Shown: positions 1 to 64,000 of the stretch, piece by piece
How the letters are laid out: the number at the start of each line of letters is the position of its first letter
Numbering within the stretch: the first letter of the stretch is position 1
Virus record (IMG/VR): IMGVR_UViG_3300033148_004507
Source: a virus
Lineage: Duplodnaviria > Heunggongvirae > Uroviricota > Caudoviricetes
Direction: 5' to 3' (one strand)
DNA: 64,000 nt
Position numbers and translations under genes: made by a program
The notes under the pieces: model-generated
The model's input: the letters and a program-made list of their open reading frames with translations, nothing else
What the model was told of the DNA's origin: nothing
Databases searched by the model: none

Positions 1-3000
1 TATTTACAAGGGTGCGAACCAAGACGTGAACGGCTCTGACGGTTTCCGAGATAATTCATATATAACGGGCAGTGCGGGAGCCAGTACAGACCATTATCCG
101 TTCATGGACTGGCCGATTGTAGTTCAAAGAATAAACGCTGATGCGGGGACAGACGATATTGTATATCTAGGGATTCATACATTCGATGGCTCTGGCAGTA
201 ACATAGTAATTGGCAGTATCACAAACTATACCTGGACGTTCACGGACATCGTACCTCAGACTTTGTATGATGTCTCGCCAATATATGATTTTTCGAGCCT
301 TGGGGATTATAATATCATGCTTACAGTAACGGATGGGAATGGTAATTATTCCTTTGATAATGTGACAATTACGGTAGACGATATGATTACTAATGCGGGG
401 CCAGACCAAATTTCCAAGAGGCTTGTTACCTTTGACGGCTCTGGTTCGATGGACGATGGTTCTATACAGAACTATACATGGTCTTGTACAAACTATGTTG
501 GATTTACCGACCTTTGGGGCGTAAATCCATCCTTTGATTTCAATGTGTCTGGGATATATTATGTCATGCTAACATGTGAGGATGATATTGGAAATCTAGG
601 ATATGATAATATGACGGTTACTATTATTATCATATCGCCTGTAGCTGATATGGGCCTCGACCAATCGTGGCTTAGAGAAATACATACTCTCAATGGCTCT
701 AGCTCTTACGATTCAGATGGGGATATTATAAATTATACATGGACTTTCATAGATGTCATACCACAGATATTATATGGCATAAATCCTCAATATGATTTCA
801 CGAATTTAGGTAATTTTGAAATTACGCTGGAGATTACAGATAATGATTGGAGAGTGGATACTGATACGGCATGGTTCAATATAAGTAATCAATTACCTAT
901 GGCTGATGCTGGCCCAGACCAGAATACTAAAAGGCTTGTCACATTTGACGGTTCAGGCTCAGATGATTCGGATGGCTTGATAGCTAATTACACTTGGACT
1001 TTCACCTATGATAGTACTCCGCAGGAACTCTGGGGGGTTTCACCAGTATTCGATTTTAACGTGAGTGGTATATACGATGTGATGTTGACAGTTATGGATA
1101 ATGATGGAGCTATGGCTTTTGATAATGTGACCATTACAATATCCATCTCTCCACCTGTAGCCAATGCAGGCACAGACCAAGGAACCACGAAAGGAACCTA
1201 TGTATTTGATGGTTTGAGTTCAGACGACTCGGATGGTTCAATCGTTAACTACACTTGGACATTCAATTATGACGGCCCCATACAGGAGCTTTGGGGTGTC
1301 TCTCCATCATTCGATTTCGATATTGATGGTATTTATACGGTTATGTTAAAGGTGACGGATGATGATTGGAGGTCAGATTATGATAACATGTCGGTAATAA
1401 TAAATTACGTAAACCCGATAGCTAATGCTGGCATTGACCAGGATACAAAGAGGCTTGTGATATTTGACGGTTCAGGCTCAGACGACCCTGATGGATTGAT
1501 AGCCAATTATACATGGACATTTAATTATGACGGCACTCCACATGAGCTTTGGGGGGTTTCACCTATGTTCGACTTTAACATCAGTGGGGTTTATGGTGTG
1601 GTGTTAATGGTTACAGATGATAATAATCTTATAGATTTTGATGACGTGACAATCACGATAAATATCGTGGAACCCATAGCAAATGCAGGTCTTGACCAAT
1701 CTGGATTTAAGAGGCTGTATTCTCTTGATGGTTCAGGCTCTTCTGATTCGGATGGGTTAATAGTCAATTATACATGGTCATTCATATACGATGGAGTGCC
1801 ACGTACACTCTATGGAATAAATCCGTCCTTTGAATTCAATATAACAGGAGATTATGAGATTACTTTAAATGTAACTGATGATGATTGGAGATGTGATGAT
1901 GATGTTATGTGGGTTCATATAACGAATCTTAATCCAATCGCCGATGCAGGTATGGATTATACTACAAAGAGGCTTGTCACACTTGATGGCTCTGGTTCTT
2001 CAGACCCCGATGGCTGGATTACGAATTACACCTGGAATTTCACATATGATGGTTCATTTGTGGAATTGTGGGGTGAGAATCCTGTATTCGATTTCAATAT
2101 AGGTGGTCTGTACGTTATAGTGCTTACGGTCACAGACAACGATAATTCAACATCATTCCACATCATGAGGCTCACTATCGTGATTCAGACACCCGTTGCC
2201 GATGCAGGTTTAGACCAGGTAGGGTATAAAAGAGAGTATTGGTTGAGTGGTTCAAGCTCATATGACTCTGACGGAATAATTGCGAACTACACCTGGAATT
2301 TCACATACGATGGCTCTCCTGTTGTGCTTGTGGGTATGAGTCCATCTTTCATCTTTAATATAACAGGAACTTATGAAATCACTCTAAATGTAACAGATGA
2401 TGATGGTAGGTATGCTACTGATACTATATTGATTGGTGTTAATAACAAGCTACCTGTTGCTGATGCGGGGCCAGATAGAATTGCGAAGCGTTTTGTAGCA
2501 TTTGATGGTTCAGGCTCTTCCGATTCAGACGGTTCAATAGCAAACTATACTTGGATATTCACATTTGATGGTATGCAGAGGGTACTGTGGGGTATAAGCC
2601 CAATCTTTGATTTCAACATCGGTGGCGTGTATGCTATTACATTACAAGTCACAGATGATGATGGTGATATAAGTGTGGATAGTTCAAAGATAACAACTAA
2701 TATATTATTCCCTTCAGCCAATGCAGGAATTAATCAAACGGGATTCAGTGGCGTGTATTGCCTAAACGGTTCTCTATCGTCAGACCTTGACGGTGTTATT
2801 GTAAATTATACATGGACATTCGATGATGGTGGGGGCAGGGTTCTGTTTGGCATATATCCTCAATACGATTTCCATAACACAGGGAGTCATGAGATTACAT
2901 TAGTTGTCAGAGATGACGATGCCAGGATGTCTGTGGACACGGTATATGTAGATATAATCGATAGGGGATACCCAATTGCTGATGCAGGTCTTAATCAGAC

Positions 3001-3382
3001 AACGAATGGTGTTGCTGTACTGGATGGTACGGGGTCAATAGATTCGGATGGCTCGATAATAAATTATACTTGGGAATTCACATATAATGGAAGCCAGGTT
3101 AACTTATGGGGCATTGCACCTCAGTTCAATTTCGCTATTGACGGCACTTACGATGTTGTACTGACTGTCACAGACAATGATGAACTAATTGGAATTGGCA
3201 ACGTAACCATAACAGCCAATAGCATGATTCCCGATGGTGGTGGGGATGGTGGCGATGGGGATGGCAACACAACGAATACAATTGATAAAACAACCCTGTT
3301 GGCGATATTCGTAATAGTGGTATTGGGTATTCTGGTATTGTTCATAGCCATGAGGAGAAGTGAGGCACGAATGTTGGATTGA
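1..3382 (+). CDS. PKD-repeat cell-surface protein, 5' partial (frame open to window edge), C-terminal TM anchor
   Basis: 1118-aa ORF; ~12 tandem ~86-aa modules each with DGSGSxDxDGxIxNYTWxF...VTDxD signature (PKD/Ig-like); Gly/Asp-rich linker then hydrophobic helix LLAIFVIVVLGILVLFIAM + RR tail; no N-terminal signal peptide at GTG26 so true start likely upstream. Confidence 0.8.
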   Translation, partial: IYKGANQDVNGSDGFRDNSYITGSAGASTDHYPFMDWPIVVQRINADAGTDDIVYLGIHTFDGSGSNIVIGSITNYTWTFTDIVPQTLYDVSPIYDFSSLGDYNIMLTVTDGNGNYSFDNVTITVDDMITNAGPDQISKRLVTFDGSGSMDDGSIQNYTWSCTNYVGFTDLWGVNPSFDFNVSGIYYVMLTCEDDIGNLGYDNMTVTIIIISPVADMGLDQSWLREIHTLNGSSSYDSDGDIINYTWTFIDVIPQILYGINPQYDFTNLGNFEITLEITDNDWRVDTDTAWFNISNQLPMADAGPDQNTKRLVTFDGSGSDDSDGLIANYTWTFTYDSTPQELWGVSPVFDFNVSGIYDVMLTVMDNDGAMAFDNVTITISISPPVANAGTDQGTTKGTYVFDGLSSDDSDGSIVNYTWTFNYDGPIQELWGVSPSFDFDIDGIYTVMLKVTDDDWRSDYDNMSVIINYVNPIANAGIDQDTKRLVIFDGSGSDDPDGLIANYTWTFNYDGTPHELWGVSPMFDFNISGVYGVVLMVTDDNNLIDFDDVTITINIVEPIANAGLDQSGFKRLYSLDGSGSSDSDGLIVNYTWSFIYDGVPRTLYGINPSFEFNITGDYEITLNVTDDDWRCDDDVMWVHITNLNPIADAGMDYTTKRLVTLDGSGSSDPDGWITNYTWNFTYDGSFVELWGENPVFDFNIGGLYVIVLTVTDNDNSTSFHIMRLTIVIQTPVADAGLDQVGYKREYWLSGSSSYDSDGIIANYTWNFTYDGSPVVLVGMSPSFIFNITGTYEITLNVTDDDGRYATDTILIGVNNKLPVADAGPDRIAKRFVAFDGSGSSDSDGSIANYTWIFTFDGMQRVLWGISPIFDFNIGGVYAITLQVTDDDGDISVDSSKITTNILFPSANAGINQTGFSGVYCLNGSLSSDLDGVIVNYTWTFDDGGGRVLFGIYPQYDFHNTGSHEITLVVRDDDARMSVDTVYVDIIDRGYPIADAGLNQTTNGVAVLDGTGSIDSDGSIINYTWEFTYNGSQVNLWGIAPQFNFAIDGTYDVVLTVTDNDELIGIGNVTITANSMIPDGGGDGGDGDGNTTNTIDKTTLLAIFVIVVLGILVLFIAMRRSEARMLD
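390..3230 (+). repeat. in-frame tandem DNA repeats, period ~258 bp, ~11 full units (PKD modules)
   Basis: P[IV]A[DN]AGxDQ ... NYTW ... VTDDD blocks recur at ~258-bp spacing (approx. 397, 643, 900, 1156, 1417, 1675, 1935, 2195, 2455, 2713, 2975). Confidence 0.7.
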
Positions 3383-3388
3383 TAAAAT

Positions 3389-3415
3389 GAGCAAAAACTA
3401 TTTGAGTATAATGGA
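3389..3415 (+). promoter_or_regulatory. BRE/TATA-like promoter variant (GCAAAAACTATTTGAGTATAAT)
   Basis: resembles the recurring GCAAAACTATTTATACT cassette; ~15-40 nt upstream of ATG 3428. Confidence 0.4.
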
Positions 3416-3427
3416 GTATTGAGAAGT

Positions 3428-3760
3428 ATGAAATCTAAAATATTAATCTGGGCGACTGTGGTGGCATCTGTATTTATAATATCGGTGATGCTCCTTCCCG
3501 CAGTCTTAGCAGACCCTACAAATGAAACGGCTGATGTAAATATTACAGACGATGATGATGATTGGTATGATTCGCAATGGGGTGGTGACACTGGCAATGA
3601 TGAATATACGGAGCCGATTGTAGATAATGGGACAAGGAGTGAGCCTGGGTTTTTCGATGACATCTGCGGGTCAACCTTCTGCACTACTTCATTTTTAGGT
3701 GCAGTCTGTATTCCCACATACTATATTCAGAGGAAGAAAAAGAAGGAGAGTAAGCTGTGA
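3428..3760 (+). CDS. small secreted acidic protein (signal peptide)
   Basis: N-terminal hydrophobic signal KILIWATVVASVFIISVMLLPAVLA; ATG 3428 in-frame within track ORF 3419..3760. Confidence 0.55.
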   Translation: MKSKILIWATVVASVFIISVMLLPAVLADPTNETADVNITDDDDDWYDSQWGGDTGNDEYTEPIVDNGTRSEPGFFDDICGSTFCTTSFLGAVCIPTYYIQRKKKKESKL

Positions 3761-4905
3761 GAAAACTCGCCCTGGTCTTAGTAGTTCTTCTAACAATCAA
3801 TCTATTTGCAGGTTTCGCTATGGCCGAGGAGGTCACTGTTAAATCCATATCTCCAAGCCCTTATTATGATAGCCAACCAAAGGTCTGGGGGGATTATGTG
3901 GTTTGGAGGAGGGCAATCAATCAGAATGCTAATGAATACATTGAACTCAAAGAGCCAAGTTGGATAATGATTCATGATTTAACTACTGGTGATACGTGGA
4001 ACATCACTCCAGCAGACACTCAAATCAGTGGCGAGGTTTATCATCACGCTCAATCTCCTGACATATCTAATGGGAAGGTAGTGTACGAAGCCCAGACTGG
4101 TCTGAATTCATTCGACACGGCATTATTCATATACAACATATCTTCAAAGATGACTTGGGAATTGCCGATATTATCTACTGCTTATGCTCATGGGCATTTG
4201 CATTGCATATCTGGTGATTGGGTTGCTTACACCGACATCCAGAACGGTTCACGGCAAGCTTATCTTTATAATTATCAGGATAGAATTTACAGGACAATCA
4301 TGGGTGTAAATAGTGGCAACTCAACTTATGGGATGGTCATGTCAAACAACTATGTGGTGTTGACCGTGAAGAACGAATCGGGTGCGTATGGTATCATCAC
4401 ATACGGTATCGGTACAGGCAAGACTGGTTACATAACAATAGAGGGTGCAGGGGTGTTGATGGCAACCTCTGTCTATAACAGCAAGGTCGGTATAATATCC
4501 AAGCAGGTCGGCGAAGCGGAGTGGTCTGCACAAATATATGTCATCGGGACGGGGTTCATAGATTCTTTTAATGCAAATGGCATATTGGTATGGGATGAGC
4601 AAGTCGCATATTATAACGGTCACAACATATATCTCATGCAGGACGATGCTGATGGTTGGGTAATCATATACGGCCAAAATCAGAGATTAGGTGACTTATA
4701 TAAAAATACGGTTGTCTGGTCTGACAATGAGAATAGCGAGGCACTGTACGGGGATGCCAGAGATGACTACGACATATATATAAGGACAGTAATTACAGAC
4801 GAGGAGATATTTATCGATAGGATGACAATCGTGGGAGTTATTGTGGTAATAATACTTATCGCAATTTTATTAAGAGTAAAGATGTACTCTGGGAATGAGA
4901 AATGA
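3757..4905 (+). CDS. secreted protein with signal peptide and C-terminal TM anchor
   Basis: 382 aa; N-term LALVLVVLLTINLFAGFAMA, C-term IVGVIVVIILIAILLRV; start overlaps upstream stop. Confidence 0.6.
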   Translation: MRKLALVLVVLLTINLFAGFAMAEEVTVKSISPSPYYDSQPKVWGDYVVWRRAINQNANEYIELKEPSWIMIHDLTTGDTWNITPADTQISGEVYHHAQSPDISNGKVVYEAQTGLNSFDTALFIYNISSKMTWELPILSTAYAHGHLHCISGDWVAYTDIQNGSRQAYLYNYQDRIYRTIMGVNSGNSTYGMVMSNNYVVLTVKNESGAYGIITYGIGTGKTGYITIEGAGVLMATSVYNSKVGIISKQVGEAEWSAQIYVIGTGFIDSFNANGILVWDEQVAYYNGHNIYLMQDDADGWVIIYGQNQRLGDLYKNTVVWSDNENSEALYGDARDDYDIYIRTVITDEEIFIDRMTIVGVIVVIILIAILLRVKMYSGNEK

Positions 4906-5636
4906 GCATACTCCGAGATGATTCTAAAACTCATGTATACGAGGATGAGATTAAATACATCCCGAAGAGAATTATCATCAAGAAAGACGATTTATGGGCT
5001 GTAGATTACATCTGGACACGGCCAGAAACATTGAGCAAGAAGGCCACTCGTATTGATGTGGACAGGAGTGTATTGCAGAAGCTCATGGATGTGATGACTG
5101 TCGGTGAGAAGTTAGCTCCTCCAGTGATTTACTTTGACATTAATAAAGGTAGAATTAAAATCAAACACGGCCATCATAAAATAAGAGTTGCAAAATCTCT
5201 AAATATTAAACACATCCCGATTTTAATACTCAACATGAAAGATGGCAAGCCAATAAACCCGTCAGAGGTTGCTCCGAAAGATAGGTATTGGAAGTACGTT
5301 GCATTTGGCGATTATGAGATGGATACACCAGAGAACATATTATTGGATGAGCAGGTCGAGGAGTGGGAGTCCAAGCCAGACTTGATTACCATTAAACAAT
5401 TGATGGCTAATGATGAGTGGCAAAAGGTTATGGGGGTCATGCATGGTCGTTGGAAGATGCATCCTGGGAACAATATTCGAATTTTAAGAAAGTATCTTGA
5501 TGGTGGGCGAGATAGATTGAAGGTCTTGAGGGTGCATATTTATCTAACTGGCATTGGTTTCAAGAACGGTACAATTCAACATTGGAAGATTGATGAATTG
5601 GTGTCTGAGCTTGAGAAGGTAATCTCATCGAAATAG
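4902..5636 (+). CDS. ParB/Sulfiredoxin-like nuclease-domain protein
   Basis: PPVIYFDINKGRIKIKHGHHKIRVAKSLNIKHIPI matches ParBc/Srx core (DGHHR-type motif followed by IP). Confidence 0.55.
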   Translation: MSILRDDSKTHVYEDEIKYIPKRIIIKKDDLWAVDYIWTRPETLSKKATRIDVDRSVLQKLMDVMTVGEKLAPPVIYFDINKGRIKIKHGHHKIRVAKSLNIKHIPILILNMKDGKPINPSEVAPKDRYWKYVAFGDYEMDTPENILLDEQVEEWESKPDLITIKQLMANDEWQKVMGVMHGRWKMHPGNNIRILRKYLDGGRDRLKVLRVHIYLTGIGFKNGTIQHWKIDELVSELEKVISSK

Positions 5637-5666
5637 TTTTATATAAAGACTACATACATACCACCT

Positions 5667-5813
5667 ATGGTAGCAGAAGAGGGTGGCGTAAAACTAAAAT
5701 GTCCACGGAAATTGTGTTTGCACGTTTGGACGTTTCGGGGTAAAGCAAAGTTCTACACATCATGCCCAATTTGTAAGACATCAGTAAGGGTTAATCAGGA
5801 GAGGGTAGGATGA
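5667..5813 (+). CDS. 48-aa zinc-ribbon protein (not in ORF track)
   Basis: ATG 5667...TGA 5811-5813, frame-checked; CPRKLC ... CPICK; TTTTATATAAAG TATA-like box at 5637; stop overlaps HNH start (ATGA). Confidence 0.45.
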   Translation: MVAEEGGVKLKCPRKLCLHVWTFRGKAKFYTSCPICKTSVRVNQERVG

Positions 5814-6223
5814 AAAGGGGGTCGGCCCAATATAAAAAATGGCGAGAATCTGTGTTGATTAGGGATGAATATACTTGTCAACATTGTGGATTTAAACCTC
5901 ATATCTTAGATATTGGTATCGTTGCTCACCATATATTAAATTATAAAACTTACCCTCTATACAGGTATGACTTGAATAATGGGTTAACATTATGTCATAA
6001 ATGTCATAGGAGACAACACCCAACCTGTATGGGTTCTAAATTTATTCTATATAAAAAAGTTATTGAATTTAAGAATGGCAAATGTGGTGTAGATGTACCG
6101 TTGCATTGGGCGGGAAGAAAGATATTGGTGTATAAAGTAGGTAAATATGGTTTAACTCTACCTACAAAAGATGAATGTATAATGATAGATTGCGGAGATA
6201 GTTATCTGGAAGGTGTGGAATGA
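5810..6223 (+). CDS. HNH endonuclease
   Basis: CQHCG...VAHHI...NNGLTLCHKCH: CxxC-HH-N-CxxCH HNH signature. Confidence 0.8.
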   Translation: MKRGSAQYKKWRESVLIRDEYTCQHCGFKPHILDIGIVAHHILNYKTYPLYRYDLNNGLTLCHKCHRRQHPTCMGSKFILYKKVIEFKNGKCGVDVPLHWAGRKILVYKVGKYGLTLPTKDECIMIDCGDSYLEGVE

Positions 6224-6957
6224 TGAAAATCGATACCAAGATAACTAAAATCATCAAGGATTCTGAGGTCATCAGCATCACCAATGTCGGTAGCCACTTA
6301 TGGGGTATGAACCACGAAAACAGTGATGTAGATTATGGTCTTATCTACGTGGCCCCAAGTAGAAACATATTGCGTGGCAATGCCTTCACAGAATCTAAGC
6401 AGGTTGAAATAGGTAATAATGATTGGACAATCCATGAGCTTGGAAAGACTGTGAACATGCTAATGAAAGGCAATGTAAACTATGTCTGGATTGTAACATC
6501 GCCGTTGTCTTTACTATCTACTCTTTATATCGAAGAATTAAAAAAATTATATTTGAATAATATGTCTGCTAACATTTATCACAATATCAAAGGATTGGCA
6601 AAACACAATTACAAGAAATATTTGGTTGAGGGGAGGCTAGCTGATGGTGAACCATATTCGAATCTTGATAAGAAACGAAAGATAATCATTCGCACTCTTA
6701 AATTCGGTATTAATCTACTGGATGGTAATGGGATAATATATGAGCCAGTGGAGGGCGAAGTTAACGATAATCTAGTTAGACAATTCATGGATAATCTGGA
6801 AAATGCATATGAGCATACATCATTGCCAGAGAATCCAGACCGTGAAAAATATTATGATTATTTGGAAGATGTAAGAAGATACTTGTGTCAGCGACCACTC
6901 CGTGACTGGCATTGGTCAGGAGATGACTCTGAGAACTCAGACTCATGCGTTGATTAG
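6220..6957 (+). CDS. Pol-beta superfamily nucleotidyltransferase (minimal-NTase/KNTase-like, 245 aa); last ~25 codons lie inside the IscB-element left end
   Basis: GSHLWGMNHENSDVDYG = GSx9-11DxD NTase motif; size and helical C-terminal half resemble KNTase-type enzymes. Confidence 0.6.
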   Translation: MMKIDTKITKIIKDSEVISITNVGSHLWGMNHENSDVDYGLIYVAPSRNILRGNAFTESKQVEIGNNDWTIHELGKTVNMLMKGNVNYVWIVTSPLSLLSTLYIEELKKLYLNNMSANIYHNIKGLAKHNYKKYLVEGRLADGEPYSNLDKKRKIIIRTLKFGINLLDGNGIIYEPVEGEVNDNLVRQFMDNLENAYEHTSLPENPDREKYYDYLEDVRRYLCQRPLRDWHWSGDDSENSDSCVD

Positions 6958-8339
6958 GAGGCGACAAGAAACATGAAAACTATGCAAAAGTTAGAAGGGC
7001 GAGATACATACACACCTACGGATGCTCCACAAGTCCGTAGCCACTGTGATTCTGTGATTAAACATGACTGCGAGGTAGGTGAAGTGTTACAGGATTTAAA
7101 AACCCTTTCTAACAACTCCGATGTGGACTTACTCCAGCATACAGGAGGGCTTAAGGCCACTGTGTATGCATATGTGCTAAACAAGAACGGGAAACCACTG
7201 ATGCCCTGCAAGCCTGCCAAAGCAAGGCATTTGTTGAAGGAAGGCAGGGCAGAGGTGGTCAATAGGACTCCCTTCACGATTCGCTTATTATGGGATTGTG
7301 AAGATAATGTGAAACCAATAACACTTGGCATCGATGCTGGATATGGCAAAGTTGGTTTTAGTGCCGTATCTGATAAGAAAGAATTGGTGTCTGGGGAACT
7401 GACTTTAAGGAAAGGCATCTCCAAACTGATAGAGCAGAGAAGTAACTATAGAAGGACACGAAGGAACAAACTCTGGCATCGGCCACCTAGATTCCTTAAC
7501 AGAGCTAAACATAAAGGCTGGCTTGCACCTAGCATCCAACACAAGCTTGACAGCCATGTAAGACTTATCGAACAGATGAAATCAATCTTGCCGATAACAA
7601 ATGTTATTGTCGAGGTTGCGAATTTTGACATCCAGAAGATAAAGAATCCAGACATTAAAGGAGTCGAATACCAACAAGGGGAGCAGATGGGCTTTTGGAA
7701 TGTTGGAATGTTCGAGAGTATGTCTTACACAGAGACAACCATACTTGTCAGCACTGTAAGGGTAAAAAGAAAGATAAGATATTACAGGTGCATCACATCA
7801 ATAGCAAGAAAGAGGGTGCTACAGATAGGCCAGAAGAGTTATTGACAGTCTGTAAGACCTGCCATGATGGGCATCATGATGGTATCGATATAATACCAAT
7901 GAAGGAAATCAAGAACTTCAAGCCAGAGACTTTCATGACGATGGTTCACTGGAAGCTCACAGAATTATTGGATTGTGAACACACGTTTGGTTATATCACA
8001 AAAACCAATAGAATTAAGCAAGGTCTTGAAAAGAGCCATGTCAATGATGCATTTATCATTGCGGGTGGGGCAAAGCAGGAACGGTGCTTGCCACATGATG
8101 TCAAGCAAGTAAGACGAAACAATAGGTCAATACAGATGAATCGAAAGGGTTACAAGCTAGCAATAAGAAGAAAAAGATATAAATTACAACCAAATGATTT
8201 AGTAAGGTTTGAGAGGGTCAAACGCCGAGTCAAAGGAGTACACTGTTATGGTTCAAGAGCAATATTAGATAATAAGAAATCAGTTGCAATAACTAAAATA
8301 AAGTTGATATGCTATGGTAAGGGGATATGTTATGTGTAA
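6880..8339 (+). mobile_element. IS200/IS605-type non-autonomous element carrying iscB (copy 1); left boundary approximate
   Basis: ~95 nt upstream of ATG 6973 (TCAxCGACCAC ... TCTGAGxAxTCAGACTxxTGCGTTGATTAGGAGGC) plus the entire ORF are repeated at 13230..14553; homology ends exactly at the stop codons; no tnpA present. Confidence 0.7.
6973..8339 (+). pseudogene. iscB: IscB (OMEGA RNA-guided nuclease, Cas9 ancestor), frameshifted by an 8-bp tandem duplication
   Basis: PLMP domain (NGKPLMPCKPAKARHL); RuvC-I ITLGIDAGYGKVGFSAV; Arg-rich bridge helix RSNYRRTRRNKLWHRPPRF; RuvC-II ITNVIVEVANFD; HNH CQHCKGK...QVHHIN...CKTCHDGHH; RuvC-III HVNDAFIIAGG. TGGAATGT duplicated at 7696-7703/7704-7711 splits the ORF into 6973..7845 and 7695..8339; removing one copy restores ...FWNVREYVLHRDNHTCQHC... 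in frame. Confidence 0.85.
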
Positions 8340-8454
8340 TAATAAGAAAGAAAATATAGAATGCCAAATTCCTCTCTCACCTAACTCAAAAGAGTTCAGG
8401 TCAGAGTATCCTTTGGAGGAATTAGAAAACAAAGATAAATAGGAGATGAATTAA

Positions 8455-8961
8455 ATGTTGAATAGAACAATGAATTTTAATATACCGAACAGGGTGTGCG
8501 AGTATCTTGATGAGCCAAGAGACTGTATCTATAAGGGTAGAGAGAATATACACACCTGTTGCCAGGAAGAGTGTCCCTTGATGGTATTGTCTATGAGAGA
8601 AGGCAATTATATCCGAGAAGTTGGAGTTCTCGGCGGTAGGCTAAGAGAACAAGCTAATAAGATGGGGTTGAAAGAAACGGATTTGGTTTATATAGTGACA
8701 TCATCGACTTCAGGCAATCCGCTTCCTATATATGAATTGGAAAAGGTAGATGGTAGCCCATCAGAGTTTTTGGAGAAGAAGGTATTAGAAACATCGAAGG
8801 CAAAATTATCTCCAGAGGAGAAAAGAAAAAGGGCAATTGCCTTTACAAAAGTTATTGATGATATAATCAATGACCCTGATTTCGAGGATAAGCTTGACCA
8901 AATGCCAAGAGATATGTTCGAGATTTCAGAAGAAGAATTGAAAAGAAGATTTACAATGTAG
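8455..8961 (+). CDS. hypothetical protein (Cys-rich N-term)
   Basis: 168-aa ORF in same-strand array; CQEECPLM. Confidence 0.5.
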   Translation: MLNRTMNFNIPNRVCEYLDEPRDCIYKGRENIHTCCQEECPLMVLSMREGNYIREVGVLGGRLREQANKMGLKETDLVYIVTSSTSGNPLPIYELEKVDGSPSEFLEKKVLETSKAKLSPEEKRKRAIAFTKVIDDIINDPDFEDKLDQMPRDMFEISEEELKRRFTM

Positions 8962-8972
8962 GTGATGAAAAA

Positions 8973-9263
8973 ATGGGCAAGCCAAGTTTGAAGCAGATTG
9001 TGGTCAAAACAATCGGGGATTATGTTGAGATAGAGCAACACGTCAAGGAAAGCATGGCTAATGAGGTGGTTCAAGCTTGCCAGAAATTCCACAACTTCCC
9101 ACCAGTGGAACCATCGCCTAAAGAAGCTCCAGAGGGTGATGAGGATGTGAAAGTCTGTACTCGTTGCCAGGGTAGATTAAAAATGTCTGAAGCAATATTG
9201 GATGCCTATATATGCTCAGTCTGTGGGCAGTATTACAAGGCTGAAGATGTGGAGGATGTCTGA
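8973..9263 (+). CDS. zinc-ribbon protein
   Basis: CTRCQGRLK ... CSVCGQYY. Confidence 0.55.
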   Translation: MGKPSLKQIVVKTIGDYVEIEQHVKESMANEVVQACQKFHNFPPVEPSPKEAPEGDEDVKVCTRCQGRLKMSEAILDAYICSVCGQYYKAEDVEDV

Positions 9264-9264
9264 T

Positions 9265-9555
9265 ATGGATAAAATTAGCAAGAGAACGCAGGTATTGATG
9301 GCTATTAGAGAATTCGAGTTATCTGAGGGCCGTGGAATAGGATTTAATGAACTGGTTGAATATATGGACTTAGACAGAGCATCAATATCACTATCTTTGG
9401 ATTTTCTTGACGATATATGGCTCATTCATCAGATTGATTCAAAGTCTGAATTAATTGTTGGCACATGGGGGAAGTTAATATCGACAAGGGTGGACAAGCA
9501 GGCATTCATAGACGACAGCATAAGAAAGATTAAAGATGATGTGGGGGATGAATAA
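9265..9555 (+). CDS. putative winged-helix DNA-binding protein
   Basis: ATG 9265 in-frame in track ORF 9202..9555; QVLMAIREFELSEGRGIGFNELVEYMDL resembles MarR/ArsR-type wHTH. Confidence 0.45.
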   Translation: MDKISKRTQVLMAIREFELSEGRGIGFNELVEYMDLDRASISLSLDFLDDIWLIHQIDSKSELIVGTWGKLISTRVDKQAFIDDSIRKIKDDVGDE

Positions 9556-9556
9556 T

Positions 9557-10051
9557 ATGGAACATAAGATTACAAAAGACGATGTTGAAACATTGATGGG
9601 GCATGGCAAACTACATCTGCCAAATGACGATTGGTTGATATTCTATTATAATACTATCGAGTGTCCGACCTGCGAGGGTAAGGGTGAAGTTCGGGAAAGG
9701 GATGGCTCACGGTTTCGTGGTGACGGCCATTTACACATGAATAAGTGTAAGCCATGCAACGGCACAGGCCGAGTACCCAAGACCTATCGCATATCATGTC
9801 CCAAGTGCAAGGAAACCAGGGATATGGCCTTTGACGGGAACTGGCAATGTACTGTGTGTGGTTATGAGTTTTCAGGCAATCCTCCACACATGATAAAGGA
9901 AGTACCCAAGCCACATCAATGCGATAAATGTTATTGGATTAGGTCTGAAATAGAAACAATATTGGGCATGGGTTATAATGAGGAAGAGATGATAGAAAGA
10001 TTGAATGTTCTTAAGAATGATATAGCTCCCAAGCCACAGGGGGGGAAATGA
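9557..10051 (+). CDS. DnaJ-type CxxCxGxG zinc-finger protein (paralog 1 of 3)
   Basis: ECPTCEGKGEV ... CKPCNGTGRVPK plus further CxxC pairs; ATG 9557 after GGGGGAT SD; C-term ...APKPQGGK encoded by AAGCCACAGGGGGGG junction. Confidence 0.6.
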   Translation: MEHKITKDDVETLMGHGKLHLPNDDWLIFYYNTIECPTCEGKGEVRERDGSRFRGDGHLHMNKCKPCNGTGRVPKTYRISCPKCKETRDMAFDGNWQCTVCGYEFSGNPPHMIKEVPKPHQCDKCYWIRSEIETILGMGYNEEEMIERLNVLKNDIAPKPQGGK

Positions 10052-10284
10052 TGGACACAATCAGAATCTTCAAATGCTATAAAGAAGTCACGCCAGCAGT
10101 AAAGGTCGGAGATGATTTAGTTAAGGGTCGGGCCGTTCCAGTGAAATCATTGGGCAGGGCAACAATTTCAATGGCGAGAAAGGTTGGGTTGGGTGATAAA
10201 GATTTCGTGATTGTATCTATCAAGAAGCTTGAGAGCAGTCCGATAGATTTCGTCAAGGATAAGTTTCGTACAGGTGGTGAGTAG
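10048..10284 (+). CDS. hypothetical protein
   Basis: 78-aa ORF; ATGATG overlapping upstream stop. Confidence 0.5.
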   Translation: MMDTIRIFKCYKEVTPAVKVGDDLVKGRAVPVKSLGRATISMARKVGLGDKDFVIVSIKKLESSPIDFVKDKFRTGGE

Positions 10285-10474
10285 TATGATGATTGCAGGA
10301 TGTATATTGAGTGGTTGCGATAACATTGTGACTCATGAGTTAGGTGGCCGTGGGCTATGCTGTGAGTGTTATAAGAAGGTAATACTTGAAATGCTGGAGA
10401 AAGCGATGGAAACAACACACGATTATCTGAATCTGGGTAATGAGATTGATACTATTATGGAGGCGATGGAATGA
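10274..10474 (+). CDS. zinc-ribbon mini-protein
   Basis: CILSGC ... CCECY. Confidence 0.45.
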   Translation: MVSSMMIAGCILSGCDNIVTHELGGRGLCCECYKKVILEMLEKAMETTHDYLNLGNEIDTIMEAME

Positions 10475-10477
10475 GTT

Positions 10478-10498
10478 GGAAAGGTCAACGACCTTTCC
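10478..10498 (+). terminator. perfect hairpin GGAAAGGTC-aac-GACCTTTCC
   Basis: 9-bp inverted repeat with 3-nt loop immediately after stop of 10274..10474; no clear T-tract, so terminator/operator role is tentative. Confidence 0.35.
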
Positions 10499-10568
10499 TC
10501 GACCTTAATGGGGTCAAGGGATGTGTTATATATGAGGCAGATTAGATTACAAGCAGAGGTGATGAAAG

Positions 10569-10772
10569 ATGAGAATAGAAAGGCGAGATGATAAGGTGTA
10601 TTTGAAATTCGAGAGTCTGGAAGAGGCCGAATCCAAGATGTATGATGCATTGTCATTATTAATGAAGGTGGGTAAAAGCGGTTTAGATGACTCGCAATTA
10701 TCAGATGAGATTATCGATTTCCTTAACGAGAATGGCTGGCCTGAAGGGGATGTCGAGAGGGAATTAAAATGA
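10569..10772 (+). CDS. hypothetical acidic protein
   Basis: 67-aa ORF after AGAGGTGATGAAAG SD. Confidence 0.45.
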   Translation: MRIERRDDKVYLKFESLEEAESKMYDALSLLMKVGKSGLDDSQLSDEIIDFLNENGWPEGDVERELK

Positions 10773-11044
10773 TGCAATGTATATGTCGCAAAGCAATAGG
10801 CCAAAGTGGTGCTTATGGTTTTCATAAATGCGATGGATGTAATAGAGTATATGGCCTTTCTGAAGGTGGTTGGTCATATCACGGGTTCGATTATATTCCA
10901 AAGGAGATTGATTTACCCTATGTAATAAAAGGAGAAACTGAAACAACCTGTTTGCTAAAAGATGTAATTGGATTGATTAAAAATCACGAACTGGAAACGG
11001 CAATTATAAATTTAGAGAGTATAATAAAAGACATAGAGGTGTAA
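10769..11044 (+). CDS. zinc-ribbon mini-protein
   Basis: CICRK ... CDGCNRVY. Confidence 0.5.
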   Translation: MMQCICRKAIGQSGAYGFHKCDGCNRVYGLSEGGWSYHGFDYIPKEIDLPYVIKGETETTCLLKDVIGLIKNHELETAIINLESIIKDIEV

Positions 11045-11048
11045 TAAG

Positions 11049-11423
11049 ATGGATTGCGCAATAATGAACTGCACAGGCTGTAAGAAGCCGATGATTACAT
11101 TGAAAGGCTCCAATGCACAGTTAGAGGACGTTGAGTACAATGTTACAGAGCAATGGTGTAAGGAATGTTCAATCGATGAGTTAGCAATCAAAAGGAAAGC
11201 ACTCTCGCATTTCTCATGGGCGTTCAAAAGATTCATGGACGGTGGAGATTGTTGGGAGGATGCCTTTGGTAAAGCTGTTGATGAGGTTATGGGAGGCAAG
11301 GCAAAGAGCAAAGAAAAGTACATGACGTATTGTTATGATTGTAATAAGGATGTCGAGGTGGACGTTCCGATACACAGCCCTGTGATATGTGATGATTGTG
11401 CTAAGAAAGATAATGGAGAGTGA
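11049..11423 (+). CDS. multi-zinc-ribbon protein
   Basis: CTGCKK, CKECS, CYDCNK, CDDCAK. Confidence 0.55.
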   Translation: MDCAIMNCTGCKKPMITLKGSNAQLEDVEYNVTEQWCKECSIDELAIKRKALSHFSWAFKRFMDGGDCWEDAFGKAVDEVMGGKAKSKEKYMTYCYDCNKDVEVDVPIHSPVICDDCAKKDNGE

Positions 11424-11427
11424 TTAA

Positions 11428-11625
11428 GTGACTGTAGTGGAGAAGGTTAGAATAGTCAACACGGATGAGGTGTACTGCCCAGACGAGGATGGCTGTGTGT
11501 GGTTTGGTGATGGTACAGAATTGATAATGAGATTCGGCAGGGGTCATTGCCCTGATTGTGGCAAAGTCATATCAATATCTATGTCTGAATTGAACAAGAA
11601 ATATAATTACGGGGGTCTGGCATGA
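11428..11625 (+). CDS. zinc-ribbon mini-protein (GTG start)
   Basis: CPDEDGC ... HCPDCGK. Confidence 0.45.
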   Translation: MTVVEKVRIVNTDEVYCPDEDGCVWFGDGTELIMRFGRGHCPDCGKVISISMSELNKKYNYGGLA

Positions 11626-11768
11626 TGGATAGGGATGACATATGTATACATGCCAGTCTACCAGATATAGACGGGGCAAGGCTATGTGTAAATAATAAAT
11701 CAAACAAAGGCCAGAATAAAATATGTGTTGGCGTTCATGCCTGCTCAGATGGTGAGGTGTAAATATGT

Positions 11769-12230
11769 TTGTTGAAAGAATTCACATTGCGAAAGCGAAT
11801 TAGGTTCGGGACGACTAAGATTCCATATGAAAAAACGTATGGTGAGATACTGGCACTTCTCAGAAAGCATGGTTGTAACAGAATTGCGACCATGATGGAC
11901 GGCGATATGGAGATGATTGCCTTTGAGTTGGATGAAACTCCGTATATGATAAAGATTCCGATTGTTTATATCGGCGACCAACCTGAAGATAAGATAGGGA
12001 TACGATTGGTAAAATACTGGCTTGAGACAATCTTGGAATTATCTAAGCAGAGAATTATTGATATGGAATATCTGATGTTGGGTACAAGGATGGTCAAGGT
12101 TGATGGTAAGAGTATGACTGTCAAGGAAGCCTTTGATAATGTTCCGACCCAAAACCTTCTCGATAGCCTATCTGCGAGGACTAAACAACTTGAGGGTGAT
12201 AAGTTCATTGATGTGGGGGGTAATGAATGA
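11769..12230 (+). CDS. hypothetical protein
   Basis: 153-aa ORF, no recognisable motif. Confidence 0.45.
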   Translation: MLKEFTLRKRIRFGTTKIPYEKTYGEILALLRKHGCNRIATMMDGDMEMIAFELDETPYMIKIPIVYIGDQPEDKIGIRLVKYWLETILELSKQRIIDMEYLMLGTRMVKVDGKSMTVKEAFDNVPTQNLLDSLSARTKQLEGDKFIDVGGNE

Positions 12231-12496
12231 AAACACCAGGGGAGAGGAGAATCGAGGGGGCTACGCCAGTAGTTTTACCAGATGGTGATAGATGGTTCGT
12301 GTATGGTTGCCTTAATCTAACTCTGAAGAGCTTTTGCCCATGTACAAAATGTGGTTATTGGGAAGATGATGAATGTGTTCATCCAAATCCAGAAACACAT
12401 CTGGAGGATTCGATTATCAAGGGTAGGTGGGAGATAATGAAGTTCGACATACCAAAGGAGGAAATAATCTTGGATACCATTCCTGATGTCTGTTGA
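12227..12496 (+). CDS. zinc-binding mini-protein
   Basis: CPCTKCGYWEDDECVH. Confidence 0.5.
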   Translation: MKTPGERRIEGATPVVLPDGDRWFVYGCLNLTLKSFCPCTKCGYWEDDECVHPNPETHLEDSIIKGRWEIMKFDIPKEEIILDTIPDVC

Positions 12497-12663
12497 GAGG
12501 AAAGGCTTTTATGGAAATACAGTGTTATGCTATGTGAAGTGGTGGGTGGATTTTGTTAGACTCTCTTCCCCCCGATTAAGTTTTCTTCTTCGCCTTCCAC
12601 TTCTTCATCATTCTTATACTGGCCTCGCAGATTCCTTTGCGGGGCTTTCTTCTCAGGAATTAT

Positions 12664-12713
12664 GACCGCAAAACTATTTATACTCGGAACCCCTACGATG
12701 TGACGGTGATAAC
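12664..12713 (+). promoter_or_regulatory. recurring promoter/RBS cassette: GACCGCAAAACTATTTATACT...GTGACGGTGATAACATG
   Basis: BRE/TATA-like AAAACTATTTATA ~35 nt upstream of ATG; GGTGAT SD 4 nt before ATG; one of ~8 copies in the window. Confidence 0.6.
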
Positions 12714-12932
12714 ATGACAGAAAATGGAAATAAATGTGAAGAACGATGCCCAACTTGTAATGAACTTTGCGAGATTGCAGAGGACAACCATAAAGTCTGG
12801 GTTGAAAAATACGGCCATGCAAAAGGCAGAACTATGAAAGGCCATTATCATTGGAATGGGACAAAGTTACATGAATGGGTCACATTTCCAGGGTGTGAAA
12901 AGGTGAACCAACAATGCCAAGAAGAAAATTAA
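12714..12932 (+). CDS. zinc-ribbon mini-protein
   Basis: ATG at end of promoter cassette; CEERCPTCNELCE. Confidence 0.55.
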   Translation: MTENGNKCEERCPTCNELCEIAEDNHKVWVEKYGHAKGRTMKGHYHWNGTKLHEWVTFPGCEKVNQQCQEEN

Positions 12933-13120
12933 AGATAACTAAAAAAGAAGCTAAAATGCATGGCATCGACTATAATATTATTAATGGTTGCACTGCTTTT
13001 AGCCTCAAAGACGACACATGGGGTTGTAATCGTTGCTGTCAATTTTGTGGTTGTTATGAAGCAGATTACATAAACTATATGCATGAAACAAGCCAATTAC
13101 CAATGAAGGAGGGTAAATAA
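12914..13120 (+). CDS. Cys-rich mini-protein
   Basis: CNRCCQFCGC. Confidence 0.45.
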   Translation: MPRRKLKITKKEAKMHGIDYNIINGCTAFSLKDDTWGCNRCCQFCGCYEADYINYMHETSQLPMKEGK

Positions 13121-13229
13121 TGAGTTTTGCAGGGTATGGTGTACAACCAGAAGATTTCTGCTATTTATTCACACCGGATGAAGGGATGTATGAGGAGTTA
13201 AAATGAGTCGAGAATTGGTATACATCTGT

Positions 13230-14553
13230 GAGCTTGGTAAGGGTGAGTCAACGACCACACAGAACAGAAATGGTCTGGGGGCGAGTCTGAGCAATCAGAC
13301 TTGTGCGTTGATTAGGAGGCAATGAAAAGAATGAAAACCATGCAGAAGTTAGACGGGAGAGATACATACACACCTACGGATGCTCCACAAGTCCGTAGCA
13401 ACTGTGATTCTGTGATTAAACATGACTGCGAGGTAGGTCAAGTGTTACAGAGTTTGAAAACCCCGTCTAACAACTCCGATGTGGACTTACTCCAGCATAC
13501 AGGAGGGCATAATGCCACTATGTATGCATATGTTATAAATAAGAATGGAAAACCACTGATGCCCTGCAAACCTGCCAAAGCAAGGCATCTATTGAAGCAA
13601 GGTAGAGCCAAAGTAATCAACAGGAAGCCATTTACAATCCGACTATTATGGGATTGTGAAGATAATGTGCAACCGATTACGCTAGGCATCGATGCAGGCT
13701 ATAGCAAAGTTGGTTTCAGTGCCGTGTCTGAGAGTAAGGAATTGATGTCTGGGGAGCTAACATTACGAAAAGGCATCAATAAACTCATCGAGCAGAAAAG
13801 CAACTATAGAAGAACAAGACGGAATAAACTTTGGCATCGCCCACCGAGATTCCTGAACAGAGCCAAACCAAAAGGTCGCCTACCTCCGAGCATCCAACAT
13901 AAGCTCGACAGCCATATTAGGCTTGTCGAACAAATGAAAGCAATCCTGCCGATAACAAATGTTATTGTCGAGGTTGCGAATTTTGACATCCAGAAGATAA
14001 AGAATCCAGACATTAAAGGAGTCGAATACCAACAAGGGGAGCAGATGGGCTTTTGGAATGTAAAACCTGTCATGAAGAGCATCATGCGGGTATTGATATA
14101 ATCTCAGCAGTGGCAATCAAGAACTTCAAGCCAGAAACCTTTATGACGGTGGTTAATTGGAAGCTTACAGAACTATTAAATTGTGAGCATACCTTTGGCT
14201 ACATCACGAAGCATAATAGGATTAAGCAAGGTCTTGCAAAGAGTCATGTAAATGATGCGTTTATAATTGCAAGAGGTCATAGTCAGGGGCGATGCAAATA
14301 TTATGAAGTCAATCAAACGAGGAGAAATAATAGAAGCATACAATTGAATCGAAAAGGCTATAAACCATCTATCAGAAGAAAAAGATATAAGCTCCAATCC
14401 AATGACTTAATTAGAGATTCACAAAACAACACTGTTCTGAGAGCAAAGGGTGTATGCTCATATGGGCGGTCAATAAAATTGGAAGATGGGAGATATACAA
14501 ATGTTAAAAATATAAAATTAATATGTTATGGTAAAGGGATATGCTATATATGA
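13230..14553 (+). mobile_element. IS200/IS605-type iscB element (copy 2), left boundary approximate
   Basis: direct repeat of 6880..8339 (by-eye ~85% identity); preceded by a 200-nt noncoding stretch 13121..13321. Confidence 0.7.
13322..14553 (+). pseudogene. iscB: IscB copy 2, inactivated by ~139-bp out-of-frame deletion removing the N-terminal half of the HNH domain
   Basis: same PLMP/RuvC-I/bridge/RuvC-II as copy 1, then ...FWNV | KTCHEEHH...HVNDAFIIARG; CQHCKGK...QVHHIN segment absent; ORF split into 13322..14101 and 14053..14553 at the same TGGAATGT site as copy 1. Confidence 0.8.
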
Positions 14554-14632
14554 AAAAGACTAAAGTAGATAGAAATGACTGAATGGGAAGAGACTGGTGA
14601 TTTGAAGGTGGACAGATAAAGGAGGAATAAAT

Positions 14633-15052
14633 ATGGATGATTCAAATAATAAAAGTGAGTTAAGGGTTTCAGATAGGAAGTGGACAATTGTAGCCACATT
14701 ATTGGTGGTGATGTCATTGCTTATAATTAATTCATATTGGAATCCCAATCTGGAAGCGGAATACGAAGTGGAAATGGTCGAATATGAGCAAAAGCAGATT
14801 GAGATGGAAATAGAGTATGCAAATATAACCGATGCCTATGGTGAATATAGTTTTGAGGCAGTTACCTATAAGGAAATAATGGATGACGAATTGAATGTCA
14901 AGTCTTTACGTCTATTTATGCAATTGTTCGTGTGGATATTCATTGGTATATTTCTTATTATGATTGCCTATAAACAAGACATGTACTTGATTGATGATTG
15001 CGATGATGAGTTTGGCTTTGAAGATGACGATGATAGGTTGGTGGGGCCTTGA
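14633..15052 (+). CDS. membrane protein with acidic C-terminus
   Basis: two hydrophobic helices (WTIVATLLVVMSLLII; LFVWIFIGIFLIMIAY), DDCDDEFGFEDDDD tail. Confidence 0.5.
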   Translation: MDDSNNKSELRVSDRKWTIVATLLVVMSLLIINSYWNPNLEAEYEVEMVEYEQKQIEMEIEYANITDAYGEYSFEAVTYKEIMDDELNVKSLRLFMQLFVWIFIGIFLIMIAYKQDMYLIDDCDDEFGFEDDDDRLVGP

Positions 15053-15300
15053 AAGGTGTTGAAGCTGTAGTCAAATCCATGCTCTATGCACTGGTTGGTG
15101 TTATGGTAGTTATGGTTGTTATGTCATTCTACTTCATGTATTGCGCATATCGGGCATTTCAAATCGGAACCGATATTGGCAACTTTGTTGGTGGGGCATT
15201 GTTGGTACTGTCTGGGGCCATATTACTTGGGTCAATTGGAATCCAGCAATTTGTGTTCCCGTTGTTGGAGATTAAAACAGATGGTGGTGAAAAAGAATGA
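15049..15300 (+). CDS. small membrane protein
   Basis: 83 aa, 2-3 hydrophobic helices. Confidence 0.5.
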   Translation: MKGVEAVVKSMLYALVGVMVVMVVMSFYFMYCAYRAFQIGTDIGNFVGGALLVLSGAILLGSIGIQQFVFPLLEIKTDGGEKE

Positions 15301-15773
15301 AAATCCCAGATAGAATAAACTATAGTGCCTTGAACTTTCCGATATGTAATTTCGTGGTTCTTGAGGAGGCTGAGAGGTTGATAATACCTGATTACCAGAG
15401 AGATTATATCTGGTCTGATACTCAGAAGGGGTTGTTGATAGATAGCATCTTTAAAAGCATACCGATTGGCAATATATTCCTTAACGAGAGGGGTGGCAGT
15501 CCAGCCTATGAAATTATTGATGGTCAGCAAAGACTTACTACACTATTTAAGTTCATGAATGATGAGTTTGCTTACCAGGATGTGTACTACAGTGAATTGC
15601 CAGATAAGTACACTGCGAGGATAAGTCATTTCGTAGTCCAGACTTATATCACTTACTACACAGATGTTAAGGACATCCTCAGATTGTATTATGTATTGAA
15701 TTGGGCAGGGACACAACATAATGTGGAGGAGATGATTAAGCTTAAGAGGCAGGCGGGTGAAGAGGATGGATGA
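15297..15773 (+). CDS. DUF262 (ParB-like, GmrSD N-terminal-type) domain protein, stand-alone
   Basis: IIPDYQRDYIWSDTQKGLLIDSIFKSIPIGNIFL...EIIDGQQRLTTLFKF: canonical PxYQRxYxW and DGQQR motifs; no DUF1524/HNH nuclease partner domain. Confidence 0.8.
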   Translation: MKIPDRINYSALNFPICNFVVLEEAERLIIPDYQRDYIWSDTQKGLLIDSIFKSIPIGNIFLNERGGSPAYEIIDGQQRLTTLFKFMNDEFAYQDVYYSELPDKYTARISHFVVQTYITYYTDVKDILRLYYVLNWAGTQHNVEEMIKLKRQAGEEDG

Positions 15774-15920
15774 AAAAAGCTATGATGCGACAATTAGAAT
15801 TGTAAACGAAAAGTGCGGTGAAGTCTTTAATTGCCAGGGTGTTACAGGGATATTAGGATTTAACAGAGAGGCTGGAAGCTGTGGAACGTTACATTGATAG
15901 GGATGGCTGACTGAGATTAT

Positions 15921-15970
15921 GATAGCAAAACTATTTATACTGAGAACGCATACAAAGTGACGGTGATAAC
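15921..15970 (+). promoter_or_regulatory. promoter/RBS cassette copy (GATAGCAAAACTATTTATACT...GTGACGGTGATAACATG)
   Basis: same cassette as 12664, 24856, 36584, 42045. Confidence 0.6.
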
Positions 15971-16096
15971 ATGGCAGGAAACAACGAAACAATAAACATT
16001 GGCGACCTTCCCGTAATAATTACGGAGGAAGAGGCTGAAGCAATAATCGGACTGTATGAGCATCATATTAAGGTAGTTATGTCTGGAGGAGTTTGA
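15971..16096 (+). CDS. 41-aa leader ORF (not in ORF track)
   Basis: ATG 15971 at end of promoter cassette; MAGNNETINIGDLPVIITEEEAEAIIGLYEHHIKVVMSGGV; TGA 16094-16096 overlaps ATG 16097. Confidence 0.45.
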   Translation: MAGNNETINIGDLPVIITEEEAEAIIGLYEHHIKVVMSGGV

Positions 16097-18289
16097 ATGA
16101 GCATATATGATGAATTGGGCATTGAGCCAGAGCAGATAGACAAAGAGGCCAAGATTGGGCATCCAACAGAGACAATAGTGAACGGCGAGAGGGTGCTGGA
16201 CTTTCCAGTATCTTATTTCTATAAAGGGAAAGTAAAAAATTTCGAATTGCGAGTAGTTCCAGACAAGCAGATTTCCACAGTTACCGATAAGAAACCAGGG
16301 GACGATGACCTAATGGAAACGGAGATATTAGCTCTTGGTATGACTCATAATGAGATATTGGATTTTTTCCCACCGTACAATGCCAAATCACCATACCCAT
16401 TCACACTGAAAGCGATTATAAGGAGCATAATCTTCGAGGCATTTGTTAACCGAGATGTGAACCATCTGGCTGGCGGTATGGTGAGAGCATTCTGGTATAC
16501 TCATTTGATTCATGTTATAGAGAACATACTTGGTCTTGGAGAAACAGATGTTGTCAAATCGACCATCAACCAGGCTTGGGAGGACTTGATAACCAGTGGT
16601 TTGGTCACATACGATGGGATGAACATCAGGTCAGATAGCGAAGGTTCGACACACTATCGAGTCAAGGACAGTCCTTTCTCCAACTTGATAATTGCGGTTG
16701 AGAAGGATGATAAATTCGAATATATGAAGTGGATGCCTCGGTTGTTTAACTGCACACTGATGACTGCTGGCGGTCAACCTAGTAGAGCGAATGCCAGACG
16801 ATTCATCATGGATATTCGAGATAAGGCCAGGATAAATTTGAACCAAACATTCTATATGTGCGTAATATCTGACTTAGACCCTGCTGGATACTACATCCAG
16901 AGAAGCTTTAAGAACCAGTTGGAGAAGGCTATTCAATATTACGGCGGTACTGGCAAGATAGAAATCAAGAGGTTATTCGTTGGAAAAAACCAAGTCACAC
17001 AATCATTGTTGGAGCATGATGCGATTCCTTGCTATGATAAGGGTAAGTCAGATAAGGCAAAGAAGGCAGAGAATACTAAATGGGATTATTTCTGTGAGCA
17101 GACGAATGGTGGAATCTATAAGAATGTGCCGAGAAGTGTTGCACTGAGTCTTGGGGCTATTGGCCCGAATGAGCATGTTGATTCTGAAACTGTGAGGGTT
17201 CGTGCCAAATTGGAATTGAACGCATTCCCTGACCACATCATCAATGATAGGGTCATCAAGGAGCTTCTGAAAATCATCGAGGAGACATCTGATGAGAGCT
17301 TGATTATGATTCCAGAGATTATGCGAATCTTCGAAGAAGAGAGGGAAAATGCGATGCAGGAGATTTACGAGAGGGAGCATAAGGTCAAGATTGCACCTTT
17401 CATTAGGAATTTCTTAAGGGACATTGACATTGAGCAGATGAGGAAGAGAAATCTTACTAGGGATGAAAGCCAGAAGGTTGAGGATGAGTTTGAGGAACTA
17501 AAAGAAGAGGTCGAGGAGCCATTCAAGGAACGAATTGAGGAACTTGAGGAAGAGGCCGATGAGAGAGTTCCAGACGAGCTTGCAGAGAAGAAACGGTTAG
17601 AGGACTTGATTATAGGGCTTGCAGACAAGCTTGATGATGTTAAAGAGGACATCAGGGAAAAGACCCAAGACCTTCTTGACGACATTGAAGAGCAGGAACG
17701 TGAGATGGAAGCTGAGATGATGCCTCACGAAGCAGAACGGGATGAGAAACTGGAAGATATTCAGAATAAGGGGGAATATAGGCAGGAGGAGCTTGAGAAG
17801 TTCAAGCGAGAGAAGGAGACGTTGTTCAACCCGATAGAGAAAGCGTTGATGAAAACTATTAAGGACTTGGTTAAACAGGATAATCTTGAGTTCTTCTTTG
17901 ACGATTTGGAGGCTGATAGGAAAACCAGGGGTCACATATCCAAATTGATACACGACCCGACTGCTTTGCTGGATGAGGAGATGCCTTGTCTGGAGCATGT
18001 CTATCCAGTATTCAAGGAGAAGGATTTGTTGAGGAAGGCTAGTGACGAGCAGATGGAGAATGTGGAGGCACACAGGCGAGGCTTCACCACAGATTTCTTA
18101 GAGGATATGCGACAATTAGTTCACCAGGGGGTCGAAGATAGAGGTTTCGAATTCGAGGTTCGAGAGATTGGTGAGTTGGAGGACTTTTCTGATGAACTCA
18201 TAGAGCTTGTCGAGCAAATTGAAAAGGACATCGAGAACGGTCTGTATAAGGACGATGATGATGGTGACGAGGGGGCTGGCGAATGGTAA
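16097..18289 (+). CDS. Spo11/TopoVI-A-like (putative 5Y-CAP + Toprim, Mini-A/JetD-type) protein fused to a ~400-aa acidic coiled-coil
   Basis: LIIAVEKDDKFEYMKW...LMTAGGQPSRANARRFIMDI...FYMCVISDLDPAGYYI = VEKD / GxP..RRF / DxDPxGxxI Toprim signature of TopoVI-A/Spo11; upstream VRAFWYTHL is a candidate R-x-h-F/Y-Y catalytic-Tyr motif; residues ~330-730 are E/D/K-rich heptad-like. Confidence 0.6.
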   Translation: MSIYDELGIEPEQIDKEAKIGHPTETIVNGERVLDFPVSYFYKGKVKNFELRVVPDKQISTVTDKKPGDDDLMETEILALGMTHNEILDFFPPYNAKSPYPFTLKAIIRSIIFEAFVNRDVNHLAGGMVRAFWYTHLIHVIENILGLGETDVVKSTINQAWEDLITSGLVTYDGMNIRSDSEGSTHYRVKDSPFSNLIIAVEKDDKFEYMKWMPRLFNCTLMTAGGQPSRANARRFIMDIRDKARINLNQTFYMCVISDLDPAGYYIQRSFKNQLEKAIQYYGGTGKIEIKRLFVGKNQVTQSLLEHDAIPCYDKGKSDKAKKAENTKWDYFCEQTNGGIYKNVPRSVALSLGAIGPNEHVDSETVRVRAKLELNAFPDHIINDRVIKELLKIIEETSDESLIMIPEIMRIFEEERENAMQEIYEREHKVKIAPFIRNFLRDIDIEQMRKRNLTRDESQKVEDEFEELKEEVEEPFKERIEELEEEADERVPDELAEKKRLEDLIIGLADKLDDVKEDIREKTQDLLDDIEEQEREMEAEMMPHEAERDEKLEDIQNKGEYRQEELEKFKREKETLFNPIEKALMKTIKDLVKQDNLEFFFDDLEADRKTRGHISKLIHDPTALLDEEMPCLEHVYPVFKEKDLLRKASDEQMENVEAHRRGFTTDFLEDMRQLVHQGVEDRGFEFEVREIGELEDFSDELIELVEQIEKDIENGLYKDDDDGDEGAGEW

Positions 18290-18474
18290 TCAAGGAAGTT
18301 GATTTTGACGATTGCCCAGAATCTTCTCTGGGGCATGTCTGGTGTCCTGATGAAACTACAGTTAAGATGGATGAATCTCTTGAGTTCGTTGTCGTGGATG
18401 TCAAATGCGAAGCCTGCGGTATGAAAGCCAAGGAAAAGTACGAGCCTACGATACAGTTTGTGGAGGTGGAGTAA
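18283..18474 (+). CDS. zinc-ribbon mini-protein
   Basis: CPESS...HVWCPDE...CEACG. Confidence 0.5.
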   Translation: MVIKEVDFDDCPESSLGHVWCPDETTVKMDESLEFVVVDVKCEACGMKAKEKYEPTIQFVEVE

Positions 18475-18475
18475 T

Positions 18476-18778
18476 ATGGTGGGTGGTAAGGCCGAAATAT
18501 TCAAACACAAACATGCAGATGGAAATGAGCAATTCATAACAATGTCATATGAGAAGTATGGCATAGATAGAATTCTGGATGATATAATCGAGACTGATAA
18601 GCAGGAATTCAAATGTCATTACTGTGGTGATGCTCTGAAACGCAAGGATATTGGTGGAGTATTGCCAGGGGATGCTGATGAAATCATATATCTATGTAGC
18701 TCTTTAATGTGTCTAATTGAATATCATGAGGAATTTATTATAGAAGTGGAAGCTGACGAAGGAGTGGGTGAGTTATGA
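18476..18778 (+). CDS. hypothetical Cys-containing protein
   Basis: ATG 18476 (TAATATG) in-frame in track ORF 18458..18778; CHYCGD. Confidence 0.5.
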   Translation: MVGGKAEIFKHKHADGNEQFITMSYEKYGIDRILDDIIETDKQEFKCHYCGDALKRKDIGGVLPGDADEIIYLCSSLMCLIEYHEEFIIEVEADEGVGEL

Positions 18779-19116
18779 AAAAAATCCATATCCGATGTCC
18801 AGAATGTAGTAGGGGGGCAATAGGAATCATAATCAGAGATGGCGATAAAAGGGACGAATACGGGTTCTGCAATTACTGCTATATGATACCAAATCAAGAA
18901 TGGATTTCCATAGCTATTGAAGGCGGTATTGATTGCATAACAGAAGAAGATGCTCGTTCAGGTGGTAGAAAAGCCTACGAATATGACCGAGATGTAAGGC
19001 CACCTATGCCATATCTCTATAATGTTCAATTATGGCATGACCGATGTAAATATTGTGTAGATATGATGTTCAGAAGGTATAAGCACAATCAAAAATACGG
19101 GGGGGTAAGTGAATGA
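18775..19116 (+). CDS. zinc-ribbon protein
   Basis: CPECSRG, CNYCY, CKYC. Confidence 0.5.
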   Translation: MKKIHIRCPECSRGAIGIIIRDGDKRDEYGFCNYCYMIPNQEWISIAIEGGIDCITEEDARSGGRKAYEYDRDVRPPMPYLYNVQLWHDRCKYCVDMMFRRYKHNQKYGGVSE

Positions 19117-19358
19117 AGATAACAATGCTTGGCGACATAGGGTACGCAGAATCGCAATTAAGGGAGCTTGAGGGTGCATATAATCAAGGTAAGCTCGATA
19201 GAGATGAGTTTATTCGGGAACTCCGCTTGATGCAAGAGGAGGGGCTTATAGACATCAGGGATTTGGATGTCGATGATATGGGGACTATCTTACAAGCCGA
19301 TGGGGACGAGCAGGCATCCAAGATAATGCTAAGAATGAATGGAGATGATGGGCGATGA
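19113..19358 (+). CDS. hypothetical acidic protein
   Basis: 81 aa. Confidence 0.45.
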   Translation: MKITMLGDIGYAESQLRELEGAYNQGKLDRDEFIRELRLMQEEGLIDIRDLDVDDMGTILQADGDEQASKIMLRMNGDDGR

Positions 19359-19849
19359 ATAATGAAGAGAAAGACGGTATTGAGGCAGATGCGACATGGG
19401 ATGAAATTAAATCACATGTTGATACTCAAGCAAAAACGATAGCCAAAGAATTGAGAAACCATCCAGATAGAGGCACACACGAAATGCAACAAAGTGGTTT
19501 TTATCCATACAATTTAAGTGGTAAATTGTCGGCATATCAGGAGATGCAAGTATTTCTAAATCAATTTCAATTAGATACAATCGAGTGTCCGACCTGCAAG
19601 GGTAAGAGGGTGCATAAATCAGACGAACACCCCTTCATTTTTGCCTGTCTATATTGCAAAGGCACAGGCCGAGTACCCAAGCCACAGGGGTGCGAGTGCG
19701 GTTCAGAATCACCGAGCAAAGAATGTAAATGTACAGAGCCAATAGGTCATACTGGCCCACATTACGGATATAATGCCTGTGGTGGAAAGATAGGGTGGGC
19801 TGACAGTCCAGAGCCACCCACTACCGATGACGAGGGGGTGGACAAGTGA
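19355..19849 (+). CDS. DnaJ-type CxxCxGxG zinc-finger protein (paralog 2)
   Basis: ECPTCKGKRVH ... CLYCKGTGRVPKPQGCECG. Confidence 0.6.
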   Translation: MNNEEKDGIEADATWDEIKSHVDTQAKTIAKELRNHPDRGTHEMQQSGFYPYNLSGKLSAYQEMQVFLNQFQLDTIECPTCKGKRVHKSDEHPFIFACLYCKGTGRVPKPQGCECGSESPSKECKCTEPIGHTGPHYGYNACGGKIGWADSPEPPTTDDEGVDK

Positions 19850-20034
19850 ATCATCCAGACAAACCAGTATTTCCATGTACTGATTGTAAACATGATTACA
19901 AAGCACTTGATGAAGTGCCATGTGTAAATTGTAATAGACCAAGACATGATTGTTTCGAACTTGTTAAGGCAGAACCCAAGCCACCATTGAACACAGGGGT
20001 TATTATGGCCAAGCCACAGGAGGGGTCGGATTGA
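19846..20034 (+). CDS. zinc-ribbon mini-protein (GTG start)
   Basis: CTDCKH...CVNCNRPRHDC; ends ...KPQEGSD via AAGCCACAGGAGGGG junction. Confidence 0.5.
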   Translation: MNHPDKPVFPCTDCKHDYKALDEVPCVNCNRPRHDCFELVKAEPKPPLNTGVIMAKPQEGSD

Positions 20035-20441
20035 GCAAGAAAATAACTATCATAGTTTCAGAGAAAGTCGAAGCGACAGCATCACCTTGGTGGTCGATAA
20101 TAGACCCAAAGCAGAATTTCCGAACAGACAACCAGGCATTGCACGATATTGCAGGGATGATTACGGGGCCGTTCTTTTCTAGGGAAGAGGCAGAGGATTA
20201 TCTGAAGGCAACGAGATACAATTTTGGAAAGAACGCAAAGGTGTTCTGTCATTCGGGGCATCACTCAAGGCAATATCGCAATGCTTATGCCAAGCCGAAA
20301 TTGAGAACCTTATATTGTTATTGTGAGTTTTGCCATTGCCAAATAGAAAGGGTCGATGGGGATTTATTCCCAGATTATCCTCAATGTCCATTGGGTGCAT
20401 TGCCGAATTGGGATGAAAAGCCACAGGAGAGGATGGAATGA
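20031..20441 (+). CDS. hypothetical His/Cys-rich protein (TTG start)
   Basis: CHSGHH...CYCEFCHCQ; ends ...KPQERME. Confidence 0.45.
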   Translation: MSKKITIIVSEKVEATASPWWSIIDPKQNFRTDNQALHDIAGMITGPFFSREEAEDYLKATRYNFGKNAKVFCHSGHHSRQYRNAYAKPKLRTLYCYCEFCHCQIERVDGDLFPDYPQCPLGALPNWDEKPQERME

Positions 20442-20629
20442 AAGAATCATTCACAGTAAGAAACAACGAAGTGGACATAGCAATAGTTCTACACCAATAC
20501 AACGGGGTTCATTTCCCAGGATTAATTCTTTTCAAAGGTCATGTTACCTATGTGAACAAACTCCGTGATGGTCTTGGGGATTCAATAGTGACTATAAGAG
20601 ATAGAAAGCCACAGGAGGGGTTTGAATGA
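20438..20629 (+). CDS. hypothetical mini-protein
   Basis: 63 aa; ends ...RKPQEGFE via AAGCCACAGGAGGGG junction. Confidence 0.45.
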   Translation: MKESFTVRNNEVDIAIVLHQYNGVHFPGLILFKGHVTYVNKLRDGLGDSIVTIRDRKPQEGFE

Positions 20630-21033
20630 ACATCGAAGAGAGGCAACTGAGGGTCGATAAGGTCAACGAACTTCTGAAAACAATCGGGTCATGTGGTAGG
20701 AAGTTCTTTCACCACGATGGTAGATTCTCATACTTCACTCTTGGTAAAAAGGGCCGAATCTGGTTTGTGGATAAGTGGACAATGAAGAAGGTATACATGC
20801 ACATCCATCACACAGATAGTTGGTGCAATATAACTGAGGGTGGCACACTCAAATATCTATTGATTGCATTGAAGGACTACATCATGATAGGTAAGCCAGT
20901 AGGTAACAATCATTTCTACTTCCCATCGTGGATATGCGATGGCGACCCTTGGATGTATGGTGAGGACATGGTACAGGTTATAGGCAAGGCTGAATCTTTG
21001 GGTATCTGGATTCCTAGAAAGGAGGGGTCTTAA
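20626..21033 (+). CDS. hypothetical protein
   Basis: 135 aa. Confidence 0.5.
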   Translation: MNIEERQLRVDKVNELLKTIGSCGRKFFHHDGRFSYFTLGKKGRIWFVDKWTMKKVYMHIHHTDSWCNITEGGTLKYLLIALKDYIMIGKPVGNNHFYFPSWICDGDPWMYGEDMVQVIGKAESLGIWIPRKEGS

Positions 21034-21188
21034 TGGAGGGCGATTGCGATGGTTATTTAGATGGGCGATGCACGATACTGGATGTCAAATGCCCGATTCC
21101 GAAGTCTACTCGAACAATGTTTGGTAGAATTGAGATTTGCAAATGGGCTGAAGAGAGGCTGGAGTTGAGGGGGTCTAAGGGTGACTGA
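21033..21188 (+). CDS. 51-aa Cys-rich mini-protein (not in track)
   Basis: TAATG start overlap; CDGYLDGRC ... CPIP ... C; frame-checked to TGA 21186-21188. Confidence 0.35.
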   Translation: MEGDCDGYLDGRCTILDVKCPIPKSTRTMFGRIEICKWAEERLELRGSKGD

Positions 21189-21444
21189 GTTCAAATTTGA
21201 AAGTTATGAGGGTGCGAAACATCAATTGGCAGTATTGCTTCACAAATACAAATTTAGTGAAAGGGATGTTGAATTTGTTATGGATGCCACCAGTTACATT
21301 GGTAAACAGGCATTGAATAAAGAAATAAAAATGAGGCTTACAGAGTGTGAAAGTAACAACTTCTTCGGATATTACACTCATGATGAGGATAAGAACGAGG
21401 GCTGGATTGAAGCTCTGGAATGGCTTCAGGAGTTGACACAATGA
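21181..21444 (+). CDS. hypothetical protein (GTG start)
   Basis: 87-aa ORF; overlaps flanking ORFs by a few nt. Confidence 0.4.
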   Translation: MTEFKFESYEGAKHQLAVLLHKYKFSERDVEFVMDATSYIGKQALNKEIKMRLTECESNNFFGYYTHDEDKNEGWIEALEWLQELTQ

Positions 21445-22553
21445 TGGCTGGAACCAGGCACTCATCGAAATTCTTCAAGCCTACTGAGAAGTTCTTGCAT
21501 TGGTTCAAGGGCTATGTTGGTAACACTCCCGTTACAGATGCAGGCTGTGGTACGGGCCACTTCGCCAAGGCTCTGAATGAAATCGGAGTGATAAAGATTC
21601 TCGGTCTTGAGATTTGGCCGTGTTCGAATCCAGAATACGATACAATCATTGGGCAGGATGCGACAACGTTTGCCTATTCACCAGGCTCTATAGTTACTAT
21701 AGTGCGACCAAATAGGGGTGAATGGATTCATAAGACCATAGAACAAGCCCTCTACACTGCCGAGCAGGTTGTGTACATCGGCTTGCCAAAGCATTGGGAG
21801 GATGACATCAGACCTTTGATTGGCGAATACGACATGTGGGATATTGTCGATAAGTATCTTCATGAACCTGTGGGTGAGGATGGCGAGTATGCTTACATCA
21901 TCAAGAAGAAGTCTGGCAACCCTAAAGAACCGATTATGCAACCTGTTATTGTAGAAGAGCCTGAAGAAACCTATCTGCCTCCAGTGAGGGGGATGATGAG
22001 GAAGAAAGATGCCCCTCCCAAATACATCCGAAAGCCAGCCAGCAAGAAAGGCAAGCCGTGTACTAAGTGTGGTGGTGAAAAATATTACGATGACGATAAT
22101 CCAGACGGCATGTGGTGTTATAACTGTGGTCTTGTAAACGTAACTGGCCTGAATTACAATGAAAAGTTCGATTTCAGTGAATATGAAAACGATGATGACG
22201 ATGGGTATTATTTGATTGGTGGTCGGAAAATCCAAATCCAGACCCTACTTAATTATCTCAGATTCAGAAGAGGGTCTGGGGCAGAACGTGTACTGTATCA
22301 CAAACTTGTACTGCTGGAGGCTGGCTTTGGGGAAAGGCATGGCGATAGCGATTACGATGTAGAAATAAGACGTAATAATAATTGGGTAGATTACTTCGAG
22401 AAGTGGATTGAAGCTTATATGGGCGACCCTCTTGGGGATATTGCATGGGAAAAGGCGAATCTTGATTATTGCTCGAAGTGTAACAAGGAAATTAAATTCG
22501 GGGATGCTAGGATGAACTATCCTTCAGGTGTTGTATGCATGGAGTGTGGATAA
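21420..22553 (+). CDS. class-I SAM-dependent methyltransferase domain fused to Cys-rich zinc-ribbon regions
   Basis: VTDAGCGTGHFAKAL (motif I) ... ILGLEI (motif II acidic); CTKCGGEKYY...CYNCG and CSKCNKE...CMECG; no DPPY/NPPY DNA-MTase motif IV seen. Confidence 0.6.
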   Translation: MASGVDTMMAGTRHSSKFFKPTEKFLHWFKGYVGNTPVTDAGCGTGHFAKALNEIGVIKILGLEIWPCSNPEYDTIIGQDATTFAYSPGSIVTIVRPNRGEWIHKTIEQALYTAEQVVYIGLPKHWEDDIRPLIGEYDMWDIVDKYLHEPVGEDGEYAYIIKKKSGNPKEPIMQPVIVEEPEETYLPPVRGMMRKKDAPPKYIRKPASKKGKPCTKCGGEKYYDDDNPDGMWCYNCGLVNVTGLNYNEKFDFSEYENDDDDGYYLIGGRKIQIQTLLNYLRFRRGSGAERVLYHKLVLLEAGFGERHGDSDYDVEIRRNNNWVDYFEKWIEAYMGDPLGDIAWEKANLDYCSKCNKEIKFGDARMNYPSGVVCMECG

Positions 22554-23224
22554 TGCAGAAATACTCTAAACCTTTGAGGATAAAGCATCATAAAATAAAT
22601 CTCAATCCTAAGAAGAGATACCTGGGTGACTCAGACGTTAAGAAACTACTCTCTGGAAAGGTCTATGTTGAGGAGAAGCTAGATGGCTCTCAGTGTGGGA
22701 TTGCGTTCAAGGGTGGCAAGCCAATCGTGTATACGAGAAATAGTCACTTATCAGAGTATGATAAAAGGGTGGCCTTCAAGGGTCTTTGGGATTGGGTATG
22801 GTCTAACTTAGATAAGGTTGAGAGCATACCGAAGGGATGTAGGCTGTGTGGGGAGTGGCTGTATGTTCAGCATCATGTTGTCTACGATAAGCTCCCAGAC
22901 TACTTTATGGCATTTGATATTCTGGATGAGAGGACTGGTAAACTATTGCCGTATAAGTCTAAGGTTGCCATATTCGAGGCTCTTGGAATTTCATATGCTC
23001 CACTTGTTTTAGAAGGCATGGCTACTAAAGATGATATTTTTGAGGCATCTCAGGGGTTCAGCAATTTCAGTACGGTGGATGCCAGAGAGGGCGTGGTTGT
23101 CAAGTCCGACAAGTCTGATTTCACAGGAAAACTTGTAGCCCAAGAATTTCTGGACGGCATTGAGGATGTCGGGCATTGGACATCTATAGTCACTGCGAGA
23201 TTTAATAAATTAGGGGTGGTATAG
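22553..23224 (+). CDS. minimal nucleotidyltransferase of the ATP-dependent ligase/capping-enzyme superfamily (RNA-ligase-like)
   Basis: motif I EEKLDGSQ (KxDG), motif III/IV region CGEWLY...FMAFDI, motif V EGVVVKSDKS; TAATG start at 22553. Confidence 0.6.
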   Translation: MQKYSKPLRIKHHKINLNPKKRYLGDSDVKKLLSGKVYVEEKLDGSQCGIAFKGGKPIVYTRNSHLSEYDKRVAFKGLWDWVWSNLDKVESIPKGCRLCGEWLYVQHHVVYDKLPDYFMAFDILDERTGKLLPYKSKVAIFEALGISYAPLVLEGMATKDDIFEASQGFSNFSTVDAREGVVVKSDKSDFTGKLVAQEFLDGIEDVGHWTSIVTARFNKLGVV

Positions 23225-23890
23225 GTGGTTGAGCTATCATATCATTATAAGAGCCAGTGGTGGGCGTTTATGCCGATACTATTGATGCTATGGGCCTTTT
23301 CGCTGACGTATGATTCGAATCGCTCTGCTGATTTTATATTTTTATGGTGTGTGGTTGTATTTGGTGTTGCCGTATATGCATACACGGGTCTTAAGGATGC
23401 CATAGTAATAGATTGGACAGATAATGCATCTGAGGTGGTAAAAGAATATTATCACGACAGAAAGAAAGAGATTGATAAGCATTTCTTAAGCCGTAAGACG
23501 AGAGATAAGAATTGGAACCATTCATATGAAACTAAAGTGGGCGTGAGGTATTTAACATTCAGGATAGACAAAGAAGGTAGGATAGATGGTGTGACATCTT
23601 TCAAACGTAGAGAGGATTTCGATGAGGAACTAGAGAAGATGAAGCATAAGCGTGACGAAAAGCTCAATGAAGCATCTAAAAGAGTGGAAGAACTAGGGGT
23701 GGAGTTCGAGGAACGTCAGCAATGGATTATTGACAAGTATGAGACTCCTCTGGAGAAGGAATTGCGTATAAATAAAGAAAATCATAGAATTCGAGTAGAT
23801 TGTGTATCTGGTGAAGATAACAAAAAGATAAATGAGTTGGATAATGAGATTGATGAATTTGAGGAAGAATGGAGGGAAATAAATGGATGA
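23225..23890 (+). CDS. membrane-anchored coiled-coil protein (GTG start)
   Basis: two N-terminal TM helices then K/E-rich helical region. Confidence 0.45.
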   Translation: MVELSYHYKSQWWAFMPILLMLWAFSLTYDSNRSADFIFLWCVVVFGVAVYAYTGLKDAIVIDWTDNASEVVKEYYHDRKKEIDKHFLSRKTRDKNWNHSYETKVGVRYLTFRIDKEGRIDGVTSFKRREDFDEELEKMKHKRDEKLNEASKRVEELGVEFEERQQWIIDKYETPLEKELRINKENHRIRVDCVSGEDNKKINELDNEIDEFEEEWREING

Positions 23891-24653
23891 AGATAAGCAA
23901 GAGGAATTAAAGAGAAATCCTGTGGGCTGTCAGGAATGTCTTGACAGCGAGAGGATGAAAGGAGACTGCACGTTCAACGGACACACATGTTCAGAACTGA
24001 CGAGAGAAGAATGGTTGGATAGGCATGGTCAATTTTTCGAAGATATGGGTGAGGTCGAGTCGTATGTGGGAAGGAATGGTCGGATAAAAGAATACCACTG
24101 CCCTAATTTCAACATTAAGATACCTACACAAGATGATTTAGATAAATGCTATCATGGTTCATTCTGTGAGAATATGTGGGGGTGTCATACATTTAGGCAC
24201 ATCTATGGTTCGAGGATACATGCAAGACACTGCCAAGATAGTTCGGGTTGTCCTGACGGTAAGATGTTACTGCAAGGTGATGGTACGTGGGCGTGTAATT
24301 TATGCCATAGGAGGGAAGGTGACAATGGTGAGGAGGTATTGATGGATGAAGATAAATTAAAAGACAAGCTAATAGACGAGGTATTGGAGAAGATGTGTAA
24401 TGACATCAAAAGTGATGGCAAAGAAGAGATTGGGGAGCTATTGATATTCATTCCGACAAAGCATTTGGTGGCGTACTTACCAGAGGAGAATTGGAATGCG
24501 TTCAAAGCCTTGGTCGAGAGGGAAAATAAATACAAGGGACTGCCTGGTTGGATTGTCAATGGTGTCTGTGAAAAGCTCGAAGAGGCTGTATGCAATCTGG
24601 GGTATGCCTGTGATGGGTGTCCCTACAATCCAGATTATCAACAGAAAGAATAA
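23883..24653 (+). CDS. Cys/His-rich hypothetical protein
   Basis: 256 aa with many Cys/His. Confidence 0.5.
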   Translation: MDEDKQEELKRNPVGCQECLDSERMKGDCTFNGHTCSELTREEWLDRHGQFFEDMGEVESYVGRNGRIKEYHCPNFNIKIPTQDDLDKCYHGSFCENMWGCHTFRHIYGSRIHARHCQDSSGCPDGKMLLQGDGTWACNLCHRREGDNGEEVLMDEDKLKDKLIDEVLEKMCNDIKSDGKEEIGELLIFIPTKHLVAYLPEENWNAFKALVERENKYKGLPGWIVNGVCEKLEEAVCNLGYACDGCPYNPDYQQKE

Positions 24654-24709
24654 ATATAAAGAAAGCCATAATATTTGACTAAGGATGCACTCGCAAATTA
24701 ACATTTACC

Positions 24710-24777
24710 GCCCACAGACGGGGAACAGACTGTTGTGTTATCACCAAATTTCGTAACTTTTTGTTCAGTCTGTGGGC
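24710..24777 (+). terminator. inverted repeat GCCCACAGAC(GGGGAACAGACTG)...CAGTCTGTGGGC; terminator or regulator site
   Basis: 10-bp perfect IR, extendable through second CAGAC copy, 48-nt spacer containing TTTTTGTT; sits between gene-block end 24653 and promoter 24856. Confidence 0.4.
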
Positions 24778-24855
24778 AACCCATCATAGGCACGATGTAA
24801 TTATCCCAAATTCCATCCCATCTGTGCCTATGCGGGTTCCTTTCACTTTGTTTTT

Positions 24856-24905
24856 GACAGCAAAACTATATATACTTTGGATGTATACTATGTGATGGTG
24901 ATAAC
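24856..24905 (+). promoter_or_regulatory. promoter/RBS cassette copy (GACAGCAAAACTATATATACT...GTGATGGTGATAACATG)
   Basis: directly precedes ATG 24906 (MTGDK...). Confidence 0.6.
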
Positions 24906-26213
24906 ATGACAGGCGACAAATTATTTGAATCGGAAAAGACGGAGAACGGATACCTAATCCGCTTCCCGAAGCACAAGCTGGATGACTTTGTGGAAGGTAT
25001 AACTCCTATCCAGAACAAGGCCAAGAAGCTAGGTCTTGGCGAGATAACTTACGAAGTTATTGAAACTTATGATGTAGGCACACCAATTACCATACAGTCT
25101 TGGAAGAGAGATTATGAGATGACTGTCAGGGTCAGGTGGGTTGCAGTTAAAATTATAGGGGAACCGCCAGTTCTTGACGGTTGGAAATTCATCGCATCAA
25201 TGGATGCTTCTGATGAGTTTGGAGTTCTTATTAGGAAGATACCTGACGAGGATGAGGTCATACCTGTCAAATATCTTAAGGACGGTGGAAATCCACGACT
25301 CTGTGAGCAATGCAACAGGAACACGCCACGAAGCAAGTTATACATCGTCAAGAACGTTGAAACAGGGGAATGGAGGCAGGTTGGTTCGACCTGCTTGAAA
25401 GACTTCATAGGTAATGTCACCCCATCCGAGATTGCACAATACTGGCATCTCTTGTATTATGTGGCAGAGGGTTCAAGCGATATGTTTGGTGGCGGGGGAT
25501 TTAGGGAATACGCCAAGCACAATCTTGTGGAATATCTGACTTATGCAAATATGCAGATTCGAAATCACGGATACTTATCAGTCACAAGAGCCGAGGAGCT
25601 TTCAGATATGCTTCGCAGAATCTCGCCGACCTGCGAAATCATTGATTCCATATTACAAACGATACACACAAAGGATAATAATTATGACCATTCAGTGAAT
25701 CCAATCACGATGGACGACTATGTGAAAGCAGAGCAGGTCATCGATTGGGCAATGGAGCTTTCAGATGTGGTGTGCGAGAAGAGTACCTACATGGCAACAA
25801 TTAGGACGATTGCTCAATCTGGCAAAGTACCTTCAAGGCACATGGGGTATGTGGCATCTATGATAAATTCACACACCAAACACCTCTCAGACATGAAGAG
25901 GCTGGACAAAGTTTACGAATATCTGGATGTGGAAGTTGGTGTCAGGTTCGACATTGATGGGGCCGAGGTCATTGGAATCAGGTCATTTGAAAGTCGGTTC
26001 GGAACAACATTCATCTACGACATGGCAAAGGGGAATAACCTCTTTGTCTGGTTCACTGGCAATGAAGGCATGATGGCTCTGGGGGACACGGTATCATTCA
26101 GGGCGACATTGAAGAAGTTCGATGACTATAAGGGCTTGAAGCAGACTGTTGTGACCAGGGCCAAGGTCACGGTGACAAAGGAGGCATTCAAGCTATCTGG
26201 GGGTGAGTCTTAA
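24906..26213 (+). CDS. hypothetical protein, N-terminus MTGDK shared with 36635 and 42095 genes
   Basis: 435 aa; CEQCNRN...GSTC zinc-binding pair. Confidence 0.55.
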   Translation: MTGDKLFESEKTENGYLIRFPKHKLDDFVEGITPIQNKAKKLGLGEITYEVIETYDVGTPITIQSWKRDYEMTVRVRWVAVKIIGEPPVLDGWKFIASMDASDEFGVLIRKIPDEDEVIPVKYLKDGGNPRLCEQCNRNTPRSKLYIVKNVETGEWRQVGSTCLKDFIGNVTPSEIAQYWHLLYYVAEGSSDMFGGGGFREYAKHNLVEYLTYANMQIRNHGYLSVTRAEELSDMLRRISPTCEIIDSILQTIHTKDNNYDHSVNPITMDDYVKAEQVIDWAMELSDVVCEKSTYMATIRTIAQSGKVPSRHMGYVASMINSHTKHLSDMKRLDKVYEYLDVEVGVRFDIDGAEVIGIRSFESRFGTTFIYDMAKGNNLFVWFTGNEGMMALGDTVSFRATLKKFDDYKGLKQTVVTRAKVTVTKEAFKLSGGES

Positions 26214-26410
26214 TGGGGACTTGGAACGATTGTGCTGTATGTGGGAAGGAATTGAAGAAGAAATCCACACTATATGCTGTATCATGTGAGGATTTGGATT
26301 TTTGTCATGGGGATGACTGTGGTTGCTATCTCTATGTTGGTGGTGGATGTGCAAGGGTGTTGAGGAAGAAAGGTATAAAAGTAACTAAGGTGGAGGGGGA
26401 TTCTGCATGA
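26213..26410 (+). CDS. zinc-ribbon mini-protein
   Basis: CAVCGK ... CHGDDCGC. Confidence 0.5.
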   Translation: MGTWNDCAVCGKELKKKSTLYAVSCEDLDFCHGDDCGCYLYVGGGCARVLRKKGIKVTKVEGDSA

Positions 26411-27075
26411 ATGTGGCAATATTGATAACTAACAAGACTGTCTCACTCAATGATGTGTCGGCAGATGACCAACGAGCAATCGTGGAGGCTTATCTGCGAA
26501 CCAAAAGCCCGTTGGGGTGGTCAAGCATCGATGACATCATAAAGTCGAGTAAACTGCCTTCTGAAGCGGTTATACATTGCCTGTCGAACATGGTTCTGCA
26601 CGAAAGGACAGCCAAGGCGACTTGCAACAAGGGTGGAAAGTTCGCATTCATCAAAATTAAGAGGGGAGAGTGCGAGAGTGTCTGCCCAGAGGAGTTCAAG
26701 AAGATGTACTTGCAGGGTAAGGCGTTCTGGATTCCAAAGTCTAAGGAAAGCCATGAGAGGCACTATGGCAGTAATTTCTGCATACTGTACTTGCCGATAA
26801 ACAAGATTGGCTTAAAGGAGGTCAGCAGGAAAAAGACCTCATTTGACAACTCACATCAGACATGGGACGATGTGCTTTATTCTGTGATGGGTGGTGCAGG
26901 ATTCTTCTCGGAGAATCAGAACTACAGAAAATCTGTCCAGAACAAGAAGAATGAGGCAATTCACAAGCTCGTTAACGAGAGCCAATTCAAAAGCATCTCT
27001 TATGAGATTACTCGAAACTTTGACGAACTCAAGAAGCTCATGGATGAAATCCAGGCTATCAAGGGGGGCAAGTAG
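26407..27075 (+). CDS. hypothetical protein
   Basis: 222 aa. Confidence 0.5.
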   Translation: MNVAILITNKTVSLNDVSADDQRAIVEAYLRTKSPLGWSSIDDIIKSSKLPSEAVIHCLSNMVLHERTAKATCNKGGKFAFIKIKRGECESVCPEEFKKMYLQGKAFWIPKSKESHERHYGSNFCILYLPINKIGLKEVSRKKTSFDNSHQTWDDVLYSVMGGAGFFSENQNYRKSVQNKKNEAIHKLVNESQFKSISYEITRNFDELKKLMDEIQAIKGGK

Positions 27076-27465
27076 ATGTGTAATGTCATGAAGAGATATA
27101 TGGTATTTACAGACATTGGTGTAGCCAGGGGTATTACGAGGACATTCGAAGTCATGGCTACAGACATTGGTGATGCCTGGGCTAAAGCCAAAGAGTCTGA
27201 TGTGGTGGAACATGGTGATGTCACAAACGTCATGCTTCATTTTAGTCAGTCGCCAAGTAGGATTCATATTTCAGAAGCAATCGAGGTATCTCATGAGGGT
27301 CGCTGTGGTGAAAAGACGAGATTGGTATGTCCTGGCTGTGCAAGTCATGAGCAGGGCGAACCGTATGATGTGCATGATTGCAAAGTCGTGTTCTTTGACG
27401 ATGCAGGGGATACTCAGGGGCAATGTTGCTGTTATAGTCGAGAGCATGGGATGAGGGGTGACTAG
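27076..27465 (+). CDS. hypothetical Cys-containing protein
   Basis: 129 aa; CPGCASHE. Confidence 0.45.
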   Translation: MCNVMKRYMVFTDIGVARGITRTFEVMATDIGDAWAKAKESDVVEHGDVTNVMLHFSQSPSRIHISEAIEVSHEGRCGEKTRLVCPGCASHEQGEPYDVHDCKVVFFDDAGDTQGQCCCYSREHGMRGD

Positions 27466-27711
27466 ATGGAATTAAACTTAGATGGCAGTCAATATGATAA
27501 GGACGATGTTAAGATGGGGCAACCCCATACAAGACCTATATTGTGGGGTCAGGAGATAACTATAAAAGAGCTTCCAAAAGAAGTGGTTGATGCTCTTAAG
27601 CCATACCTCCCAGATATTGCAAAGCAAGTAGAGGAGATTTCAGGGATAGCTCCTACCATGCTTGACATAGTGCTAAAGATTGAAACTTTCGAGGGCAGGA
27701 GTGTTGATTAA
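27466..27711 (+). CDS. hypothetical protein
   Basis: 81 aa. Confidence 0.45.
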   Translation: MELNLDGSQYDKDDVKMGQPHTRPILWGQEITIKELPKEVVDALKPYLPDIAKQVEEISGIAPTMLDIVLKIETFEGRSVD

Positions 27712-27960
27712 ATGTACGATTACTTGGACTTGGACGGCTGTGTAAAGATGTACGCCCAAATCATCGCATCCGACCTTGATGAAGGTCGTGGAGCAATCCA
27801 TATGAGATTGTGCGAGTTGCTTGATGTTAAGAAAGAGGATTTCAAGCCATTCGAGTGGGATGTTGGCGGTGAGGCAATTGGCAATTATGAACACGCATAT
27901 TGGGTAATCAGAAGAGCAATCATGAGGTTAGAATCAGATAGGAGGAAGGCAGATGAGTAA
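27712..27960 (+). CDS. hypothetical protein
   Basis: 82 aa. Confidence 0.45.
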   Translation: MYDYLDLDGCVKMYAQIIASDLDEGRGAIHMRLCELLDVKKEDFKPFEWDVGGEAIGNYEHAYWVIRRAIMRLESDRRKADE

Positions 27961-28045
27961 AGAGAAATGGGCTAAGATGGAAAAGGAAGATATAGAGCCA
28001 GATAATAAGGAGAGTTTACTATGATTATGTTATCACCTAAGTTGG

Positions 28046-28085
28046 GGGGCAATTCTCGGAAGGGAGATAAAATGAGAATTGCCCC
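28046..28085 (+). terminator. 12-bp perfect inverted repeat GGGGCAATTCTC-16nt-GAGAATTGCCCC
   Basis: in 147-nt gap between 27960 and 28107; followed by ATTTAGC. Confidence 0.4.
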
Positions 28086-28106
28086 ATTTAGCGGGGGTGA
28101 AGCGGG

Positions 28107-28628
28107 ATGAAAACACTGAAGCGGATTCTATTCATCTCAGACGATTTCCCTGGGGATAGGTGGGAAGATAAAAAAGAGGACTGTGAGCCTGGTGATTACT
28201 TCTTTGGCGGTGGCGATGATGAGGCCAACTGGCTTAGATTTGAGTTCCATCTGATTGAGAGTTTTAAAGAACTCACACCAGAGGGGTTCGATGCGGTCTT
28301 AGTGGATTATGGTCTAGTCAATGATGCTAAGAATATGAAGGTATTAGAGAGGATGTGCAAGGATAATATCCCAATCGCCTGGGTCAGCGGTTTTGATAGT
28401 TGGTGCAATGCAGATGCCAAGGATAACTTCCCAGGATTTCCATTATTGTATAATTTGCCGACATCATGCATCGGAGATGATGACATACTGATACTACTAT
28501 ACGAAATATTCAGAGAAAATAAAGATAAAATAGGAGGAATAAAATATGTTGAAGAACGAAAATGGAATAGTGAGCAGGGAGATGAATGCAATGGCAATGG
28601 GGGGGTCAGGCCATGTTTGATGATATGA
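28107..28628 (+). CDS. hypothetical protein
   Basis: 173 aa. Confidence 0.5.
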   Translation: MKTLKRILFISDDFPGDRWEDKKEDCEPGDYFFGGGDDEANWLRFEFHLIESFKELTPEGFDAVLVDYGLVNDAKNMKVLERMCKDNIPIAWVSGFDSWCNADAKDNFPGFPLLYNLPTSCIGDDDILILLYEIFRENKDKIGGIKYVEERKWNSEQGDECNGNGGVRPCLMI

Positions 28629-29500
28629 GTGGCGAGAACAAGACCATCGTGATGATTGTGGCTTTGGTCGTGGTCGTGGCACTGGTCGTAACGTTCTTTA
28701 GCTCCATGATAGTGAACGTGGGGGCTGGACACAAGGCGATTGTCACAGACGGTTTCGATGTTGGTAGAACGTTTCATGAAGGCTGGAATGTGAAGAACCC
28801 GATGTCTGGAGTAACTAAGGTTCGTTATAACACTCAGGAAGTGACCGAGATTATCTCAGTCAGAGCCGAGGATGGCTATAACGTGGATGTTGACTGGACG
28901 ATTCGGTATCATCTACTTGAGTCCGAGGTATCAACTATACAGATTGAGAACCCTGATTATGTGTCTACTACGATTTCTCCAGAACTAAGGAGTATAGCTC
29001 GTAAGGTGGTATCCGATAATAACTGGACTGGTGAGATGCTAAACAGGGAGAAAACATTCTATGAGGATGCAGTCAGTGATATGCTTACAGATAGGCTACT
29101 TGATTACGGCATAGTGGCCGAGGCTATATTGATACGGAACTTGAATTTCCCTGCGACTGTGAATCAAGCATGGCAAGATAGAGCATCTGCTGAAGTTAGT
29201 GTAGAAACCGCAGAATTCAAGCTTACCGAGGCTGACTTGTTAGCACAGCAGGAGATTGTGATTGCCGAATCGGAGGCGAATGCGACTATCGTACTTGCGA
29301 TTGGTCAGGCAGAAGCACTGAGTATATTGGCTGGAGAAACAGACAGTCTCGACAACGGAACGATGAACTATATATTGAGTTTGAAGTACATCCAGATGTT
29401 GCGTGACCCAGAAACCAATGTCGAGTTCGTACTGGTGACGGATGGCACTACCAATCCATTTATACTGGACTTGCCAGAGTTGGGCGAGGAGGCTCCATAG
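28613..29500 (+). CDS. SPFH/band-7 (stomatin/prohibitin-like) membrane protein
   Basis: N-terminal TM (IVMIVALVVVVALVVTFF) then VNVGAGHKAIVTDGFDVG ... Ala/Glu-rich helical tail; ATG 28613 in-frame in track ORF 28586. Confidence 0.6.
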   Translation: MFDDMSGENKTIVMIVALVVVVALVVTFFSSMIVNVGAGHKAIVTDGFDVGRTFHEGWNVKNPMSGVTKVRYNTQEVTEIISVRAEDGYNVDVDWTIRYHLLESEVSTIQIENPDYVSTTISPELRSIARKVVSDNNWTGEMLNREKTFYEDAVSDMLTDRLLDYGIVAEAILIRNLNFPATVNQAWQDRASAEVSVETAEFKLTEADLLAQQEIVIAESEANATIVLAIGQAEALSILAGETDSLDNGTMNYILSLKYIQMLRDPETNVEFVLVTDGTTNPFILDLPELGEEAP

Positions 29501-29566
29501 GCTGAGCAATGAGAGGGTAGGTTTAAGTTCCTGTCCTCTCTCATTTTATTTCTGTGAGGGATTAAG

Positions 29567-29968
29567 TTGTCAGATAAATTCCATGAATACATGCAAGAGG
29601 GGCTGTGGTTCTATATCGGTGTAATCATAGTGGCAATTTCAGTCTTTGCGAATGCCATGTACGTTCCACATCATTGGCTGAAAACACCTGTGTACTTGAG
29701 TATAATTCTGATTATTCTATGGGTGATTATAATCGGACATTATAACGGTACATACCTTTTTGAGACTGCAAAGAAATGCATCAATGCATTGCTCGGAACG
29801 ATGTTGTTTGGCATTTGGTCTATCTCTGCCATCATTGGCACTGTATATTTTGTGTATGGTGGTGACAAACCGCCTCCAGAGGTGGCGATTATAATATTCA
29901 TTGTGGTAATCGGAATCTTCTTATTTTGTACACAATATATGCAGTACGTTTTTGACGGAGTTGATTGA
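29567..29968 (+). CDS. polytopic membrane protein (TTG start)
   Basis: 4 hydrophobic helices. Confidence 0.5.
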   Translation: MSDKFHEYMQEGLWFYIGVIIVAISVFANAMYVPHHWLKTPVYLSIILIILWVIIIGHYNGTYLFETAKKCINALLGTMLFGIWSISAIIGTVYFVYGGDKPPPEVAIIIFIVVIGIFLFCTQYMQYVFDGVD

Positions 29969-29969
29969 A

Positions 29970-30329
29970 ATGGGTGAGGATGATAAGATTGAGAGGGGCG
30001 AAGTGATTCATCTGGTGCTAACGATTGTAGTTGTGATAGTTATGGCATTGGTTACTTGGGGATTCTTCAATTTCATGGAAGATAGGATGGCAGAGCCAGA
30101 ATATACGGAATATGATTTCGCATTAGGTAATACGACAGTAAAATATAATGGCGAGACTCTGAAAATCAAAATCAGAGACGAAGGCTACTATAAGATTTCA
30201 AAAGTTTATGAGAAAACCAATTCTTCAGAACATTGGTCGGGATGGGATTTAGGGGAAGCTCCACTCGATGAAAGAATAAATGGGGTTAATGTCGTTGAGG
30301 GTTACCAACGAGAAGTTAATTGGTACTAA
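29970..30329 (+). CDS. membrane-anchored protein
   Basis: ATG 29970 right after upstream TGA; TM helix VIHLVLTIVVVIVMALVTWGFF. Confidence 0.5.
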   Translation: MGEDDKIERGEVIHLVLTIVVVIVMALVTWGFFNFMEDRMAEPEYTEYDFALGNTTVKYNGETLKIKIRDEGYYKISKVYEKTNSSEHWSGWDLGEAPLDERINGVNVVEGYQREVNWY

Positions 30330-30348
30330 TTAGCTAAAAACTAATTGG
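30317..30348 (+). promoter_or_regulatory. cluster of palindromic CTAATTAG-family sites (TTAATTGG, CTAATTAG, CTAATTGG)
   Basis: at the transition from + strand array to minus-strand island; same motif family at 35745-35865 and 60656-60735. Confidence 0.45.
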
Positions 30349-30355
30349 TAGATAT

Positions 30356-30775
30356 TTATTTTCCGCCCTTGTTTGTGACGATTCTCTTTTTTATGTATGG
30401 ACAGCCCCTATTGATGATATACAAATCATCTCTTCCCCAATAATCATTTTTACATTGAGTATTATACAAAGGTTTGTGTGTGAAAATCAAAAAATTTTCA
30501 ACATCTCTAATTAATAATTTGGTGATTCTTTGATAATCTGATTTCTCAATATACCCTAACCAGAAAGATAATCCTTGTGTATTCATATCAAAATCTCGTA
30601 GGTTATTTTTAATTTCAGCAACCACATCCATGTGGTAGGCAATACCCATGTAGATTATTCCTCGCCCTCTTTGAAAAGCATAGAAATATGCATCCTCATA
30701 TTCTCTCAATTTACTATATGGTACTTTCACCCAATTAAGTGTCATTCCCTTTTTTGGTTTCACTTTTATTTTCAT
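30356..30775 (-). CDS. hypothetical protein (minus strand)
   Basis: start chosen at MKIKVKPKK preceded (in minus sense) by GGTGAGAGGTGG SD; track ORF extends to 30871. Confidence 0.45.
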   Translation of the reverse strand: MKIKVKPKKGMTLNWVKVPYSKLREYEDAYFYAFQRGRGIIYMGIAYHMDVVAEIKNNLRDFDMNTQGLSFWLGYIEKSDYQRITKLLIRDVENFLIFTHKPLYNTQCKNDYWGRDDLYIINRGCPYIKKRIVTNKGGK

Positions 30776-30921
30776 ATTCCACCTCTCACCGATATATGGA
30801 TGAGAAGCGAAAGGCATTTGGGGAAAGAGAATGGCTTGAATAATTAACAATAATAATTCTCCGCCCCTCACTTCTCAACATATGCATAATTTCGCACAAT
30901 ATAAATGTTTTTGACCATTTA

Positions 30922-31680
30922 TTAAGGCAACTCTTTTCTACAGCTCCCACAGAAATTGTAACCATTTGGATTGGTATCTCCGCAATACGGGCAAAACTTG
31001 TCTATCTTATCGTCTCCAGGTACTAAATTATCATTGTCGTCTATCTTATCATCATCGTACTCTTCCTCTGGTAATCCATATTTTGCAATAAGCTCTGCAC
31101 CAACTGAAACAAGAATTCCACCTATGACACATAGCACCCATCCATATCTTAAGCCTAGTATACTCATTGCTTCGCCAAATGAAATGTCATTAGAAAGAGA
31201 AACAATGTAGAATCCATGTATTAAAACACCTTGGGAAATCAAAGCGATTAAGAATCCTCCAAGATATAGCAATCTACACACATAATATTCTCTTACGGAT
31301 AGAACAATCATGAATAGTATGGCACATAATCCTGCAATCATTGGTAAAAAGTCAAGATACCAGATGTCAAAATAAAGACCAATATTCCATCCAGTAATCC
31401 CACCATAAATTCCATTATAAAATGGCTCAGACATCCCTCTAAAGAATAATATGATTCCAAAGAAGCCAACAGCAGTGCCTATCACAAGAAAAATTGGAGT
31501 TTCTCTATCACCAAAAACTATAGTCTCTTCTTTGACAGACTCATCAGATACAATCATTAAAAACCCAAATATACATAAAAGAAATGATATAGGAAAACTA
31601 ATGTCTACCCACCAGAATAAAAGGCATATTACTGCTAATATAAACATGAATGACCCGATTATACCCAGTTTAATCCTCAT
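30922..31680 (-). CDS. polytopic membrane protein with C-terminal zinc ribbon
   Basis: 6-7 TM helices; C-term FCPYCGDTNPNGYNFCGSCRK; GGTGA SD upstream. Confidence 0.6.
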   Translation of the reverse strand: MRIKLGIIGSFMFILAVICLLFWWVDISFPISFLLCIFGFLMIVSDESVKEETIVFGDRETPIFLVIGTAVGFFGIILFFRGMSEPFYNGIYGGITGWNIGLYFDIWYLDFLPMIAGLCAILFMIVLSVREYYVCRLLYLGGFLIALISQGVLIHGFYIVSLSNDISFGEAMSILGLRYGWVLCVIGGILVSVGAELIAKYGLPEEEYDDDKIDDNDNLVPGDDKIDKFCPYCGDTNPNGYNFCGSCRKELP

Positions 31681-31694
31681 CTCTTCACCGTAAC

Positions 31695-32324
31695 CTAGTC
31701 ATCAAACCTCTTATTTCGTTTATTGACTGCATATAATGGAACTATAATTGCAGGTAATATCGCCATAGTACACACTTCCCCACCAGTATCTTCTCCACCA
31801 GTATCTCCACTAGAACCTCCTCCTGTGTCATCTCCTGTAATAACCACAGTATCATCACCGTTATCCACGACAGAATCCTTGATTATCTGGATAGTGTAGG
31901 TGTATTCCTTAGTGGTTGCAATATCCCATTCAGACCACACACCTTCTTCTGATGCAATTACTTCGATTGTAGCTATATGACTTCCAATATCTACTTGGAA
32001 TTCACTAGGCACAGTTACTTCCCAGGAGAAAGTATAGCTATTCCCTGCTTCTACAATAACACTCGTTTGACTGGATGTATAGCCAGTCATAGCTAAATTC
32101 CAATCAAAAAATAGGTGTACTCTCTCAACCCTCAATGATTCAGAATATGTGTTTGTCAGTACGTATTTAAAAGTATACGCATAATTATTCTTGATACCCT
32201 CTGTTGGCTCTAGTGTTCCAGATACTTCCCATTTATCATATCCCTCAACTGGAATGGCTATTATAATCATTCCTAGGATTATTAGCCAAACTACAATGAA
32301 TCCATATTTTCCCACGATTCTCAC
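31695..32324 (-). CDS. secreted/surface-anchored protein (signal peptide, Gly/Asp/Thr linker, C-terminal TM)
   Basis: N-term FIVVWLIILGMIIIAIPV, DTGGGSSGDTGGEDTGG linker, MAILPAIIVPLYAV + NKRNKR tail; GTG start. Confidence 0.55.
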   Translation of the reverse strand: MRIVGKYGFIVVWLIILGMIIIAIPVEGYDKWEVSGTLEPTEGIKNNYAYTFKYVLTNTYSESLRVERVHLFFDWNLAMTGYTSSQTSVIVEAGNSYTFSWEVTVPSEFQVDIGSHIATIEVIASEEGVWSEWDIATTKEYTYTIQIIKDSVVDNGDDTVVITGDDTGGGSSGDTGGEDTGGEVCTMAILPAIIVPLYAVNKRNKRFDD

Positions 32325-32348
32325 CTAATCGCCTAATGCTGGAAAACT

Positions 32349-32372
32349 ATTTTAAAGTATCCATACGGTACG
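32349..32372 (+). promoter_or_regulatory. promoter-cassette variant GGAAAACTATTTTAAAGTAT in divergent intergenic region
   Basis: resembles GCAAAACTATTTATACT; ~45 nt upstream of GTG/ATG 32415-32420. Confidence 0.4.
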
Positions 32373-32414
32373 CATACCACAGAATACCACATATAGAGAA
32401 AGGACAATCTGGAA

Positions 32415-32606
32415 GTGATGCCAAAGGAATCAAAACGCTATAAATACAAAACAGTAACACTTCCAGAGCCACTCATGGAAGAAATCAAACAATTCATTGA
32501 TGACCATCCCGAACTAGGATATGGTAGTGTTACTGAGTTCATTAAAGAGGCATCTCGTGGTCAAATGAAAGAGTATTATCTTATTATGAAGATGAAGATG
32601 AAGTAG
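32415..32606 (+). CDS. ribbon-helix-helix (CopG/Arc-like) DNA-binding protein
   Basis: KRYKYKTVTLPEPLMEEIKQFIDDHPELGYGSVTEFIKEA = beta-strand + two helices typical of RHH regulators. Confidence 0.55.
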   Translation: MMPKESKRYKYKTVTLPEPLMEEIKQFIDDHPELGYGSVTEFIKEASRGQMKEYYLIMKMKMK

Positions 32607-32655
32607 TTTTGACCACAAAATCGATATATAGTCGTAATCGTTTTAGCAAAGCTAT

Positions 32656-33417
32656 ATGGCTGAAGAAAATGAAGAATGGGAAGAAATGAATAATAAAATA
32701 AAAAGAAAATTAAGTAAAGAAAATGAAGCATTAAGAAGAGAGAATAATAATTTAACTAGAGAGAACATGCAATTGAAAAAAGATAATATTGCTTACAGAG
32801 GGCAGTATAATCTTATTGATGATAGATTTTATGAAATTAATAGTCCAGAGTTGGAAGAATCAGTTATTCATAAAATTTCTGAAGAATTGATAGATGCTTT
32901 AATAAAATGCGATAAATTAGATAATGATGAATATCTATCAAGATATATGCAGATGTATATGGATAAGCCAGATGGGGATTATTATGTGTTCAATTGGGAT
33001 AAGGCAAAGAAACCAGAAAGGTTACATCGGGGAGCTTATAAATTTCTTTTATCACAACTGCCAGAGCAATTACATTTCAAGCAAGAGAGAGAATCTTCAT
33101 TGTCACATTTAGGTAAAGGTGAAAGTCCGAATGAAAGTGACATAATAGGAATTTTAACTTATTTAGATGTAGATATTGCAAAGGGAGAAAGGGGAGCATG
33201 GAATGATTTTTGGATTGATATTATATATGCAAATATAGACAATAAATTAGGATTAAAACAATCTGATATGGTTCAGAAAAGCAAAGATAATTCTCATTCA
33301 TGGGGAAAAGAACCTATTAGGCTCGCTGTAAAAACCTTAAAAGAAAATGGCCTGTTGAAGAAAAAAGGAAGTCGTTATATTATTGATAAAACAAATCTAA
33401 AGATAATCTGTAAATAA
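32656..33417 (+). CDS. hypothetical protein with N-terminal coiled coil
   Basis: 253 aa; KENEALRRENNNLTRENMQLKKDN. Confidence 0.5.
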   Translation: MAEENEEWEEMNNKIKRKLSKENEALRRENNNLTRENMQLKKDNIAYRGQYNLIDDRFYEINSPELEESVIHKISEELIDALIKCDKLDNDEYLSRYMQMYMDKPDGDYYVFNWDKAKKPERLHRGAYKFLLSQLPEQLHFKQERESSLSHLGKGESPNESDIIGILTYLDVDIAKGERGAWNDFWIDIIYANIDNKLGLKQSDMVQKSKDNSHSWGKEPIRLAVKTLKENGLLKKKGSRYIIDKTNLKIICK

Positions 33418-33419
33418 GT

Positions 33420-35200
33420 TGGACTCCTCTTCTGAAGTTGGAAAAAAGTTGTTATTTTGTTGGAAAAAAGTTGTTTTTTACACCATAATTTTGAATTATA
33501 TGGAAATAATCTGTAAATTCACATCCAGTTTAAATGCTATAAGTTTCATAAGATTATATCGCAGTCAAGAAGATTGGTGGCCTCTCGGTGAATGTCGTAT
33601 ACTATATCGAGGCTTCTTGACTGCTCTAAATCATTAAGGTGATTCCTGTAAACGAAGATGATGATGATTATGACAGCAAAACCATAAACGGCAAATGGCT
33701 ACGAAAATGTTATGCTTTACCTATTCAAACTCAACGAAAGTTGACAGATTACCAGAATGACTTAAATAATGTCAATCTGCATAGAATTAAAGTGAGGCCA
33801 GATTATTTGCGTAACCTGACCTCTGGAGCTGATAAGATGTGTTCAACAAAGTTATCAACCCCGAAGAAAGCTATGGATGAAGAGACAAATAAAAGTTTCC
33901 ATACGTTAGTCTATATGAATCCAACAGGCTTCGCTGAGGGGGAAAGTGAGCCAGGTATAAGAATGACAGTTGTAGGGAGTGAATACCCTACCTTTTATCA
34001 AAGTTTTTGGACTGAGCCAGACTTTAGTAACCCGACCAATGACAATCCGATGAGAGCATCCGAATTCTTGAGTAAACTGAATTTGGATAACGTATTAGAT
34101 GCCATTGGTCAGAAATATGGAAATAAAAAATGGCATTTCAGGTATCCTCCTGAAGCCATGATTAAGGCTTTGGTGTTCAAGTACATCAAAGGTTTGAGGC
34201 ACGATACACGCCTAGTAAGATACTTAAAAGCCCATCCCGAAGAGGCGAAATTACTAGGATTCATTGAAGTAAAAGGTGAATTGAAAATACCGAGCCAACA
34301 GACATTCAATCATTTTGTCTTGGCGAGGTTGAGGAATGAAGGATTATATGACATATTTGATAGCCTTGTATTAGAACTCAAGGATAAGATGAGTATGCTC
34401 GGTCTGCAACTGGGTAAAACTGTGTCTGTTGATTCAACGCCTTTATCGAGTATGAAGAATGACAAAGATGCTAAATACAATCCGCATTATGACATTAAAG
34501 GATATAAAGTACATAATGTGATAGATGCAGATTTCTTCCTTCCACTTGCCTTAAATTTCACTACTGCGATAGATGGGGATTCGCCACAGTATCTCCCATT
34601 GTTAGACAGATTACACACGATGGGATTTGATTTTGGGACGATTCTTGCAGATGGAGCTTATGCTTCTCTTGAACATTTTGCAATTGTACATCGGTATTAC
34701 AGAGCCAAAGCCATTTTCAAATTGAAGAAAAATAATCGTATAAGAAAAGAAGGAACATTGAAAGGAATTAAGAAGAGATATGAATCATTATGGAAAAAAG
34801 ATGGATACAAGCCAGATGCAGGAATAGATTACATGCTAGCATTCCTTTATTTTCAAGGTGATATTAAAGCGGTTGGAAGCTATTATCATAACAAGCATTT
34901 TGTGGACTGGACAAATAATTACGATGAGAAAAAGAAGGAATTTAATCAAAGGGCAGGAATAGAGGCGTTTCATGGGCATTTAAAGTATCAGATGAACCTT
35001 GAGATATTTCTTGATAAGAAAGGCATTAGAAACGCTGAAATGCACGTTCAATTGACGTATATCTCATTACTGTGCGTGGCTCTGTGCAGAGTTCAGCATG
35101 GAGTTACTGAGGGTCTTGTGAATGTGAAGTGTCTTGTTTAGGCACTTCTTCTTTATTTTTTTAAAAAATGCAAAGATTAAAGAATAGATTAAGTATTTCC
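33420..35200 (+). mobile_element. IS4/IS5-superfamily insertion sequence (boundaries approximate, terminal IRs not confidently identified)
   Basis: single DDE transposase ORF; upstream tandem TTGGAAAAAAGTTGTT x2 at 33447-33485. Confidence 0.5.
33639..35141 (+). CDS. DDE transposase, IS4/IS5 superfamily
   Basis: N-term FRYPPEAMIKALVFKYIKGL; catalytic VSVDSTP (D), ILADGAYAS (D), NQRAGIEAFHGHLK (R-x3-E-x6-K). Confidence 0.8.
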   Translation: MIPVNEDDDDYDSKTINGKWLRKCYALPIQTQRKLTDYQNDLNNVNLHRIKVRPDYLRNLTSGADKMCSTKLSTPKKAMDEETNKSFHTLVYMNPTGFAEGESEPGIRMTVVGSEYPTFYQSFWTEPDFSNPTNDNPMRASEFLSKLNLDNVLDAIGQKYGNKKWHFRYPPEAMIKALVFKYIKGLRHDTRLVRYLKAHPEEAKLLGFIEVKGELKIPSQQTFNHFVLARLRNEGLYDIFDSLVLELKDKMSMLGLQLGKTVSVDSTPLSSMKNDKDAKYNPHYDIKGYKVHNVIDADFFLPLALNFTTAIDGDSPQYLPLLDRLHTMGFDFGTILADGAYASLEHFAIVHRYYRAKAIFKLKKNNRIRKEGTLKGIKKRYESLWKKDGYKPDAGIDYMLAFLYFQGDIKAVGSYYHNKHFVDWTNNYDEKKKEFNQRAGIEAFHGHLKYQMNLEIFLDKKGIRNAEMHVQLTYISLLCVALCRVQHGVTEGLVNVKCLV

Positions 35201-35208
35201 TAATTTCT

Positions 35209-35724
35209 ATGTGCGAAAGAAAGAAAAGGCAATTATTAAATTTAATAGAAGTTCTTCTCGAAGATATTGAGAAAAATAAAGATGAATGGAACTTACCTAC
35301 CGATGATTCAGATACGCGTGAAGTGGAAGCATGGAATAGTGTACTCGCAATCCAAACAAAACAGCTTAATGATATTGTGAATAACGTTAGAAAGATGTAT
35401 GAAAATGATGAAACTTATGAATTATTAGGAGGGGTCAGGGTGCAGGAGATGATGTCATTTACACAACTATATCTCCCTGCACGAAAACTCTATGCTTTTG
35501 TGAAACATGATATTGAATATGAAGAAAACATTGAATTAAAATGGTTAAAAAATAGATATGAAGAATTAGGCATGTGGCAGAAGAAATTAGAGAAAGACAT
35601 CAAAGGTGTGCCAAATCGAGAAGAATGGGATGATTTTACACAGATGATGGAAGCCACCCTTGAGAATATCCAGACAAAAATTAATGAATTGGAAGAACTA
35701 TCTAAGAGAGGACTTGATTTGTAG
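35209..35724 (+). CDS. hypothetical coiled-coil protein
   Basis: 171 aa, helical/acidic. Confidence 0.45.
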   Translation: MCERKKRQLLNLIEVLLEDIEKNKDEWNLPTDDSDTREVEAWNSVLAIQTKQLNDIVNNVRKMYENDETYELLGGVRVQEMMSFTQLYLPARKLYAFVKHDIEYEENIELKWLKNRYEELGMWQKKLEKDIKGVPNREEWDDFTQMMEATLENIQTKINELEELSKRGLDL

Positions 35725-35744
35725 TGTAATTGAAGGTTACTAAT

Positions 35745-35865
35745 TAGCACTGAAATTTCAAGACAAATTCATAAGTTTTATATAGGTTACTAATTAGAGT
35801 CAAATCTATATTGAAATTGATACCTTTTTATAGGCTACTAATTAAAATCTACTAATTGGTAACCC
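35745..35865 (+). promoter_or_regulatory. four CTAATTAG-family sites (GGTTACTAATTAG x2, GGCTACTAATTAA, CTACTAATTGGTAACC) with TTTTATATA boxes
   Basis: CTAATTAG is itself an 8-bp palindrome; sites at 35750, 35790, 35838, 35852; upstream of phosphatase gene. Confidence 0.5.
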
Positions 35866-35958
35866 TCGTCGTTGATGACTATATTGGAAGGTCAATGATA
35901 TATCTAAGATTAGATAGGGTTGACACAGGGGAAGTTGAGTATGTGAGGGTGAATTAAT

Positions 35959-36345
35959 ATGGCAGATGAAATAATACACAATCTCTGGCTAGGAGATTTG
36001 GATGATGCCAACGAGGTTTGCAGGGCCGAGTATGACCATGTAATCAACGTGCTTGGAATCATAGAGCCAGATGACGAGACAGGAAAGGTGGATGTGGATG
36101 TTGTAAATGCAATATCATTCTTAATAAAGAAGATGCTGGACGTGGACAAGAGAATACTTGTGCATTGCGGTGCTGGCATGGAGAGAAGCCCATTGGCTGT
36201 TGCCTGGTATCTCTGGAAGCATGAGGATTTTAAGAGCCTGGACGATGCGTACAGGTTCATAAAATCCAAGAGGCAGTTAATTATGCATTGTGGTCATTGG
36301 GTATCGTGGGGGGATGTGCATGGCAAAATGTTGTCCGAACTGTAA
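35959..36345 (+). CDS. dual-specificity protein phosphatase
   Basis: VHCGAGMERSPLAVAWYL = HCx5R(S) P-loop; N-term NLWLGDL like DUSP. Confidence 0.8.
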   Translation: MADEIIHNLWLGDLDDANEVCRAEYDHVINVLGIIEPDDETGKVDVDVVNAISFLIKKMLDVDKRILVHCGAGMERSPLAVAWYLWKHEDFKSLDDAYRFIKSKRQLIMHCGHWVSWGDVHGKMLSEL

Positions 36346-36583
36346 GGTGTGCTTGACATCTGCTGACGAACCATTTGATGAGAAATGCCCGTATTGCGGT
36401 GGCGATTTAGATGGGTAAGGGCAGGCGTAACGGTAGCCGACACTTGCCAGACATGATGGGCTGTCGTACCAGGGGTCACAGGCCACAGTTGTATTGTGCA
36501 GATTGCGGTGAGAAGGTTGGGTATGATGATAAGCCTTGTTCAGTGTGTCATTCGTCCAGGGTGAAGTGGTGAGATTTAGTTTT

Positions 36584-36634
36584 GATAGCAAAACCATTAT
36601 ATACTGTTGGAGCATACTAAGTGACGGTGATAAC
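36584..36634 (+). promoter_or_regulatory. promoter/RBS cassette copy
   Basis: GATAGCAAAACCATTATATACT...GTGACGGTGATAACATG; 60 nt from ATACTAAGTGACGG through GGAGCAGGC identical to 42045 copy. Confidence 0.6.
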
Positions 36635-36856
36635 ATGACAGGCGACAAGGATTCAACTGGAAATGGAGCAGGCAAGGCGAAGGCAATAAACCATGAAACA
36701 CAGAGAAAGGGCGACCCGAAATTCAAAGTATCTTTTTATGTACATGATGCAGGTGAGGACATGTTGAGAGAATGGATTGCTTCACTACTTGATAAAGAAT
36801 CATCTTTTAGACCAGGGGATACGATGGACAGAATAGAGATAGAAGAGGTGGTCTAA
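36635..36856 (+). CDS. hypothetical protein MTGDKDSTGNGAG..., ends EEVV
   Basis: ATG 36635 at cassette end (track ORF 36536 is an upstream extension). Confidence 0.55.
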   Translation: MTGDKDSTGNGAGKAKAINHETQRKGDPKFKVSFYVHDAGEDMLREWIASLLDKESSFRPGDTMDRIEIEEVV

Positions 36857-37299
36857 TGAGTCCTGAGAAATCAACCGAGAGACTGAACCCGCAACTCGCA
36901 GTCTGCCCACACTGCGAAGCAGAGACATCTGATGAGGTCATTGCGATGTACGAGGGGGTAATAGATGGGATGCCCGTCCAGACGAGGGTTGTTGCAGTTA
37001 TCTGTCCGTTCTGCGGTTACTTGGACAGTTGGGCCGAGACTCCAGAGGACGTGGGATTCAAGACGAAGTATGATGGCTACAGGCCAAACCCTGTGAAGTT
37101 CGTAAACCCAATCCCTCCAGGCAAAGGTAGCCTGAAGTATTACAAGTATTGGGTGATTGGCTTGAGGCCGTTCACCACTAAGAAACAGGTTCTACAGGCA
37201 TTAGAGCTTGAGCAGGTTGTTTACAGGAAGGACAAGCTCCTGAACACAACAGAATCATTCAATTTCAAGACAAACAGGTTCGAGGAGGTGGATGCATGA
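36856..37299 (+). CDS. zinc-ribbon protein
   Basis: CPHCEAE ... CPFCGY. Confidence 0.55.
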   Translation: MSPEKSTERLNPQLAVCPHCEAETSDEVIAMYEGVIDGMPVQTRVVAVICPFCGYLDSWAETPEDVGFKTKYDGYRPNPVKFVNPIPPGKGSLKYYKYWVIGLRPFTTKKQVLQALELEQVVYRKDKLLNTTESFNFKTNRFEEVDA

Positions 37300-37508
37300 G
37301 ACAGCATGGATATATCTCCAAGAAGGATGCAATGGTCATGCTCGATACCATTCGCACCAGATACTTCACAGCAGAGAACCCGCATGATGCAGGGTACTAT
37401 CTGGGTCAGTTGCATATGATTGGGTATTGGTTCTTTTCCAATTCCGATTTCTTCCTGTCTGATGAGTTCATAGAGGCTCACGGCAAGTATGTGGAGGTGG
37501 GTGCATGA
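37296..37508 (+). CDS. hypothetical protein
   Basis: 70 aa. Confidence 0.45.
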   Translation: MRQHGYISKKDAMVMLDTIRTRYFTAENPHDAGYYLGQLHMIGYWFFSNSDFFLSDEFIEAHGKYVEVGA

Positions 37509-37786
37509 GTGACCACAGCGTAGCAGAAGAGATAGTCGCAAGGGTGGAAGCCAGCCAACAGACAGGCTTAGAAGGGGTGGTTATGAAAGCCATTACTGAC
37601 TACATGGAGGAGCTTGACGACAATGGCTACCGAAAGAATATGATGCCTACAAGATGGGAAGCCTCCCTAATGATGTTCTTTGCTAAGAAGAACAACGAGC
37701 ATTGCAGGTCTTGGGGCGAGGCTGGCGATGGTGGTATAGTGACAGAGATGCATTTCAAGACAGGGTGTGTGGAGGCGATAGAATGA
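37505..37786 (+). CDS. hypothetical protein
   Basis: 93 aa. Confidence 0.45.
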   Translation: MSDHSVAEEIVARVEASQQTGLEGVVMKAITDYMEELDDNGYRKNMMPTRWEASLMMFFAKKNNEHCRSWGEAGDGGIVTEMHFKTGCVEAIE

Positions 37787-38082
37787 ATACGCATAAAATA
37801 GAAGCTCTCGAAGGAGCTATGGCCGATGCCTGGGAAACACCAGACAACAAGTGGAGTGGCTTCCTAGACCCAGATAACGTGAAGAAGCAGTATAATTTCG
37901 GCCAGTACGTAAGGCTATCAGTCTTGAATGAGCCGACTAAGGAGGGCTACAAGTTCATAGTCTACTATGGGCCTACAGGCGTTTCCTTCGGCTTCAAGAC
38001 CTACATGGATGCAGAGGCATTCGCAAAGGGTAGGAACTCACATACAAATGCATTCAATGACTTGACGGGGTGGAAAGCATGA
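37783..38082 (+). CDS. hypothetical protein
   Basis: ATGA overlap start at 37783 within track ORF 37702. Confidence 0.45.
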   Translation: MNTHKIEALEGAMADAWETPDNKWSGFLDPDNVKKQYNFGQYVRLSVLNEPTKEGYKFIVYYGPTGVSFGFKTYMDAEAFAKGRNSHTNAFNDLTGWKA

Positions 38083-38444
38083 GCCAGATTGAGTTCATCC
38101 AGACATCTAAGGATAGGGATTACGAATACCAAAGCACATCGTATGAATTTGATGTGCTAATAGATGGCAAATCAATTGGTATGACATTCGATGCGGAATC
38201 GTCTGAGGGTAGGGTCTATGGTGATGTCTACTATATGGGTTCGGGCTACACAATAGATGTGCCAGGGACAATCACCACTGCCAAGAAGTACATCAAGGAG
38301 AATTGGCAAGAAATAATGAAGTTCTTTTCCGAGGAACTGGCACATGATGAATGGTCTGCCAGAGTAAAACTCACGGAAGCCAAGACCAAACTGGCCGAGG
38401 TCAGAGAAGATATGAGAATAATCAAAGAACTCAGGAGGTCATAA
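38070..38444 (+). CDS. hypothetical protein
   Basis: 124 aa. Confidence 0.45.
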   Translation: MESMSQIEFIQTSKDRDYEYQSTSYEFDVLIDGKSIGMTFDAESSEGRVYGDVYYMGSGYTIDVPGTITTAKKYIKENWQEIMKFFSEELAHDEWSARVKLTEAKTKLAEVREDMRIIKELRRS

Positions 38445-38446
38445 TT

Positions 38447-38620
38447 ATGGTAGAATGTCATGATAAAGAATGTACATACAATAGTCGCAATGTCCTGAAT
38501 CATTGCAAACTGGTTTCAGAAGAGGGCGGGACATTGATAATAGATGAGTCTGGGAAGTGCAAGATGAAACTGACAGATGAGAATCTTGCGAAGCTCATGG
38601 GGGGAACACATGATAACTGA
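38447..38620 (+). CDS. Cys-containing mini-protein
   Basis: ATG 38447; CHDKEC...; in-frame in track ORF 38351. Confidence 0.4.
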   Translation: MVECHDKECTYNSRNVLNHCKLVSEEGGTLIIDESGKCKMKLTDENLAKLMGGTHDN

Positions 38621-38909
38621 AGGGATAACTAATGTTGAGGATGCTACGGTCTTGCCGTGTAAGTATCCAGAGAACCCTGACCCGAAATACCTTCGTGCAT
38701 GGGCCGTAGAGGGTCATGGCGGGTACAACGGAGTCAAGACCATAGTGAAGGCTTACTTCGCCACAGACATCACGCAGGAGCTTGTTAAGATGTTCAGAGT
38801 GGGCATGATGCAATGCCCCATTGAAGAAGGGCTGTTCGAGGTCAGAAAAGACACTGAGGATGGCGAGAAGCTATTCACACTCAGAGTCATGGGGGAGGTG
38901 TCGGCATGA
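38610..38909 (+). CDS. hypothetical protein
   Basis: ATG 38610 overlapping upstream stop. Confidence 0.45.
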   Translation: MITEGITNVEDATVLPCKYPENPDPKYLRAWAVEGHGGYNGVKTIVKAYFATDITQELVKMFRVGMMQCPIEEGLFEVRKDTEDGEKLFTLRVMGEVSA

Positions 38910-39076
38910 ATGGCACAGATGATGGCGTGGTGGGGAAGAGAATAAGCTGTATGCTTGCACACCACCAATTGAAGATGAATGCAATAAATAAGGTCAGGGA
39001 TGAATTGCTGTATGAGAGGATAACTCCAGAGAAGGCAATGTTCAAGCTTGACATGATAGCACAGGGGGTAATATAA
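38906..39076 (+). CDS. 56-aa hypothetical (not in track)
   Basis: ATGA start; TAATG end overlap with 39076. Confidence 0.4.
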   Translation: MNGTDDGVVGKRISCMLAHHQLKMNAINKVRDELLYERITPEKAMFKLDMIAQGVI

Positions 39077-39309
39077 TGAAAATAGATTATGATACATCAG
39101 GGAATGAGTTATTTGGGGTTAGATTTGTGACTGAAAGTGAGCTAGATAGGGAAATTCTTGCGAGATTGTTGGAGGGCAACATGTTCCAGAACCATCCCAA
39201 TCTAATAATCGATGGCGAAGATTATGGCTTTTTAAGATTTGAAGGTAAGCCAATTATCGTCAAATCTACGGTTGAAAGACTATCGGTAAGTCGTGAGGAG
39301 GTGGTCTAA
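39076..39309 (+). CDS. hypothetical protein ending EEVV
   Basis: 77 aa; junction GAGGAGGTGGTCTAATG. Confidence 0.45.
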   Translation: MKIDYDTSGNELFGVRFVTESELDREILARLLEGNMFQNHPNLIIDGEDYGFLRFEGKPIIVKSTVERLSVSREEVV

Positions 39310-39656
39310 TGGTTGAACAATATGAGAACTACTGCATATGTCGGGACTGCGGGTATTTGGCGAGAGGTGGTAAATTCCCATCAAAGCCAACCTACGAGTC
39401 AGATGAGACAGCAGACCCCTATTGCCCGAAATGTAATTCTGACATGATATTCGCATCATCTACGAAAGAGGTCATGGATGTCGCACTTCAGAACAGTGAT
39501 ATTGAAGGTTATTATAAACAGAAATACAAGTGTGTTGTCTGTGGCAGAATCCAGATAAAGGCTGAGATGTATAAAGACCCTCTGAGCATGGGGGCGAATA
39601 AGGACACATGTGCAAATCTTACATGTGGGGCTTCAATGTTTGAGGAGGTGGTCTAA
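39309..39656 (+). CDS. multi-zinc-ribbon protein ending EEVV
   Basis: CICRDCGY, CPKCNSD, CVVCGR, CANLTCG. Confidence 0.55.
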   Translation: MVEQYENYCICRDCGYLARGGKFPSKPTYESDETADPYCPKCNSDMIFASSTKEVMDVALQNSDIEGYYKQKYKCVVCGRIQIKAEMYKDPLSMGANKDTCANLTCGASMFEEVV

Positions 39657-39745
39657 TTTCCACTCATAAGCTGACAGTACAACAGTCTGGGACTAATGGG
39701 CTTACTGCCTTTTCCATCCATCTAAAGACGGCAGAGGGCCGTGAG

Positions 39746-40330
39746 ATGGAAGCTGGAATCAATGTGTTCCACGATGGCAAGATGGCTCTATTCGGGATGA
39801 AAGGCAAATCCCACATTTCTCACGATAACCACAATTCAAAGAAGAGAGTAATATCGGCATTCGGTATGCTCGATGAGATTGTCAGGTATGCGGAGGAAGA
39901 AATGGCAACGAGGTATAGTTTCGATGACGAAGAGAGAAGGGAGCTTCAGGTTGCAATGGAAAGAAAGAGGGATGCTCTGATGACGGAGTTCTCTAAGCAG
40001 TCGGCATCTATGCATATCAATGCGGTCAAGTACAAAGCTAAAGAGGTCAAACACGGTGATTGTCCGAGATGTGGAGGGGGCTTATTACCATCAATCTCAG
40101 ACAATAAACGGTTGGGATGTGCTAACTGTGGGTTGTTCCTAGATGAGATGGACAAGCCATTACCTCCCCCGCCACCGATGATTGATTGTCCAACTTGCGG
40201 TGGTACTGGTGAAGAATACTTGGATGATGAGGCCGATTCGTTAATAGTCTGCCCACACCCGCTATGCAAAGGTACGGGGAGAATACCGAAGCCAATTACC
40301 ATTGCAGGCAAGAAGGGGGAGTCGGCATGA
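39746..40330 (+). CDS. DnaJ-type CxxCxGxG zinc-finger protein (paralog 3)
   Basis: DCPTCGGTGEE ... CPHPLCKGTGRIPKPITIAG; also CPRCGGG...CANCG. Confidence 0.6.
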   Translation: MEAGINVFHDGKMALFGMKGKSHISHDNHNSKKRVISAFGMLDEIVRYAEEEMATRYSFDDEERRELQVAMERKRDALMTEFSKQSASMHINAVKYKAKEVKHGDCPRCGGGLLPSISDNKRLGCANCGLFLDEMDKPLPPPPPMIDCPTCGGTGEEYLDDEADSLIVCPHPLCKGTGRIPKPITIAGKKGESA

Positions 40331-40635
40331 ACGAGATAATCCCACTTCAATTCCTTGGTCGGATTTGGCACTTCGGGGATACAACCGAGGTCTACGTTGA
40401 CATGGAAACTGGAAAGACGTACAAGCCTGTGAGCAGTCAGGGACTTTCGATTGAGGAGCTAGAGGCGTTCCGAGATGGCAAGGGTGGTAATAACCACATC
40501 ATCGGTCAGATGGGCGACCACAGGGGGAATAAAATGGTCTATCAACAATACACACTTGCAGACTTCACAAATCAGATATATGAAGCATTGAGGGAAGGCA
40601 TGAACGTCTTTGAGAATATCAAGGGGGTGGCTTGA
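40327..40635 (+). CDS. hypothetical protein
   Basis: ATGA start 40327 in-frame in track ORF 40264. Confidence 0.45.
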   Translation: MNEIIPLQFLGRIWHFGDTTEVYVDMETGKTYKPVSSQGLSIEELEAFRDGKGGNNHIIGQMGDHRGNKMVYQQYTLADFTNQIYEALREGMNVFENIKGVA

Positions 40636-41045
40636 TGAATGACTGCAATAATTCGAAGCAGAATGGTTTAGTATCATTAGGTCGAGGCATGATTATCGGG
40701 GTTATTCTAGCACTTATATTCATCCCTATGATTGGATTACTATTAGAGTATTTATTGACTACATTCAACATTTCTAGAGATGGGATTAGTTTCGGTCTGT
40801 TATTGGTAGGATTATTTGTAATTATAATTTGTAGAACTTCATTTGTATTTATATTAAAGTTGATTGTACCGCCAGATTCAGTAGTTTTTGAGTGTAATAG
40901 ATGTGGTAAAACAATAGAATTCGAGAATAGAAAAGATAGCCATACATTCAGCTATTGGAATTGGAGAAAGATTCTTAAACAGAAAGGATGGAAGATTGAA
41001 TTCGGGAAGCATTTTTGTCAAACATGCAAGAGGGGTGATGCTTGA
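40632..41045 (+). CDS. membrane protein with C-terminal zinc ribbon
   Basis: 2-3 TM helices; CNRCGK...CQTCK. Confidence 0.5.
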   Translation: MMNDCNNSKQNGLVSLGRGMIIGVILALIFIPMIGLLLEYLLTTFNISRDGISFGLLLVGLFVIIICRTSFVFILKLIVPPDSVVFECNRCGKTIEFENRKDSHTFSYWNWRKILKQKGWKIEFGKHFCQTCKRGDA

Positions 41046-41197
41046 TGGAATGCCTCGACCCAGAATGCAAAGGCAAGGCATATATTGAAAGAAGAGAGGG
41101 TGGCAATCCATTCGAAGTCCAGTGTAGGAAATGTAAGAAGTGGTTTACGATGGAGACGAAATTGATGCCATTGGATATAGGGGAGGTTAAAGAATGA
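41045..41197 (+). CDS. 50-aa zinc-ribbon mini-protein (not in track)
   Basis: CLDPEC...CRKCKK; TGATG / ATGA overlaps both sides. Confidence 0.4.
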   Translation: MECLDPECKGKAYIERREGGNPFEVQCRKCKKWFTMETKLMPLDIGEVKE

Positions 41198-41508
41198 TAG
41201 CGAAGAAAGAACTAACAGGGACAGTAATCAAGAAGGAGCTTGGGGCTAGGAGGTGTGTCCAGAGGTGGCACAATAAGAACAAGAGTGGTGGGAATTTCGG
41301 TTTCAACATCTACTTTAGCGAAGAGTTTGACCGAGCCACAGACAAGGAGATAACGGGAGAGTACAATCGGGATGGTGATATAATTAATCTCAGGTTCGGC
41401 ACTCTTTGGCAGTTGGGTGGCTCAGTGCCAGCAGATGCTATTGAGAGCAAGACTGCACTGTTCGATTATATCAGAAAGTACATTGAATCTGAGCAGGGGG
41501 TGAAGTGA
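41194..41508 (+). CDS. hypothetical protein
   Basis: 104 aa. Confidence 0.45.
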   Translation: MIAKKELTGTVIKKELGARRCVQRWHNKNKSGGNFGFNIYFSEEFDRATDKEITGEYNRDGDIINLRFGTLWQLGGSVPADAIESKTALFDYIRKYIESEQGVK

Positions 41509-41847
41509 ATGGAATGTCAAAGAGAAGGATGCGGTGACGAAGCTCTTTATGCGGTTCAACTAATGTCTGCCAGAGGCTATCGTGTAGGTCTATGTAGGGC
41601 TTGTGCTGTGGATGAATTGGCAGAAATAGGGATTGAATCTTCTTTAGATTTATTGGGTTCTACATATTCTCATATTATAATTGATGCAGATTGGTGGAAA
41701 CCACATTTCCATTATGATAGAATAGATGCCGATGTCCTTGACATGTTGCAGAGGGAAGAGGTTGCGAAATTAGTGCCACTTGTCGGTGAAGAGAAGGCGA
41801 TGAAAATATTGAAAGAGATGCAGAAATGGAAAAAGGAGGGTGCATAA
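41509..41847 (+). CDS. Cys-containing hypothetical protein
   Basis: CQREGCGD...CRAC. Confidence 0.45.
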   Translation: MECQREGCGDEALYAVQLMSARGYRVGLCRACAVDELAEIGIESSLDLLGSTYSHIIIDADWWKPHFHYDRIDADVLDMLQREEVAKLVPLVGEEKAMKILKEMQKWKKEGA

Positions 41848-42044
41848 TGCCTACGGTAATATGCGGATACTGTATGTATGTCGGTCAGGGCGAATGTGAA
41901 ACTACAATGTGGCAAGATGCTCAAGTACATGAGTTAGAACACCACATGGAAGAACTTATAGATGAGTATGGGCAAGACCACATTGATTACCTCAAAGAAG
42001 TCTATGAAGAAGAGCTTAAGGTGAAGGCCGACACTAAAGGTTAG
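41847..42044 (+). CDS. hypothetical mini-protein
   Basis: TAATG start 41847; CGYCMYVGQGEC. Confidence 0.45.
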   Translation: MPTVICGYCMYVGQGECETTMWQDAQVHELEHHMEELIDEYGQDHIDYLKEVYEEELKVKADTKG

Positions 42045-42094
42045 GACAGCATAACTATATATACTGCTGATGTATACTAAGTGACGGTGATAAC
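42045..42094 (+). promoter_or_regulatory. promoter/RBS cassette copy
   Basis: GACAGCATAACTATATATACT...GTGACGGTGATAACATG. Confidence 0.6.
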
Positions 42095-43033
42095 ATGACA
42101 GGCGACAAGGATTCAACTGGAAATGGAGCAGGCGAAGGGATAGAAATCAACCCTATAGACATAGTGCCAGGGAAGGCATTCGAGATAATCTCGATAGGCT
42201 GTACTATGGCTACAGTGGACGGCAGTCTTATTGAATTGAGGGTTGGGACGATAATAAAGGCATTGAATAAGACGGTATACCGCATCGTTCACAATATATC
42301 GTGGCCGTCATTTAAGATAAAGGCAACGATGCCTGATGGGAATGTAATATATGGTATGTATTTTGTAAACTATACATCCCCATTTTCAAGATTCTTAAAA
42401 GAGATAGACGACCCAGACTTTGACGATTCGGGGCGTGTTAAATGCCATATATGCTCTCTCATTCCATTACCAGAGCTTGCCTACAAAGTCAAGGGCGGGA
42501 TTGTATGTAATGAATGTATGCACAAGCATACAGAATACGATTATGATAAGAAGGTGGAAATGCTCATCATTCCAGAGCTTAAAGTCAACAAAGAAGCATT
42601 CAATAAAGATGGGGAATACATATTTTCGACTGTGCATGAGCATGCCAATCACTTTGTTGAAGAGTACAAGGGAATTGAGATTCACCTTAAGAGGGATTTC
42701 CTGCCAGAGCAGAGAGTTCGAGGATACGTGGGCGTAAAGGGCAGTTGCAACGTTATGCCTGGTGCTGTTTGGTACAAGAGCATCACGCAGATTAAAGAGG
42801 GTATAGACACCTTCTTGCAAGCTGGCGGTCTTACAGAACACTATGATAACAAGTATTTCTGGGACTTGACCCATAAGGAGTACGCTAAGTACGAAATATG
42901 TGAGGGTTGTGGCAAGATGGTCTACAGAGACAGTCTGGGGCATATCAAAGAGGACATCACAACAGCAGTTCAGAAGAACGTGCATCACACAAAACACCTG
43001 GGTGAGCATAAATGCAAGGGGAAGGTGGCCTAA
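42095..43033 (+). CDS. Cys-rich protein, N-terminus MTGDKDSTGNGAG identical to 36635 gene
   Basis: 312 aa; CHICS...CNECMHKH, CEGCGK. Confidence 0.55.
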   Translation: MTGDKDSTGNGAGEGIEINPIDIVPGKAFEIISIGCTMATVDGSLIELRVGTIIKALNKTVYRIVHNISWPSFKIKATMPDGNVIYGMYFVNYTSPFSRFLKEIDDPDFDDSGRVKCHICSLIPLPELAYKVKGGIVCNECMHKHTEYDYDKKVEMLIIPELKVNKEAFNKDGEYIFSTVHEHANHFVEEYKGIEIHLKRDFLPEQRVRGYVGVKGSCNVMPGAVWYKSITQIKEGIDTFLQAGGLTEHYDNKYFWDLTHKEYAKYEICEGCGKMVYRDSLGHIKEDITTAVQKNVHHTKHLGEHKCKGKVA

Positions 43034-43779
43034 TGACTGACAACCTAGCACATTACACATTGAATGGCGACCTGAATCAGATGAGCATCATGAGACAACG
43101 GCTCAGAGAAGCAGGATTTCCTGTAGTGATGAACGATGTTTACCATGGCTTCAGGTTGGCAGACAAGGATGAATACATCAAGGCACTGCAATTTCTGTTT
43201 GATAACAGGGTGTCTGGGTGGTGGAATCAGAAGGAGAGGCTGTTCAAAGAGGGCATATGCACTTTGGATGAATACGCTATGGCTATTGGCCGAGGGTTTG
43301 ATGCCCATCTTCCAGATTTGAAGCCAACTCTTCAAGAATGTCTTGATGACATCAAGGAATGGACTCATCTCGATGAGTACCGTCATGGTAATAAGATTGT
43401 AGTGAAGAATGCCAGGGTGGAAATCATGACTCAGAACCTCGACCCCAAAGAGACGGATGAGGAGTACAAGAAGATATGGGGACACTATGACTATTGGTAC
43501 AACTATTTCACAGGCGACCTTTCTACGAGGCGGTTTGAATACCTGCTAAAATTATCTGGGAGATGGGACTGTTTTATAACGGTCACACATGAGAGGGGTA
43601 TGCTTGCTTTCAAAATATCTGACGGCACACACGCTGGAGAGAACTTCGAGGGATACCATAAATTATGTGGGAATCCAGTTATGGAAGAAGAAGATGCCTC
43701 TGGGCAGTACACATGTCACAGATGTGGCCGTGTAAACACCAAAGACATTATGCCTTTCAGGGGTGATTGTGATGAATGA
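43033..43779 (+). CDS. hypothetical protein
   Basis: TAATG start 43033; 248 aa. Confidence 0.5.
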   Translation: MTDNLAHYTLNGDLNQMSIMRQRLREAGFPVVMNDVYHGFRLADKDEYIKALQFLFDNRVSGWWNQKERLFKEGICTLDEYAMAIGRGFDAHLPDLKPTLQECLDDIKEWTHLDEYRHGNKIVVKNARVEIMTQNLDPKETDEEYKKIWGHYDYWYNYFTGDLSTRRFEYLLKLSGRWDCFITVTHERGMLAFKISDGTHAGENFEGYHKLCGNPVMEEEDASGQYTCHRCGRVNTKDIMPFRGDCDE

Positions 43780-43999
43780 TAATGAAGCCGATTATGTTGA
43801 CTTCGGAGATGTGTGCAGAGGTCAGCTAGGTATGCAATGCCAGTATGGTATGTATTATGTCGTAGGGCTTGCAGGCTATCCGAATTTGAGCGAGGGAATA
43901 AGACTCGTAGGCAATCCAGATGATTGGCACAGGTTGAAGATTCATAAAGACGATGTTGATGAGTTTGTCAAGCGAGTCAATGAATGGAGGGGGAAATAA
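43772..43999 (+). CDS. hypothetical mini-protein
   Basis: ATG 43772. Confidence 0.4.
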   Translation: MNDNEADYVDFGDVCRGQLGMQCQYGMYYVVGLAGYPNLSEGIRLVGNPDDWHRLKIHKDDVDEFVKRVNEWRGK

Positions 44000-44307
44000 T
44001 GGCTGACAATCTAAGAGAAACATTAACTTGTGAGTATCAAGAATTTAATGATAAATACGCAGTCAAGAACAATGGACTTATACTCAGAACCTTTGATGAT
44101 GAGAGGGATGCAGAAGATTACATGGATGGTCTTGTCAAGAACCATGATTCTCAAGCATCTAAGGGTGCATGTACATTCTGTGGCAGTAATGACCGTGAAG
44201 AGCTTCCTGGCTATTATTCTGGTGGCGATAAAGATTCTGGAGACATGGGTATTTGGAATCCCGACCAATATAAGTGCATGGAGTGTGGCAACATTGACTA
44301 CTGGTGA
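43999..44307 (+). CDS. zinc-ribbon protein
   Basis: CTFCGSND...CMECGN. Confidence 0.5.
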   Translation: MADNLRETLTCEYQEFNDKYAVKNNGLILRTFDDERDAEDYMDGLVKNHDSQASKGACTFCGSNDREELPGYYSGGDKDSGDMGIWNPDQYKCMECGNIDYW

Positions 44308-44403
44308 ATTAGATAGGGTAGAAGAGATGGGCATCCACAGGATATACTGGCGATACGGTATCTGGTTGGGCGATGATGACCGCTTTAGAAGAGGTGAGTC
44401 ACA

Positions 44404-44658
44404 ATGATTGATATAAGCCAGGAACCGTACTGTCACGGTAGCTATGGTTCAAAACATGGATGCAATATAAATTGTTTTCATGTCACCACTTGCCGAAGTA
44501 AAACTACGGGATTGAAGATTCACATGGAGAGTGCAATTAGCAACAAGACTGAGGTTCTATGTGGTATGCCACGAACCGAGGACTCGATATTGGTTTCGAA
44601 TCCATCAGGCAAACCGACTTGTAAGAGATGCTTGAAGATAATTGGGGGTGAGGTATAA
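44404..44658 (+). CDS. Cys-rich mini-protein
   Basis: CHGSYGSKHGCNINCFH...CKRC. Confidence 0.5.
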   Translation: MIDISQEPYCHGSYGSKHGCNINCFHVTTCRSKTTGLKIHMESAISNKTEVLCGMPRTEDSILVSNPSGKPTCKRCLKIIGGEV

Positions 44659-44795
44659 TGACCCGCACTATCGTATCAGAGAGGGAAATCACCAAGATTC
44701 TCAGGGAGTATTTTGGTTGCTCTAACGGGGAGCTTCAGCACATAGATGGTAGCAACGGGGATTTCGTTGAGTTTGTGTGGCGGGAGGAATCCTAA
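44658..44795 (+). CDS. 45-aa hypothetical (not in track)
   Basis: TAATG overlaps at both ends. Confidence 0.35.
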   Translation: MTRTIVSEREITKILREYFGCSNGELQHIDGSNGDFVEFVWREES

Positions 44796-45124
44796 TGACT
44801 GTCATGAAAATACCGATAATCCAATTGGATGAATATTCTCATATTGCGGAATATTTCAGGAGTTTAGGTTGGGAGGAATCTGTTGAAGATACTACTGATG
44901 ACCCAATAAATACTGGCAAATATTGGATATTCAAAGGGAGTATAACAGAGATGTCTAATCTAAGTAATGAGATGACAGACCACCAGAAAGAGAGCATAGA
45001 TAAGGTCAGTGAATTTATGAATCGTGATGATGTGCCAGAGGACATCAAACACGCATACCATCACGGTGTCAGGAGTTGGATGGTCACACTTAGCTATATG
45101 CTTATAAAGAAGGAGGGGGAATAA
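44795..45124 (+). CDS. hypothetical protein
   Basis: ATG 44795 in-frame in track ORF 44777. Confidence 0.45.
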   Translation: MTVMKIPIIQLDEYSHIAEYFRSLGWEESVEDTTDDPINTGKYWIFKGSITEMSNLSNEMTDHQKESIDKVSEFMNRDDVPEDIKHAYHHGVRSWMVTLSYMLIKKEGE

Positions 45125-45606
45125 TGGAAATATTACAGAGGCTATCGAAGGCAAGAAGAATGGTCAGGGAAGGGAAAGACGTATCTGCACTTGCAGAGCT
45201 TGATAAACTGGACGATGAGTTGGAGAAATATATCGTTTATATGGAGAAGCACTGTACTACCTGGGAACCATTCAACGATTATTATCGGCATTTCCCACGC
45301 GGGCCTTGTGAGAATAATTTCCAATGCGGTGGAGCATATGTATGTTCTCTAACCAATGGGCTATGCAACAGTAAATATACGGATATGAGGTGTAAGGATT
45401 ATACCGAGAGGTACGTCACTGACAAGGCGGTATTTGACAAGGTTCACTATTTGCAAATAAAGTCTCCAGAAATAGTTAAGAAATTCGAGAGATGGATAGC
45501 CAAAGAAGGCCATGCAAACACAGTAAAGAACTTTGTGGCATGGCTTGTCACTGTCGAAGTCAAGGAACAGATTCTAGAAAGGGGTGGGGGCAAACAAGAT
45601 GAATAA
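45124..45606 (+). CDS. hypothetical Cys-containing protein
   Basis: 160 aa. Confidence 0.5.
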   Translation: MEILQRLSKARRMVREGKDVSALAELDKLDDELEKYIVYMEKHCTTWEPFNDYYRHFPRGPCENNFQCGGAYVCSLTNGLCNSKYTDMRCKDYTERYVTDKAVFDKVHYLQIKSPEIVKKFERWIAKEGHANTVKNFVAWLVTVEVKEQILERGGGKQDE

Positions 45607-45766
45607 AGTGATTGTGTGTAGTGTCTGCTCATATGGGTTGAGAATATTCTTCGATGAGCAGGGGCGATTGAAAGTCGGGTGCGGGGCTACCAAAGAGGAT
45701 AAACCTGCAATTATGGATGAGGATGATTGTGATAGATTCAAACTATGGGGGGGATGTAAAGAATGA
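45599..45766 (+). CDS. zinc-ribbon mini-protein
   Basis: CSVCSYG...CG...GGCKE. Confidence 0.4.
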   Translation: MNKVIVCSVCSYGLRIFFDEQGRLKVGCGATKEDKPAIMDEDDCDRFKLWGGCKE

Positions 45767-45948
45767 AGGTGTTCAATCTTGACGAACTTATGGATTTCCT
45801 TGCCGATGGCAAGACGATGGTATATCGTGATTGTCAGGATAAAGCCGACAGATGAGAACATCCAAAAACTCACAGAAATGGGCAAGGTTCTCCATACTCG
45901 CCAGATAACTGACCAGATGATACTCGACACTATAGGGGAGAGGGTATA

Positions 45949-46494
45949 ATGGGCAAGAGGTCGCTGAAATTCTTCAGAAAGCATGAGGCGAGGTTGAAAA
46001 AGCATGGGATTCATGTCCAAACGGATGAAGAGATAGTAATGTACAAATTAAAGCGAAAGATGGACTGGAAAGATAAAAAGCCTGTAATTATACACAAAAT
46101 CCTATTAATTGTGATAACTATTGCATTATTTGGTGGGGCTTTGGGAATTAGAGAGCATATGGCAATGGATTTAAGGAATGAATTGGAAGAGCAGAAAGAA
46201 CTAGCTTTGTTAGAATTACCTGTGTACTCTGGGAAAGTAGTAGATGTTGATTATGGTCGGTATAATCTCATTTATCTATATGCAATAATTAGGCTTGAAG
46301 ATGGTCGGTCATTTGCTTTAGAATTTAATTACGATACAAACAAACTCCCAGAAATCATTCATAATAGGACTTATAATTTCTGGCTAATACCTACTGACTC
46401 TGGATTTCTATTAAGAGATGGAGAACAGGATATTGTTAGTCCTGAGAATTTGCCAATGTGGGATGATGCTAAGATTGAGGAGGTCATACCATGA
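45949..46494 (+). CDS. membrane-anchored protein
   Basis: TM helix VIIHKILLIVITIALFGGALGI. Confidence 0.5.
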   Translation: MGKRSLKFFRKHEARLKKHGIHVQTDEEIVMYKLKRKMDWKDKKPVIIHKILLIVITIALFGGALGIREHMAMDLRNELEEQKELALLELPVYSGKVVDVDYGRYNLIYLYAIIRLEDGRSFALEFNYDTNKLPEIIHNRTYNFWLIPTDSGFLLRDGEQDIVSPENLPMWDDAKIEEVIP

Positions 46495-46660
46495 AGAAAA
46501 GCAAGACTCGTAAGGTGATTGACGACATAGACAAGAATCCTGAAAAATATGGCACGACTAAGAAGCACATCAACCAAGTCAACGGATGGGTTGCAGAGGC
46601 AGACGGCTTTAAGAAGCCTAGGAAGAAGAGGGCCAAGAAAGTTGAATCGGGGGACGATTA
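46490..46660 (+). CDS. 56-aa basic protein (not in track)
   Basis: KKPRKKRAKK tail; ATGA start overlap; frame-checked. Confidence 0.4.
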
Positions 46661-46712
46661 GTCTGACACAATTAAGACAGCATAATGTTTATAAGGAAAG
46701 AGGTGATTAGGT

Positions 46713-46973
46713 ATGATTATGTGTATAGAGGACGTAGATTGGGAAAGGCAGGCGAAGCATTTCTTAGAGAAGCATGGTTGGGAATTTGACGAGCATGGAT
46801 TGGGAACGCATGAGTTGTTTCCACTGGCCGAGGACTTCAGTATGGGTCGCTACGTCAGATTTTGTAAATCAATGTATGAGGGGGTTTGGAATTCATACAG
46901 GGCATACATTCATGGCACAGTCATATTAAACGAAATTGAAGAGGTGGACTCAGATGGCGACAGTGATAATTGA
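46713..46973 (+). CDS. hypothetical protein
   Basis: 86 aa. Confidence 0.45.
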   Translation: MIMCIEDVDWERQAKHFLEKHGWEFDEHGLGTHELFPLAEDFSMGRYVRFCKSMYEGVWNSYRAYIHGTVILNEIEEVDSDGDSDN

Positions 46974-47154
46974 GCAAGGAGACGGCAAATCTCTGAACGA
47001 GGGTGTGGTGACATTGCATCCAGGTTGGTTTATAGGCAATGTCTTTACTGAGAAAGCAATAAGTGAGATATTGGACGACCATTTCAAAGATGGTTATGTG
47101 GTGAAGCATGGAACTCCGAATCATTATGTTCTTTACAAGGGTGTGTCTGAATGA
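46954..47154 (+). CDS. hypothetical protein
   Basis: ATG 46954 in-frame in track ORF 46936. Confidence 0.4.
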   Translation: MATVIIEQGDGKSLNEGVVTLHPGWFIGNVFTEKAISEILDDHFKDGYVVKHGTPNHYVLYKGVSE

Positions 47155-47540
47155 TTGAAATTAGATTCAGGATTAGAGGCAAGATGCCAAACGAAGAAGA
47201 TATTGATACATACTATTACACACTTGAGGAGATGATGAACTATGCGATTCCGAGGGGCTTTATTGTTGAAACCGTTGACCAATTTACAGGTAGAAAATAC
47301 GATGACGGTCAGGACATGTATGATAATGACATTGTAAAGGCCATAGAGGAGATTCATCGTTGCAGAGAGTGTGATGATAAGATTTATTATCACATTCTTA
47401 AGATAGAATGGTTTGATGGCGGTAATTGGTGGGCGAGAACCAAGCATGACACAGTGTACGAACTGTATAGGCTGAAGAAGCCAGTGTTCATAGGAACTAT
47501 GCACGACAATCCCGAATTATTTAAGGAGGAATCTGAATGA
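47151..47540 (+). CDS. hypothetical protein
   Basis: 129 aa. Confidence 0.45.
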   Translation: MIEIRFRIRGKMPNEEDIDTYYYTLEEMMNYAIPRGFIVETVDQFTGRKYDDGQDMYDNDIVKAIEEIHRCRECDDKIYYHILKIEWFDGGNWWARTKHDTVYELYRLKKPVFIGTMHDNPELFKEESE

Positions 47541-47737
47541 ATAAATGGATAATCATGTTTATATTAATACTAGCGGTCAACACTATAGAGGAGATTGCAT
47601 TAATGATGGTTGGTATTGATATGCCTTGGTGGTTAGATTTTACATTGGGTGGGATTTATGGGCTAATAATCTATACTTTAGTTACAGCATATTACGATAA
47701 GAAAGTTGAGCAAGTTGAGCAGGAGGAATCAGAATGA
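47537..47737 (+). CDS. small membrane protein
   Basis: 2 TM helices. Confidence 0.45.
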   Translation: MNKWIIMFILILAVNTIEEIALMMVGIDMPWWLDFTLGGIYGLIIYTLVTAYYDKKVEQVEQEESE

Positions 47738-48900
47738 CTGGAAATGAAGAAAGAGAACAGAGAATAGACGATATACTAGATGCGATTGCAAGGGTGAGGG
47801 TGGTCAGGCAGTTTGCCGTTAAGGAGCAGTATAAAAGCATTGCTCAAAGGCTTAAGCTGGACATGGAGACTCTATTGGGTACAGACAGTGTGGTGGAGGC
47901 TACGTACTCTGACTGGAGGAACACAAATATTATAAGGACAGATTACAGGGATGGCCTTAATCTCAATATGGTGGATATTCCAGATATTGACAGGGACAAT
48001 CTCAGAAAGTGTCTAAACGAGATTCTTGACGAAAAGAAGATTACCTTACTGTCTGGCATGAGCTATAGGATTAAAGGCACGTTGCCTGATTCTAATAGGT
48101 TCTTCATCAATGACTTTATAAAGTGGGGCATCAAAAAGCCGACTAACCTAAAAGAGAATAAGGAGATGGCTTTGAACCACATAGCCGAAATCATAGTGGC
48201 GATTTCAATGTGCGAATCACATTACAGGATGCATAATTATCGTTGGGACAAGGAAATCACGGACAGGCTATTTGATTCGATATTCCATCAGATAAAGGCG
48301 TATGTTCTCACTGGTGAACTGAAGCTTGTCAAGCCAGATAAGGTAGACCCAAAGAAGGCTAACGATTTGCCGAAACCGATGGCATTCCTGTCTGATGAGA
48401 GGAATGATTTAGTATGGAAATACTCAAAGTTCTGTTACATATGCGGGTCAAGAACCAATTCTTGTTGGTGTGAGGATGTCGCTGAAACAGTTACAAAAGA
48501 CGATATGTTGGATTGTGTATGCTATGGGTGCTATGAGGAGTCGGTAAAGAGAGCATGGACTGGCAATTTTGATGACAAGTTTATCAAGGCCAACTGTGAT
48601 GACAAGTTATCTGAGTTCATTCAGTATTACATCGAAGAGCTAACGCCAGACATGTACGATGTGAAAGACAGAGAGGGTGCGATGGCTATTATCTTTGATT
48701 GGACAAAGAAGCATGGCGAATATTTCCAGATAGAACTTGTTCAGGAAGAGTATGAGGGTGAGGACATGTTCTCAACCAATATTGGTCATAAAGTAATCTC
48801 TGAGAAGCAGTTCGATAAGATTTACAAGGAGATATACGAGTGGACAGACTTTGACGAGGGAGAAATGCCAGAGAACATGTGTAATTGTCCGACATGGTGA
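47734..48900 (+). CDS. Cys-rich hypothetical protein
   Basis: 388 aa; CYICGSRTNSCWCED...CVCYGC. Confidence 0.5.
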   Translation: MTGNEEREQRIDDILDAIARVRVVRQFAVKEQYKSIAQRLKLDMETLLGTDSVVEATYSDWRNTNIIRTDYRDGLNLNMVDIPDIDRDNLRKCLNEILDEKKITLLSGMSYRIKGTLPDSNRFFINDFIKWGIKKPTNLKENKEMALNHIAEIIVAISMCESHYRMHNYRWDKEITDRLFDSIFHQIKAYVLTGELKLVKPDKVDPKKANDLPKPMAFLSDERNDLVWKYSKFCYICGSRTNSCWCEDVAETVTKDDMLDCVCYGCYEESVKRAWTGNFDDKFIKANCDDKLSEFIQYYIEELTPDMYDVKDREGAMAIIFDWTKKHGEYFQIELVQEEYEGEDMFSTNIGHKVISEKQFDKIYKEIYEWTDFDEGEMPENMCNCPTW

Positions 48901-48911
48901 GGTGGAATGGT

Positions 48912-49403
48912 ATGGGTAATACAGACTTTCAGAAAATCAATATAGGCAACCCGAAGGTATTGCGATGTTACATGAATGGGAAGAATCACACATTGGTGTC
49001 AGAGGCTTTAGGCGATTATATTGGGGTCGGTAAGTGGGGCTTGCACTTCTTATTCAGATTGCCAGGATACACGAAAGATACAAAGCAACATGCGATTGGC
49101 ATTGCAGTGCCAAGGGGTTGTGAAGATATTGAACGGATAAAAGAAGAGCTATTAGCTATAGCCCCTCATCTCTTCTTAACAGAAGATGGATTTGGCCGTA
49201 TAAGAATATCTCATCACACTCGAAATGAATACGGGACTTACACGATACTCTATTATAGAAAAGAAAAGAAGTGGGCAATACAGAAGCATGTGCATTATGT
49301 CGAATCAAAAGAATTCATGTCATTTGATGATTTAGTGGAATTGCTAAGAACAAAACACTATCAATTCGAATGGGACGATGAAGAAGATTCTGAGGGTGGG
49401 TAG
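48912..49403 (+). CDS. hypothetical protein
   Basis: ATG 48912 after GGTGAGGTGG SD; in-frame in track ORF 48885. Confidence 0.45.
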   Translation: MGNTDFQKINIGNPKVLRCYMNGKNHTLVSEALGDYIGVGKWGLHFLFRLPGYTKDTKQHAIGIAVPRGCEDIERIKEELLAIAPHLFLTEDGFGRIRISHHTRNEYGTYTILYYRKEKKWAIQKHVHYVESKEFMSFDDLVELLRTKHYQFEWDDEEDSEGG

Positions 49404-49405
49404 GC

Positions 49406-49735
49406 ATGGGTAATGAAAGGCATAGTGATGAGGAACTGAGGGAGCAGTTCGGGGTGAGGCGTACAGGTACACCAGTGTTTGAACCTCAAGAATGGGGTTA
49501 TCGCTGTCCGAAAGGCCACTCTCATATTGCATGGAGTGAGTTCAAAAAGCATATTTGGTGCTATGTGTGTGAGCTTGATTATCATTATGCAAAAGATTGT
49601 GTATTGATTAAGGACAAATACAATCCGAAAGATTTATCCGAACAACCGAGAATTATAATTGGAATAAGCAATTATACAGAAGATGGGAATGATTTTAATG
49701 ACATTCCGAAAGAGTTATTGGAGGTAAAGACATGA
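49406..49735 (+). CDS. Cys/His-containing hypothetical protein
   Basis: CPKGHSH...CYVCELDYHYAKDC. Confidence 0.45.
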   Translation: MGNERHSDEELREQFGVRRTGTPVFEPQEWGYRCPKGHSHIAWSEFKKHIWCYVCELDYHYAKDCVLIKDKYNPKDLSEQPRIIIGISNYTEDGNDFNDIPKELLEVKT

Positions 49736-50175
49736 TAGACTTGAAAGAAAAATGGAATGACGTGATGGGCCTTTGGGCCAAGATTGAGGCGATGTACAAT
49801 AACAAGGCATTCGTCAAGAAGCTGTCTATAGCGTTCCTCTTCATGGGTTTTACATTACTTGGCATTTCTATAGTGGCATCAACCGTTCCGTTCCTTAGTG
49901 TGCTTTTAAAGGGCATTGCTTACGGCTTTATCGGGCTATTTATGGTGGGCTACCTGATTATGTACTTCGTACACAAGGAGGACTTGCTTGAGGCAATCTT
50001 CAAGATGTTCGATAAGAAGGATAAAAAGAAGAAAAAGGAAATGGAGAAGAAGGATACTGTACAGGTGCATAGATGGTGTTCCAGATGCCATAGAGATAAA
50101 TTAGCTCCATACAAGGACTGGACTTATGATGACGGAGACATCTGCCCAGAATGTCAATTAAAGGAGGGGGCGTAA
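49732..50175 (+). CDS. membrane protein with C-terminal zinc ribbon
   Basis: 2 TM; KKDKKKKKEMEKK linker; CSRCHRD...CPECQ. Confidence 0.5.
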   Translation: MIDLKEKWNDVMGLWAKIEAMYNNKAFVKKLSIAFLFMGFTLLGISIVASTVPFLSVLLKGIAYGFIGLFMVGYLIMYFVHKEDLLEAIFKMFDKKDKKKKKEMEKKDTVQVHRWCSRCHRDKLAPYKDWTYDDGDICPECQLKEGA

Positions 50176-50348
50176 TGACGATTGAAAAAAGCAAAGTAAT
50201 ATTTTGCAACCATGTAGGGTGTCATGAACATTTAGTTTATAGTATAGAATCTTCTGACGAAGCGGTATTAATAGATTCTATAATATTTAATTGGACGAGG
50301 TATTTTGAATTGTCTTGGTGTCCAAAACATTCAAAGGGGGGTGATTAA
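50175..50348 (+). CDS. mini-protein
   Basis: TAATG start; CNHVGCHEH. Confidence 0.4.
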   Translation: MTIEKSKVIFCNHVGCHEHLVYSIESSDEAVLIDSIIFNWTRYFELSWCPKHSKGGD

Positions 50349-50350
50349 AA

Positions 50351-50500
50351 ATGGTCATAATAAAAAGAACATACAGTAGAACTGTGCATGAAGTTCGAGC
50401 AACTGCCAATGGCAGAATACTTGAGATTGAGAATGAAATAGAACTCTGGAATGGTAATAAATTAGAAATCATTATTATAAATAGGGGTGTTGGCAAATGA
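50351..50500 (+). CDS. 49-aa hypothetical (not in track)
   Basis: ATG 50351, TGA overlaps ATG 50497. Confidence 0.35.
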   Translation: MVIIKRTYSRTVHEVRATANGRILEIENEIELWNGNKLEIIIINRGVGK

Positions 50501-50739
50501 GTAATTGTAGGCACTATAATGCTCGACACATCTGGGGAAAGGGGGATGCTGTCCCTTTGGATGTGAAAGGCATTGGGGAATTTGATATAATTCCAACTGC
50601 AAGGCACAGGGCATTAGTGGGTCGTCCGACACCAAGAAAGAAGGTTGCCGAGGTCTATAAGTGGTGTCCTGAATGTGGGGCATTGAAGATAGGTGGCAAA
50701 TGGTTGAAACCGAGTAATAATTCTGGTGAGGTTTTCTAA
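50497..50739 (+). CDS. hypothetical mini-protein
   Basis: 80 aa; CPECG. Confidence 0.45.
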   Translation: MSNCRHYNARHIWGKGDAVPLDVKGIGEFDIIPTARHRALVGRPTPRKKVAEVYKWCPECGALKIGGKWLKPSNNSGEVF

Positions 50740-51122
50740 TGTCACTCCAGAGTAAAATAACAGCATATATTCATAAGAGGCTTGAGAAGGAAATCACGAC
50801 CACTGAGAAATATCTGGAAGATTTGCGTGATTGCTCTGATAACTTGGAAACAAGGCCATTGAGGTTCCATGTATATATCCATAATGCTTGGGGTTCTTAT
50901 CCAAACACATATGATGCAGAAAGTAAAGGGAAGGACTTGTTAAAGACATTGAAAAGGGCGATTGCGAAATTCAAGGAATTGAATAGAAGGTCTGATGTCC
51001 AGGGAGATTTACGCATATCTGCCATAATGAGTAAAGGAGTCAAGTTTTACGTGCCTAATGAATTGCATGATGAGATAACCCGTGAGATGAAAAAGTATAT
51101 TCCAGAGGAGGATTCAGAATGA
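50739..51122 (+). CDS. hypothetical protein
   Basis: 127 aa. Confidence 0.45.
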   Translation: MSLQSKITAYIHKRLEKEITTTEKYLEDLRDCSDNLETRPLRFHVYIHNAWGSYPNTYDAESKGKDLLKTLKRAIAKFKELNRRSDVQGDLRISAIMSKGVKFYVPNELHDEITREMKKYIPEEDSE

Positions 51123-51152
51123 TAATCGAGTTCGAAGATGGGGGGGAATAAT

Positions 51153-51608
51153 ATGGGTAAGGTTGACCCTGGCATGATTGTCCAATGTATGCTGTGTGGC
51201 GATAAGAAATATTATCGTCAGAAGAACAAGAGAAGATGCCCGTACAGGCACACTCATGATTGGGTGGCCGTCTGGGTCAAGGACGGAGATATTCAAATAG
51301 GGGATAATAATATGGATGAATTTGAAATAAAATTAAGCGAGAGCAAACGAGATGGGTGGAAAGAACAAATATCAAAGACTGGTGAGAAAGATTTCATAGG
51401 ACAGCTTGATAAGATAATCGAATCTCATGGGTTCGATACTCATGGTAGTTACAGGGCATCATACATGATAAACGGCGGGTATGGTCGGAACCCTGAGAAT
51501 AGGGCGACATTGAAGATAACCTTTACAGGGAAATTGGGGTCGCTATATGGGATTCTAAAAATACCGACTGATAAGAAAGTTGATAATGCAAAGATAGGAG
51601 TGTTTTGA
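51153..51608 (+). CDS. hypothetical protein with N-terminal zinc ribbon
   Basis: CMLCGDKKYYRQKNKRRCPYRH. Confidence 0.45.
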   Translation: MGKVDPGMIVQCMLCGDKKYYRQKNKRRCPYRHTHDWVAVWVKDGDIQIGDNNMDEFEIKLSESKRDGWKEQISKTGEKDFIGQLDKIIESHGFDTHGSYRASYMINGGYGRNPENRATLKITFTGKLGSLYGILKIPTDKKVDNAKIGVF

Positions 51609-51671
51609 TATGGACAAAGATATTGTAGCGAGGAGTGAAATAATGGATGTAGAAATCACGGGGAGCAAACA

Positions 51672-52016
51672 ATGAAGCATTACACAGCGACACACCCTGG
51701 CAGGGTTGGTATGAAACGTTCTGCACCATTATGTGACCCCGACTTGGATGAAAGCCACATAAACAGCGTTAGTAAAACAGATTGCCCCGCTTGTCTTAAA
51801 ATCATAGCCGAGAACCCTATAATCTGCGAGAGTTGTGGCTGGCCTAATCATGTGCCTCATAAGAAAGATAAAGCTTCAGAAAAGAAGGAATGGTGGTTCT
51901 GTAATAAGAATAGCATGATGGTCTATGACCAGATGTGCTATGATTGTTGCTTCATTGATGAGATTTGGGAGTGCCTTGATGTTCGTGATAAGCCAGAGAA
52001 GAGGGGGGGATTGTGA
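51672..52016 (+). CDS. zinc-ribbon protein
   Basis: CPACLK, CESCGW, CYDCC. Confidence 0.5.
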   Translation: MKHYTATHPGRVGMKRSAPLCDPDLDESHINSVSKTDCPACLKIIAENPIICESCGWPNHVPHKKDKASEKKEWWFCNKNSMMVYDQMCYDCCFIDEIWECLDVRDKPEKRGGL

Positions 52017-52168
52017 TGTACGAGTGTGATTTTTGCGACCATAGGGAAGAGGACATCGACATGATGAAGGAGCATATCAAGGAAAACCACATTGAAGAAT
52101 TCTATGACTATTGCTTTGATGAATGGGCTGACGACTTCATAGCAGAAATTAATGAGGTGGTTGATTAA
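52016..52168 (+). CDS. 50-aa C2H2-type zinc-finger mini-protein (not in track)
   Basis: CDFCDHREEDIDMMKEHIKENH = C-x2-C-x12-H-x5-H. Confidence 0.45.
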   Translation: MYECDFCDHREEDIDMMKEHIKENHIEEFYDYCFDEWADDFIAEINEVVD

Positions 52169-52668
52169 TGTGCCAGTGTCTAGTATGTGGTAAGACATTT
52201 CCCTGCAACGAAGGGGATGGGACACATTGGGATAGGAGGGCCGAATGCTGTGAGAAGCCCATTGTAGTGGGGGAAATAAAGCATTGTGAATGGTGCAATG
52301 TGGAATTAAAAGGTGAGGAAATAGATGCACCGATGATATACAAAGGCGATAAAATATGCGATAGTTGCTATGCTGAGAAATCATTCTCATGCATCCTTTG
52401 TGAAGAGACAATGGATGACCAAAATATAACTCATATAATGGTGAACATAGGGGATGTTGGTGTGAGTAAAGGATATTACGAGGTAATAAATCGGCCATTC
52501 ATAAGCGGGGACTGTTTGGGTATCGACATCAAAGTAATACCGTCATCTGTTAAAAAAGTGAAAGAATTAAATGGAAATGAATCTGAAGGTGCAGATTGTA
52601 TATGTCCAGAATGTTCAAACACGGTGTCGCATACTGGCGTAGGAAACGAGGTGAGGCAGGATGGGTAA
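52168..52668 (+). CDS. multi-zinc-ribbon protein
   Basis: CQCLVCGK, CEWCN, CDSCY, CILCEE, CICPECS. Confidence 0.55.
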   Translation: MCQCLVCGKTFPCNEGDGTHWDRRAECCEKPIVVGEIKHCEWCNVELKGEEIDAPMIYKGDKICDSCYAEKSFSCILCEETMDDQNITHIMVNIGDVGVSKGYYEVINRPFISGDCLGIDIKVIPSSVKKVKELNGNESEGADCICPECSNTVSHTGVGNEVRQDG

Positions 52669-52867
52669 TGAATTTGAGATAAACATTAAGATAATAAAGA
52701 ATAGACGGGATGAATATATTCGTGATGCCTTAGTTTGGATTAAAAAGCCAAAAACACCATATAATGAAGTTGCTGTTGAACTTTACAGGGCAAGGGTGGA
52801 GGAATTAGATTGGGTGTTGGATGTATTGTTAGAGAATGGCGTAGGAACTGAAAAGGGGAGTGATTAA
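52661..52867 (+). CDS. hypothetical mini-protein
   Basis: 68 aa. Confidence 0.45.
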   Translation: MGNEFEINIKIIKNRRDEYIRDALVWIKKPKTPYNEVAVELYRARVEELDWVLDVLLENGVGTEKGSD

Positions 52868-52953
52868 ATGTCAAAAGGTGGATGGAAAATAGATGTGCCA
52901 GGATATATTATATTGTGCGTATGTGCTACAATAATAATATGTGTGTATATCGT

Positions 52954-53691
52954 ATGGGGTTGAATGATTTGAAAGATGAAATATATGAGTGCGAATGCAC
53001 AGTTGATTACTCTGAAAAGGGAATCAGTGGCAGTCCAACATCGTGTCATTATCACGGTTCTGGGGTCTGGCAATGTCCAGAGTGCGGAGAACTCAGGGAT
53101 TTCTCTGACAGAACGCATCTATTAACTCTGGAGTATTTCAAGGAGGGCGATGATGCCGATTATGCCACGCCAGAGGATAACATCCATGTGAGGGCCATAG
53201 ATTTCGAGGATAGATTGAATGATGGAACTAGGGATTCCAATGGTTTGCCAGTCGGGGTAAAATCAATAATGGATGACATTCGTGATGGGGGCGGTTGGGC
53301 CTATGAAGGCATCGGAGGTCATGAGCTTGGTTTTTTCAAGACTGAAGTATATTGGTACTGGTATAGATGCTCGTATGAGTATCAAGAGTACGAGTTGGAT
53401 ATGATGATAATCACTGAGGATAAATTAGATGAAGCCTATTTGAAACTACGCCTTTCAAATATCGAACCAGGGGATTTGGTATTATATTCTGAAAATGAGG
53501 ACACTTGGTTTAATTTCAAGTGCAGGGATGAGGTAAAGCGTGTGCTGTGTCCATTTATACAAGATGGCGAAAGAGCAGACTGTGTTAGCGTATCTCCAAG
53601 GGGTACATTTCAATACTGCCCATCTCTTGTAATTGTTGTTTCTGAGGACACGGTTAAAAATCACATGAGTAAATCGAAGGAGTTGAAATAA
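52954..53691 (+). CDS. hypothetical Cys-containing protein
   Basis: ATG 52954 in-frame in track ORF 52882; a 31-aa TM mini-ORF 52868..52963 may precede it. Confidence 0.45.
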   Translation: MGLNDLKDEIYECECTVDYSEKGISGSPTSCHYHGSGVWQCPECGELRDFSDRTHLLTLEYFKEGDDADYATPEDNIHVRAIDFEDRLNDGTRDSNGLPVGVKSIMDDIRDGGGWAYEGIGGHELGFFKTEVYWYWYRCSYEYQEYELDMMIITEDKLDEAYLKLRLSNIEPGDLVLYSENEDTWFNFKCRDEVKRVLCPFIQDGERADCVSVSPRGTFQYCPSLVIVVSEDTVKNHMSKSKELK

Positions 53692-53963
53692 TGGATATAG
53701 ATAATGTAATCAAAGATATAAACAAGCAACTAATTAATACAGAGGTGAGGGATTCTATATTATTGGGGATGCGATTGAAAGATATTGAGGGGGCAACGGA
53801 AGAGGACATCGAGGTATTGATTAACCACTATACTAATAAAAAATATATGAATATAGAGGTGCAGATAAACAAGGCATTGCACAGCAACATTCCAGCATTC
53901 AGGAGGCTGTGTTGGTGTGAGCATTGCGAGGGTGTATTAGATTGCAAGAGTGACCATAAGTGA
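53691..53963 (+). CDS. hypothetical protein
   Basis: 90 aa; CWCEHCEG. Confidence 0.45.
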   Translation: MDIDNVIKDINKQLINTEVRDSILLGMRLKDIEGATEEDIEVLINHYTNKKYMNIEVQINKALHSNIPAFRRLCWCEHCEGVLDCKSDHK

Positions 53964-53972
53964 GGCGATTAG

Positions 53973-54299
53973 ATGACAACGACATACTATGAGGATATAG
54001 ACGAATTGATTGAGAGCTTGCAGAGGATTAAAGACGAATATGATGGTTGCCATGTGTTGATGACAAACAGTTGGCATGGGGCTTGGAATGTTCCCACGGA
54101 GAAGCATCCCTTCTACAAGATGTCTTTCGGGATGAATGGCGAATTGCTCAAGAAAGATGATGTTAGAAACTTTAGCTGTAATGAATCTGGGGTTATAGTC
54201 TTGGCCTTTGTTCCAAAGGAATTGTTCGATGAGTCACGAATCGAGGATATGCATAAGAGGGATAAGGCAGAGGTCGAAAGGAGACTATCTAATGATTGA
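53973..54299 (+). CDS. hypothetical protein
   Basis: 108 aa. Confidence 0.45.
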   Translation: MTTTYYEDIDELIESLQRIKDEYDGCHVLMTNSWHGAWNVPTEKHPFYKMSFGMNGELLKKDDVRNFSCNESGVIVLAFVPKELFDESRIEDMHKRDKAEVERRLSND

Positions 54300-54504
54300 T
54301 TATGATGACATCTGCGAATGTGTAATAGTTCATACATCTCCATCGGAGGATGCTCTATTAAAGAGTAAGGAATCAGATGGAGGTGTCTATCTGATGGCAT
54401 ATGTGAAGATGCTTTTCACTGATGGCAGACCACATTGCTCTGATGTGGATTGCATTAAATGTGATGGCACAGGAGATAAGAATAACAGAAGGAGGAATAA
54501 TTAA
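54292..54504 (+). CDS. Cys-rich mini-protein
   Basis: ATG 54292; CECVIVH...CSDVDCIKCDGTG. Confidence 0.4.
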   Translation: MIDYDDICECVIVHTSPSEDALLKSKESDGGVYLMAYVKMLFTDGRPHCSDVDCIKCDGTGDKNNRRRNN

Positions 54505-54764
54505 TGATACCAAAATCGGAAGATATGGAACGTCAGTTCGAATGGAGTCGGTGTGCGTGTGGTTGCCACACAACATATGCAGAAAAGAAAGGGGCATTGC
54601 CTTTGAGGTTGCAGGATTTTCAGGATATTCAAGAATGGGCGACAGAGAACATCAATGATATAATCGAGGGGGCAATTAAACATGCCGTCTGTCTTGAGGA
54701 GTTCCCCGATAGTGAGGAATGGGATGAATGCTCATGCGATGAAGAGCCAGAGGAGGGTGATTGA
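54504..54764 (+). CDS. hypothetical acidic protein
   Basis: 86 aa. Confidence 0.45.
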   Translation: MIPKSEDMERQFEWSRCACGCHTTYAEKKGALPLRLQDFQDIQEWATENINDIIEGAIKHAVCLEEFPDSEEWDECSCDEEPEEGD

Positions 54765-54938
54765 ATGGTTGAAATAGACAACGAGGTATTTACCAGGATA
54801 GTATTTTTAGTTGGTGCAGAAACGATACGGCAGATTACACAACAGAAATTTATAAGTTCTGAGATGGAGATGATAAATCAACTATTATCAAAAACACTCG
54901 ATGATTTGCCAGATGAGGGAGATAAAGGAGATGATTAA
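54765..54938 (+). CDS. 57-aa hypothetical (not in track)
   Basis: ATG right after upstream TGA; TAA 54936-54938 then ATG 54939. Confidence 0.35.
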   Translation: MVEIDNEVFTRIVFLVGAETIRQITQQKFISSEMEMINQLLSKTLDDLPDEGDKGDD

Positions 54939-55445
54939 ATGGTGTACAGCGATTATCAGAAGATAGATAGCAGTAAAGAGGATAAGAAATATTGGAAGCA
55001 TCATGAAACCAGGCTTTTAAAGGAAGTCAAGGAATTAGGTCTAAAAGAGGACTTCGACCACAACCAACCGATGAAGAAAGAAGAAAGGATAGGTAGGGAT
55101 GGAAAGATGAGGATTGTAGAAGTCCCATCACCTCACGGGCGGGGTACGAATCCAAATAAGTGGTGGATAGGAAAGACTACATGTTCATTGTACACTCCTG
55201 CCGAGTTCAAGAAAATGAAGGGGTACAGGATAAGACATCCTGGCGATGGAACGAATATGTTTAAGCCCGAAAGTAAGGGTATATCGACATGCTCCCATCT
55301 TGACCATTACAATAAGTTGAAGGGTCGAGTGATAGCACTTGAGAGGGCAATCTGGGACTATTTGAGATGCCCAGAGTGCGAGGTGGAGCATCTTGAAAAG
55401 GGCCACAGTGAAGCACATCTTCCATATATTCTCATGGAGGATTAA
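54939..55445 (+). CDS. hypothetical protein
   Basis: 168 aa; C-terminal CPECEVEH. Confidence 0.5.
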   Translation: MVYSDYQKIDSSKEDKKYWKHHETRLLKEVKELGLKEDFDHNQPMKKEERIGRDGKMRIVEVPSPHGRGTNPNKWWIGKTTCSLYTPAEFKKMKGYRIRHPGDGTNMFKPESKGISTCSHLDHYNKLKGRVIALERAIWDYLRCPECEVEHLEKGHSEAHLPYILMED

Positions 55446-55447
55446 GA

Positions 55448-55579
55448 ATGGGTGAGATATTTAGAACAAGCGAGTATGAGTGTAATAAGTGTGGTTATAA
55501 GTTTTTAGCACAGGAACCGCACCCATGTCCAAAGTGCCAGAAGGAAGAATTTGAGCAATGGAAATCGAAGGAGGAATAA
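55448..55579 (+). CDS. 43-aa zinc-ribbon mini-protein (not in track)
   Basis: CNKCGY...CPKCQ. Confidence 0.4.
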   Translation: MGEIFRTSEYECNKCGYKFLAQEPHPCPKCQKEEFEQWKSKEE

Positions 55580-55581
55580 TC

Positions 55582-56028
55582 ATGGTAGACAAGATTGGAT
55601 TTTATATCAGAAAGAAAGAGTATGGGTTCTTATCGAACTTTCATAGGGCCGAGCAGACGATTGACGGCATTACATATCCTACCAACGAGCATTATTATCA
55701 GTCCATGAAGGCCAAGGATGGGGATGTCAGAAAGTGGATAGCATCCTCTCCGAAGGCGTTCCAGGCTATGAAAGCAGGTCGTTCATTGAGGGACAAAGAG
55801 ATGGTGGATGATTGGGACGGCTACAAGCTCGAAATCATGCAGAAGGGTCTTATGGCTAAGTTCGCTCAGAACTCTGGCTTGGCTCGGATGCTCATAGAGA
55901 CTGGTGATGCGGATTTATTTGAGGATAGTCCAACAGATATGTTTTGGGGTGGTCGGCTTGAGGGTAGTAAAAACTACCTGGGGCATCTGCTCATGATTGT
56001 CCGTGAAGAACTCATGCGTGGTGAGTAA
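55582..56028 (+). CDS. NADAR (YbiA/DUF1768-like) domain protein
   Basis: FYIRKKEYGFLSNFHRAEQTIDGITYPTNEHYYQSMKA closely matches YbiA/NADAR core (GFLSNF ... YPTxEHYFQAxKF). Confidence 0.8.
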   Translation: MVDKIGFYIRKKEYGFLSNFHRAEQTIDGITYPTNEHYYQSMKAKDGDVRKWIASSPKAFQAMKAGRSLRDKEMVDDWDGYKLEIMQKGLMAKFAQNSGLARMLIETGDADLFEDSPTDMFWGGRLEGSKNYLGHLLMIVREELMRGE

Positions 56029-56030
56029 TC

Positions 56031-56153
56031 ATGGAAAGAAACTGGACTGTGGTTTTCGAAGTTATAGAAGCATACAACTGCGAAACTAAAGAAGAGGCTA
56101 TCCAGAAGGTAATCGACCAATATGGTGATGTTGACATAGTGATGGTGTCGTGA
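56031..56153 (+). CDS. 40-aa hypothetical (not in track)
   Basis: ATG 56031 right after TAA; TGA 56151-56153 overlaps next start. Confidence 0.3.
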   Translation: MERNWTVVFEVIEAYNCETKEEAIQKVIDQYGDVDIVMVS

Positions 56154-56770
56154 TGGTGGGTTGTAAATCATCCAACGACTCAATTCGAGAACAGAGATTG
56201 AAGCAACGCAAAAGAGTGGAAATCTACTTGATAATCACGGTTATTATAGTTGCTGTAGTTAGGTATGTAATGAGGGTAGATGATGGATATATGTTCGGCC
56301 TGGTGGATGGGGTGGTAGTCGGGGCAATCTTGGCATTTATATTATCATATCACTCGGATACAAAGAAAGAGATTGAGAACTGTTCAGATGGAGATAAAGA
56401 GGTCGAGAATAAAAGAAAAGATGAAGAGTGGGCTAAAAAATCGTTGGTGAAAAAGGAATATGGTTTCAAAGATTCTCTTTGGGCAATAGGATACTTAAGC
56501 AAAATGCTGATAACCACTAGCTTAGTAGTGATTTTAATATTTGCCCCTATTATTCTTTGGGGTAGTGCCAAACCGCCAAATTCGATATATTATTCAATTA
56601 TAATATTGGTGTTCGCTATTTTAGGGTGCATCCTTATTATCGGTAATTATGTAGTAATGCCAATATGGGAATCCATTGAGAACTGTTGGGGTCAAGAGAG
56701 ATTGGAGATGATTTGGAAAGAGAATCCAATCAAACAAATACGAATGTATGTGCTGGAGTGTAAAACATGA
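56153..56770 (+). CDS. polytopic membrane protein
   Basis: 4 hydrophobic helices; ATG 56153 in-frame in track ORF 56150. Confidence 0.5.
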   Translation: MVGCKSSNDSIREQRLKQRKRVEIYLIITVIIVAVVRYVMRVDDGYMFGLVDGVVVGAILAFILSYHSDTKKEIENCSDGDKEVENKRKDEEWAKKSLVKKEYGFKDSLWAIGYLSKMLITTSLVVILIFAPIILWGSAKPPNSIYYSIIILVFAILGCILIIGNYVVMPIWESIENCWGQERLEMIWKENPIKQIRMYVLECKT

Positions 56771-57168
56771 ATGAGGTGATTATAGCAGGCAAGCGAGGTG
56801 GTAAAATGAACGAAATTATGGAAAAGGCTCTGGAGGAGAAAGAAAAAGGCAATGATGTAACCTTGATATGGGACGAGGCTGGAGTATCTTCTAAGGTAGC
56901 GGGGATAGAGAAACCAATCTTGATAACTAAGGATGATTGCCTGAACTGTGACTTTGTGAAGAAGAAAGTAGCTGACAAGCTTGATGGTGTTGAGGTTGTT
57001 AATGCCGATGAAGTTCAAGGAAAAGTTTACATGGCATATTATCAAATTTATGGTAAGATGGAGATGGACAGCAAGCTTCAATTCCCGTTCCTGATAACTG
57101 AGAAAGAGGACGTGGTTCATGGGACAATTGCCATCAAGAATCACATACTAAAAAGGAGTGATAGGTAA
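56767..57168 (+). CDS. possible thioredoxin/glutaredoxin-fold CxxC protein
   Basis: KPILITKDDCLNCDFVKKKV ... FPFLI resembles Grx/NrdH-like CxxC in beta-alpha context; tentative. Confidence 0.35.
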   Translation: MNEVIIAGKRGGKMNEIMEKALEEKEKGNDVTLIWDEAGVSSKVAGIEKPILITKDDCLNCDFVKKKVADKLDGVEVVNADEVQGKVYMAYYQIYGKMEMDSKLQFPFLITEKEDVVHGTIAIKNHILKRSDR

Positions 57169-57362
57169 TGACAGAATACAATACAATATGCGATTATTGC
57201 GGAGATGAGATAGAAGAAGGTGGCGAGATAGTGACTGTTGAGTGCGGTGTTGCAGAGTTCAACTATATTGGTGGTGATAAGGTACTGCTCAATCAAGGCT
57301 CCGAGATTGATAAAGTGTATCATCTTAACTGTGCCAAGAGGATTACACTGTTAAAACATTAG
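57168..57362 (+). CDS. zinc-ribbon mini-protein
   Basis: CDYCGDE...ECG...CAK. Confidence 0.45.
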   Translation: MTEYNTICDYCGDEIEEGGEIVTVECGVAEFNYIGGDKVLLNQGSEIDKVYHLNCAKRITLLKH

Positions 57363-57420
57363 GATAGCAAAAATTATATATGCTAAAAATGAATATAGGG
57401 TGACGGTGGTGACAATTACT
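57363..57420 (+). promoter_or_regulatory. degenerate promoter-cassette copy (GATAGCAAAAATTATATATGCT...GTGACGGTGGTGACAAT)
   Basis: lacks the ATG fusion; ~80 nt upstream of ATG 57499. Confidence 0.4.
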
Positions 57421-57498
57421 GACAACAAGAAAAGTGAGGTAATGACAGCAAAACCTATTTAAATAAAAACAGTATTATAGATGGTGGAGATATAAAAC

Positions 57499-57786
57499 AT
57501 GAACAAATCAAAACTTGAGGAAAATCTAACAGTCGATATGGGGTATACGAAGTACCTGAAAATCCCAATGCAAATCAAGAAGCATTTTGGGAACCCTGTT
57601 TCTGATGTAAATCCTGATTGGGATTTCGAAGAGATGCCTGATGGTAAATTGAAAATCATCTACATATTTGACAAGTCAGATTTCACCAAAGTTCAAAAGG
57701 CCAAAACGAAGGCCAAGTCCAAGAAGTCCCCGCCAAAGAAGAAAACAAAGAAGCAGGGGACTAAAGATGGGAAAAAAGATAATTGA
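57499..57786 (+). CDS. small protein with strongly basic Lys-rich tail
   Basis: KAKTKAKSKKSPPKKKTKKQGTKDGKKDN; candidate nucleic-acid binder. Confidence 0.5.
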   Translation: MNKSKLEENLTVDMGYTKYLKIPMQIKKHFGNPVSDVNPDWDFEEMPDGKLKIIYIFDKSDFTKVQKAKTKAKSKKSPPKKKTKKQGTKDGKKDN

Positions 57787-58591
57787 GGCAGTGGTATCAC
57801 ATTTTCAGATAGACCTGCCATTTCTAAGGCCAGAGTATGAAGGCTTGTCCAGACTAGGCTCACATGAGAAAGTTACAGAGGGGCTATACAGGTGGACATT
57901 CAAGACTGATAAATTAGGGGATGTTCAGAACATTCTTGGTGGTAAGATAATCCAATACAATAAAGACAATCTTTTAATGGATATTCTACCGCACTGTGAA
58001 CCATTGATGGAAGAGCTTGAAACCAGTGTGCATAAGAAGGGCAAGGGGACGATAGCTGTTGCAGTAGAGGGTGAAGGGTACTATGTAACATGGTATCAAG
58101 CAGGTAAGCCTGTAACACACCTTGTAGCGAAGAGTCTTGTGGAATTAATTTGGAATGAAGTCATCTCAAAGCAACCATATGGTGAGAGGATTCCAACCAG
58201 GGATGTATGTGCAAACATAGTCAAGGCTCTGGAGCTAAATCATTGGAATTATCCTATGTTTGTAGAGGATAAGCAAAATAATTATATGAGGGAGTGTATC
58301 AAGGTCGGCAAATGGAATCATGCCAGGTCGAAGGACTTTAATTTCGCCTATTTCTTTGGTAAGAGAGGCGATTATTTCAAGTTGTTCTACACTCCAATTA
58401 AATGTTTGAAAGGACTTGACTGGATTGACCATACTAAGGACGGAACCATCATCAGACTAAAAGAATCTGACGACTTCTATAAGGGTGTCAGGTTCGATGA
58501 GATTGTCATGATTCAAAAGGAATGTGAAGAAGAACTATGTCGGCCAGAAAACCCTGACGACATATTACAATGGTCGGAGGGGTTCAAGTAA
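57767..58591 (+). CDS. hypothetical protein
   Basis: ATG 57767 in-frame in track ORF 57668 (track N-term reads through basic tail of upstream gene in another frame). Confidence 0.5.
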   Translation: MGKKIIEAVVSHFQIDLPFLRPEYEGLSRLGSHEKVTEGLYRWTFKTDKLGDVQNILGGKIIQYNKDNLLMDILPHCEPLMEELETSVHKKGKGTIAVAVEGEGYYVTWYQAGKPVTHLVAKSLVELIWNEVISKQPYGERIPTRDVCANIVKALELNHWNYPMFVEDKQNNYMRECIKVGKWNHARSKDFNFAYFFGKRGDYFKLFYTPIKCLKGLDWIDHTKDGTIIRLKESDDFYKGVRFDEIVMIQKECEEELCRPENPDDILQWSEGFK

Positions 58592-58692
58592 TACGAAAAT
58601 GCAGGGATAATCAAATCCCCATCCCTGCACTAAATAATATAAGTCATGAAACCTATACCCCTACCACGACATGAAACCAATGAGGAATATAT

Positions 58693-59544
58693 ATGACACA
58701 AGAGAATTTAAATAAGCAAAAGCGAATCGCACTTTTATTCATGGAAAATCCATTGACAAAATTACGGTTTTCAGATGTAAAAAGAATGACTGGATTTAAA
58801 GACAGTGCAATTAAATCATCATTGAGGAGACTATCTAACAAATTAATAATTATGAGGATTCAAGTAGGAAAAAACCATTCTTATGCTTTAAGGGATATGC
58901 ATAAAGCCAAAAGATACATAAATGGGGCTGAAGGTGGGGAGATAGTTGAAAAACAGGGTATGGATTTTTTGGATGGTATTATAAGGCAAGAAAAGCATCA
59001 TAGGTTTTTTCAAATTAAATTAACAGATGAAGAATGGAAAAAGAATGAAATATATTACACAAAACCTAGTGAAAACGACAGAGCTAAAAATTCTATACAT
59101 GAATTAGGCAGTTTTAAAATAATCATAAGCAGAAAGAGTTTAAATGGGACTATATATTTACTAGCTGAAGATTGGGAATCTGAATTGAAGTCCTTATATC
59201 CGAGACTTTATTTCGATGTGAAAAGATTAGAAGAATCGGAATCTGGTCATTTAGGTGTATCTATTGATATGGATGCATGGTCGAAGATTAGATTAAACGC
59301 AGACGATTTAAGGGTAGTATTTGCGAAATCACATTTCTGGAAAGAGATAGATGCCGAAGGTAGCGAGATTTTAGTGAATTCTTTTTTACAAAACATTATA
59401 AAGACATCTTTTGATAAAACTACTACAGAGGTTGTGATTGCAAAATCATTAGAAAGGTTAAATCAGACATTATCAGAGCAGAATTTGTTACTCAATCAAC
59501 TACTTACAAGTATACGTGATTTATCGGAAAAGGAGGATAAATGA
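58693..59544 (+). CDS. wHTH protein, paralog A
   Basis: N-term wHTH-like; central block HHRFFQIKLTDEEW...LNGTIYLL..DW...GHLGVSID...HFWKEID..G.E..VNS.LQNI.KTS shared with 59612 gene. Confidence 0.55.
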   Translation: MTQENLNKQKRIALLFMENPLTKLRFSDVKRMTGFKDSAIKSSLRRLSNKLIIMRIQVGKNHSYALRDMHKAKRYINGAEGGEIVEKQGMDFLDGIIRQEKHHRFFQIKLTDEEWKKNEIYYTKPSENDRAKNSIHELGSFKIIISRKSLNGTIYLLAEDWESELKSLYPRLYFDVKRLEESESGHLGVSIDMDAWSKIRLNADDLRVVFAKSHFWKEIDAEGSEILVNSFLQNIIKTSFDKTTTEVVIAKSLERLNQTLSEQNLLLNQLLTSIRDLSEKEDK

Positions 59545-59557
59545 AGAGTATATCGGT

Positions 59558-59580
59558 GGTTCCCGCATGATACGGGAACC
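59558..59580 (+). terminator. hairpin GGTTCCCG-catgata-CGGGAACC
   Basis: perfect 8-bp IR between the two paralog genes. Confidence 0.4.
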
Positions 59581-59611
59581 ATACAACGAGGGAACTATGG
59601 AGTAATGTTTG

Positions 59612-60613
59612 ATGGCAGATGATGATGTAAAAGATAGGTATAGGAGGCTAGTAGCTATATTCCTAAATTTTCCAACAGATAGTTATCGCCAGAGAGATTT
59701 AATTAAGAACACAGGATTCCCCGATGGGACGATAAAATCATTTTGTCATAAATTTAAAAAGAAAGGAATTATAAGGGGCTTTAGACCAGAAGGCAAGAGA
59801 TATTTTAGATATATGCTAAAAGACCACGACTTAGCTTATAGATATTTGAAAGAGCCATCATTCAACTGTACGAATAAGCGAGGGTATACACCTAGCCCAC
59901 ACCCTAGAGATTATTTGGCGACCATGATTCCGCAGGAAGAGCATCACAAATTTTATCAAATCAAACTTACAGAGCAAGAGTTTGCGAGGACGGAGCATTT
60001 ATTCTCTAAATCAAAACCGAATGATAGGGGGAAGAATAGAACTTATGAGGCGAGAAGTTATAAAATTAACGTTAGCCAGAACACATTAAATGGTGTAATC
60101 TATCTTCTTGACACAGATTGGAAGCAGAGGTTGATGGACACCTACCCAGACCTATGCGATGCTCTTTGTAAAAAGATTGAATTAGAGAATGGTCATCTCG
60201 GCGTATCAATTGATGCTGAGAGTTGGGCAGGCTTTAAATTATCTGATGAATTCTTGACTACAATCTTTGCCTCTTCTCATTATTGGAAGGAGCTTGATTT
60301 CGAGGGCAAAGAAAAGTATGTTAATTCAATGTTGCAAAACATTGTTAAGACCTCGCAAGAAAAGACTACTTTTGAGGCTACAATAAGTATATTGATGAAA
60401 GAGCTTTTAACGAGAACAGACAGGAGCAATGAGCAGTCTGTTGGTATGCTGGCTATCCTTCAACAACTGAGTGACAGGCTCGATAAAGGTAATGACCTAC
60501 AAGAGAGGTCGATTGTGATATTGGAAACTCTTGTGAATGGTAAGAAGAAAGAGGACGAGCCAGACAAGCCAGTTAAGGAACTGGATGAGCATGATTTGAT
60601 AATGTTTGCTTGA
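59612..60613 (+). CDS. wHTH protein, paralog B
   Basis: EHHKFYQIKLTEQEF...LNGVIYLL.TDW...GHLGVSID...HYWKELD.EGKEKYVNSMLQNIVKTS. Confidence 0.55.
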   Translation: MADDDVKDRYRRLVAIFLNFPTDSYRQRDLIKNTGFPDGTIKSFCHKFKKKGIIRGFRPEGKRYFRYMLKDHDLAYRYLKEPSFNCTNKRGYTPSPHPRDYLATMIPQEEHHKFYQIKLTEQEFARTEHLFSKSKPNDRGKNRTYEARSYKINVSQNTLNGVIYLLDTDWKQRLMDTYPDLCDALCKKIELENGHLGVSIDAESWAGFKLSDEFLTTIFASSHYWKELDFEGKEKYVNSMLQNIVKTSQEKTTFEATISILMKELLTRTDRSNEQSVGMLAILQQLSDRLDKGNDLQERSIVILETLVNGKKKEDEPDKPVKELDEHDLIMFA

Positions 60614-60637
60614 AATTGATTATTACTCTATTTCAAT

Positions 60638-60755
60638 ACACTGGCTCTATATTTATGTACAACTAATTAATGGAATATTGAATTAGTTGTACATAAAATT
60701 AGAAATTCAAGCAATTACCTGTACAACCAATTAATCTAAGGTCAAGAGCCAGTGT
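60638..60755 (+). promoter_or_regulatory. nested palindromic array: ACACTGGCTCT ...[TGTACAACTAATTAATGG / AATTAGTTGTACA / TGTACAACCAATTAATC]... AGAGCCAGTGT
   Basis: 11-bp outer IR (60638-60648 / 60745-60755) enclosing a 13-bp IR of the CTAATT family; followed by A-rich iteron-like AAAAAGTCA x2, AAAAAACAGA/AAAAAATCAGA. Confidence 0.5.
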
Positions 60756-60897
60756 TAATAAAAAGTCAAAAAACAGAATAAAAAATCAGAATTGGGAATA
60801 AAAAGTCACAAATTAATTTAAGGGCAACGTTCTTAACGATGGTTTGGCTGTGTGCCACGTCTAGCATACATTATGCATACAACGTTAAACACATTAG

Positions 60898-60920
60898 GAC
60901 AGCAAAAACATTTATATACA
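60898..60920 (+). promoter_or_regulatory. promoter-cassette-like GACAGCAAAAACATTTATATAC without attached ORF
   Basis: same BRE/TATA-like core as the recurring cassette; nearest ORF start 61084 (~160 nt away). Confidence 0.4.
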
Positions 60921-61083
60921 ACAAGGACTTATGCTTTGATTATGTTAAATATGAAAAAAGACCACGACATAAACTGGTGTGATTAGGTTGTGGATGAATT
61001 GTGTAGAAAGTAGTGATACAATTGAGGCTGAGGGCAGTTACAAGCCCCTTCCTGAAAACAATAATGTTTTAGGGGGGGAGTAA

Positions 61084-61752
61084 TTGACGTTAGAAGAGAA
61101 CGAGCAGGGGAGCCAGGATTCTATATTCGCAGAATTGTGGAAATCATTCAAAGATTCGAGTAAGGAGGACAAGAAACTTCTAATTATGGTTATGTATATG
61201 GCATGTATAATTGTTACGTATCTATATCTAATGGATGGATTTAGTTTTAGCACATTCATCATGGTGTCTGCATTCTACGCTGTGGTGGTCTGGGGCATTG
61301 CGATATTCTTATCAATAGAAACTTTTTTAGAACGGCCAGACATTCTAGAATACTGCATAGCTCTTACAATCGCATCATTCGTTCTCTTCTTGATAATATT
61401 AGGTACACCATTGCGTATTGAAAATGCAGAGCTTTACAACTCAGAGGTTAGATTTACATATCTTGAAAGCGTGGATGTTAATTTGGAATTCAATGAATCA
61501 TACTTTGAAATTACATTCTTGAATGAGGGGAATTATAGTATCGAATACAAGAACAGTACGATGAGTGGGGATTTATTGGTTCGGCAATATAGTTCTTTGG
61601 GTATCGAGGAAGCGGTGTTTCATAAGGATGTTAGTGAATTGATATACGCCTCATACAGTAGGCCAGGGTTGTATCTCAAAATTATGGATGAAGATACTGG
61701 CAGTTACAGCGAATTCGATTTTATATTCCATAGGGCGTGGTTCAGTGAATAG
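61084..61752 (+). CDS. polytopic membrane protein (TTG start)
   Basis: 4 TM helices in N-terminal half. Confidence 0.5.
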   Translation: MTLEENEQGSQDSIFAELWKSFKDSSKEDKKLLIMVMYMACIIVTYLYLMDGFSFSTFIMVSAFYAVVVWGIAIFLSIETFLERPDILEYCIALTIASFVLFLIILGTPLRIENAELYNSEVRFTYLESVDVNLEFNESYFEITFLNEGNYSIEYKNSTMSGDLLVRQYSSLGIEEAVFHKDVSELIYASYSRPGLYLKIMDEDTGSYSEFDFIFHRAWFSE

Positions 61753-61908
61753 GTTCAGAAAGTTTGTCAGATGCGGTGATTACCCCCAATCTCAGCCGTG
61801 TCTTTCAAGCCTGAAAAGGCAAATGGTACTCATGGCATCTTTTTATCGAGATGTACTTGTTGGTCGCAAGCAGTTGCCATTTGTCTCTATTTTTTTGGGG
61901 GGAATATA

Positions 61909-62175
61909 ATGCCTACGGATTTCAATGAGATAACAAATCTTGTGTTAAACCCCTATATGTTGTTGGCTCTGGGTTTGTGTATTGCATACTTCATACATGA
62001 ACGGTATAAAAGAGCCATAGATACTGCGACAATGATGGCATCGATTGAGAAGCACAGGGTAGAGAACCACCCGTCAGAGTCATTGAATTACAATCACATG
62101 AAAGAGTGGGCAGTAGAAAACGATAGTGGCTTTAACGAGTTTCTTGAGGGGTTAGAGGAGGAATGCCCCATATGA
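61909..62175 (+). CDS. small membrane protein
   Basis: ATG 61909 in-frame in track ORF 61798; TM LVLNPYMLLALGLCIAYFI. Confidence 0.45.
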   Translation: MPTDFNEITNLVLNPYMLLALGLCIAYFIHERYKRAIDTATMMASIEKHRVENHPSESLNYNHMKEWAVENDSGFNEFLEGLEEECPI

Positions 62176-62232
62176 TAGTTCATAAAGTCATAGAATTAAA
62201 TTCAGAGTCAGATGAGATGGAGGGAATAAATA

Positions 62233-62511
62233 ATGTGTGAATGTTTCGAAGAGATTGGAGAAGAGATGAAGAAGAGAACGGGTGCTGTCGATGTCAAGAT
62301 AATGGGCAAGGGCAGTACCAGTGTGGACTTGCGAGGGTACACGCAGAAGGGAGAACTCAGCAAGGTGTGGAAGCATGAGAGTGTACGATGGAACTTCTGC
62401 CCCATATGTGGTGAAGGTTGGCCCTCAGATGACAGTGATTGGTACAGGCGATTCGCCAAGCTGAAGAATGGCATCAAATACTATTTCTCAGATTATTATC
62501 GGAGGCGGTGA
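62233..62511 (+). CDS. zinc-ribbon mini-protein
   Basis: CECFEE...CPICGE. Confidence 0.5.
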   Translation: MCECFEEIGEEMKKRTGAVDVKIMGKGSTSVDLRGYTQKGELSKVWKHESVRWNFCPICGEGWPSDDSDWYRRFAKLKNGIKYYFSDYYRRR

Positions 62512-62517
62512 TTGGGG

Positions 62518-62925
62518 ATGGGTCATGAGCAAGATTTATTGAAAGAAGGCGACATCATCATGTTACAGATTGGTGATACTGTATTATTTGAGATTCCAGC
62601 CCATTTTCTATATGGTAATAGGGTGGGGGTATTCAACGAGGTTAGCAAGGATGCTGTCGTGATAGGAAACCACAAGGGTCTTAACACAGAGTTCTTAGCG
62701 GGAGAATATGTGGTCATCAAGACTGCTATGGATGGCGGTGGAACTGGACACGGTGACAGTGATTCATATCCAGATGGTCATCATGTGTGGTGTGAAAAGA
62801 TGTTTGATTGGGGTATCGGACACCCTGGCATACTGGTGGATTTCTTTCAGACTGGTTGCTTTACGGCTATGCTGAAGGATAGAAAACCAACAGGAAAAGC
62901 CGAATTGACATGGAAGAAGGTGTAA
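62518..62925 (+). CDS. hypothetical protein
   Basis: ATG 62518 in-frame in track ORF 62512. Confidence 0.5.
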   Translation: MGHEQDLLKEGDIIMLQIGDTVLFEIPAHFLYGNRVGVFNEVSKDAVVIGNHKGLNTEFLAGEYVVIKTAMDGGGTGHGDSDSYPDGHHVWCEKMFDWGIGHPGILVDFFQTGCFTAMLKDRKPTGKAELTWKKV

Positions 62926-62928
62926 TCA

Positions 62929-63153
62929 ATGCCTGAACACATTAAGTCATGCCCCTTCTGTGGGGCGAAAGAAGTCGAGATTGCGAGAACGAATGAGAAT
63001 GCTTGTTGGGTGGAATGTGCTTCATGCGGAGCTTCATCACCATCAACGAAGAAGAGGGAAGATGCGATAGCGATATGGAATGAGAGGCATTTGCCAAGTG
63101 GAATATCTGCGACAATCGTTTATGACATGGATGCAGAGCAAAGGAGTCGATAG
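62929..63153 (+). CDS. zinc-ribbon mini-protein
   Basis: CPFCGAKE...CWVECASCGA. Confidence 0.5.
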   Translation: MPEHIKSCPFCGAKEVEIARTNENACWVECASCGASSPSTKKREDAIAIWNERHLPSGISATIVYDMDAEQRSR

Positions 63154-63154
63154 T

Positions 63155-63331
63155 ATGGATATGAAACGTAAAGTACGTGTGTCAAGAACATACACATACA
63201 CCAGGGAGGAATTAGAAGAAAAATTAGGGCTGGAAGGTAAGGTTGAGCATGTATCTGATAATAACAGACGACACCTACATCGTTCACCGAAGCCTCCATT
63301 CGAGATTACAATAAGAACGACAGGAGAGTGA
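63155..63331 (+). CDS. 58-aa hypothetical
   Basis: ATG 63155 in-frame in track ORF 63080. Confidence 0.35.
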   Translation: MDMKRKVRVSRTYTYTREELEEKLGLEGKVEHVSDNNRRHLHRSPKPPFEITIRTTGE

Positions 63332-63505
63332 ATGGGCATGGGTAAGGAAAGAGAGAGCAAGATGTTCAGAGATTTCAGTACAGACAAATTGAAGGGCATG
63401 TCTGAGAATGCAGGTATTGAGCTAGAGAGAATACAGGCCAATTACGACCACACCAAGAACTACAAGAAGAATCTTGACAAATTGATTGAAAAGAGGTTGA
63501 TTTGA
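63332..63505 (+). CDS. 57-aa hypothetical (not in track)
   Basis: TGAATG junction; TGA 63503-63505 then ATG 63506. Confidence 0.35.
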   Translation: MGMGKERESKMFRDFSTDKLKGMSENAGIELERIQANYDHTKNYKKNLDKLIEKRLI

Positions 63506-63676
63506 ATGCCAACTGCCAATTTCAAGTGTACAGTATGTGGACAAAAAATGGAATGGGAAGTTGATGACCTAAATTTCAAAGAGACTGATGTTCCAGAAGA
63601 TATGTTGGATTGCTCAGTTGTTTCTTGCCAACGTCTTGGGGGAAGAATGAAACTGCTAAATGTTGAGGATGATTAA
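63506..63676 (+). CDS. 56-aa zinc-ribbon mini-protein (not in track)
   Basis: CTVCGQ...CSVVSCQ. Confidence 0.35.
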   Translation: MPTANFKCTVCGQKMEWEVDDLNFKETDVPEDMLDCSVVSCQRLGGRMKLLNVEDD

Positions 63677-63808
63677 ATGGCATTGTGCGAGTGCGGTGGG
63701 ACATATTCAGTGTTAGATGATAAGTGCAATAAGTGTGGTAAGAGAAAGATGGTATGCACGAAGGCTGTGGATGTAGTAAATGAAGTAGGAGATTTCTTAG
63801 GGTTCTAA
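63677..63808 (+). CDS. 43-aa zinc-ribbon mini-protein (not in track)
   Basis: CECGG...CNKCGK. Confidence 0.35.
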   Translation: MALCECGGTYSVLDDKCNKCGKRKMVCTKAVDVVNEVGDFLGF

Positions 63809-63815
63809 AGGAGGT

Positions 63816-64000
63816 ATGAAAATGGGTTGCGGAGCATTAATTGGAAAAGAGATACACGATTATATTGAGAATGGAGAGCCGATGCATAAGTATCGCTGTG
63901 AACACTGTGGTATAGAAGTATTGGTCGAGGGTGAGGATGCCAGAGTGCATTGTGTCCAGTGCAAGGCGAAGTTAGAGTATTGCCCAAGAATGATGAAAGT
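63816..64000 (+). CDS. zinc-ribbon protein, 3' partial at window end
   Basis: GGAGGTATG start; CEHCG...CVQCK; runs off window. Confidence 0.4.
   Translation, partial: MKMGCGALIGKEIHDYIENGEPMHKYRCEHCGIEVLVEGEDARVHCVQCKAKLEYCPRMMK

Follow-up and report, generated by a model that had tools for sequence, protein, structure and literature searches.

The window, the whole 64,000-nt stretch of DNA from a virus record that was analysed, carries two copies of a compact module on its + strand, in each of which a structured RNA is followed directly by a gene for the RNA-guided endonuclease IscB. A search of the entire window against the 4227 families of Rfam returned exactly two matches above the gathering score, both to HEARO (RF02033; gathering score 83 bits), the RNA now named IscB omega-RNA. 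The match in copy 2 spans 13247-13490 on the + strand (104.8 bits, E 1.5e-20) and that in copy 1 spans 6887-7132 on the same strand (90.3 bits, E 5.3e-17); both matches extend over the full model (positions 1-211 of 211), and the E values apply to the whole window against all 4227 families. In either copy, 29 nt separate the 3' end of the RNA scaffold from the start codon of iscB, which runs from an ATG at 13520 to 14553 in copy 2 and from a GTG at 7162 to 8339 in copy 1 (both + strand). Copy 1 follows an RlaP-family nucleotidyltransferase gene (6220-6957, +; PF10127) and copy 2 follows two short ORFs (13120-13205 and 13203-13325, both +), both modules being co-oriented with their upstream genes.

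Omega-RNA scaffolds

An earlier note on this DNA had proposed a candidate omega-RNA directly upstream of iscB and in the same orientation, together with a covariance-model search and a folding analysis as checks, and the full-length HEARO matches above the gathering score in both copies bear this proposal out. By all sequence-level criteria tested, the two RNAs are members of the HEARO/IscB omega-RNA family, and it is very likely that 13247-13490 and the paralogous 6887-7132 constitute the scaffold of an IscB omega-RNA. The same model also matched a third copy of the module on another contig from the same sample (L003) and a distant relative (L005), these two relatives and the two window copies being the four modules compared below. 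Across 20 IscB loci sampled from viral contigs, HEARO was located upstream of iscB in 19.

Folding gave a concordant result. An RNAalifold consensus of 23 RNAs (both RNAs of the window, one from each of two close relatives and 19 from viral contigs) contained 42 pairs, with compensatory changes on both sides in 34 of them, in a set of sequences picked via covariance-model matches, a selection that favours structure. At one stem position a C-G pair in copy 2 is replaced by A-U in copy 1 and in L003. The central helices of the consensus were recovered from single-sequence folds of both window copies, with z-scores of -3.4 for copy 2 and -1.3 for copy 1, the latter not significant on its own.

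The extent of the RNA differs from that first proposed (13121-13321), as only the last 75 nt of that interval (13247-13321) are scaffold and 126 of its 201 nt are not omega-RNA, while approximately 170 nt of the RNA lie within what had been read as the iscB ORF, to which the RNA had been placed entirely upstream. The conserved block reported upstream of both iscB genes is real and at the place given, with an alignment that begins at 6884 and 13244 and with the quoted strings present (GTCAxCGACCAC, then TCTGAGxAxTCAGACTxxTGCGTTGATTAGGAGGC); 5' of the earlier-read ATG it spans not about 95 nt but 78 nt (13244-13321, copy 2) or 89 nt (6884-6972, copy 1). The 200-nt stretch described as free of ORFs is so at a threshold of at least 60 aa, but contains the short ORFs 13120-13205 and 13203-13325. 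Conservation peaks in the 3' part of the scaffold (13322-13490), at 89-96% identity among the four modules, against 81-87% for the true iscB coding sequence. The following 29 nt (13491-13519, +, in copy 2), which comprise the 3' tail of the omega-RNA and the iscB leader, are 93-97% identical among the four, and a small hairpin was predicted within them in both window copies; the RF02033 model does not include the downstream structural elements of the RNA (Meers et al., bioRxiv 10.1101/2023.03.14.532601).

IscB proteins and reading frames

The iscB genes had been read from ATG codons at 13322 and 6973, whereas the true starts are ATG 13520 and GTG 7162, the points at which the PLMP domain begins. 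A Shine-Dalgarno sequence, AGGAGGG, lies at 13501-13507, 12 nt before the copy 2 start codon, and AGGAGGG likewise lies 12 nt before GTG 7162. From these starts, the repaired genes encode proteins of 391 aa (copy 2, repaired with the L001 assembly described below) and 389 aa (copy 1), which match the NCBIfam equivalog NF040563, 'RNA-guided endonuclease IscB', at 340 and 355 bits, respectively, against a cut-off of 175 bits. Pfam RRXRR and HNH domains were also matched, RRXRR with an E value of 1e-64 on the ORFs as assembled, and IscB structures in the PDB matched the copy 1 protein with E values of 1e-34 to 6e-37. The repaired proteins have the layout PLMP, RuvC I-III, bridge helix, HNH and C-terminal TID (TAM-interacting domain), with catalytic motifs present, and carry the motifs PLMP, GIDAG, RRTRRN, VEVANFD, HHIN...CKTCH and SHVNDA. 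Divergence is uneven along the protein, with a dN of approximately 0.3 in the C-terminal 90 residues, the TID, against 0.07 for the rest; such fast evolution of the TID would fit different target motifs for each paralogue.

As assembled, neither copy has an uninterrupted iscB reading frame in the window, each gene being split into two ORFs, and at face value neither would yield a complete nuclease. In copy 1 the frame is shifted by an 8-bp tandem duplication, GGAATGTT (7697-7712), and copy 2 lacks 150 bp present in copy 1, including the HNH core, with a frameshifted junction at 14058/14059. The same genome was represented in two further assemblies. The first (L001) is 100% identical to the window over 1-7581 and is free of both window lesions, with gaps of its own of 31 bp in copy 1 and 67 bp in copy 2; in the second (L002), copy 1 sequence gives way to that of copy 2 at an exact repeat common to both copies (7589-7703 and 13947-14061, +; 139 nt after repair). 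Every assembly lesion sits on this 139-nt repeat, and within each assembly both paralogues are affected at the same edge. Since the assemblies that lack the window lesions carry different ones on the same repeat, the interruptions of iscB are probably artefacts of mis-joins there. Copy 2 was also considered as a natural HNH-less, IsrB-like variant and rejected as such, as its gap causes a frameshift in addition and the HNH segment is present in L001.

Two readings of these observations would deny the modules a working RNA. One takes the conserved block for a duplicated promoter or 5' UTR followed by an N-terminal extension of IscB from ATG 13322 or 6973, with no RNA function. The frame is indeed open from both of these codons into iscB, and most homologues are likewise listed at 445-466 aa against the 389-aa core, gene callers adding about 60 residues alike; nevertheless, this reading is highly improbable given the full-length covariance-model match and the structural covariation. 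Further, variable columns in 13322-13490 show no excess at third codon positions (a 10:6:10 split by codon position, where the opening 300 nt of the true coding sequence give 20:13:54), the extensions of some homologues are frame-shifted relative to those of others, which argues against a conserved peptide, and the PLMP domain, with which solved IscB proteins start, aligns to residues 2-5 of the protein from 7162. On this substitution pattern, the stretch between the earlier-read ATG and the true start is evolving as RNA and not as protein, and the first 66 codons (copy 2) and 63 codons (copy 1) of the called iscB ORFs belong to an RNA gene and not to the protein. The other reading is that the modules are relics, with omega-RNA genes that are genuine by descent, two dead iscB genes and RNAs left partnerless and inactive. 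Each iscB is indeed split in the window by the duplication or the gap, but damage at a shared edge of one repeat, which differs between assemblies of one genome, is the pattern of assembly error and unlike that of independent mutations. The repaired ORFs are complete, and dN/dS among the four modules is approximately 0.1 with dS saturated at 0.8-1.6, indicating old paralogues under long-term purifying selection, such that decay to relics appears improbable.

Module boundaries, guides and flanking genes

Local alignment of the two copies extended, with gaps, from 6884/13244 to approximately 8363/14577, similarity thus setting in 3 nt 5' of the scaffold and ending at about the iscB stop codon. 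Over the 300 nt 5' of the four modules (upstream of 6887 and 13247 in the window, and of L003 and L005), pairwise similarity was no better than that of shuffled sequence, and the same was true of the 300 nt downstream, where no shared hairpin was present; nor were inverted repeats or terminal hairpins shared among the copies beyond the iscB ORF. A-rich sequence follows the modules downstream (TAATAAG, AAAAGAC, AATAAAC and TAAGGTA), with no clear common motif at this approximately placed boundary. The mobile unit is minimal: it begins with the scaffold and ends near the stop codon of iscB.

The guide of an IscB omega-RNA is carried immediately 5' of its scaffold. Inter-copy conservation drops right at the 5' end of the scaffold, as expected of a copy-specific guide, and the earlier interpretation of the point at which similarity between the copies stops as the junction of scaffold and guide is upheld by the absence of better-than-shuffled similarity further 5'. 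Because this similarity begins at 13244/6884, next to the scaffold start, the putative guides were placed directly 5' of 13247 and 6887, as AGCTTGGTAAGGGTGA (13231-13246, +, adjoining HEARO model position 1) for copy 2 and GTAAGAAGATACTTGT (6871-6886, +) for copy 1. The working guide of OgeuIscB is about 16 nt in length. That of MG35-1 is 24 nt (PMC9755519), and the guides drawn here at 16 nt may be longer at their 5' side, up to about 24 nt. The guide positions in the earlier note overlap these by 2 nt in copy 2 (13213-13232) and 6 nt in copy 1 (6857-6876). They lie 10-18 nt too far 5'.

The copy 1 guide sits within the 3' end of the RlaP gene, and the last 25 codons of that gene derive from guide and scaffold. 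Homologues of the RlaP protein terminate approximately 8-10 residues past a conserved 'VRR', whereas the protein in the window reads on for 25, in agreement with the earlier suggestion that copy 1 overlaps or replaces the 3' end of this gene. In the sole module-free relative found (L007), the RlaP protein is 83% identical and ends shortly past 'VRR', and nucleotide similarity to the window stops at 6879, 7 nt 5' of the scaffold. This stop, together with the termination of the homologues after 'VRR', indicates that the native RlaP 3' end was replaced by the module. The gene downstream of RlaP in L007 is unrelated to that in the window, so the relative does not provide a clean empty site.

The copy 2 guide sits within the 40-codon ORF 13203-13325, which reads from flank through guide into scaffold. 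This ORF was called as a 40-aa gene by the JGI gene caller in L001, L088 and L089, had no homologues in the searches made, and may be the remnant of a gene interrupted by the module. The 28-codon ORF 13120-13205 lies outside the omega-RNA; its ATG overlaps the preceding stop codon (TAATG) and a GGAGG lies 8 nt upstream, but it was not called by JGI and its status is uncertain. The modules thus occupy different kinds of site, after RlaP in copy 1, after a short ORF in copy 2, between genes in L003 and after a PKD-domain gene in L005. Screening for promoter-like sites 5' of the guides and for terminators gave nothing beyond chance, which fits read-through from the co-oriented upstream genes; a bias of IscB elements towards co-orientation with the upstream gene has been reported (Meers et al., bioRxiv 10.1101/2023.03.14.532601).

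A 126,219-nt contig bearing both marker proteins has its counterpart, in one sample, in two contigs of 84,152 and 42,548 nt, and the modules may therefore belong to an element of approximately 126 kb that carries three of them. PHROGs and Pfam searches of 20 large ORFs detected no capsid, terminase or portal protein; the matches were to one PHROG of unknown function and to PKD, RNA ligase, SPFH and IS4 transposase domains. The impression of a virus-like element comes from gene size, strand bias and relatives.

Mobility and relation to known systems

By analogy with characterised IscB systems, the omega-RNA would be transcribed from the + strand, probably as a read-through product of upstream genes in the same orientation, with a 5' end carrying 16-24 nt copied from the DNA just upstream (13231-13246 in copy 2 and 6871-6886 in copy 1), and would bind the IscB encoded directly downstream (starts at 13520 and 7162). 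The resulting ribonucleoprotein would be expected to cut double-stranded DNA that matches the guide and is followed by a target-adjacent motif (TAM) read by the C-terminal TID. The resident copy would be spared, as scaffold instead of the motif follows the guide-matching DNA in its own genome, while a module-free genome or allele, its two flanks directly adjoining, would be cleaved, with a module-bearing copy as the source for the repair. Such cutting and repair would restore or spread the module, the retention or homing role that has been shown for IscB of IS200/605 elements. The earlier note had looked to matches elsewhere for putative guide targets, and none emerged: neither guide has a second match within the 64-kb window at up to 3 mismatches, and exact searches with guide 20-mers found no match in viral (both guides), metagenome (copy 2) or genome (copy 1) collections. 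Such an outcome is expected if the guides target their own locus in its module-free state.

Whether the modules move as transposons or by homing was weighed against their boundaries and surroundings. It is possible, if far from assured, that they are classical non-autonomous IS200/605 (ISC) elements mobilized by a Y1 TnpA acting in trans, with unrecognised subterminal hairpin ends, one within the 5' stem of the scaffold and one within the 3' end of iscB. ISC elements have IscB as their signature gene, and related genomes bear the module at different positions, which implies mobility; tnpA occurs near iscB in only about 1.5% of cases, and non-autonomous members need none (Meers et al., bioRxiv 10.1101/2023.03.14.532601). 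Weighing on the other side, no Y1_Tnp match (PF01797) was present in the precomputed Pfam annotation of genes around the four modules, in regions read up to 10 kb per side, and there is neither similarity past the stop codon nor a shared inverted repeat at the far end. With TnpA absent nearby, the module is at best a non-autonomous element. The designation of the upstream block as an IS left end does not hold, as the IscB omega-RNA sits at the transposon's right end (Meers et al., bioRxiv 10.1101/2023.03.14.532601), and no IS200/605-type end, TnpA or empty site was found here. A rather unlikely, more specific reading is that the three modules are transposase-independent RNA-guided homing genes, which extend exactly from scaffold start to stop codon, take their guides from the 3' end of the preceding gene, spread among co-infecting relatives by cutting module-free alleles and, through the fast-evolving TID, recognise paralogue-specific TAMs. 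Searches for an empty site returned no module-free counterpart: a search of IMG/VR with RlaP gave nothing, a metagenome scan with the protein encoded at 11769-12230 gave pattern matches and no relative, the source samples apparently lying outside the collection, and exact look-ups of the proteins flanking copy 2 retrieved filled contigs only.

Compared with the HEARO/omega-RNAs of OgeuIscB (PDB 7UTN, 7XHT) and MG35-1, the window RNAs have the same covariation-supported helices and full-length model match, and likewise lie on the same strand directly 5' of iscB with a variable guide and a conserved scaffold. They differ in having an open frame through the 3' two-thirds of the RNA. Relative to the HEARO model they are longer, at 244-246 nt against 211 positions, with a 5' hairpin region that is extended and varies more. 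The ISGst IscB of G. stearothermophilus (Meers et al.) similarly pairs an omega-RNA with a co-oriented iscB, in the absence of TnpA and with a flank-derived guide. In contrast to ISGst, no recognisable left or right ends, transposon-adjacent motif, donor joint or in-trans TnpA were found here, and inter-copy similarity ends at the stop codon. The modules also resemble the free-standing homing endonuclease genes of phages, such as the T4 Seg and Mob families, being compact, selfish, transposase-free, located between virus genes or into their 3' ends, and at different sites in related genomes, except that the target would be read by a flank-copied RNA guide and not by the protein, and that homing is here an inferred property.

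A virus-like genomic context is shared with previously described virus-associated HEARO/IscB (Goltsman et al. 2022; Clostridium phage c-st), and more than 16% of HEARO-encoding fragments have been classed as viral or prophage-derived (PMC9755519). As IscB/HEARO on viral contigs has already been reported, the present modules are a further example of a known RNA-guided nuclease module. Unlike other virus-associated examples, they comprise three diverged paralogues (about 83% nucleotide identity, dS of approximately 1) in what is apparently one element of about 126 kb. Their main value is the correction of annotation, and no new category is opened; they add two omega-RNAs in the window and a third copy on a contig from the same sample, and yield compact IscB variants (389-391 aa) from an uncultivated, virus-like element. 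Several diverged paralogues that apparently share a genome, are minimally bounded and lack a transposase offer a natural test bed for persistence or spread by homing alone. Near-identical phage records were sought and none was found, and a search for distant phages recovered only the IscB genes of Clostridium phage c-st and of one faecal phage. On IMG/VR contigs, IscB relatives number at least 488, and several of these contigs carry two copies.

An open frame across the omega-RNA

Upstream of both iscB copies, the intervals 13322-13519 and 6973-7161 contain no stop codon, are in phase with iscB and cover the omega-RNA over its 3' two-thirds. Most of the 120 homologues listed (alignment A1) likewise keep this frame open; their gene calls are 445-466 aa versus a 389-aa core, and an 'MQKL' start is frequent. 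The variable sites of this stretch among four copies, in contrast to what a codon-like pattern would give, are distributed 10:6:10 over the codon positions, and the frame shifts between some homologues within the stretch upstream of the iscB core. For both of these reasons the stretch is classed as RNA, despite its avoidance of stop codons.

Within the iscB copies themselves there is an exact repeat (7589-7703 and 13947-14061), which reaches 139 nt once the lesions, probably assembly artefacts, are repaired from other assemblies of the same genome. The paralogues carrying it are otherwise approximately 83% identical with saturated synonymous sites, and the repeat looks like a gene-conversion tract. 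It also holds all the lesions of the three assemblies.

Scaffold flanks and modules in relatives

A short CTTG(G/T) string is common to the nucleotides directly 5' of the scaffold in three cases: ACTTGT in copy 1 (6880-6886), GCTTGGTAAGGGTGA in copy 2 (13233-13246) and ACTTGGAG in L005, a distant relative (ENA k141_1097540, 6608-6619). With n=3, this likeness may be due to chance. In copy 1, the string coincides with 7 nt that are absent from the similarity to the module-free relative L007.

A third omega-RNA/IscB module, with a HEARO score of 95.2 bits and an intact 453-aa call, lies at 9914-11362 on contig L003 (Ga0366824_1000216) from the same sample; the contig also carries a tRNA (4565-4635). 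This module probably belongs to the same ~126-kb element as those in the window, since contigs of 84,152 and 42,548 nt add up to about the length of a 126,219-nt contig. In L005, the IscB module occupies 6620-8063 and its scaffold overlaps the final 17 nt of a PKD-domain gene; an 86-aa Cas12f1-like_TNB (TnpB) remnant lies a few kb upstream (3872-4132). RAGATH-18 RNAs are tied in the literature to IS607 TnpB, and Clostridium phage c-st carries one (1706-1766) ~1 kb upstream of its HEARO/IscB module (2768-2985).

Gene content of the window and possible host

RNA-repair-type genes comprise the RlaP nucleotidyltransferase (6220-6957) and an RNA ligase (22535-23224). Immediately upstream of RlaP, a 137-aa ORF (5810-6223, plus strand) weakly matches the HNH part of the IscB model NF040563 (E 1e-6, 28 bits) and possibly encodes a free-standing HNH endonuclease. 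Within the set of species-representative genomes, RlaP relatives occurred only on three contigs of ~80-108 kb (L091-L093; 38-43% identity) binned as Bathyarchaeota and Chlorobiaceae, L091 and L093 being Bathyarchaeota MAG scaffolds. Thorarchaeota and Thermoplasmata are among the named IscB relatives. Together, these relatives hint weakly at an archaeal host.

Other genes encode a protein of 1118 aa that carries 12 PKD domains (26-3382) and a GmrSD_N domain protein (15297-15773); no capsid or terminase was recognised in the window (PHROGs and Pfam, 20 large ORFs). GC skew is strongly positive over the whole window, with almost every gene on one strand. At 30000-36000 there is a low-GC island (0.34-0.36 versus ~0.42) with minus-strand ORFs and reversed skew, within which lies an IS4-type DDE transposase (33639-35141; PF01609 and DUF772).

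Follow-up and report, generated by a model that had tools for sequence, protein, structure and literature searches.

The DNA analyzed here is a stretch of 64,000 nucleotides, hereafter the window. Coding in the window is almost wholly on the plus strand and consists of many small open reading frames (ORFs), and there are numerous matches to PHROG families, among them a small terminase subunit, HNH endonucleases and an RNA ligase. The window therefore looks like a virus or a prophage. Two IscB loci are present in these 64 kb, both on the plus strand, and the only two Rfam hits in the window that exceed the gathering score are both to HEARO (RF02033), the scaffold of the ωRNA. The scaffold of copy 1 (6887-7132, plus strand) scores 90.3 bits and that of copy 2 (13247-13490, plus strand) 104.8 bits against a gathering score of 83; both matches extend over the full-length model and the scores are comparable to those of two intact relatives (91.9 and 95.2 bits). 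From the known layout of IscB ωRNAs the putative guide segments would lie directly 5′ of the HEARO scaffolds, at 6867-6886 in copy 1 and at 13227-13246 in copy 2 (both plus strand). The putative guide of copy 1 is flanking DNA within the 3′ end of the nucleotidyltransferase ORF at 6220-6957. For neither putative guide was a second match found in the window.

The IscB gene of copy 1 (7162-8339, plus strand) is a pseudogene with a single lesion, and removal of 8 nt restores an ORF of 389 aa. This repaired protein matches the Pfam family RRXRR (PF14239) with an E-value of 3e-64 and the HNH family PF01844 with 1.8e-7 (31.6 bits, cut-off 21.4), and the solved IscB chains match it with E-values from 1e-34 down to 7e-37. 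The motifs GIDAG, VEVA, HH and HVNDA are aligned with those of solved IscBs, the first two and HVNDA with those of PDB 11hr_A, and the RuvC motifs are found in both copies. Copy 2 (13520-14553, plus strand) is likewise a pseudogene. Its N-terminal part, which extends to 14061, comprises the PLMP motif, RuvC-I, the bridge helix and RuvC-II and matches RRXRR with 7e-65, and its C-terminal part, which continues in the −1 frame, comprises the second half of the HNH domain, RuvC-III and the C-terminal domain and aligns over its full length with intact relatives. There is no Pfam match to the HNH domain of copy 2, a domain that has lost its first CxxC pair and its HH motif. The presence of two IscB copies, as the original prediction had it, is thus borne out by the Pfam, solved-structure and HEARO matches, and both are genuine IscB/ωRNA (OMEGA) elements of the IS200/IS605 type. 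In neither copy, however, is the whole protein encoded in one uninterrupted ORF; both are frameshifted at the same codon and are therefore IscB pseudogenes and not working members of the family. The ωRNA genes are intact and could act only with an IscB protein supplied in trans; the window itself contains no intact IscB as a supplier.

Translation of IscB probably starts at the ATG at 13520 in copy 2 and at the GTG at 7162 in copy 1. The ATG at 13520 is favored because the sequence AGGAGG is found 13-14 nt upstream and because the N-termini of the solved IscB chains match this start; the PLMP motif (NGKPLMPC) occupies residues 9-16 in both copies and the solved chains align from residue 3. The start at ATG 13322 that had been assumed earlier has to be given up, as it lies inside the ωRNA (HEARO, 13247-13490). 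The IscB frame nevertheless has no stop over about 65 codons ahead of the PLMP start, which takes it across most of the ωRNA (6973-7161 in copy 1 and 13322-13519 in copy 2). The same upstream open frame is found in 104 of the best 120 relatives (P0001-P0120), for which gene callers annotate proteins of about 450 aa. Some relatives appear to use another frame upstream (MVEVN... versus MQKLE...), and the extension is putative.

In their architecture the two elements resemble IscB-ωRNA elements such as OgeuIscB (PDB 7xht/7utn), with the order PLMP, RuvC-I, Arg-rich bridge helix, RuvC-II, HNH, RuvC-III and C-terminal domain, with HEARO directly upstream on the same strand, without tnpA nearby, and with an apparent insertion polymorphism between related genomes. 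They are unlike OgeuIscB in that the genes are interrupted, by an 8-bp duplication and a 142-nt deletion, respectively, and in that the protein is short (389 aa compared with about 495 aa). Compared with the characterized IscBs in general, sequence identity is limited and the context is viral. IsrB, a functional relative of IscB without an HNH domain, is a nickase. Copy 2 is similar to IsrB (PDB 8dmb) insofar as the catalytic half of the HNH domain is missing while the RuvC motifs are kept. In IsrB, however, the whole HNH domain is absent in frame and a single functional ORF is present, whereas copy 2 keeps the residues CKTCHEEHH and is frameshifted. The IsrB chain (8dmb) is also matched much more weakly, with 2.6e-16, than the IscB chains are.

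The frame of copy 1 is shifted by a tandem duplication of 8 bp, TGGAATGT|TGGAATGT, at 7696-7711 on the plus strand (first unit 7696-7703, second unit 7704-7711); this sequence occurs twice in copy 1 and once in the intact relatives L040 and L042. The two copies are colinear as far as ...GGGCTTTTGGAATGT (14061), after which copy 2 continues with AAAACCTGTCATGAAGAG, which encodes KTCHEEHH in the other frame. The deletion junction lies between 14061 and 14062 and reads TGGAATGT|AAAACC, so that TGGAATGT (14054-14061) runs straight into AAAACCTGTCAT, with TGT|AAA at 14059-14064 on the plus strand as the immediate joint. The sequence of the intact relatives is ...GGCTT(C/T)TGGAATGT(T/A)CGAGAGTATGT...GT(C/G)TGTAAGA.... 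In comparison with L040, L042 or a copy 1 freed from the duplication 142 nt of the intact gene are gone from copy 2, and in comparison with copy 1 as it stands 150 nt. The deletion is out of frame because 142 = 3 × 47 + 1. The deleted segment encodes REYVLHRDNHTCQHCKGKKKDKILQVHHINSKKEGATDRPEELLTV, the first half of the HNH domain including the first CxxC pair and the HH motif, and the peptide that copy 2 has lost is REYVLHRDNHTCQHCKGK...QVHHIN...ELLTV. The TGT at 14059-14061 constitutes a microhomology of 3 nt with positions 7851-7853 of copy 1; it would amount to 4 nt (TGTA) if the ancestor had been similar to L042. Duplication and deletion each put the downstream part of the gene in the −1 frame. 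Apart from these two lesions there are no stops or frameshifts in either copy, and both align end to end with the intact relatives.

These alignments confirm two of the initial claims, namely that an out-of-frame deletion has removed the first half of the HNH domain from copy 2 and that the same TGGAATGT position is hit by a different lesion in copy 1. The pairwise alignment of copy 1 and copy 2 located both ends of the deletion together with the TGT microhomology and demonstrated that the N-terminal HNH segment is deleted and not diverged. The size of the deletion, in contrast, had been given as about 139 bp and is 142 nt according to the alignment.

Both nuclease genes were inactivated very recently, because each gene carries only one lesion and the copies show a dN/dS ratio of 0.06-0.09 relative to each other (0.066 in the N-terminal part and 0.089 in the C-terminal part). 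This is the same range as found between intact genes (0.06-0.17). Silent sites between the copies are saturated, with dS being about 1.25 outside of an identical tract described below and higher in the C-terminal part. By this substitution pattern the two elements are old, have evolved separately and were kept under purifying selection until a very recent time; they did not arise by a recent duplication.

The longest common substring of the two copies is a tract of 115 nt at 7589-7703 in copy 1 and 13947-14061 in copy 2 (both plus strand). On its right side the tract runs up to the deletion junction in copy 2 and, in copy 1, to the base that closes the first repeat unit. The remaining coding sequence is 75-88% identical, the longest identical run elsewhere being 26 nt. 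The coding regions were aligned over 1,028 sites, of which 230 are mismatched. In 20,000 shuffles a run as long as the observed one never arose; the longest was 60 when the mismatches were distributed uniformly and 51 when the codon position was taken into account. In control pairs (each copy with L040 and L042, and L040 with L042) the longest runs in the same region were 29-46 nt. The tract is not a conserved segment, because of 106 sites compared L040 deviates from it at 13 and L042 at 16, and at least nine states in the tract are common to both copies and found in neither of these relatives. Just upstream of the tract copy 1 is similar to L042 (24 differences at 188 sites) and copy 2 is similar to L040 (33 at 188). 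The tract is a recombination patch that was transferred either from one copy to the other or from a third copy into both; the differences to L040 (13/106) and to L042 (16/106) do not settle which sequence was the donor. It may once have reached into the segment that is now deleted from copy 2, and the deletion would then partly explain its end at the junction, which would be no evidence for a causal connection.

The original prediction regarded the two lesions as independent. This view is not supported, given a completely identical tract of 115 nt that ends exactly at the lesion in copies whose dS is about 1.25 elsewhere. Because the copies exchanged sequence exactly at this place, the lesions are probably not independent but linked, the causal link between tract and lesions being what the coincidence of their ends suggests.

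The closest database proteins are full-length and come from viral-type contigs (P0001 with 82% and P0003 with 78% amino acid identity), and intact IscB relatives thus exist in related viral contigs. The relatives from genomes are at most 51% identical, and the named IscB matches span Thorarchaeota, Thermoplasmata, Atribacterota and Bacteroidota; for inferring a host these matches are too scattered and the genome relatives too distant to be informative. Exact searches gave no match for either N-terminal fragment in the protein look-up, for either junction sequence in IMG/VR or for a 38-mer of the tract in the JGI metagenomes, and the intact junction sequence is absent from the GTDB genomes. Searching IMG/VR with the flanking genes for empty sites, we recovered nothing related to the nucleotidyltransferase and, for the DUF262 protein, distant relatives only (at most 38% identity). 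In one metagenomic contig (L068, ERZ1034842 NODE_20) two IscB copies lie about 3.2 kb apart, with matches at 6368-6393 and 9619-9644; their translations are identical over the examined segment of 72 residues, which extends from the motif through the HNH domain.

L040 is related to the virus studied here and has a PKD-repeat protein, a 382-aa gene and a 170-aa gene in common with it. In L040 an intact IscB element (5916-7362) is located between the PKD gene and a 118-aa gene. The window contains the corresponding empty site at 3383-3418, where the PKD-repeat gene is followed by a 113-aa gene (the genes meet at 3382/3419). The window and L040 thus differ by what appears to be an insertion polymorphism between related viruses. 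Homology among all the elements extends from the first base of HEARO to near the stop codon. The last 23 codons of the RlaP-like nucleotidyltransferase ORF (6220-6957) are encoded by ωRNA sequence, as are the last 5 codons of the PKD gene of L040 (3837-5933). From these boundaries the elements appear to insert at the extreme 3′ end of genes, where they would replace the original stop codon. Since the upstream ORFs run into the ωRNA, the guide segment is supplied by the 3′ end of the gene, and read-through transcription from that gene can presumably produce the ωRNA. A match to Y1_Tnp, the Y1 (HUH) transposase encoded by tnpA, was not found among the 83 ORFs of at least 85 aa in the window. The earlier remark that both elements lack tnpA is therefore correct for the window, but this is not a notable feature, tnpA being found near only about 1.5% of iscB genes (Meers et al., bioRxiv 10.1101/2023.03.14.532601) and its absence being the norm.

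Several other genes in the window deserve mention. A free-standing HNH gene of 137 aa (5810-6223) is situated directly upstream of the nucleotidyltransferase gene and copy 1; its Pfam HNH match is weak (6e-4), several PHROG HNH families are matched in the window, and the gene may encode a homing endonuclease. Just downstream of copy 2 there is a GmrSD_N/DUF262-like protein of 158 aa (15297-15773), the DUF262 match having been assigned to this ORF by inference. The window further matches NADAR, RNA ligase, dual-specificity phosphatase, SPFH/Band 7 and YopX, and these may be RNA-repair or counter-defence genes. A transposon of 5.57 kb (30297-35867) forms an island of low GC content (34-36% compared with about 42% elsewhere). 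It is bounded by imperfect terminal inverted repeats of 19 nt (GAGGGTTACCAA) and a 6-bp target duplication (GTCGTT). Inside it are a DDE_Tnp_1/DUF772 transposase (33639-35141) and a number of passenger ORFs, of which three lie on the minus strand. We considered whether the 8-bp duplication in copy 1 is a leftover target-site duplication and rejected this, the only DDE transposon of the window producing duplications of 6 bp.

The site of the lesions had originally been suspected to be fragile or prone to microhomology-mediated events. We surveyed 97 metagenomic IscB genes having the same motif that codes for GEQMGFWNV. In 96 of them the sequence reads in frame into REYV...HNH, and the sole exception, L059, is a pseudogene with several lesions, so that a hotspot common to the whole family can be dismissed. 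Fragility driven by structure was rejected as well, as the intact region of 190 nt folds no better than shuffled sequences (z = -0.21). A perfect inverted repeat of 8 nt is present near the lesion (within 7722-7738/7842-7858) and does not flank the breakpoints. With a microhomology of only 3-4 nt in addition, the suspicion of a fragile site is not upheld. The exception L059 (Ga0256406_1025957, about 300-2200) is an unrelated and heavily degraded IscB pseudogene with several frameshifts. Compared with L061 it lacks about 525 nt, beginning some 7 nt beyond the same FWNV motif, and an overlap of the flanking alignments by about 16 nt suggests that this deletion took place between direct repeats.

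On balance, and with some reserve, we favor the reading that two diverged transposase-less elements have recently been broken and that their lesions are connected through recombination between the copies over the 115 nt. The virus-like genome would have acquired two diverged IscB/ωRNA elements separately and without a transposase, each one sitting either at the 3′ end of an upstream ORF or behind it and taking its guide from the flanking DNA. The copies would then have recombined, either by ectopic gene conversion or by template switching during break repair or replication. The course that most simply explains all three coincidences starts with copy 2, which would lose 142 nt by a deletion at the TGT microhomology. 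Subsequently a broken or stalled strand of copy 1 would be extended with copy 2 as template, and synthesis would end at the deletion junction of copy 2, where homology to copy 1 stops. The new end (...TGGAATGT) would be joined to the right end of copy 1 (TGGAATGTTCGAG...), and with an overlap of 8 nt in this rejoining the tandem duplication of TGGAATGT would result. The order of events in which the deletion in copy 2 precedes the duplication in copy 1 is thus the one that we would favor. The reverse order, with copy 1 as template and copy 2 rejoined at TGT, is possible but gives no account of why synthesis should stop at the duplication. A short tract of perfect identity in diverged paralogues is what interlocus (ectopic) gene conversion produces, and a small templated duplication together with a microhomology deletion at the edge of the tract resembles synthesis-dependent, microhomology-mediated joining. 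Ectopic conversion pathways have been shown mainly in eukaryotes and model bacteria, whereas here the pathway is deduced from sequence alone; we consider the repair scheme plausible for this virus-host pair.

Instead of being connected, the lesions could have arisen independently and could coincide by chance or at a mild hotspot, with a slippage duplication in copy 1, an unrelated microhomology deletion in copy 2 and a separate conversion tract alongside. Lesions of both types commonly arise by spontaneous mutation, with TGT the microhomology is short, and in the unrelated degraded L059 the deletion of about 525 nt begins about 7 nt past this motif. We nevertheless consider this explanation unlikely. 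By our own estimate a random deletion would end within about 8 nt of the duplication in a gene of 1.17 kb with a chance of roughly 1-3%, the end of the tract moreover falls on exactly this base, and a mild hotspot is not indicated by a motif that is intact in 96 of the 97 relatives or by the local DNA structure (z = -0.2, not significant). It could also be envisaged that a site-specific nuclease cut both copies at one position, the candidates being a CRISPR system or another defence nuclease of the host or the product of the HNH gene at 5810-6223. Fill-in and rejoining in copy 1, microhomology end joining in copy 2 and homologous repair on the left side would then have produced the duplication, the deletion and the tract, respectively. 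Different repair outcomes at one position, the tract adjoining this position, the HNH endonuclease gene near copy 1 and the fact that both lesions change the sequence to the right of TGGAATGT would all fit with such a break. We found, however, no nuclease and no spacer; the intact junction has no exact match in the GTDB genomes, where neither a spacer nor a provirus turned up, and neither ωRNA guide matches the lesion site. Self-targeting by the elements was rejected separately, the 16-nt guides matching only their own loci at up to three mismatches except for an unrelated site with three mismatches at 5863. Moreover TGGAATGTTCGAGAG... is still complete in the duplicated copy 1, and only a target that extends more than 8 nt to each side would have been destroyed. 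A site-specific break is in our opinion distinctly improbable, and slightly more doubtful again is the statement that the shared breakpoint records a break in both paralogues with the duplication, the deletion and the tract as three repair outcomes. If this were true, nuclease targeting and escape would have left a natural footprint in a viral genome at this locus, and multi-copy OMEGA elements would be a liability for their carrier.

An artefact of assembly or polishing, in which merging of a paralogue bubble or mis-polishing homogenized about 115 nt and created false indels, must also be weighed. The copies are similar enough to mislead assemblers, the length of the tract is on the scale of assembler k-mers, and the fragments and junctions are absent from all other public records searched. 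De Bruijn assemblers, however, emit only junction k-mers that are found in the reads, the two lesions are of different kinds with clean junctions, and no errors are seen elsewhere in the two genes, whose dN/dS is 0.06-0.09. This makes an artefact very unlikely. Hardest to credit of all the explanations is a function of the interrupted state, be it selection against the HNH domain, a functional split IscB of which both ORFs are expressed, or the 8-bp repeat serving as a reversible switch. Both lesions are located at the boundary between RuvC-II and HNH, both downstream ORFs are otherwise intact and have a TTG start in the right frame, and IsrB demonstrates that relatives without HNH can work. 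But both lesions are frameshifts and not in-frame excisions, and half an HNH domain remains in copy 2. The TTG stems from a TTT Phe codon that is present in 67 of the 97 relatives, and for this reason a special TTG start of the C-terminal ORFs was discarded. Nor did inspection reveal a slippery −1 frameshift site, there being no X XXY YYZ heptamer at or after the lesion, which speaks against programmed −1 frameshifting, and two repeat units of 8 nt make a poor slippage switch. The proposal made at the outset that selection removes the HNH activity is not supported either, as the frameshifts also cut off RuvC-III and the C-terminal domain and do not leave an IsrB-like nickase.

Our analysis provides a small case study of how transposase-less IscB/ωRNA elements decay in a viral genome, with the nuclease gene being broken first and the guide RNA gene still intact. 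It is ordinary decay of mobile elements which does not reveal a new system and gives no support to an adaptive loss of the HNH domain. Two ωRNA scaffolds and a compact IscB of 389 aa that can be reconstructed are added from a poorly sampled clade, the closest relatives of this IscB being 78-82% identical and originating from uncultured viral contigs. What is new is the identical tract of 115 nt which ends at both lesions of copies that are otherwise saturated. The tract demonstrates an exchange of sequence between diverged paralogues of one genome, and on the reading that we favor a defect of one copy can in this way induce the defect of the other through ectopic repair.

Follow-up and report, generated by a model that had tools for sequence, protein, structure and literature searches.

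The gene at 16097..18289 (+ strand) of the window, the 64,000-nucleotide stretch of viral DNA analysed here, encodes a 730-aa protein that we read from its sequence, its predicted structure and analogy as a long form of Topo mini-A, the virus-borne branch within the Top6A/Spo11/Topo VIII-A/Mini-A superfamily; it is probably a dimeric, tyrosine- and Mg2+-dependent DNA cleaver for viral DNA metabolism, with the DUF262 gene beside it independent, and we give this reading a probability of roughly 0.6. The kind of protein is known; what is new is the long form with its extra domains. The assignment draws on the ORF call, homologues, a structural model and profiles, and a strong Shine–Dalgarno sequence, GGAGGAG, lies upstream of the gene.

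Placement among type IIB topoisomerase A subunits

We place residues ~81–397 in the type IIB topoisomerase A-subunit superfamily, where the family profile, fold searches and an AlphaFold model of high confidence all put them. The AlphaFold2 monomer model (pLDDT 87.8, pTM 0.75) had Top6A (1d3y_B) as its best PDB match in Foldseek, with a probability of 0.99, and a profile of the N-terminal part matched Top6A alone among 177,635 PDB sequences (E 3e-5 and 0.064), bearing out the initial annotation's assignment of a TopoVI-A/Spo11-type Toprim. Single-sequence searches of the whole protein against Pfam, PHROGs, NCBIfam, PADLOC and PDB returned coiled-coil noise alone (OmpH, ZorA, tape measure), and the BFVD viral fold library gave no significant match to it; tblastn of the N-terminal part gave no matches in 50,697 GenBank phages or 72,556 plasmids (PLSDB), blastn of the region found nothing related, and none of the 85 homologues of 620–765 aa has a Pfam match.

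The signatures of the superfamily were found in the protein: a Toprim glutamate with DxDxxG, an R-x-x-(F/Y)-Y 5Y-CAP motif upstream of them, and a T2BI box of the form R/K-x-E-x-x-A/S-x. A 5Y-CAP-like helical region (aa 84–167; 16346..16597, + strand) contains VRAFWY (129–134), earlier proposed as a possible 5Y-CAP motif, with R130 and the candidate catalytic Y134 (codon 16496–16498); in the predicted model this motif sits in helix 129–144, 68 residues ahead of E202. V129, R130, W133 and Y134 are invariant in 71 of 71 sequences, and F132, T135 and H136 reach 90% conservation or more across the same set and are invariant in its 20-sequence subsets A2 and A3; this conservation, together with the alignment of V-R130-x-F-W-Y134 to lR.fWY of the Mini-A-like profile (RxxWY or RxxYY in Mini-A-like proteins), argues that the proposal was right.

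The Toprim domain (aa 197–372; 16685..17212, + strand) carries VEKDD (201–205), GGQPSR (225–230) and DLDPAG (259–264), whose residues vary little or not at all among the 71 homologues. D259, G264 and E373 are, like R130 and Y134, invariant in the 71 homologues; E202 and D261 are found in at least 90% of them, with E202 invariant in the 20-sequence subsets. The T2BI box, a motif of the dimer interface by which type IIB A subunits are defined (PMC7671362), was located by conservation and hhalign at RAKLELNAF (aa 369–377; 17201..17227, + strand), where E373 and F377 do not vary and R369, A370 and A376 hardly do. It reads KLELNAF in the window protein, LLEMNAF or LLEMDAF in the family consensus and GLELDAL in short intermediate relatives, and in hhalign it falls on the GLELDAL (lElDAl) box of Mini-A-like proteins.

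The closest known group is Topo mini-A, as the initial annotation had supposed; its example is the 301-aa protein of Listeria phage LWP01 (CP011103.1, 6070–6975; Takahashi et al. 2020, PMC7671362). Among 1.84 billion representatives searched there were 295 relatives, which grade in size from 650–765 aa through 500–680 aa to 300–500 aa; the shortest carry RxxFY, DYDPxG and GLELDAL motifs and are directly similar to the canonical LWP01 Mini-A, whose own motifs are RQVYY, VEKD, DHDPSG and SWELDAL. Aligned with a Mini-A-like profile in hhalign, the family gave a probability of 99.96% (E 7e-39) over 267 columns that include the T2BI box; a Mini-A-seeded profile scored the window protein at 98 bits, and the family profile scored Top6A at 26 bits. 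By profile the protein appears closer to Mini-A than to Topo VI, through a link that is transitive and runs through intermediates themselves gathered with the family profile. Compared directly, the family and canonical Mini-A show little similarity: the A3 profile scored the LWP01 protein at 0.8 bits, and hhalign of the family against that single sequence produced a spurious alignment, a profile of Mini-A-like proteins being required. A 71-aa Top6A fragment, used as a query for Top6A homologues, returned two fragments.

Like Topo mini-A, the window protein is an A subunit encoded alone by a virus or mobile element, with no GHKL partner, an RxxF/Y-Y tyrosine motif, a Toprim E with DxDxxG and an ELDA/ELNA-type T2BI box, and the cores are co-linear over those 267 profile columns. 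Unlike it, the protein is over twice the length (730 aa, family 620–765, versus ~300 aa), adds an N-terminal beta domain, an acidic coiled coil of ~190 aa and a C-terminal domain, has a 35–60-residue Toprim insert before the T2BI box, and there reads LELNAF (LEMNAF in the family) in place of the published signature xWELDAL. Among solved structures, Topo VI A and Spo11 (PDB 1d3y, 2zbk, 2q2e) match best, and no other PDB sequences were hit; they have the catalytic residues and T2BI logic in common with the window protein; identity, however, is 17–20%, and the window protein lacks a Top6B or TOPOVIBL partner and an N-terminal 5Y-CAP segment of the B-subunit-binding kind, while its coiled-coil tail has no counterpart in them. 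Topoisomerase VIII (Gadelle et al. 2014, PMC4117785) is likewise encoded by mobile elements, has a C-terminal extension and carries an N in its T2BI box (RVELNAM versus LELNAF), a box that LELNAF resembles as much as it does the Mini-A signature; but it is a B–A fusion with an N-terminal GHKL ATPase, whereas the window protein begins with a five-stranded beta domain and has no GHKL match in Pfam or NCBIfam.

Proposed cleavage and candidate roles

By analogy with Top6A and Spo11, two copies would pair through the Toprim/5Y-CAP/T2BI interface; Y134, positioned by R130, would attack the DNA backbone while E202, D259 and D261 hold Mg2+, and the result would be a 5'-phosphotyrosyl break that is then resealed or processed. 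Such an enzyme would probably serve initiation or restart of viral replication, recombination, or the topology and decatenation of a large genome.

The family is kept as a single gene, with no fixed partner, in ~100 metagenomic viral or mobile-element lineages, on contigs of up to 231 kb; these look viral, with tightly packed co-oriented genes and one IMG/VR match. All-versus-all BLAST clustering with targeted tblastn recovered only antisense shadow ORFs and lineage-specific genes as shared neighbours, and one homologue locus (L043) has just the Toprim gene in common with the window, its other ORFs having no Pfam matches. The initial annotation saw no B subunit. Our scan of ~50 window ORFs, which took in most of those on the + strand with 150 aa or more, found no GHKL/Top6B-like domain, and there was none among the called genes of the homologue loci for which these were listed. 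Annotated neighbours in relatives include DNA/RNA ligases, PAPS reductase and UDG. MAG bin labels of the homologues conflict (Cloacimonadota, Zixibacteria, Heimdallarchaeota), and one family member lies on a contig binned to a Heimdallarchaeota MAG.

A more specific role, in which the protein would be a replication initiator that nicks or breaks an origin site-specifically and stays covalently bound, in the manner of HUH endonucleases, seems to us rather unlikely. The same hypothesis has been stated for the Topo mini-A of Asgard skuldviruses (bioRxiv 10.1101/2021.07.29.453957), the Toprim gene comes second in a unit headed by a promoter both in the window and in a close relative (L038), and ligase and repair genes are near it in some relatives. 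Yet the contigs measure ~100–230 kb, unlike small circular replicons, the gene had no visible origin-like repeats next to it, and a role in topology or recombination fits equally, with nothing to separate them.

The protein could instead be a hydrolytic Toprim nuclease of the JetD/MksG type, degrading host or competitor DNA without a covalent tyrosine intermediate. JetD and MksG of Wadjet/MksBEFG (PDB 8b7f) also have a Topo VI-A-type Toprim fold and no ATPase of their own, and the initial annotation had offered JetD as a comparison; we judge this reading unlikely. The 5Y-CAP catalytic tyrosine is absent from MksG and JetD (PMC10123090), whereas here the RxFWY motif is invariant, as is the T2BI glutamate, which in Top6A contacts the tyrosine, and the protein is 10% identical to MksG compared with the 17–20% to Top6A. 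JetD and MksG also work with an SMC complex; there were no SMC or Wadjet genes in the neighbourhoods examined and no PADLOC matches to JetD, MksG or Mks.

Domains added to the core

The preferred reading, a long-form Topo mini-A, has to accommodate domains on both sides of the core. At the N-terminus, the secondary structure of the model delimits a five-stranded beta domain (aa 24–79; 16166..16333, + strand) with only weak Foldseek matches, to SSB/OB folds (probability 0.54–0.57). Beyond the core, long acidic helices are predicted at aa 400–439, 441–490 and 492–592 (17294..17872, + strand), which in our reading of the model form a hairpin coiled coil that turns near ERVPDEL (489–495), with an invariant IPEIMRIF motif (405–412) at the predicted base; secondary structure and fold matches are the sole guide to how this hairpin packs and where the tail lies with respect to the active site. 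Model and conservation then define a small C-terminal helical domain (aa 601–713; 17897..18235, + strand), followed by an acidic disordered tail. The domain is predicted with pLDDT 83–97 and has conserved hydrophobic positions at L617, L624, F639, L645, F663 and F667; it matched no family and no fold.

The hairpin and C-terminal additions are specific to the family. Their likeliest task would be to keep the dimer together, to clamp DNA, or to control cleavage by gating or auto-inhibition, and in that sense they would take on a role of the Topo VI B subunit. It is conceivable, if a long shot, that they replace the ATPase B subunit outright, making the protein a self-contained single-chain type IIB DNA gate. 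It might then act as a topoisomerase that needs no ATP and has a second gate formed by the coiled coil, or as a Spo11-like enzyme, carried by a virus, that makes programmed double-strand breaks.

The acidity that the initial annotation saw in the helical C-terminal part is real. The last ~320 aa, predicted to form long helices, have a net charge per residue of -0.17, more acidic than 95% of window ORFs (5% quantile -0.11), and the property is kept across the family, with a mean net charge of -46. The protein is acidic throughout, which is unusual for a DNA enzyme; the window proteome is acidic overall too. Family-wide acidity would suit a catalytically silent scaffold or DNA mimic that works through its coiled coil, for instance by luring away host defence proteins that bind DNA, but the catalytic residues are all invariant or almost invariant in homologues ~33–78% identical to the window protein and from very different samples, which argues for selection on catalysis and makes a silent scaffold very unlikely. 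Mimicry and catalysis are not mutually exclusive.

The DUF262 neighbour and the meaning of the long form

The preceding gene, at 15297..15773 (+ strand), encodes a stand-alone, minimal DUF262 (ParB/GmrSD_N-like) protein of 158 aa that matches Pfam GmrSD_N/DUF262 (PF03235) with E 2e-25; the ORF list gives both genes where the initial annotation had put them. Its motifs are PDYQRDYIW (31–39), DGQQRLTT (75–82) and a third, LNWAGTQH (134–141). It has the (I/L)PxYQRxYxW, DGQQR and C-terminal LNxxG (ParB/Srx-like) motifs in common with the DUF262 N-terminal domains of GmrSD, BrxU and SspE, with phrog_1583 and with PADLOC NsnA, its best PADLOC match (E 2e-22). Unlike a GmrSD-type restriction enzyme, it stops at residue 158, with no DUF1524/HNH part, as had been noted earlier, or other effector domain. 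That full-length homologues of 158–186 aa exist, in a small clade of viral proteins, shows that the protein has not been truncated. The gene closes the preceding, mobile-element-rich transcription unit and, on the evidence of gene context, is an independent accessory gene, a chance neighbour of the Toprim gene and not its functional partner.

That the two genes form a defence or anti-defence nuclease or DNA-processing module, with DUF262 sensing NTP and the Toprim protein as effector, is barely credible and by gene-context data largely refuted. In its favour, the genes are adjacent on one strand, GmrSD, BrxU and SspE have nucleases that DUF262 domains control, and the best PADLOC matches of the DUF262 gene are defence proteins; but none of 38 loci carrying the Toprim protein has DUF262 by profile (23 of them with at least 1.5 kb upstream and 19 with at least 3 kb downstream), none of three loci with DUF262 orthologues has the Toprim protein, relatives 84% and 66% identical to the window protein lack DUF262, and a promoter cassette and another ORF stand between the genes. 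The pairing that the initial annotation proposed gives way to separate, promoter-defined units. A 689-aa protein near the DUF262 orthologue in locus L037, a candidate Toprim homologue by size, proved unrelated.

The intervening promoter/short-leader cassette, GCAAAACTATTTATACT...GTGACGGTGATAACATG (15914..15992, + strand), was identified as repeat family D4 and by pattern search, and ends in the start codon of a transcription unit's first gene. Its ~50-nt element has five copies in the window as D4 and four by pattern search, against none expected by chance, in agreement with the cassette noticed earlier; L038 has a similar AAAACTATATATA...GGTGAT..ATG at the head of an operon. The cassette resembles an archaeal BRE/TATA element; MAG host labels in the family conflict. 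The 41-aa ORF described as a leader does start at the cassette ATG, and its stop abuts the ATG of the Toprim gene (15971..16096, + strand, from the ORF list), but the ORFs upstream in L038 and L041, the closest relatives (84% and 66% identity), do not resemble it. 'Leader ORF' is therefore mere description, and the ORF is ruled out as a conserved coupled partner.

For annotation, a DUF262 and Toprim module should not be propagated, and ~300 clusters of 'hypothetical' proteins can now be named. Topo mini-A was described in 2020 and sits at the root of the debate on the origins of Topo VI, Topo VIII and Spo11; the literature shows a function for none and contains no biochemical data for any (PMC7671362; PMC11894792). 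The window gives a well-defined and deeply conserved long form, a ~320-residue core to which a conserved coiled-coil arm and a terminal domain are joined, with no partner gene. It also provides a soluble single-gene target with clear mutations to make: Y134F, E202A, D259A/D261A and deletion of the tail. This architecture suggests an A subunit that may work without a B subunit, by self-clamping, gating or auto-inhibition, and, should Asgard archaea turn out to be the hosts, the family would have a bearing on the source of Spo11 and Topo VI.

The Toprim gene and its relatives

The window is densely packed viral or MGE sequence at ~40% GC, with nearly all of its genes on the plus strand, and the two genes on which the initial annotation centred lie where it had placed them: a DUF262 gene at 15297-15773 (+) and, behind a GGAGGAG ribosome-binding site, a Toprim gene at 16097-18289 (+) encoding 730 aa. 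Used as a single query, the 730-aa protein had no meaningful match in Pfam, PHROGs, NCBIfam, PADLOC or the PDB sequences. Its N-terminal 420 residues retrieved 85 metagenomic protein clusters, nearly all of 620-732 aa and lacking any Pfam domain; the contigs that carry them reach 231 kb. When 71 of these clusters were aligned, the motifs picked out from sequence in the initial annotation proved to be the best-conserved positions of the protein. Numbered as in the window protein, the residues that never vary are V129, R130, W133, Y134, D259, G264, E373 and F377, and those that are nearly invariant are F132, T135, H136, E202, K203, L260, D261, P262 and Y265. The stretch G225-G-Q-P-S-R230 is also conserved, and E373 and F377 belong to a dimer-interface (T2BI) box, RA(K/L)LE(L/M)(N/D)AF. 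Type IIB A subunits are defined by a 5Y-CAP RxxF/YY tyrosine, a Toprim E/DxDxxG motif and the T2BI box (PMC7671362); all three are present in the 730-aa protein and strongly constrained in its family.

Searched against 177,635 distinct PDB sequences, an N-terminal profile of the family had two matches only, each to Top6A (E 3e-5 and 0.064), with E202, GGQPSR and DLDPAGY aligned to their Top6A counterparts; these exclusively Top6A matches, together with the conserved motifs, bear out the earlier recognition of a Spo11/Top6A-type Toprim. A similar profile found 295 proteins among 1.84 billion cluster representatives, and these are graded by length: scores are highest at 650-765 aa, lower in a middle group of 500-680 aa that likewise carries acidic helical tails (160-290 aa), and lowest in a large group of 300-500 aa (E 1e-19 to 1e-10). 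The short relatives have RxxFY ~125 residues ahead of DYDPxG and often a GLELDAL box; a Pfam topoisomerase domain was found in none of the ten scanned. By tblastn, one of them picked up a hypothetical protein of 301 aa in Listeria phage LWP01. Two dozen short relatives show direct similarity to this protein, which bears RQVYY, VEKD, DHDPSG and SWELDAL, the published hallmark motifs of Topo mini-A (PMC7671362). The link from the long family to the LWP01 Mini-A is transitive, the family profile alone scoring 0.8 bits on the LWP01 protein.

Two of the ten short relatives scanned (P0173 and P0198) have an N-terminal LytTR domain, and P0182, P0189 and P0197 share this arrangement as judged by layout; such fusion of a LytTR DNA-binding domain to the N terminus of a 5Y-CAP/Toprim core, in Mini-A-like relatives of ~470-510 aa, is another undescribed Mini-A architecture. 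Foldseek also returned, at rank 9, the BFVD entry A0A1P8DIJ1, an unnamed 732-aa viral protein nearly equal in length to ours; the match is weak (probability 0.72, 16% identity over 359 columns), and the entry may be a catalogued UniProt member of the family.

Because a GHKL domain was found neither in the 730-aa protein nor in ~50 scanned ORFs of the 64-kb window (most plus-strand ORFs of at least 150 aa), where no B subunit is visible, as first reported, the protein is neither Topo VI nor Topo VIII. The initial annotation had also pointed to JetD-type nucleases. MksG and JetD have the Toprim fold in common with the 730-aa protein, but the 5Y-CAP tyrosine is absent from them and they need an SMC complex (PMC10123090), whereas the family's tyrosine motif is invariant; since, in addition, PADLOC gives no JetD or MksG match and no SMC genes lie nearby, we reject this reading. 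The 730-aa protein fits best as a long-form Topo mini-A, in keeping with the Mini-A-like assignment first made and connected through the short intermediates to the LWP01 protein. Topo mini-A proteins are ~300 aa long with an xWELDAL signature, whereas ours departs from the description in both size and signature, and for this reason we rate it a variant and not a plain member.

Predicted fold and acidic tail

Structure prediction, which the initial annotation had proposed as a check, gave a confident AlphaFold2 model of the 730-aa protein with the family alignment as input (mean pLDDT 87.8, pTM 0.75). The model comprises a five-stranded beta domain (aa 24-79), a helical region (aa 84-167) that holds Y134 within helix 129-144, an alpha/beta domain (aa 197-372), three very long helices (aa 400-439, 441-490 and 492-592) and a small helical domain (aa 601-713). 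We read the three predicted helices as a hairpin coiled coil that would turn near ERVPDEL (489-495); a conserved LFNPIE (576-581) stands close to where the return helix ends, with a conserved C-terminal domain after it.

The tail beyond the invariant IPEIMRIF is acidic in 72/72 full-length homologues examined, these being the ones that carry the IPEIMR motif, with a mean net charge of -46 over ~310 residues and a D+E content of 29%. In the window protein it carries -0.17 charge per residue, which puts it beyond the 5% quantile even for this window, whose proteome is itself rather acidic. The acidic coiled-coil fusion described at the outset is upheld by the predicted long helices and by tail charge across the 72 homologues. 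The tail might pack so as to touch the active site, whether as a DNA mimic or as an auto-inhibitor.

The DUF262 gene and its surroundings

The 158-aa product of the DUF262 gene matches Pfam GmrSD_N/DUF262 (E 2e-25), phrog_1583 and phrog_2598 in PHROGs and, in PADLOC, two models of defence proteins, NsnA and PD-T4-2_A. Because it has the motif set PDYQRDYIW, DGQQRLTT and a third motif, LNWAGTQH, and homologues of equal length (158-186 aa, the nearest 67% identical), it is a complete minimal DUF262 protein and not a fragment of a GmrSD enzyme.

The two genes had been proposed to form a module, with a neighbourhood survey to follow; that survey spoke against it. We collected 38 loci with a family member and flanks of up to 10 kb (at least 1.5 kb upstream in 23, at least 3 kb downstream in 19), and a 49-sequence DUF262 profile, which recovers 4/4 positive controls at E < 1e-56, found nothing in six-frame translations of any of them. 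Over the 35 loci in the set at that stage, tblastn with the window DUF262 protein and a scan for (D/E)GQ(Q/H/N)R were equally negative, and none of three loci carrying DUF262 orthologues holds a family member. The nearest relatives (84% and 66% identity) have different small genes upstream of the Toprim gene. In the window itself, the interval between the two genes holds an ORF of 46 aa, one copy of a ~50-nt cassette and an ORF of 41 aa, and the region upstream of the DUF262 gene is accessory, made up of an IscB element with its omega RNA and the genes for two small membrane proteins. Because of these locus searches, the orthologue loci, the separating elements and the accessory stretch, we regard the adjacency as incidental.

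In L040 (512-2486), a contig of a related virus, the gene immediately ahead of a DUF262 orthologue (67% identity) encodes a GHKL-like protein of 483 aa. This protein matches HATPase_c_3 weakly and carries an N-box, ELIQNAWDE, and a HELGHEH motif near its C terminus; the two genes may be a pair, and the GHKL-like protein has no homologue in the window. A NADAR gene lies near the DUF262 orthologue of another contig (L037), and a NADAR domain protein is also encoded in the window, at 55558-56028.

Two IscB/OMEGA-type elements occupy 6887-8339 and 13247-14553 (+), and in each a HEARO (omega) RNA (Rfam RF02033; 90 and 105 bits) precedes an RRXRR ORF with a PLMP motif, behind which lies an HNH ORF. 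The two copies are 73-88% identical, and in both the ORFs overlap in different frames; the shift may be a conserved trait, or else both copies are frameshifted pseudogenes. Between the second element and the DUF262 gene, 14633-15300 (+) encodes the two predicted membrane proteins, one of 139 aa that is among the window's most acidic ORFs and one of 83 aa with a weak DUF996 match. A low-GC island at 30000-36000 (0.34-0.36 vs ~0.42 elsewhere), with reversed GC skew, three genes on the minus strand and a DDE transposase of the IS4/IS5 type (33639-35141; DDE_Tnp_1 + DUF772), is likely an insertion. Further genes encode an 1118-aa PKD-repeat protein (26-3382), an RlaP-like nucleotidyltransferase (6220-6957) and an SPFH/Band 7 protein (28586-29500).

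Promoter cassette, host and proposed role

The ~50-nt cassette occurs 4-5 times in the window vs 0 expected, at 12668-12716, 15925-15973, 24860-24908 and 42049-42097, with a variant at 36578-36656; in a related contig (L038, 9040-9094), the corresponding unit has a similar sequence at its head. Every copy ends in the start codon of a unit's first gene, with the layout CAAAAC-TATTTATA, ~22 nt, GGTGAT-N3-ATG and a conserved promoter/short-leader pattern, GCAAAACTATWTATACT-N9-TAC..GTGAYGGTGATAAC-ATG. A sigma-70 scan found no good -35/-10 pair inside the cassette, which fits a bacterial promoter no better than an archaeal BRE/TATA promoter with a short leader. Because its layout resembles an archaeal BRE+TATA box ~22 nt ahead of SD-ATG, there is a hint that the host could be an archaeon. 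One family member (56% identity; match 2168-3223) lies on a 16-kb contig (L043, BPTK01000079.1) binned to the Candidatus Heimdallarchaeota MAG 7H_bin4, from a Shimokita sediment study describing Asgard MGEs with Topo mini-A; short family contigs carry the bin labels Cloacimonadota and Zixibacteria, which makes MAG binning unreliable here. The window also encodes many small zinc-ribbon proteins.

No gene is linked consistently to the long Mini-A across homologue loci; annotated neighbours, where there are any, include an NAD-dependent DNA ligase, RNA ligase, PAPS reductase and UDG. The window's own RNA ligase gene (22535-23224) lies ~4 kb downstream of the Toprim gene.

Published work states the functions of Mini-A as unknown (PMC7671362; PMC11894792), and a replication-initiator role has been suggested for Mini-A in Asgard skuldviruses (bioRxiv 10.1101/2021.07.29.453957). 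The long-form subfamily, which the papers we consulted do not describe, is a variant of a functionally unexplored kind. As its best-supported mechanism we infer a homodimeric, Mg2+-dependent enzyme that would cleave DNA through its tyrosine and possibly rejoin it. The coiled-coil arm and terminal domain would stand in for the missing B subunit by stabilising the dimer, by forming a DNA clamp or gate, or by inhibition, and the target of the long Mini-A would be the virus's own DNA transactions.

Follow-up and report, generated by a model that had tools for sequence, protein, structure and literature searches.

The clusters of the palindrome CTAATTAG in the 64,000-nucleotide stretch of DNA analyzed here (the window) are most probably the two ends of a single 5,571-bp DDE transposon, which inserted in a gene of a virus-like element and duplicated GTCGTT in the process. 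Besides its transposase gene, the transposon carries an RHH-like accessory gene and five passenger ORFs. Its source is methanogenic archaea of the order Methanomassiliicoccales, and its family seems to be undescribed, the biology being otherwise ordinary. The transposon accounts for the motif clusters as well as for the low-GC island on the opposite strand, so that a new regulatory system need not be invoked.

Transposon borders and insertion site

The transposon extends from position 30297 to 35867. Its terminal inverted repeats are perfect (12 of 12 bp; GAGGGTTACCAA at 30297-30308 and TTGGTAACCCTC at 35856-35867), and the direct duplication GTCGTT abuts both of them on the outer side. Among 20,000 shuffles, 60 gave a perfect 12-bp inverted repeat linking the two boundary zones, a figure that does not yet count the abutting 6-bp duplication; the chance of the two together is approximately 0.003 × 1/4096. 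Each end begins with GAGGGTTAC, followed by several oriented 11-bp sites, YYAATTRGTAR, whose core is the palindrome noted in the first-pass annotation. The orientation of the sites relative to the tip is constant and their distances are conserved. The GC content is 0.346 in the island (0.34 to 0.36) versus 0.416 in the flanking backbone (0.40 to 0.47). As initially described, the clusters delimit a segment with three minus-strand ORFs and ORFs for the 63-aa RHH-like protein, a 253-aa protein, the 500-aa DDE transposase, and a 171-aa protein. The features are as follows (strand in parentheses; L numbers designate loci).

29952..30296 (+), interrupted backbone gene, 5′ part, from the ORF list and in-silico excision
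30291..30296 (no strand), target-site duplication, left copy GTCGTT, abutting the left terminal repeat
30297..30351 (+), left ("A-type") transposon end, terminal inverted repeat GAGGGTTACCAA plus oriented sites
30316-30323 TTAATTGG, 30326-30333 CTAATTAG, and 30341-30348 CTAATTGG, left-end site cores at nt 20, 30, and 45 from the tip
30356..30871 (−), passenger ORF, 171 aa, no family match
30922..31680 (−), passenger ORF, 252 aa, weak C-terminal zinc ribbon (DUF7577/DZR) below Pfam cutoffs
31695..32324 (−), passenger ORF, 209 aa, no family match
32350..32372 (+), RHH promoter region, TATA-like TTTTAAAGTA at 32350-32359, then palindrome CATACGGTACG at 32362-32372
32415..32606 (+), RHH-like protein, 63 aa, homologs in L005, L009, L019, and L020
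32656..33417 (+), passenger ORF, 253 aa, no family match, no homolog in other elements
33639..35141 (+), DDE transposase, 500 aa, DUF772 and DDE_Tnp_1 (Pfam)
35209..35724 (+), passenger ORF, 171 aa, no family match
35733..35867 (−), right ("B-type") transposon end, terminal inverted repeat TTGGTAACCCTC plus oriented sites
35852-35859, 35838-35845, 35790-35797, and 35740-35747, right-end site cores at nt 9, 23, 71, and 121 from the tip
35825-35832 (nt 36-43 from the tip) and 35777-35784, right-end TATA-like boxes, outward facing
35868..35873 (no strand), target-site duplication, right copy GTCGTT
35874..35957 (+), interrupted backbone gene, displaced 3′ part, open only in the frame of ORF 29952

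The backbone, a virus-like element of at least 126 kb, is coded in one direction, and the insertion lies in the 3′ portion of one of its genes. ORF 29952 now terminates at 30329, within the transposon end, and deletion of 30297-35873 extends it in frame (...VVDDYIGRSMIYLRLDRVDTGEVEYVRVN, then stop) to a stop codon 1 nt upstream of the ATG at 35959 of a DSPc phosphatase gene; early stops close the other two frames. For the restored protein, the sole homolog is the truncated form, and no full-length one was found. No empty site or island-less relative of the backbone was found: the 24-mer of the empty site had no matches in the metagenome collection, no backbone relatives were present among viral contigs, and the island is present in every one of the three available contigs, which are 100% identical. 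Only one transposase gene and one pair of ends are present, with no second copy within the window, which does not fit a composite transposon formed by two IS copies around cargo.

Distribution of the palindromic motif

Scanning of the whole 64 kb located exact CTAATTAG only at 30326, 35740, and 35790, all at the island borders. This count is by itself not significant (3 observed versus 1.4 expected; three or more were reached in 19 of 100 shuffles), and the degenerate form YTAATTRR occurs at chance frequency (31 matches versus 29.5 expected). ACTAATTRR, in contrast, has nine matches versus 2.8 expected, a number reached in none of 100 shuffles, and six of the nine are in the two clusters. With a weight matrix built from the sites of other loci only, nine of the 10 best window matches likewise fall in the clusters. 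What is nonrandom is the clustering of the sites: the enrichment scan suggested earlier is unremarkable for the exact count and the degenerate family but significant for local clustering, and the clusters, although real locally, involve loose variants that elsewhere, coding DNA included, are at chance frequency.

The variants reported alongside the exact palindrome were indeed located within the two clusters (CTAATTGG at 30341 and 35852, TTAATTGG at 30316, and CTAATTAA at 35838). The second cluster begins at 35740 and not at 35745. Since YTAATTRR matches also lie within long ORFs (e.g., at 3185, 30507, 58394, and 59699), the statement that the sites are almost exclusively noncoding applies to the extended motif only. 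The extended motif was not found elsewhere in the backbone (the other 58 kb) except for one weak match at 3182. The sites in the palindrome at 60.65 kb, previously thought to be the same, are a different repeated motif, TGTACAACYAATTAAT, which scores poorly with the transposon-site matrix.

Transposase

Both Pfam domains of the transposase score above the gathering threshold (DDE_Tnp_1, 56.5 bits versus a cutoff of 23; DUF772, 32.7 versus 23.1). All six aligned sequences have D265, D338, and E442 as well as the R438-x3-E442-x6-K449 motif without variation; in the Y/F-x2-R-x3-E-x6-K signature, the window transposase has F435 and its relatives have Y. The start codon is uncertain because the relatives begin near residue 85 to 90. 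Among the NCBIfam IS-family models, which do not cover some ISfinder families (e.g., ISM1, ISA1214, and ISC1217), the best was IS1182 at 84.3 bits, short of its cutoff of 270, and the scores for IS4 (37 versus a cutoff of 115), IS5 (32 versus 140), IS1380 (35 versus 180), and IS701 (24 versus 250 bits) did not reach theirs either. The "IS4-type" label initially given to this protein therefore holds only loosely, by virtue of DDE_Tnp_1 and DUF772. Close relatives are rare (six transposase proteins among 5.8 billion), and the wider clade, with about 100 clusters, has no classification either, its members scoring 31 to 60 bits against IS1182.

Related elements in archaeal genomes

Homologous transposases, rare and 37 to 60% identical, are found in Methanomassiliicoccales genome bins and in similar archaeal-type contigs. 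The corresponding elements (3.1 to 9.1 kb) end in the same tips, contain oriented YAATTRGTAR sites, and are flanked by duplications of 5 bp, possibly 6 bp, whose sequence differs at each insertion. The duplication is 6 bp long in the window, versus 5 bp in three of the elements below and 5 or 6 bp in the fourth.

L006, 4,352 bp, duplication TTTTG
L004, 4,651 bp, duplication CCTAA
L005, 9,064 bp, duplication CCTCT
L021, ~3,060 bp, duplication TTTTT or CTTTTT

Complete elements have two types of end. "A" ends carry sites at about nt 9, 30, and 45, and "B" ends carry sites at nt 9 and 23 plus, on this end only, a TATA-like AT-rich box at nt 36-43. The left end of the window element is colinear with the right end of L006 (84% identity over 58 nt), and its right end matches the left end of L006 and an internal end in L005. 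With respect to the A and B ends, the transposase gene points one way in the window, L004, L005, and L009 and the opposite way in L006 and L021. In L010, whose transposase is 43% identical, the three sites keep their positions (+9, +31, and +45) and the palindromic core differs (CTCATGAG); in L021 the sites read CYAATTGGCTAC. The sequence of the sites therefore covaries with the transposase.

The transposase gene is the only one common to all elements with ends, and the cargo is unrelated between copies. The AT shift of the island is repeated in three chromosomal copies. The window copy had no resistance or defense matches among its cargo; that of L005 includes TIR-domain and HicA genes. The product of the 252-aa ORF (30922..31680) looks, from its sequence, like a multipass membrane protein, and in L019 a homolog of it (30% identical across 206 aa; E value, 1e-21) adjoins the RHH gene. 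The ORF at 30356..30871 is called as a 139-aa gene by JGI on contig L002, which is identical. The sequences themselves show the anatomy of the element, its duplications, its conservation throughout the family, and the way the sites covary with the transposase.

The RHH-like gene and the end sites

The RHH-like ORF, the true start of which is probably the ATG at 32418, has homologs 67 to 82% identical at the four loci listed above. The gene was found in five of 10 loci screened, i.e., as an accessory of about half of the transposon family, often directly next to and convergent with the transposase gene. The protein had no Pfam RHH match and no sequence match in PDB. Its AF2 model (pLDDT 76) shows an extended N terminus and two helices, with RHH proteins (ParB of pCXC100, ParD2, and ORF56) as the best, nonsignificant Foldseek matches (E values, 2 to 6). 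Conservation detected by blastn reaches upstream of the ORF, and the aligned upstream regions of the window, L005, and L009 share a promoter palindrome (consensus, CATACNGTATG) that is unrelated to CTAATTAG.

The first-pass annotation preferred to read the sites as operators of the RHH or wHTH proteins, which is not supported. A related reading, in which an RHH-like dimer binds the YAATTRGTA sites, either as an operator system for transcription of the island or, like the Myb-like protein of Harbinger elements, as an accessory factor at the ends by which the transposase is recruited or repressed, while the transposase reads only the GAGGGTTAC tip, appears unlikely to us. The dyad symmetry of the core, the frequent proximity of the two genes at the five RHH-positive loci, and the compatibility of the AF2 model with an RHH fold favor it. 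However, L004 and L006 have complete ends with the same sites at their tips and intact duplications but no RHH gene in a six-frame HMM search; the site sequence has changed in L010, along with the transposase, and in L021, where no RHH is present either (for L021, outside the HMM screen, as read from the gene table of the element). The sites are, moreover, always oriented relative to the tip, and in the window none lies at the RHH or transposase promoter. As RHH is present in only five of 10 loci and its promoter carries a conserved palindrome of its own, RHH is not the foremost candidate for binding the end sites; judging from the upstream sequences, the palindrome CATACGGTACG is the likelier candidate for the RHH operator.

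It is very improbable that the sites are promoter or operator elements of the backbone and the island a variable region, with the inverted repeat and the duplication as coincidence. Two right-hand sites do directly follow TATA-like boxes (TTTATATAGGTTACTAATTAG and TTTTTATAGGCTACTAATTAA), but this reading is opposed by the scarcity of the extended motif in the rest of the backbone, by the chance estimate given above for repeat plus duplication, and by the occurrence of the same ends in archaeal chromosomes that otherwise have no sequence in common with the backbone. Finally, that the clusters are attachment sites of an integrative element recombining at the CTAATTAG core, despite direct TACTAATTAG copies on the plus strand at both borders and an L005 right tip (GGGGTCACCAATTAGTGCCCC) resembling the dyad core site, is improbable in the extreme, given that domain searches detected neither a tyrosine nor a serine recombinase within the island or next to it, that the sites are mutually inverted once their flanks are counted, and that the duplications differ per copy (GTCGTT, TTTTG, CCTAA, and CCTCT), a signature of staggered-cut transposition and not of a shared crossover core. 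The earlier suggestion that the sites bound an inserted module was thus essentially right as to the insertion, with borders exactly at the clusters; the process was DDE transposition with inverted repeats and a duplication, not site-specific recombination.

Proposed mechanism and significance

For the DDE transposon, we infer the site-binding protein, the reaction chemistry, and the role of the TATA-like box as follows. The N-terminal DUF772 region of the transposase would bind the iterated sites, and the enzyme would pair two different ends, A with B, cut at the GAGGG tips, and insert with a 5- to 6-bp stagger. Given its dyad symmetry, the core would be suited to a dimeric accessory protein as well. 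RHH would most likely autoregulate its own promoter and might perhaps regulate transposition too, the existence of the ends being independent of it. Tentatively, and with considerable doubt, we envisage an archaea-specific family of cargo-carrying DDE transposons, mainly of Methanomassiliicoccales, which would move between host chromosomes and large virus-like elements and have functionally differentiated ends. The box at the B end, a putative canonical archaeal TATA box present on one end only, at a fixed position (nt 36-43), and overlapped by the presumed transposase sites, could then be an outward promoter that restarts transcription of the interrupted operon or, alternatively, a TBP-dependent bending site with a role like that of IHF at the outside end of IS10.

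The transposon points to a Methanomassiliicoccales host for the ORFan-rich element of at least 126 kb and represents a host-type transposon carrying cargo genes into a virus-like element. A rare family, unclassified by current IS models and with conserved ends of two types, makes a tractable case for end recognition by archaeal DDE transposases and also for whether basal transcription factors are co-opted. The practical gain is modest: annotation pipelines acquire an IS/transposon family, and host assignment acquires a marker.

Comparison with known systems

The elements resemble IS1182-, IS5-, and IS4-type insertion sequences in the DDE_Tnp_1 catalytic domain with an N-terminal DUF772, the D, D, E and R-x3-E-x6-K residues, the terminal inverted repeats, and the short duplication. 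They differ in that the window transposase is far below every NCBIfam IS-family cutoff, in their size (3 to 9 kb with variable passengers, versus 1.3 to 2 kb), and in their several iterated sites and two types of end. IS10/Tn10, of the IS4 family, also has nonequivalent (outside and inside) ends, one of them with an AT-rich site for IHF, a DNA-bending host factor, at about nt 30 to 43, near the outward promoter pOUT; to our knowledge, archaea lack IHF. The TATA-like box at nt 36-43, on the B end only, is a candidate promoter or TBP site in a similar position, whereas IS10 makes a 9-bp duplication, versus 5 to 6 bp here, and has no iterated sites.

Asymmetric ends in which the transposase binds repeated subterminal sites are known from Tn7, Mu, hAT Ac/Ds, and PIF/Harbinger. 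As in these, oriented copies of a short site lie within 50 to 120 bp of the tips, in a number and spacing that differ per end. The transposase fold family is nonetheless unrelated to Tn7 TnsB and MuA, and the present element has neither an ATPase gene nor one for a target selector. Harbinger depends on an additional DNA-binding (Myb-like) protein; here the sole candidate, RHH, is dispensable for end structure. A further comparison is with the "transporter IS" (tIS), reportedly described by Siguier, Gagnevin and Chandler in 2009 as carrying passenger genes between IS ends. The present elements are set apart from tIS and unit transposons by being archaeal and by passengers without assigned function, but share with them one transposase gene and unrelated passengers within a single pair of inverted repeats, with cargo that varies from copy to copy.

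Site clusters mark the ends of an inserted DDE transposon

The palindrome CTAATTAG and its variants lie in clusters at both borders of a 5,571-bp island. This island is a DDE transposon that carries cargo and has inserted into a gene of the surrounding element (the backbone, at least 126 kb), and the clusters form its terminal and subterminal repeats. The main features are as follows.

ORF 29952: interrupted backbone gene
30297-35867: transposon with passenger ORFs
ORF 32415: 63-aa ribbon-helix-helix (RHH)-like protein
33639-35141, plus strand: 500-aa transposase

Base by base, the left border reads GTCGTT followed by GAGGGTTACCAA and the right border TTGGTAACCCTC followed by GTCGTT. Terminal inverted repeats matching at all 12 bp, with a 6-bp direct duplication immediately outside them, delimit a segment of 5,571 bp (30297-35867). 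The inverted repeat joining both clusters was also picked up by a repeat finder. A perfect 12-bp inverted repeat appeared between shuffled boundary zones in 60 of 20,000 trials, to which the abutting duplication adds a further chance factor of 1/4096. GC content is 0.34 to 0.36 between the clusters versus 0.40 to 0.47 outside. In silico deletion of the element plus one duplication copy (restored junction, GGTTAATGTCGTT/GATGACTATAT) extends ORF 29952 by 29 codons in frame, up to a TAA separated by 1 nt from the start codon of the gene that follows, which encodes a DSPc phosphatase; neither of the other two frames stays open past the junction. Because the deletion restores an in-frame ORF ending just before the DSPc ATG, the island looks like an insertion into a backbone gene, within its 3' part. 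The first-pass annotation had listed the genes between the clusters, all of which are present, and had considered an inserted module as an alternative to regulator-binding sites; the perfect inverted repeats, the duplication, and the ORF restoration, all at the clusters, bear out that alternative. Homology searches with the restored, uninterrupted protein returned only its truncated version, encoded in that very genome, and the empty-site 24-mer had no match in metagenome contigs. Contigs from two other samples were 100% identical, with the island present.

The 64-kb window has three exact copies of CTAATTAG (30326, 35740, and 35790) where 1.4 are expected, which is not significant as a count. 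Matches to the loose family YTAATTRR are no more frequent window-wide than chance predicts (31 observed, 29.5 expected), and some of them fall in long ORFs. The nonrandom feature is the clustering of the longer motif ACTAATTRR, with nine matches versus 2.8 expected (0 of 100 shuffles reached nine), six of them at 30325-30348 and 35739-35859. A matrix built solely from sites of other loci placed nine of its ten best window matches at the island ends.

Two types of transposon end

Read from the tip inward, the sites conform to YYAATTRGTAR, in constant orientation relative to the tip. The possibility that all sites lie on the plus strand was rejected: with their flanks included, the sites are inverted between the two ends, the "direct" plus-strand appearance being an artefact of the palindromic site core. 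The ends of the window element and of the homologous loci (contigs designated L003 to L006, L008 to L010, and L019 to L021) fall into two types, and every complete element has one of each. In A ends the sites lie near nt 9, 30, and 45, and the one closest to the tip is often degenerate (e.g., GAGGGTTACYAACGAGAA). B ends carry a site at nt 9, another at nt 23-24, and the sequence TATWWAAA, which occupies exactly nt 36-43 and on the outward strand reads TTTWWATA, the archaeal TATA consensus.

A ends: window left, L006 right, L005 left, L009 left, L010 left, L021 right
B ends: window right, L006 left, L004 right, L003 right, L020 left, L021 left; L019 left is similar
Outward TTTWWATA boxes: window 35825-35832 and 35777-35784; L006 7590-7597; L004 11401-11408; L003 8517-8524; L020 100-107; L021 6988-6995

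The TATA-like box at nt 36-43 is confined to the one end type and persists even in L021, a distant member of the family; an outward promoter and a binding site for a DNA-bending factor are both possible roles. At nt 71 and 121 the window B end carries two further copies of the site, and it also has another TATA-like box.

L010, whose transposase is 43% identical, has three sites at unchanged spacing with the core CTCATGAG, and the L021 sites read CYAATTGGCTAC. Site sequence covaries with the divergence of the transposase, and this is the strongest evidence so far for an element-encoded protein that would read the sites, the candidate being, most simply, the transposase.

The RHH-like gene

The first-pass annotation had favored a dimeric regulator, the RHH protein or the wHTH proteins, as the binder of the CTAATTAG sites. 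Indirect evidence speaks against the RHH protein: it is absent from L003, L004, L006, L008, and L010 (HMM search, all six frames), and its gene has a palindrome of its own. The conserved upstream region of the gene has a TATA-like box immediately followed by CATACNGTATG, which is unrelated to CTAATTAG and lies where archaeal repressors classically bind. Homologs of the 63-aa protein number four (67 to 82% identity), all within elements of the transposon family (L005, L009, L019, and L020), and three of the four directly adjoin the transposase gene, or what remains of it, in convergent orientation. Its AF2 model (pLDDT 76) comprises an extended N terminus and two helices, the best PDB matches being RHH proteins at nonsignificant scores. 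Given its partial distribution and its own promoter palindrome, we regard the RHH gene as a putative autoregulated accessory in part of the family, and its product as an unlikely candidate for recognizing the end sites. Some regulatory role at the transposon ends is conceivable.

Homologous elements and their cargo

Transposase relatives of 43 to 60% identity number only five among 5.8 billion proteins, and a scan of species-representative genomes found the transposase only in two Methanomassiliicoccales bins and one unassigned uncultured-archaeon bin (L008, 37% identity). Every context that reaches an end has the same tip and sites.

Complete homologous elements (locus, coordinates, length, flanking duplication)
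L006, 7555-11906, 4,352 bp, TTTTG
L004, 6793-11443, 4,651 bp, CCTAA
L005, 4511-13574, 9,064 bp, CCTCT
L021 (distant member), 6953-10012, about 3,060 bp, TTTTT or CTTTTT

Single ends are visible in L003, L009, L019, and L020. Over 58 nt, the left end of the window element and the right end of L006 share 84% identity, and the window right end matches an internal end of L005. The complete copies in the window, L004, L005, and L006 are AT-richer than their flanks (GC, 0.33 to 0.38 versus 0.42 to 0.52). The 9-kb L005 copy has an extra internal A-type end at 7296; a separate 2.8-kb element at 4511-7296 was rejected, the matching CCTCT showing that the mobile unit is 4511-13574.

The transposase is the sole gene common to all elements. 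Cargo varies by copy, with no homology between elements except for a 252-aa ORF matching L019 and a weak zinc-ribbon match, and PADLOC defence models found nothing credible in the window cargo. Among the L005 passengers are a gene with a TIR domain (CAP12-PCTIR_TIR), HicA, and zinc-ribbon genes; it is therefore possible that certain members of the family transport defence or toxin genes.

On four separate archaeal contigs, the elements lie in one chromosomal neighborhood, beside an SBP_bac_5 ABC-transporter operon (L003 8559-8800, L005 13575-15004, L006 11907-12107, and L019 6430-6711), at differing positions in its intergenic DNA, which suggests an insertion hot spot. In L004, a (CCCTAGA)n heptamer tandem repeat (6757-6792) directly abuts the left end of the element, and in the right flank (11457-12910), just outside the element, lie a further CTAATTAG and a second transposase, which is 28% identical and belongs to the same superfamily.

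Protein searches of IMG/VR found no relatives of the backbone or the transposase, and the right-end 19-mer was absent from that database. In metagenome contigs the B-end 19-mer had eight matches, all apparently due to chance and none with a transposase or second site; seven are in high-GC contigs and the eighth in a 1.3-kb contig (L018; GC, 0.36).

The backbone element

We call the backbone a virus-like extrachromosomal element and, from the distribution of the transposon, infer a Methanomassiliicoccales host. Its long ORFs are all on the plus strand, with strongly positive GC skew, and most have no assigned family; a PKD-repeat protein, RlaP, an RNA ligase, Band_7, and the DSPc phosphatase were recognized. 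Near the RNA ligase and RlaP genes, a 435-aa ORF (24906-26213) matches phrog_2319 and has jumbo-phage homologs (about 25% identity over >90% of its length), hypothetical proteins of Salicola SCTP-2 and the Vibrio KVP40 group. Two HEARO (IscB omega-type) RNAs each overlap the start of an RRXRR ORF.

6887-7132: HEARO RNA 1, overlapping RRXRR ORF 6973-7845; second overlapping ORF 7695-8339 (HNH domain)
13247-13490: HEARO RNA 2, overlapping RRXRR ORF 13322-14101; second overlapping ORF 14053-14553

Since the RRXRR ORFs overlap second ORFs (6887-8339 and 13247-14553), each IscB-like gene seems to be divided between two frames.

A nested palindrome at 60638-60755 consists of an outer perfect 11-bp inverted repeat (ACACTGGCTCT/AGAGCCAGTGT, arms 96 nt apart) with a hairpin of 23-nt arms inside (60646-60703), and may be an origin or regulatory element. 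Its sites, previously grouped with those of the island, proved to be a motif of their own, TGTACAACYAATTAAT, present in three copies, different from the transposon sites and scoring low with the transposon-site matrix. Secondary blastn matching revealed a backbone repeat of about 95 bp (36584-36677 and 42045-42138; 90.5% identity).

Relationship to known transposons

The transposase has DDE_Tnp_1 and DUF772 domains. Among NCBIfam models it scores best with IS1182, reaching 84 bits where the cutoff is 270, and the IS4, IS5, IS1380, and IS701 models score more weakly. When 1.84 billion cluster representatives were searched with a profile, 104 matched at E<=1e-30 and as many as 1,236 at E<=1e-3; all 10 members sampled from this wider clade were equally unclassified. 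PDB, PLSDB plasmids, and INPHARED phages contained no sequence relatives of the transposase, and our literature search found no published description of the family. Upstream of the transposase gene are a 22-bp tandem repeat (GTTGGAAAAAAGTTGTT, two copies; 33437-33479) and a hairpin at 33561-33624 with a 12-bp perfect stem (GCAGTCAAGAAG...CTTCTTGACTGC; RNA fold z = -2.9).

A cargo-carrying DDE transposon is a known kind of object; what is moderately interesting here is the family itself, with its two-type multisite ends and fixed TATA-like box, which appear undescribed when compared with the NCBIfam models and the literature.
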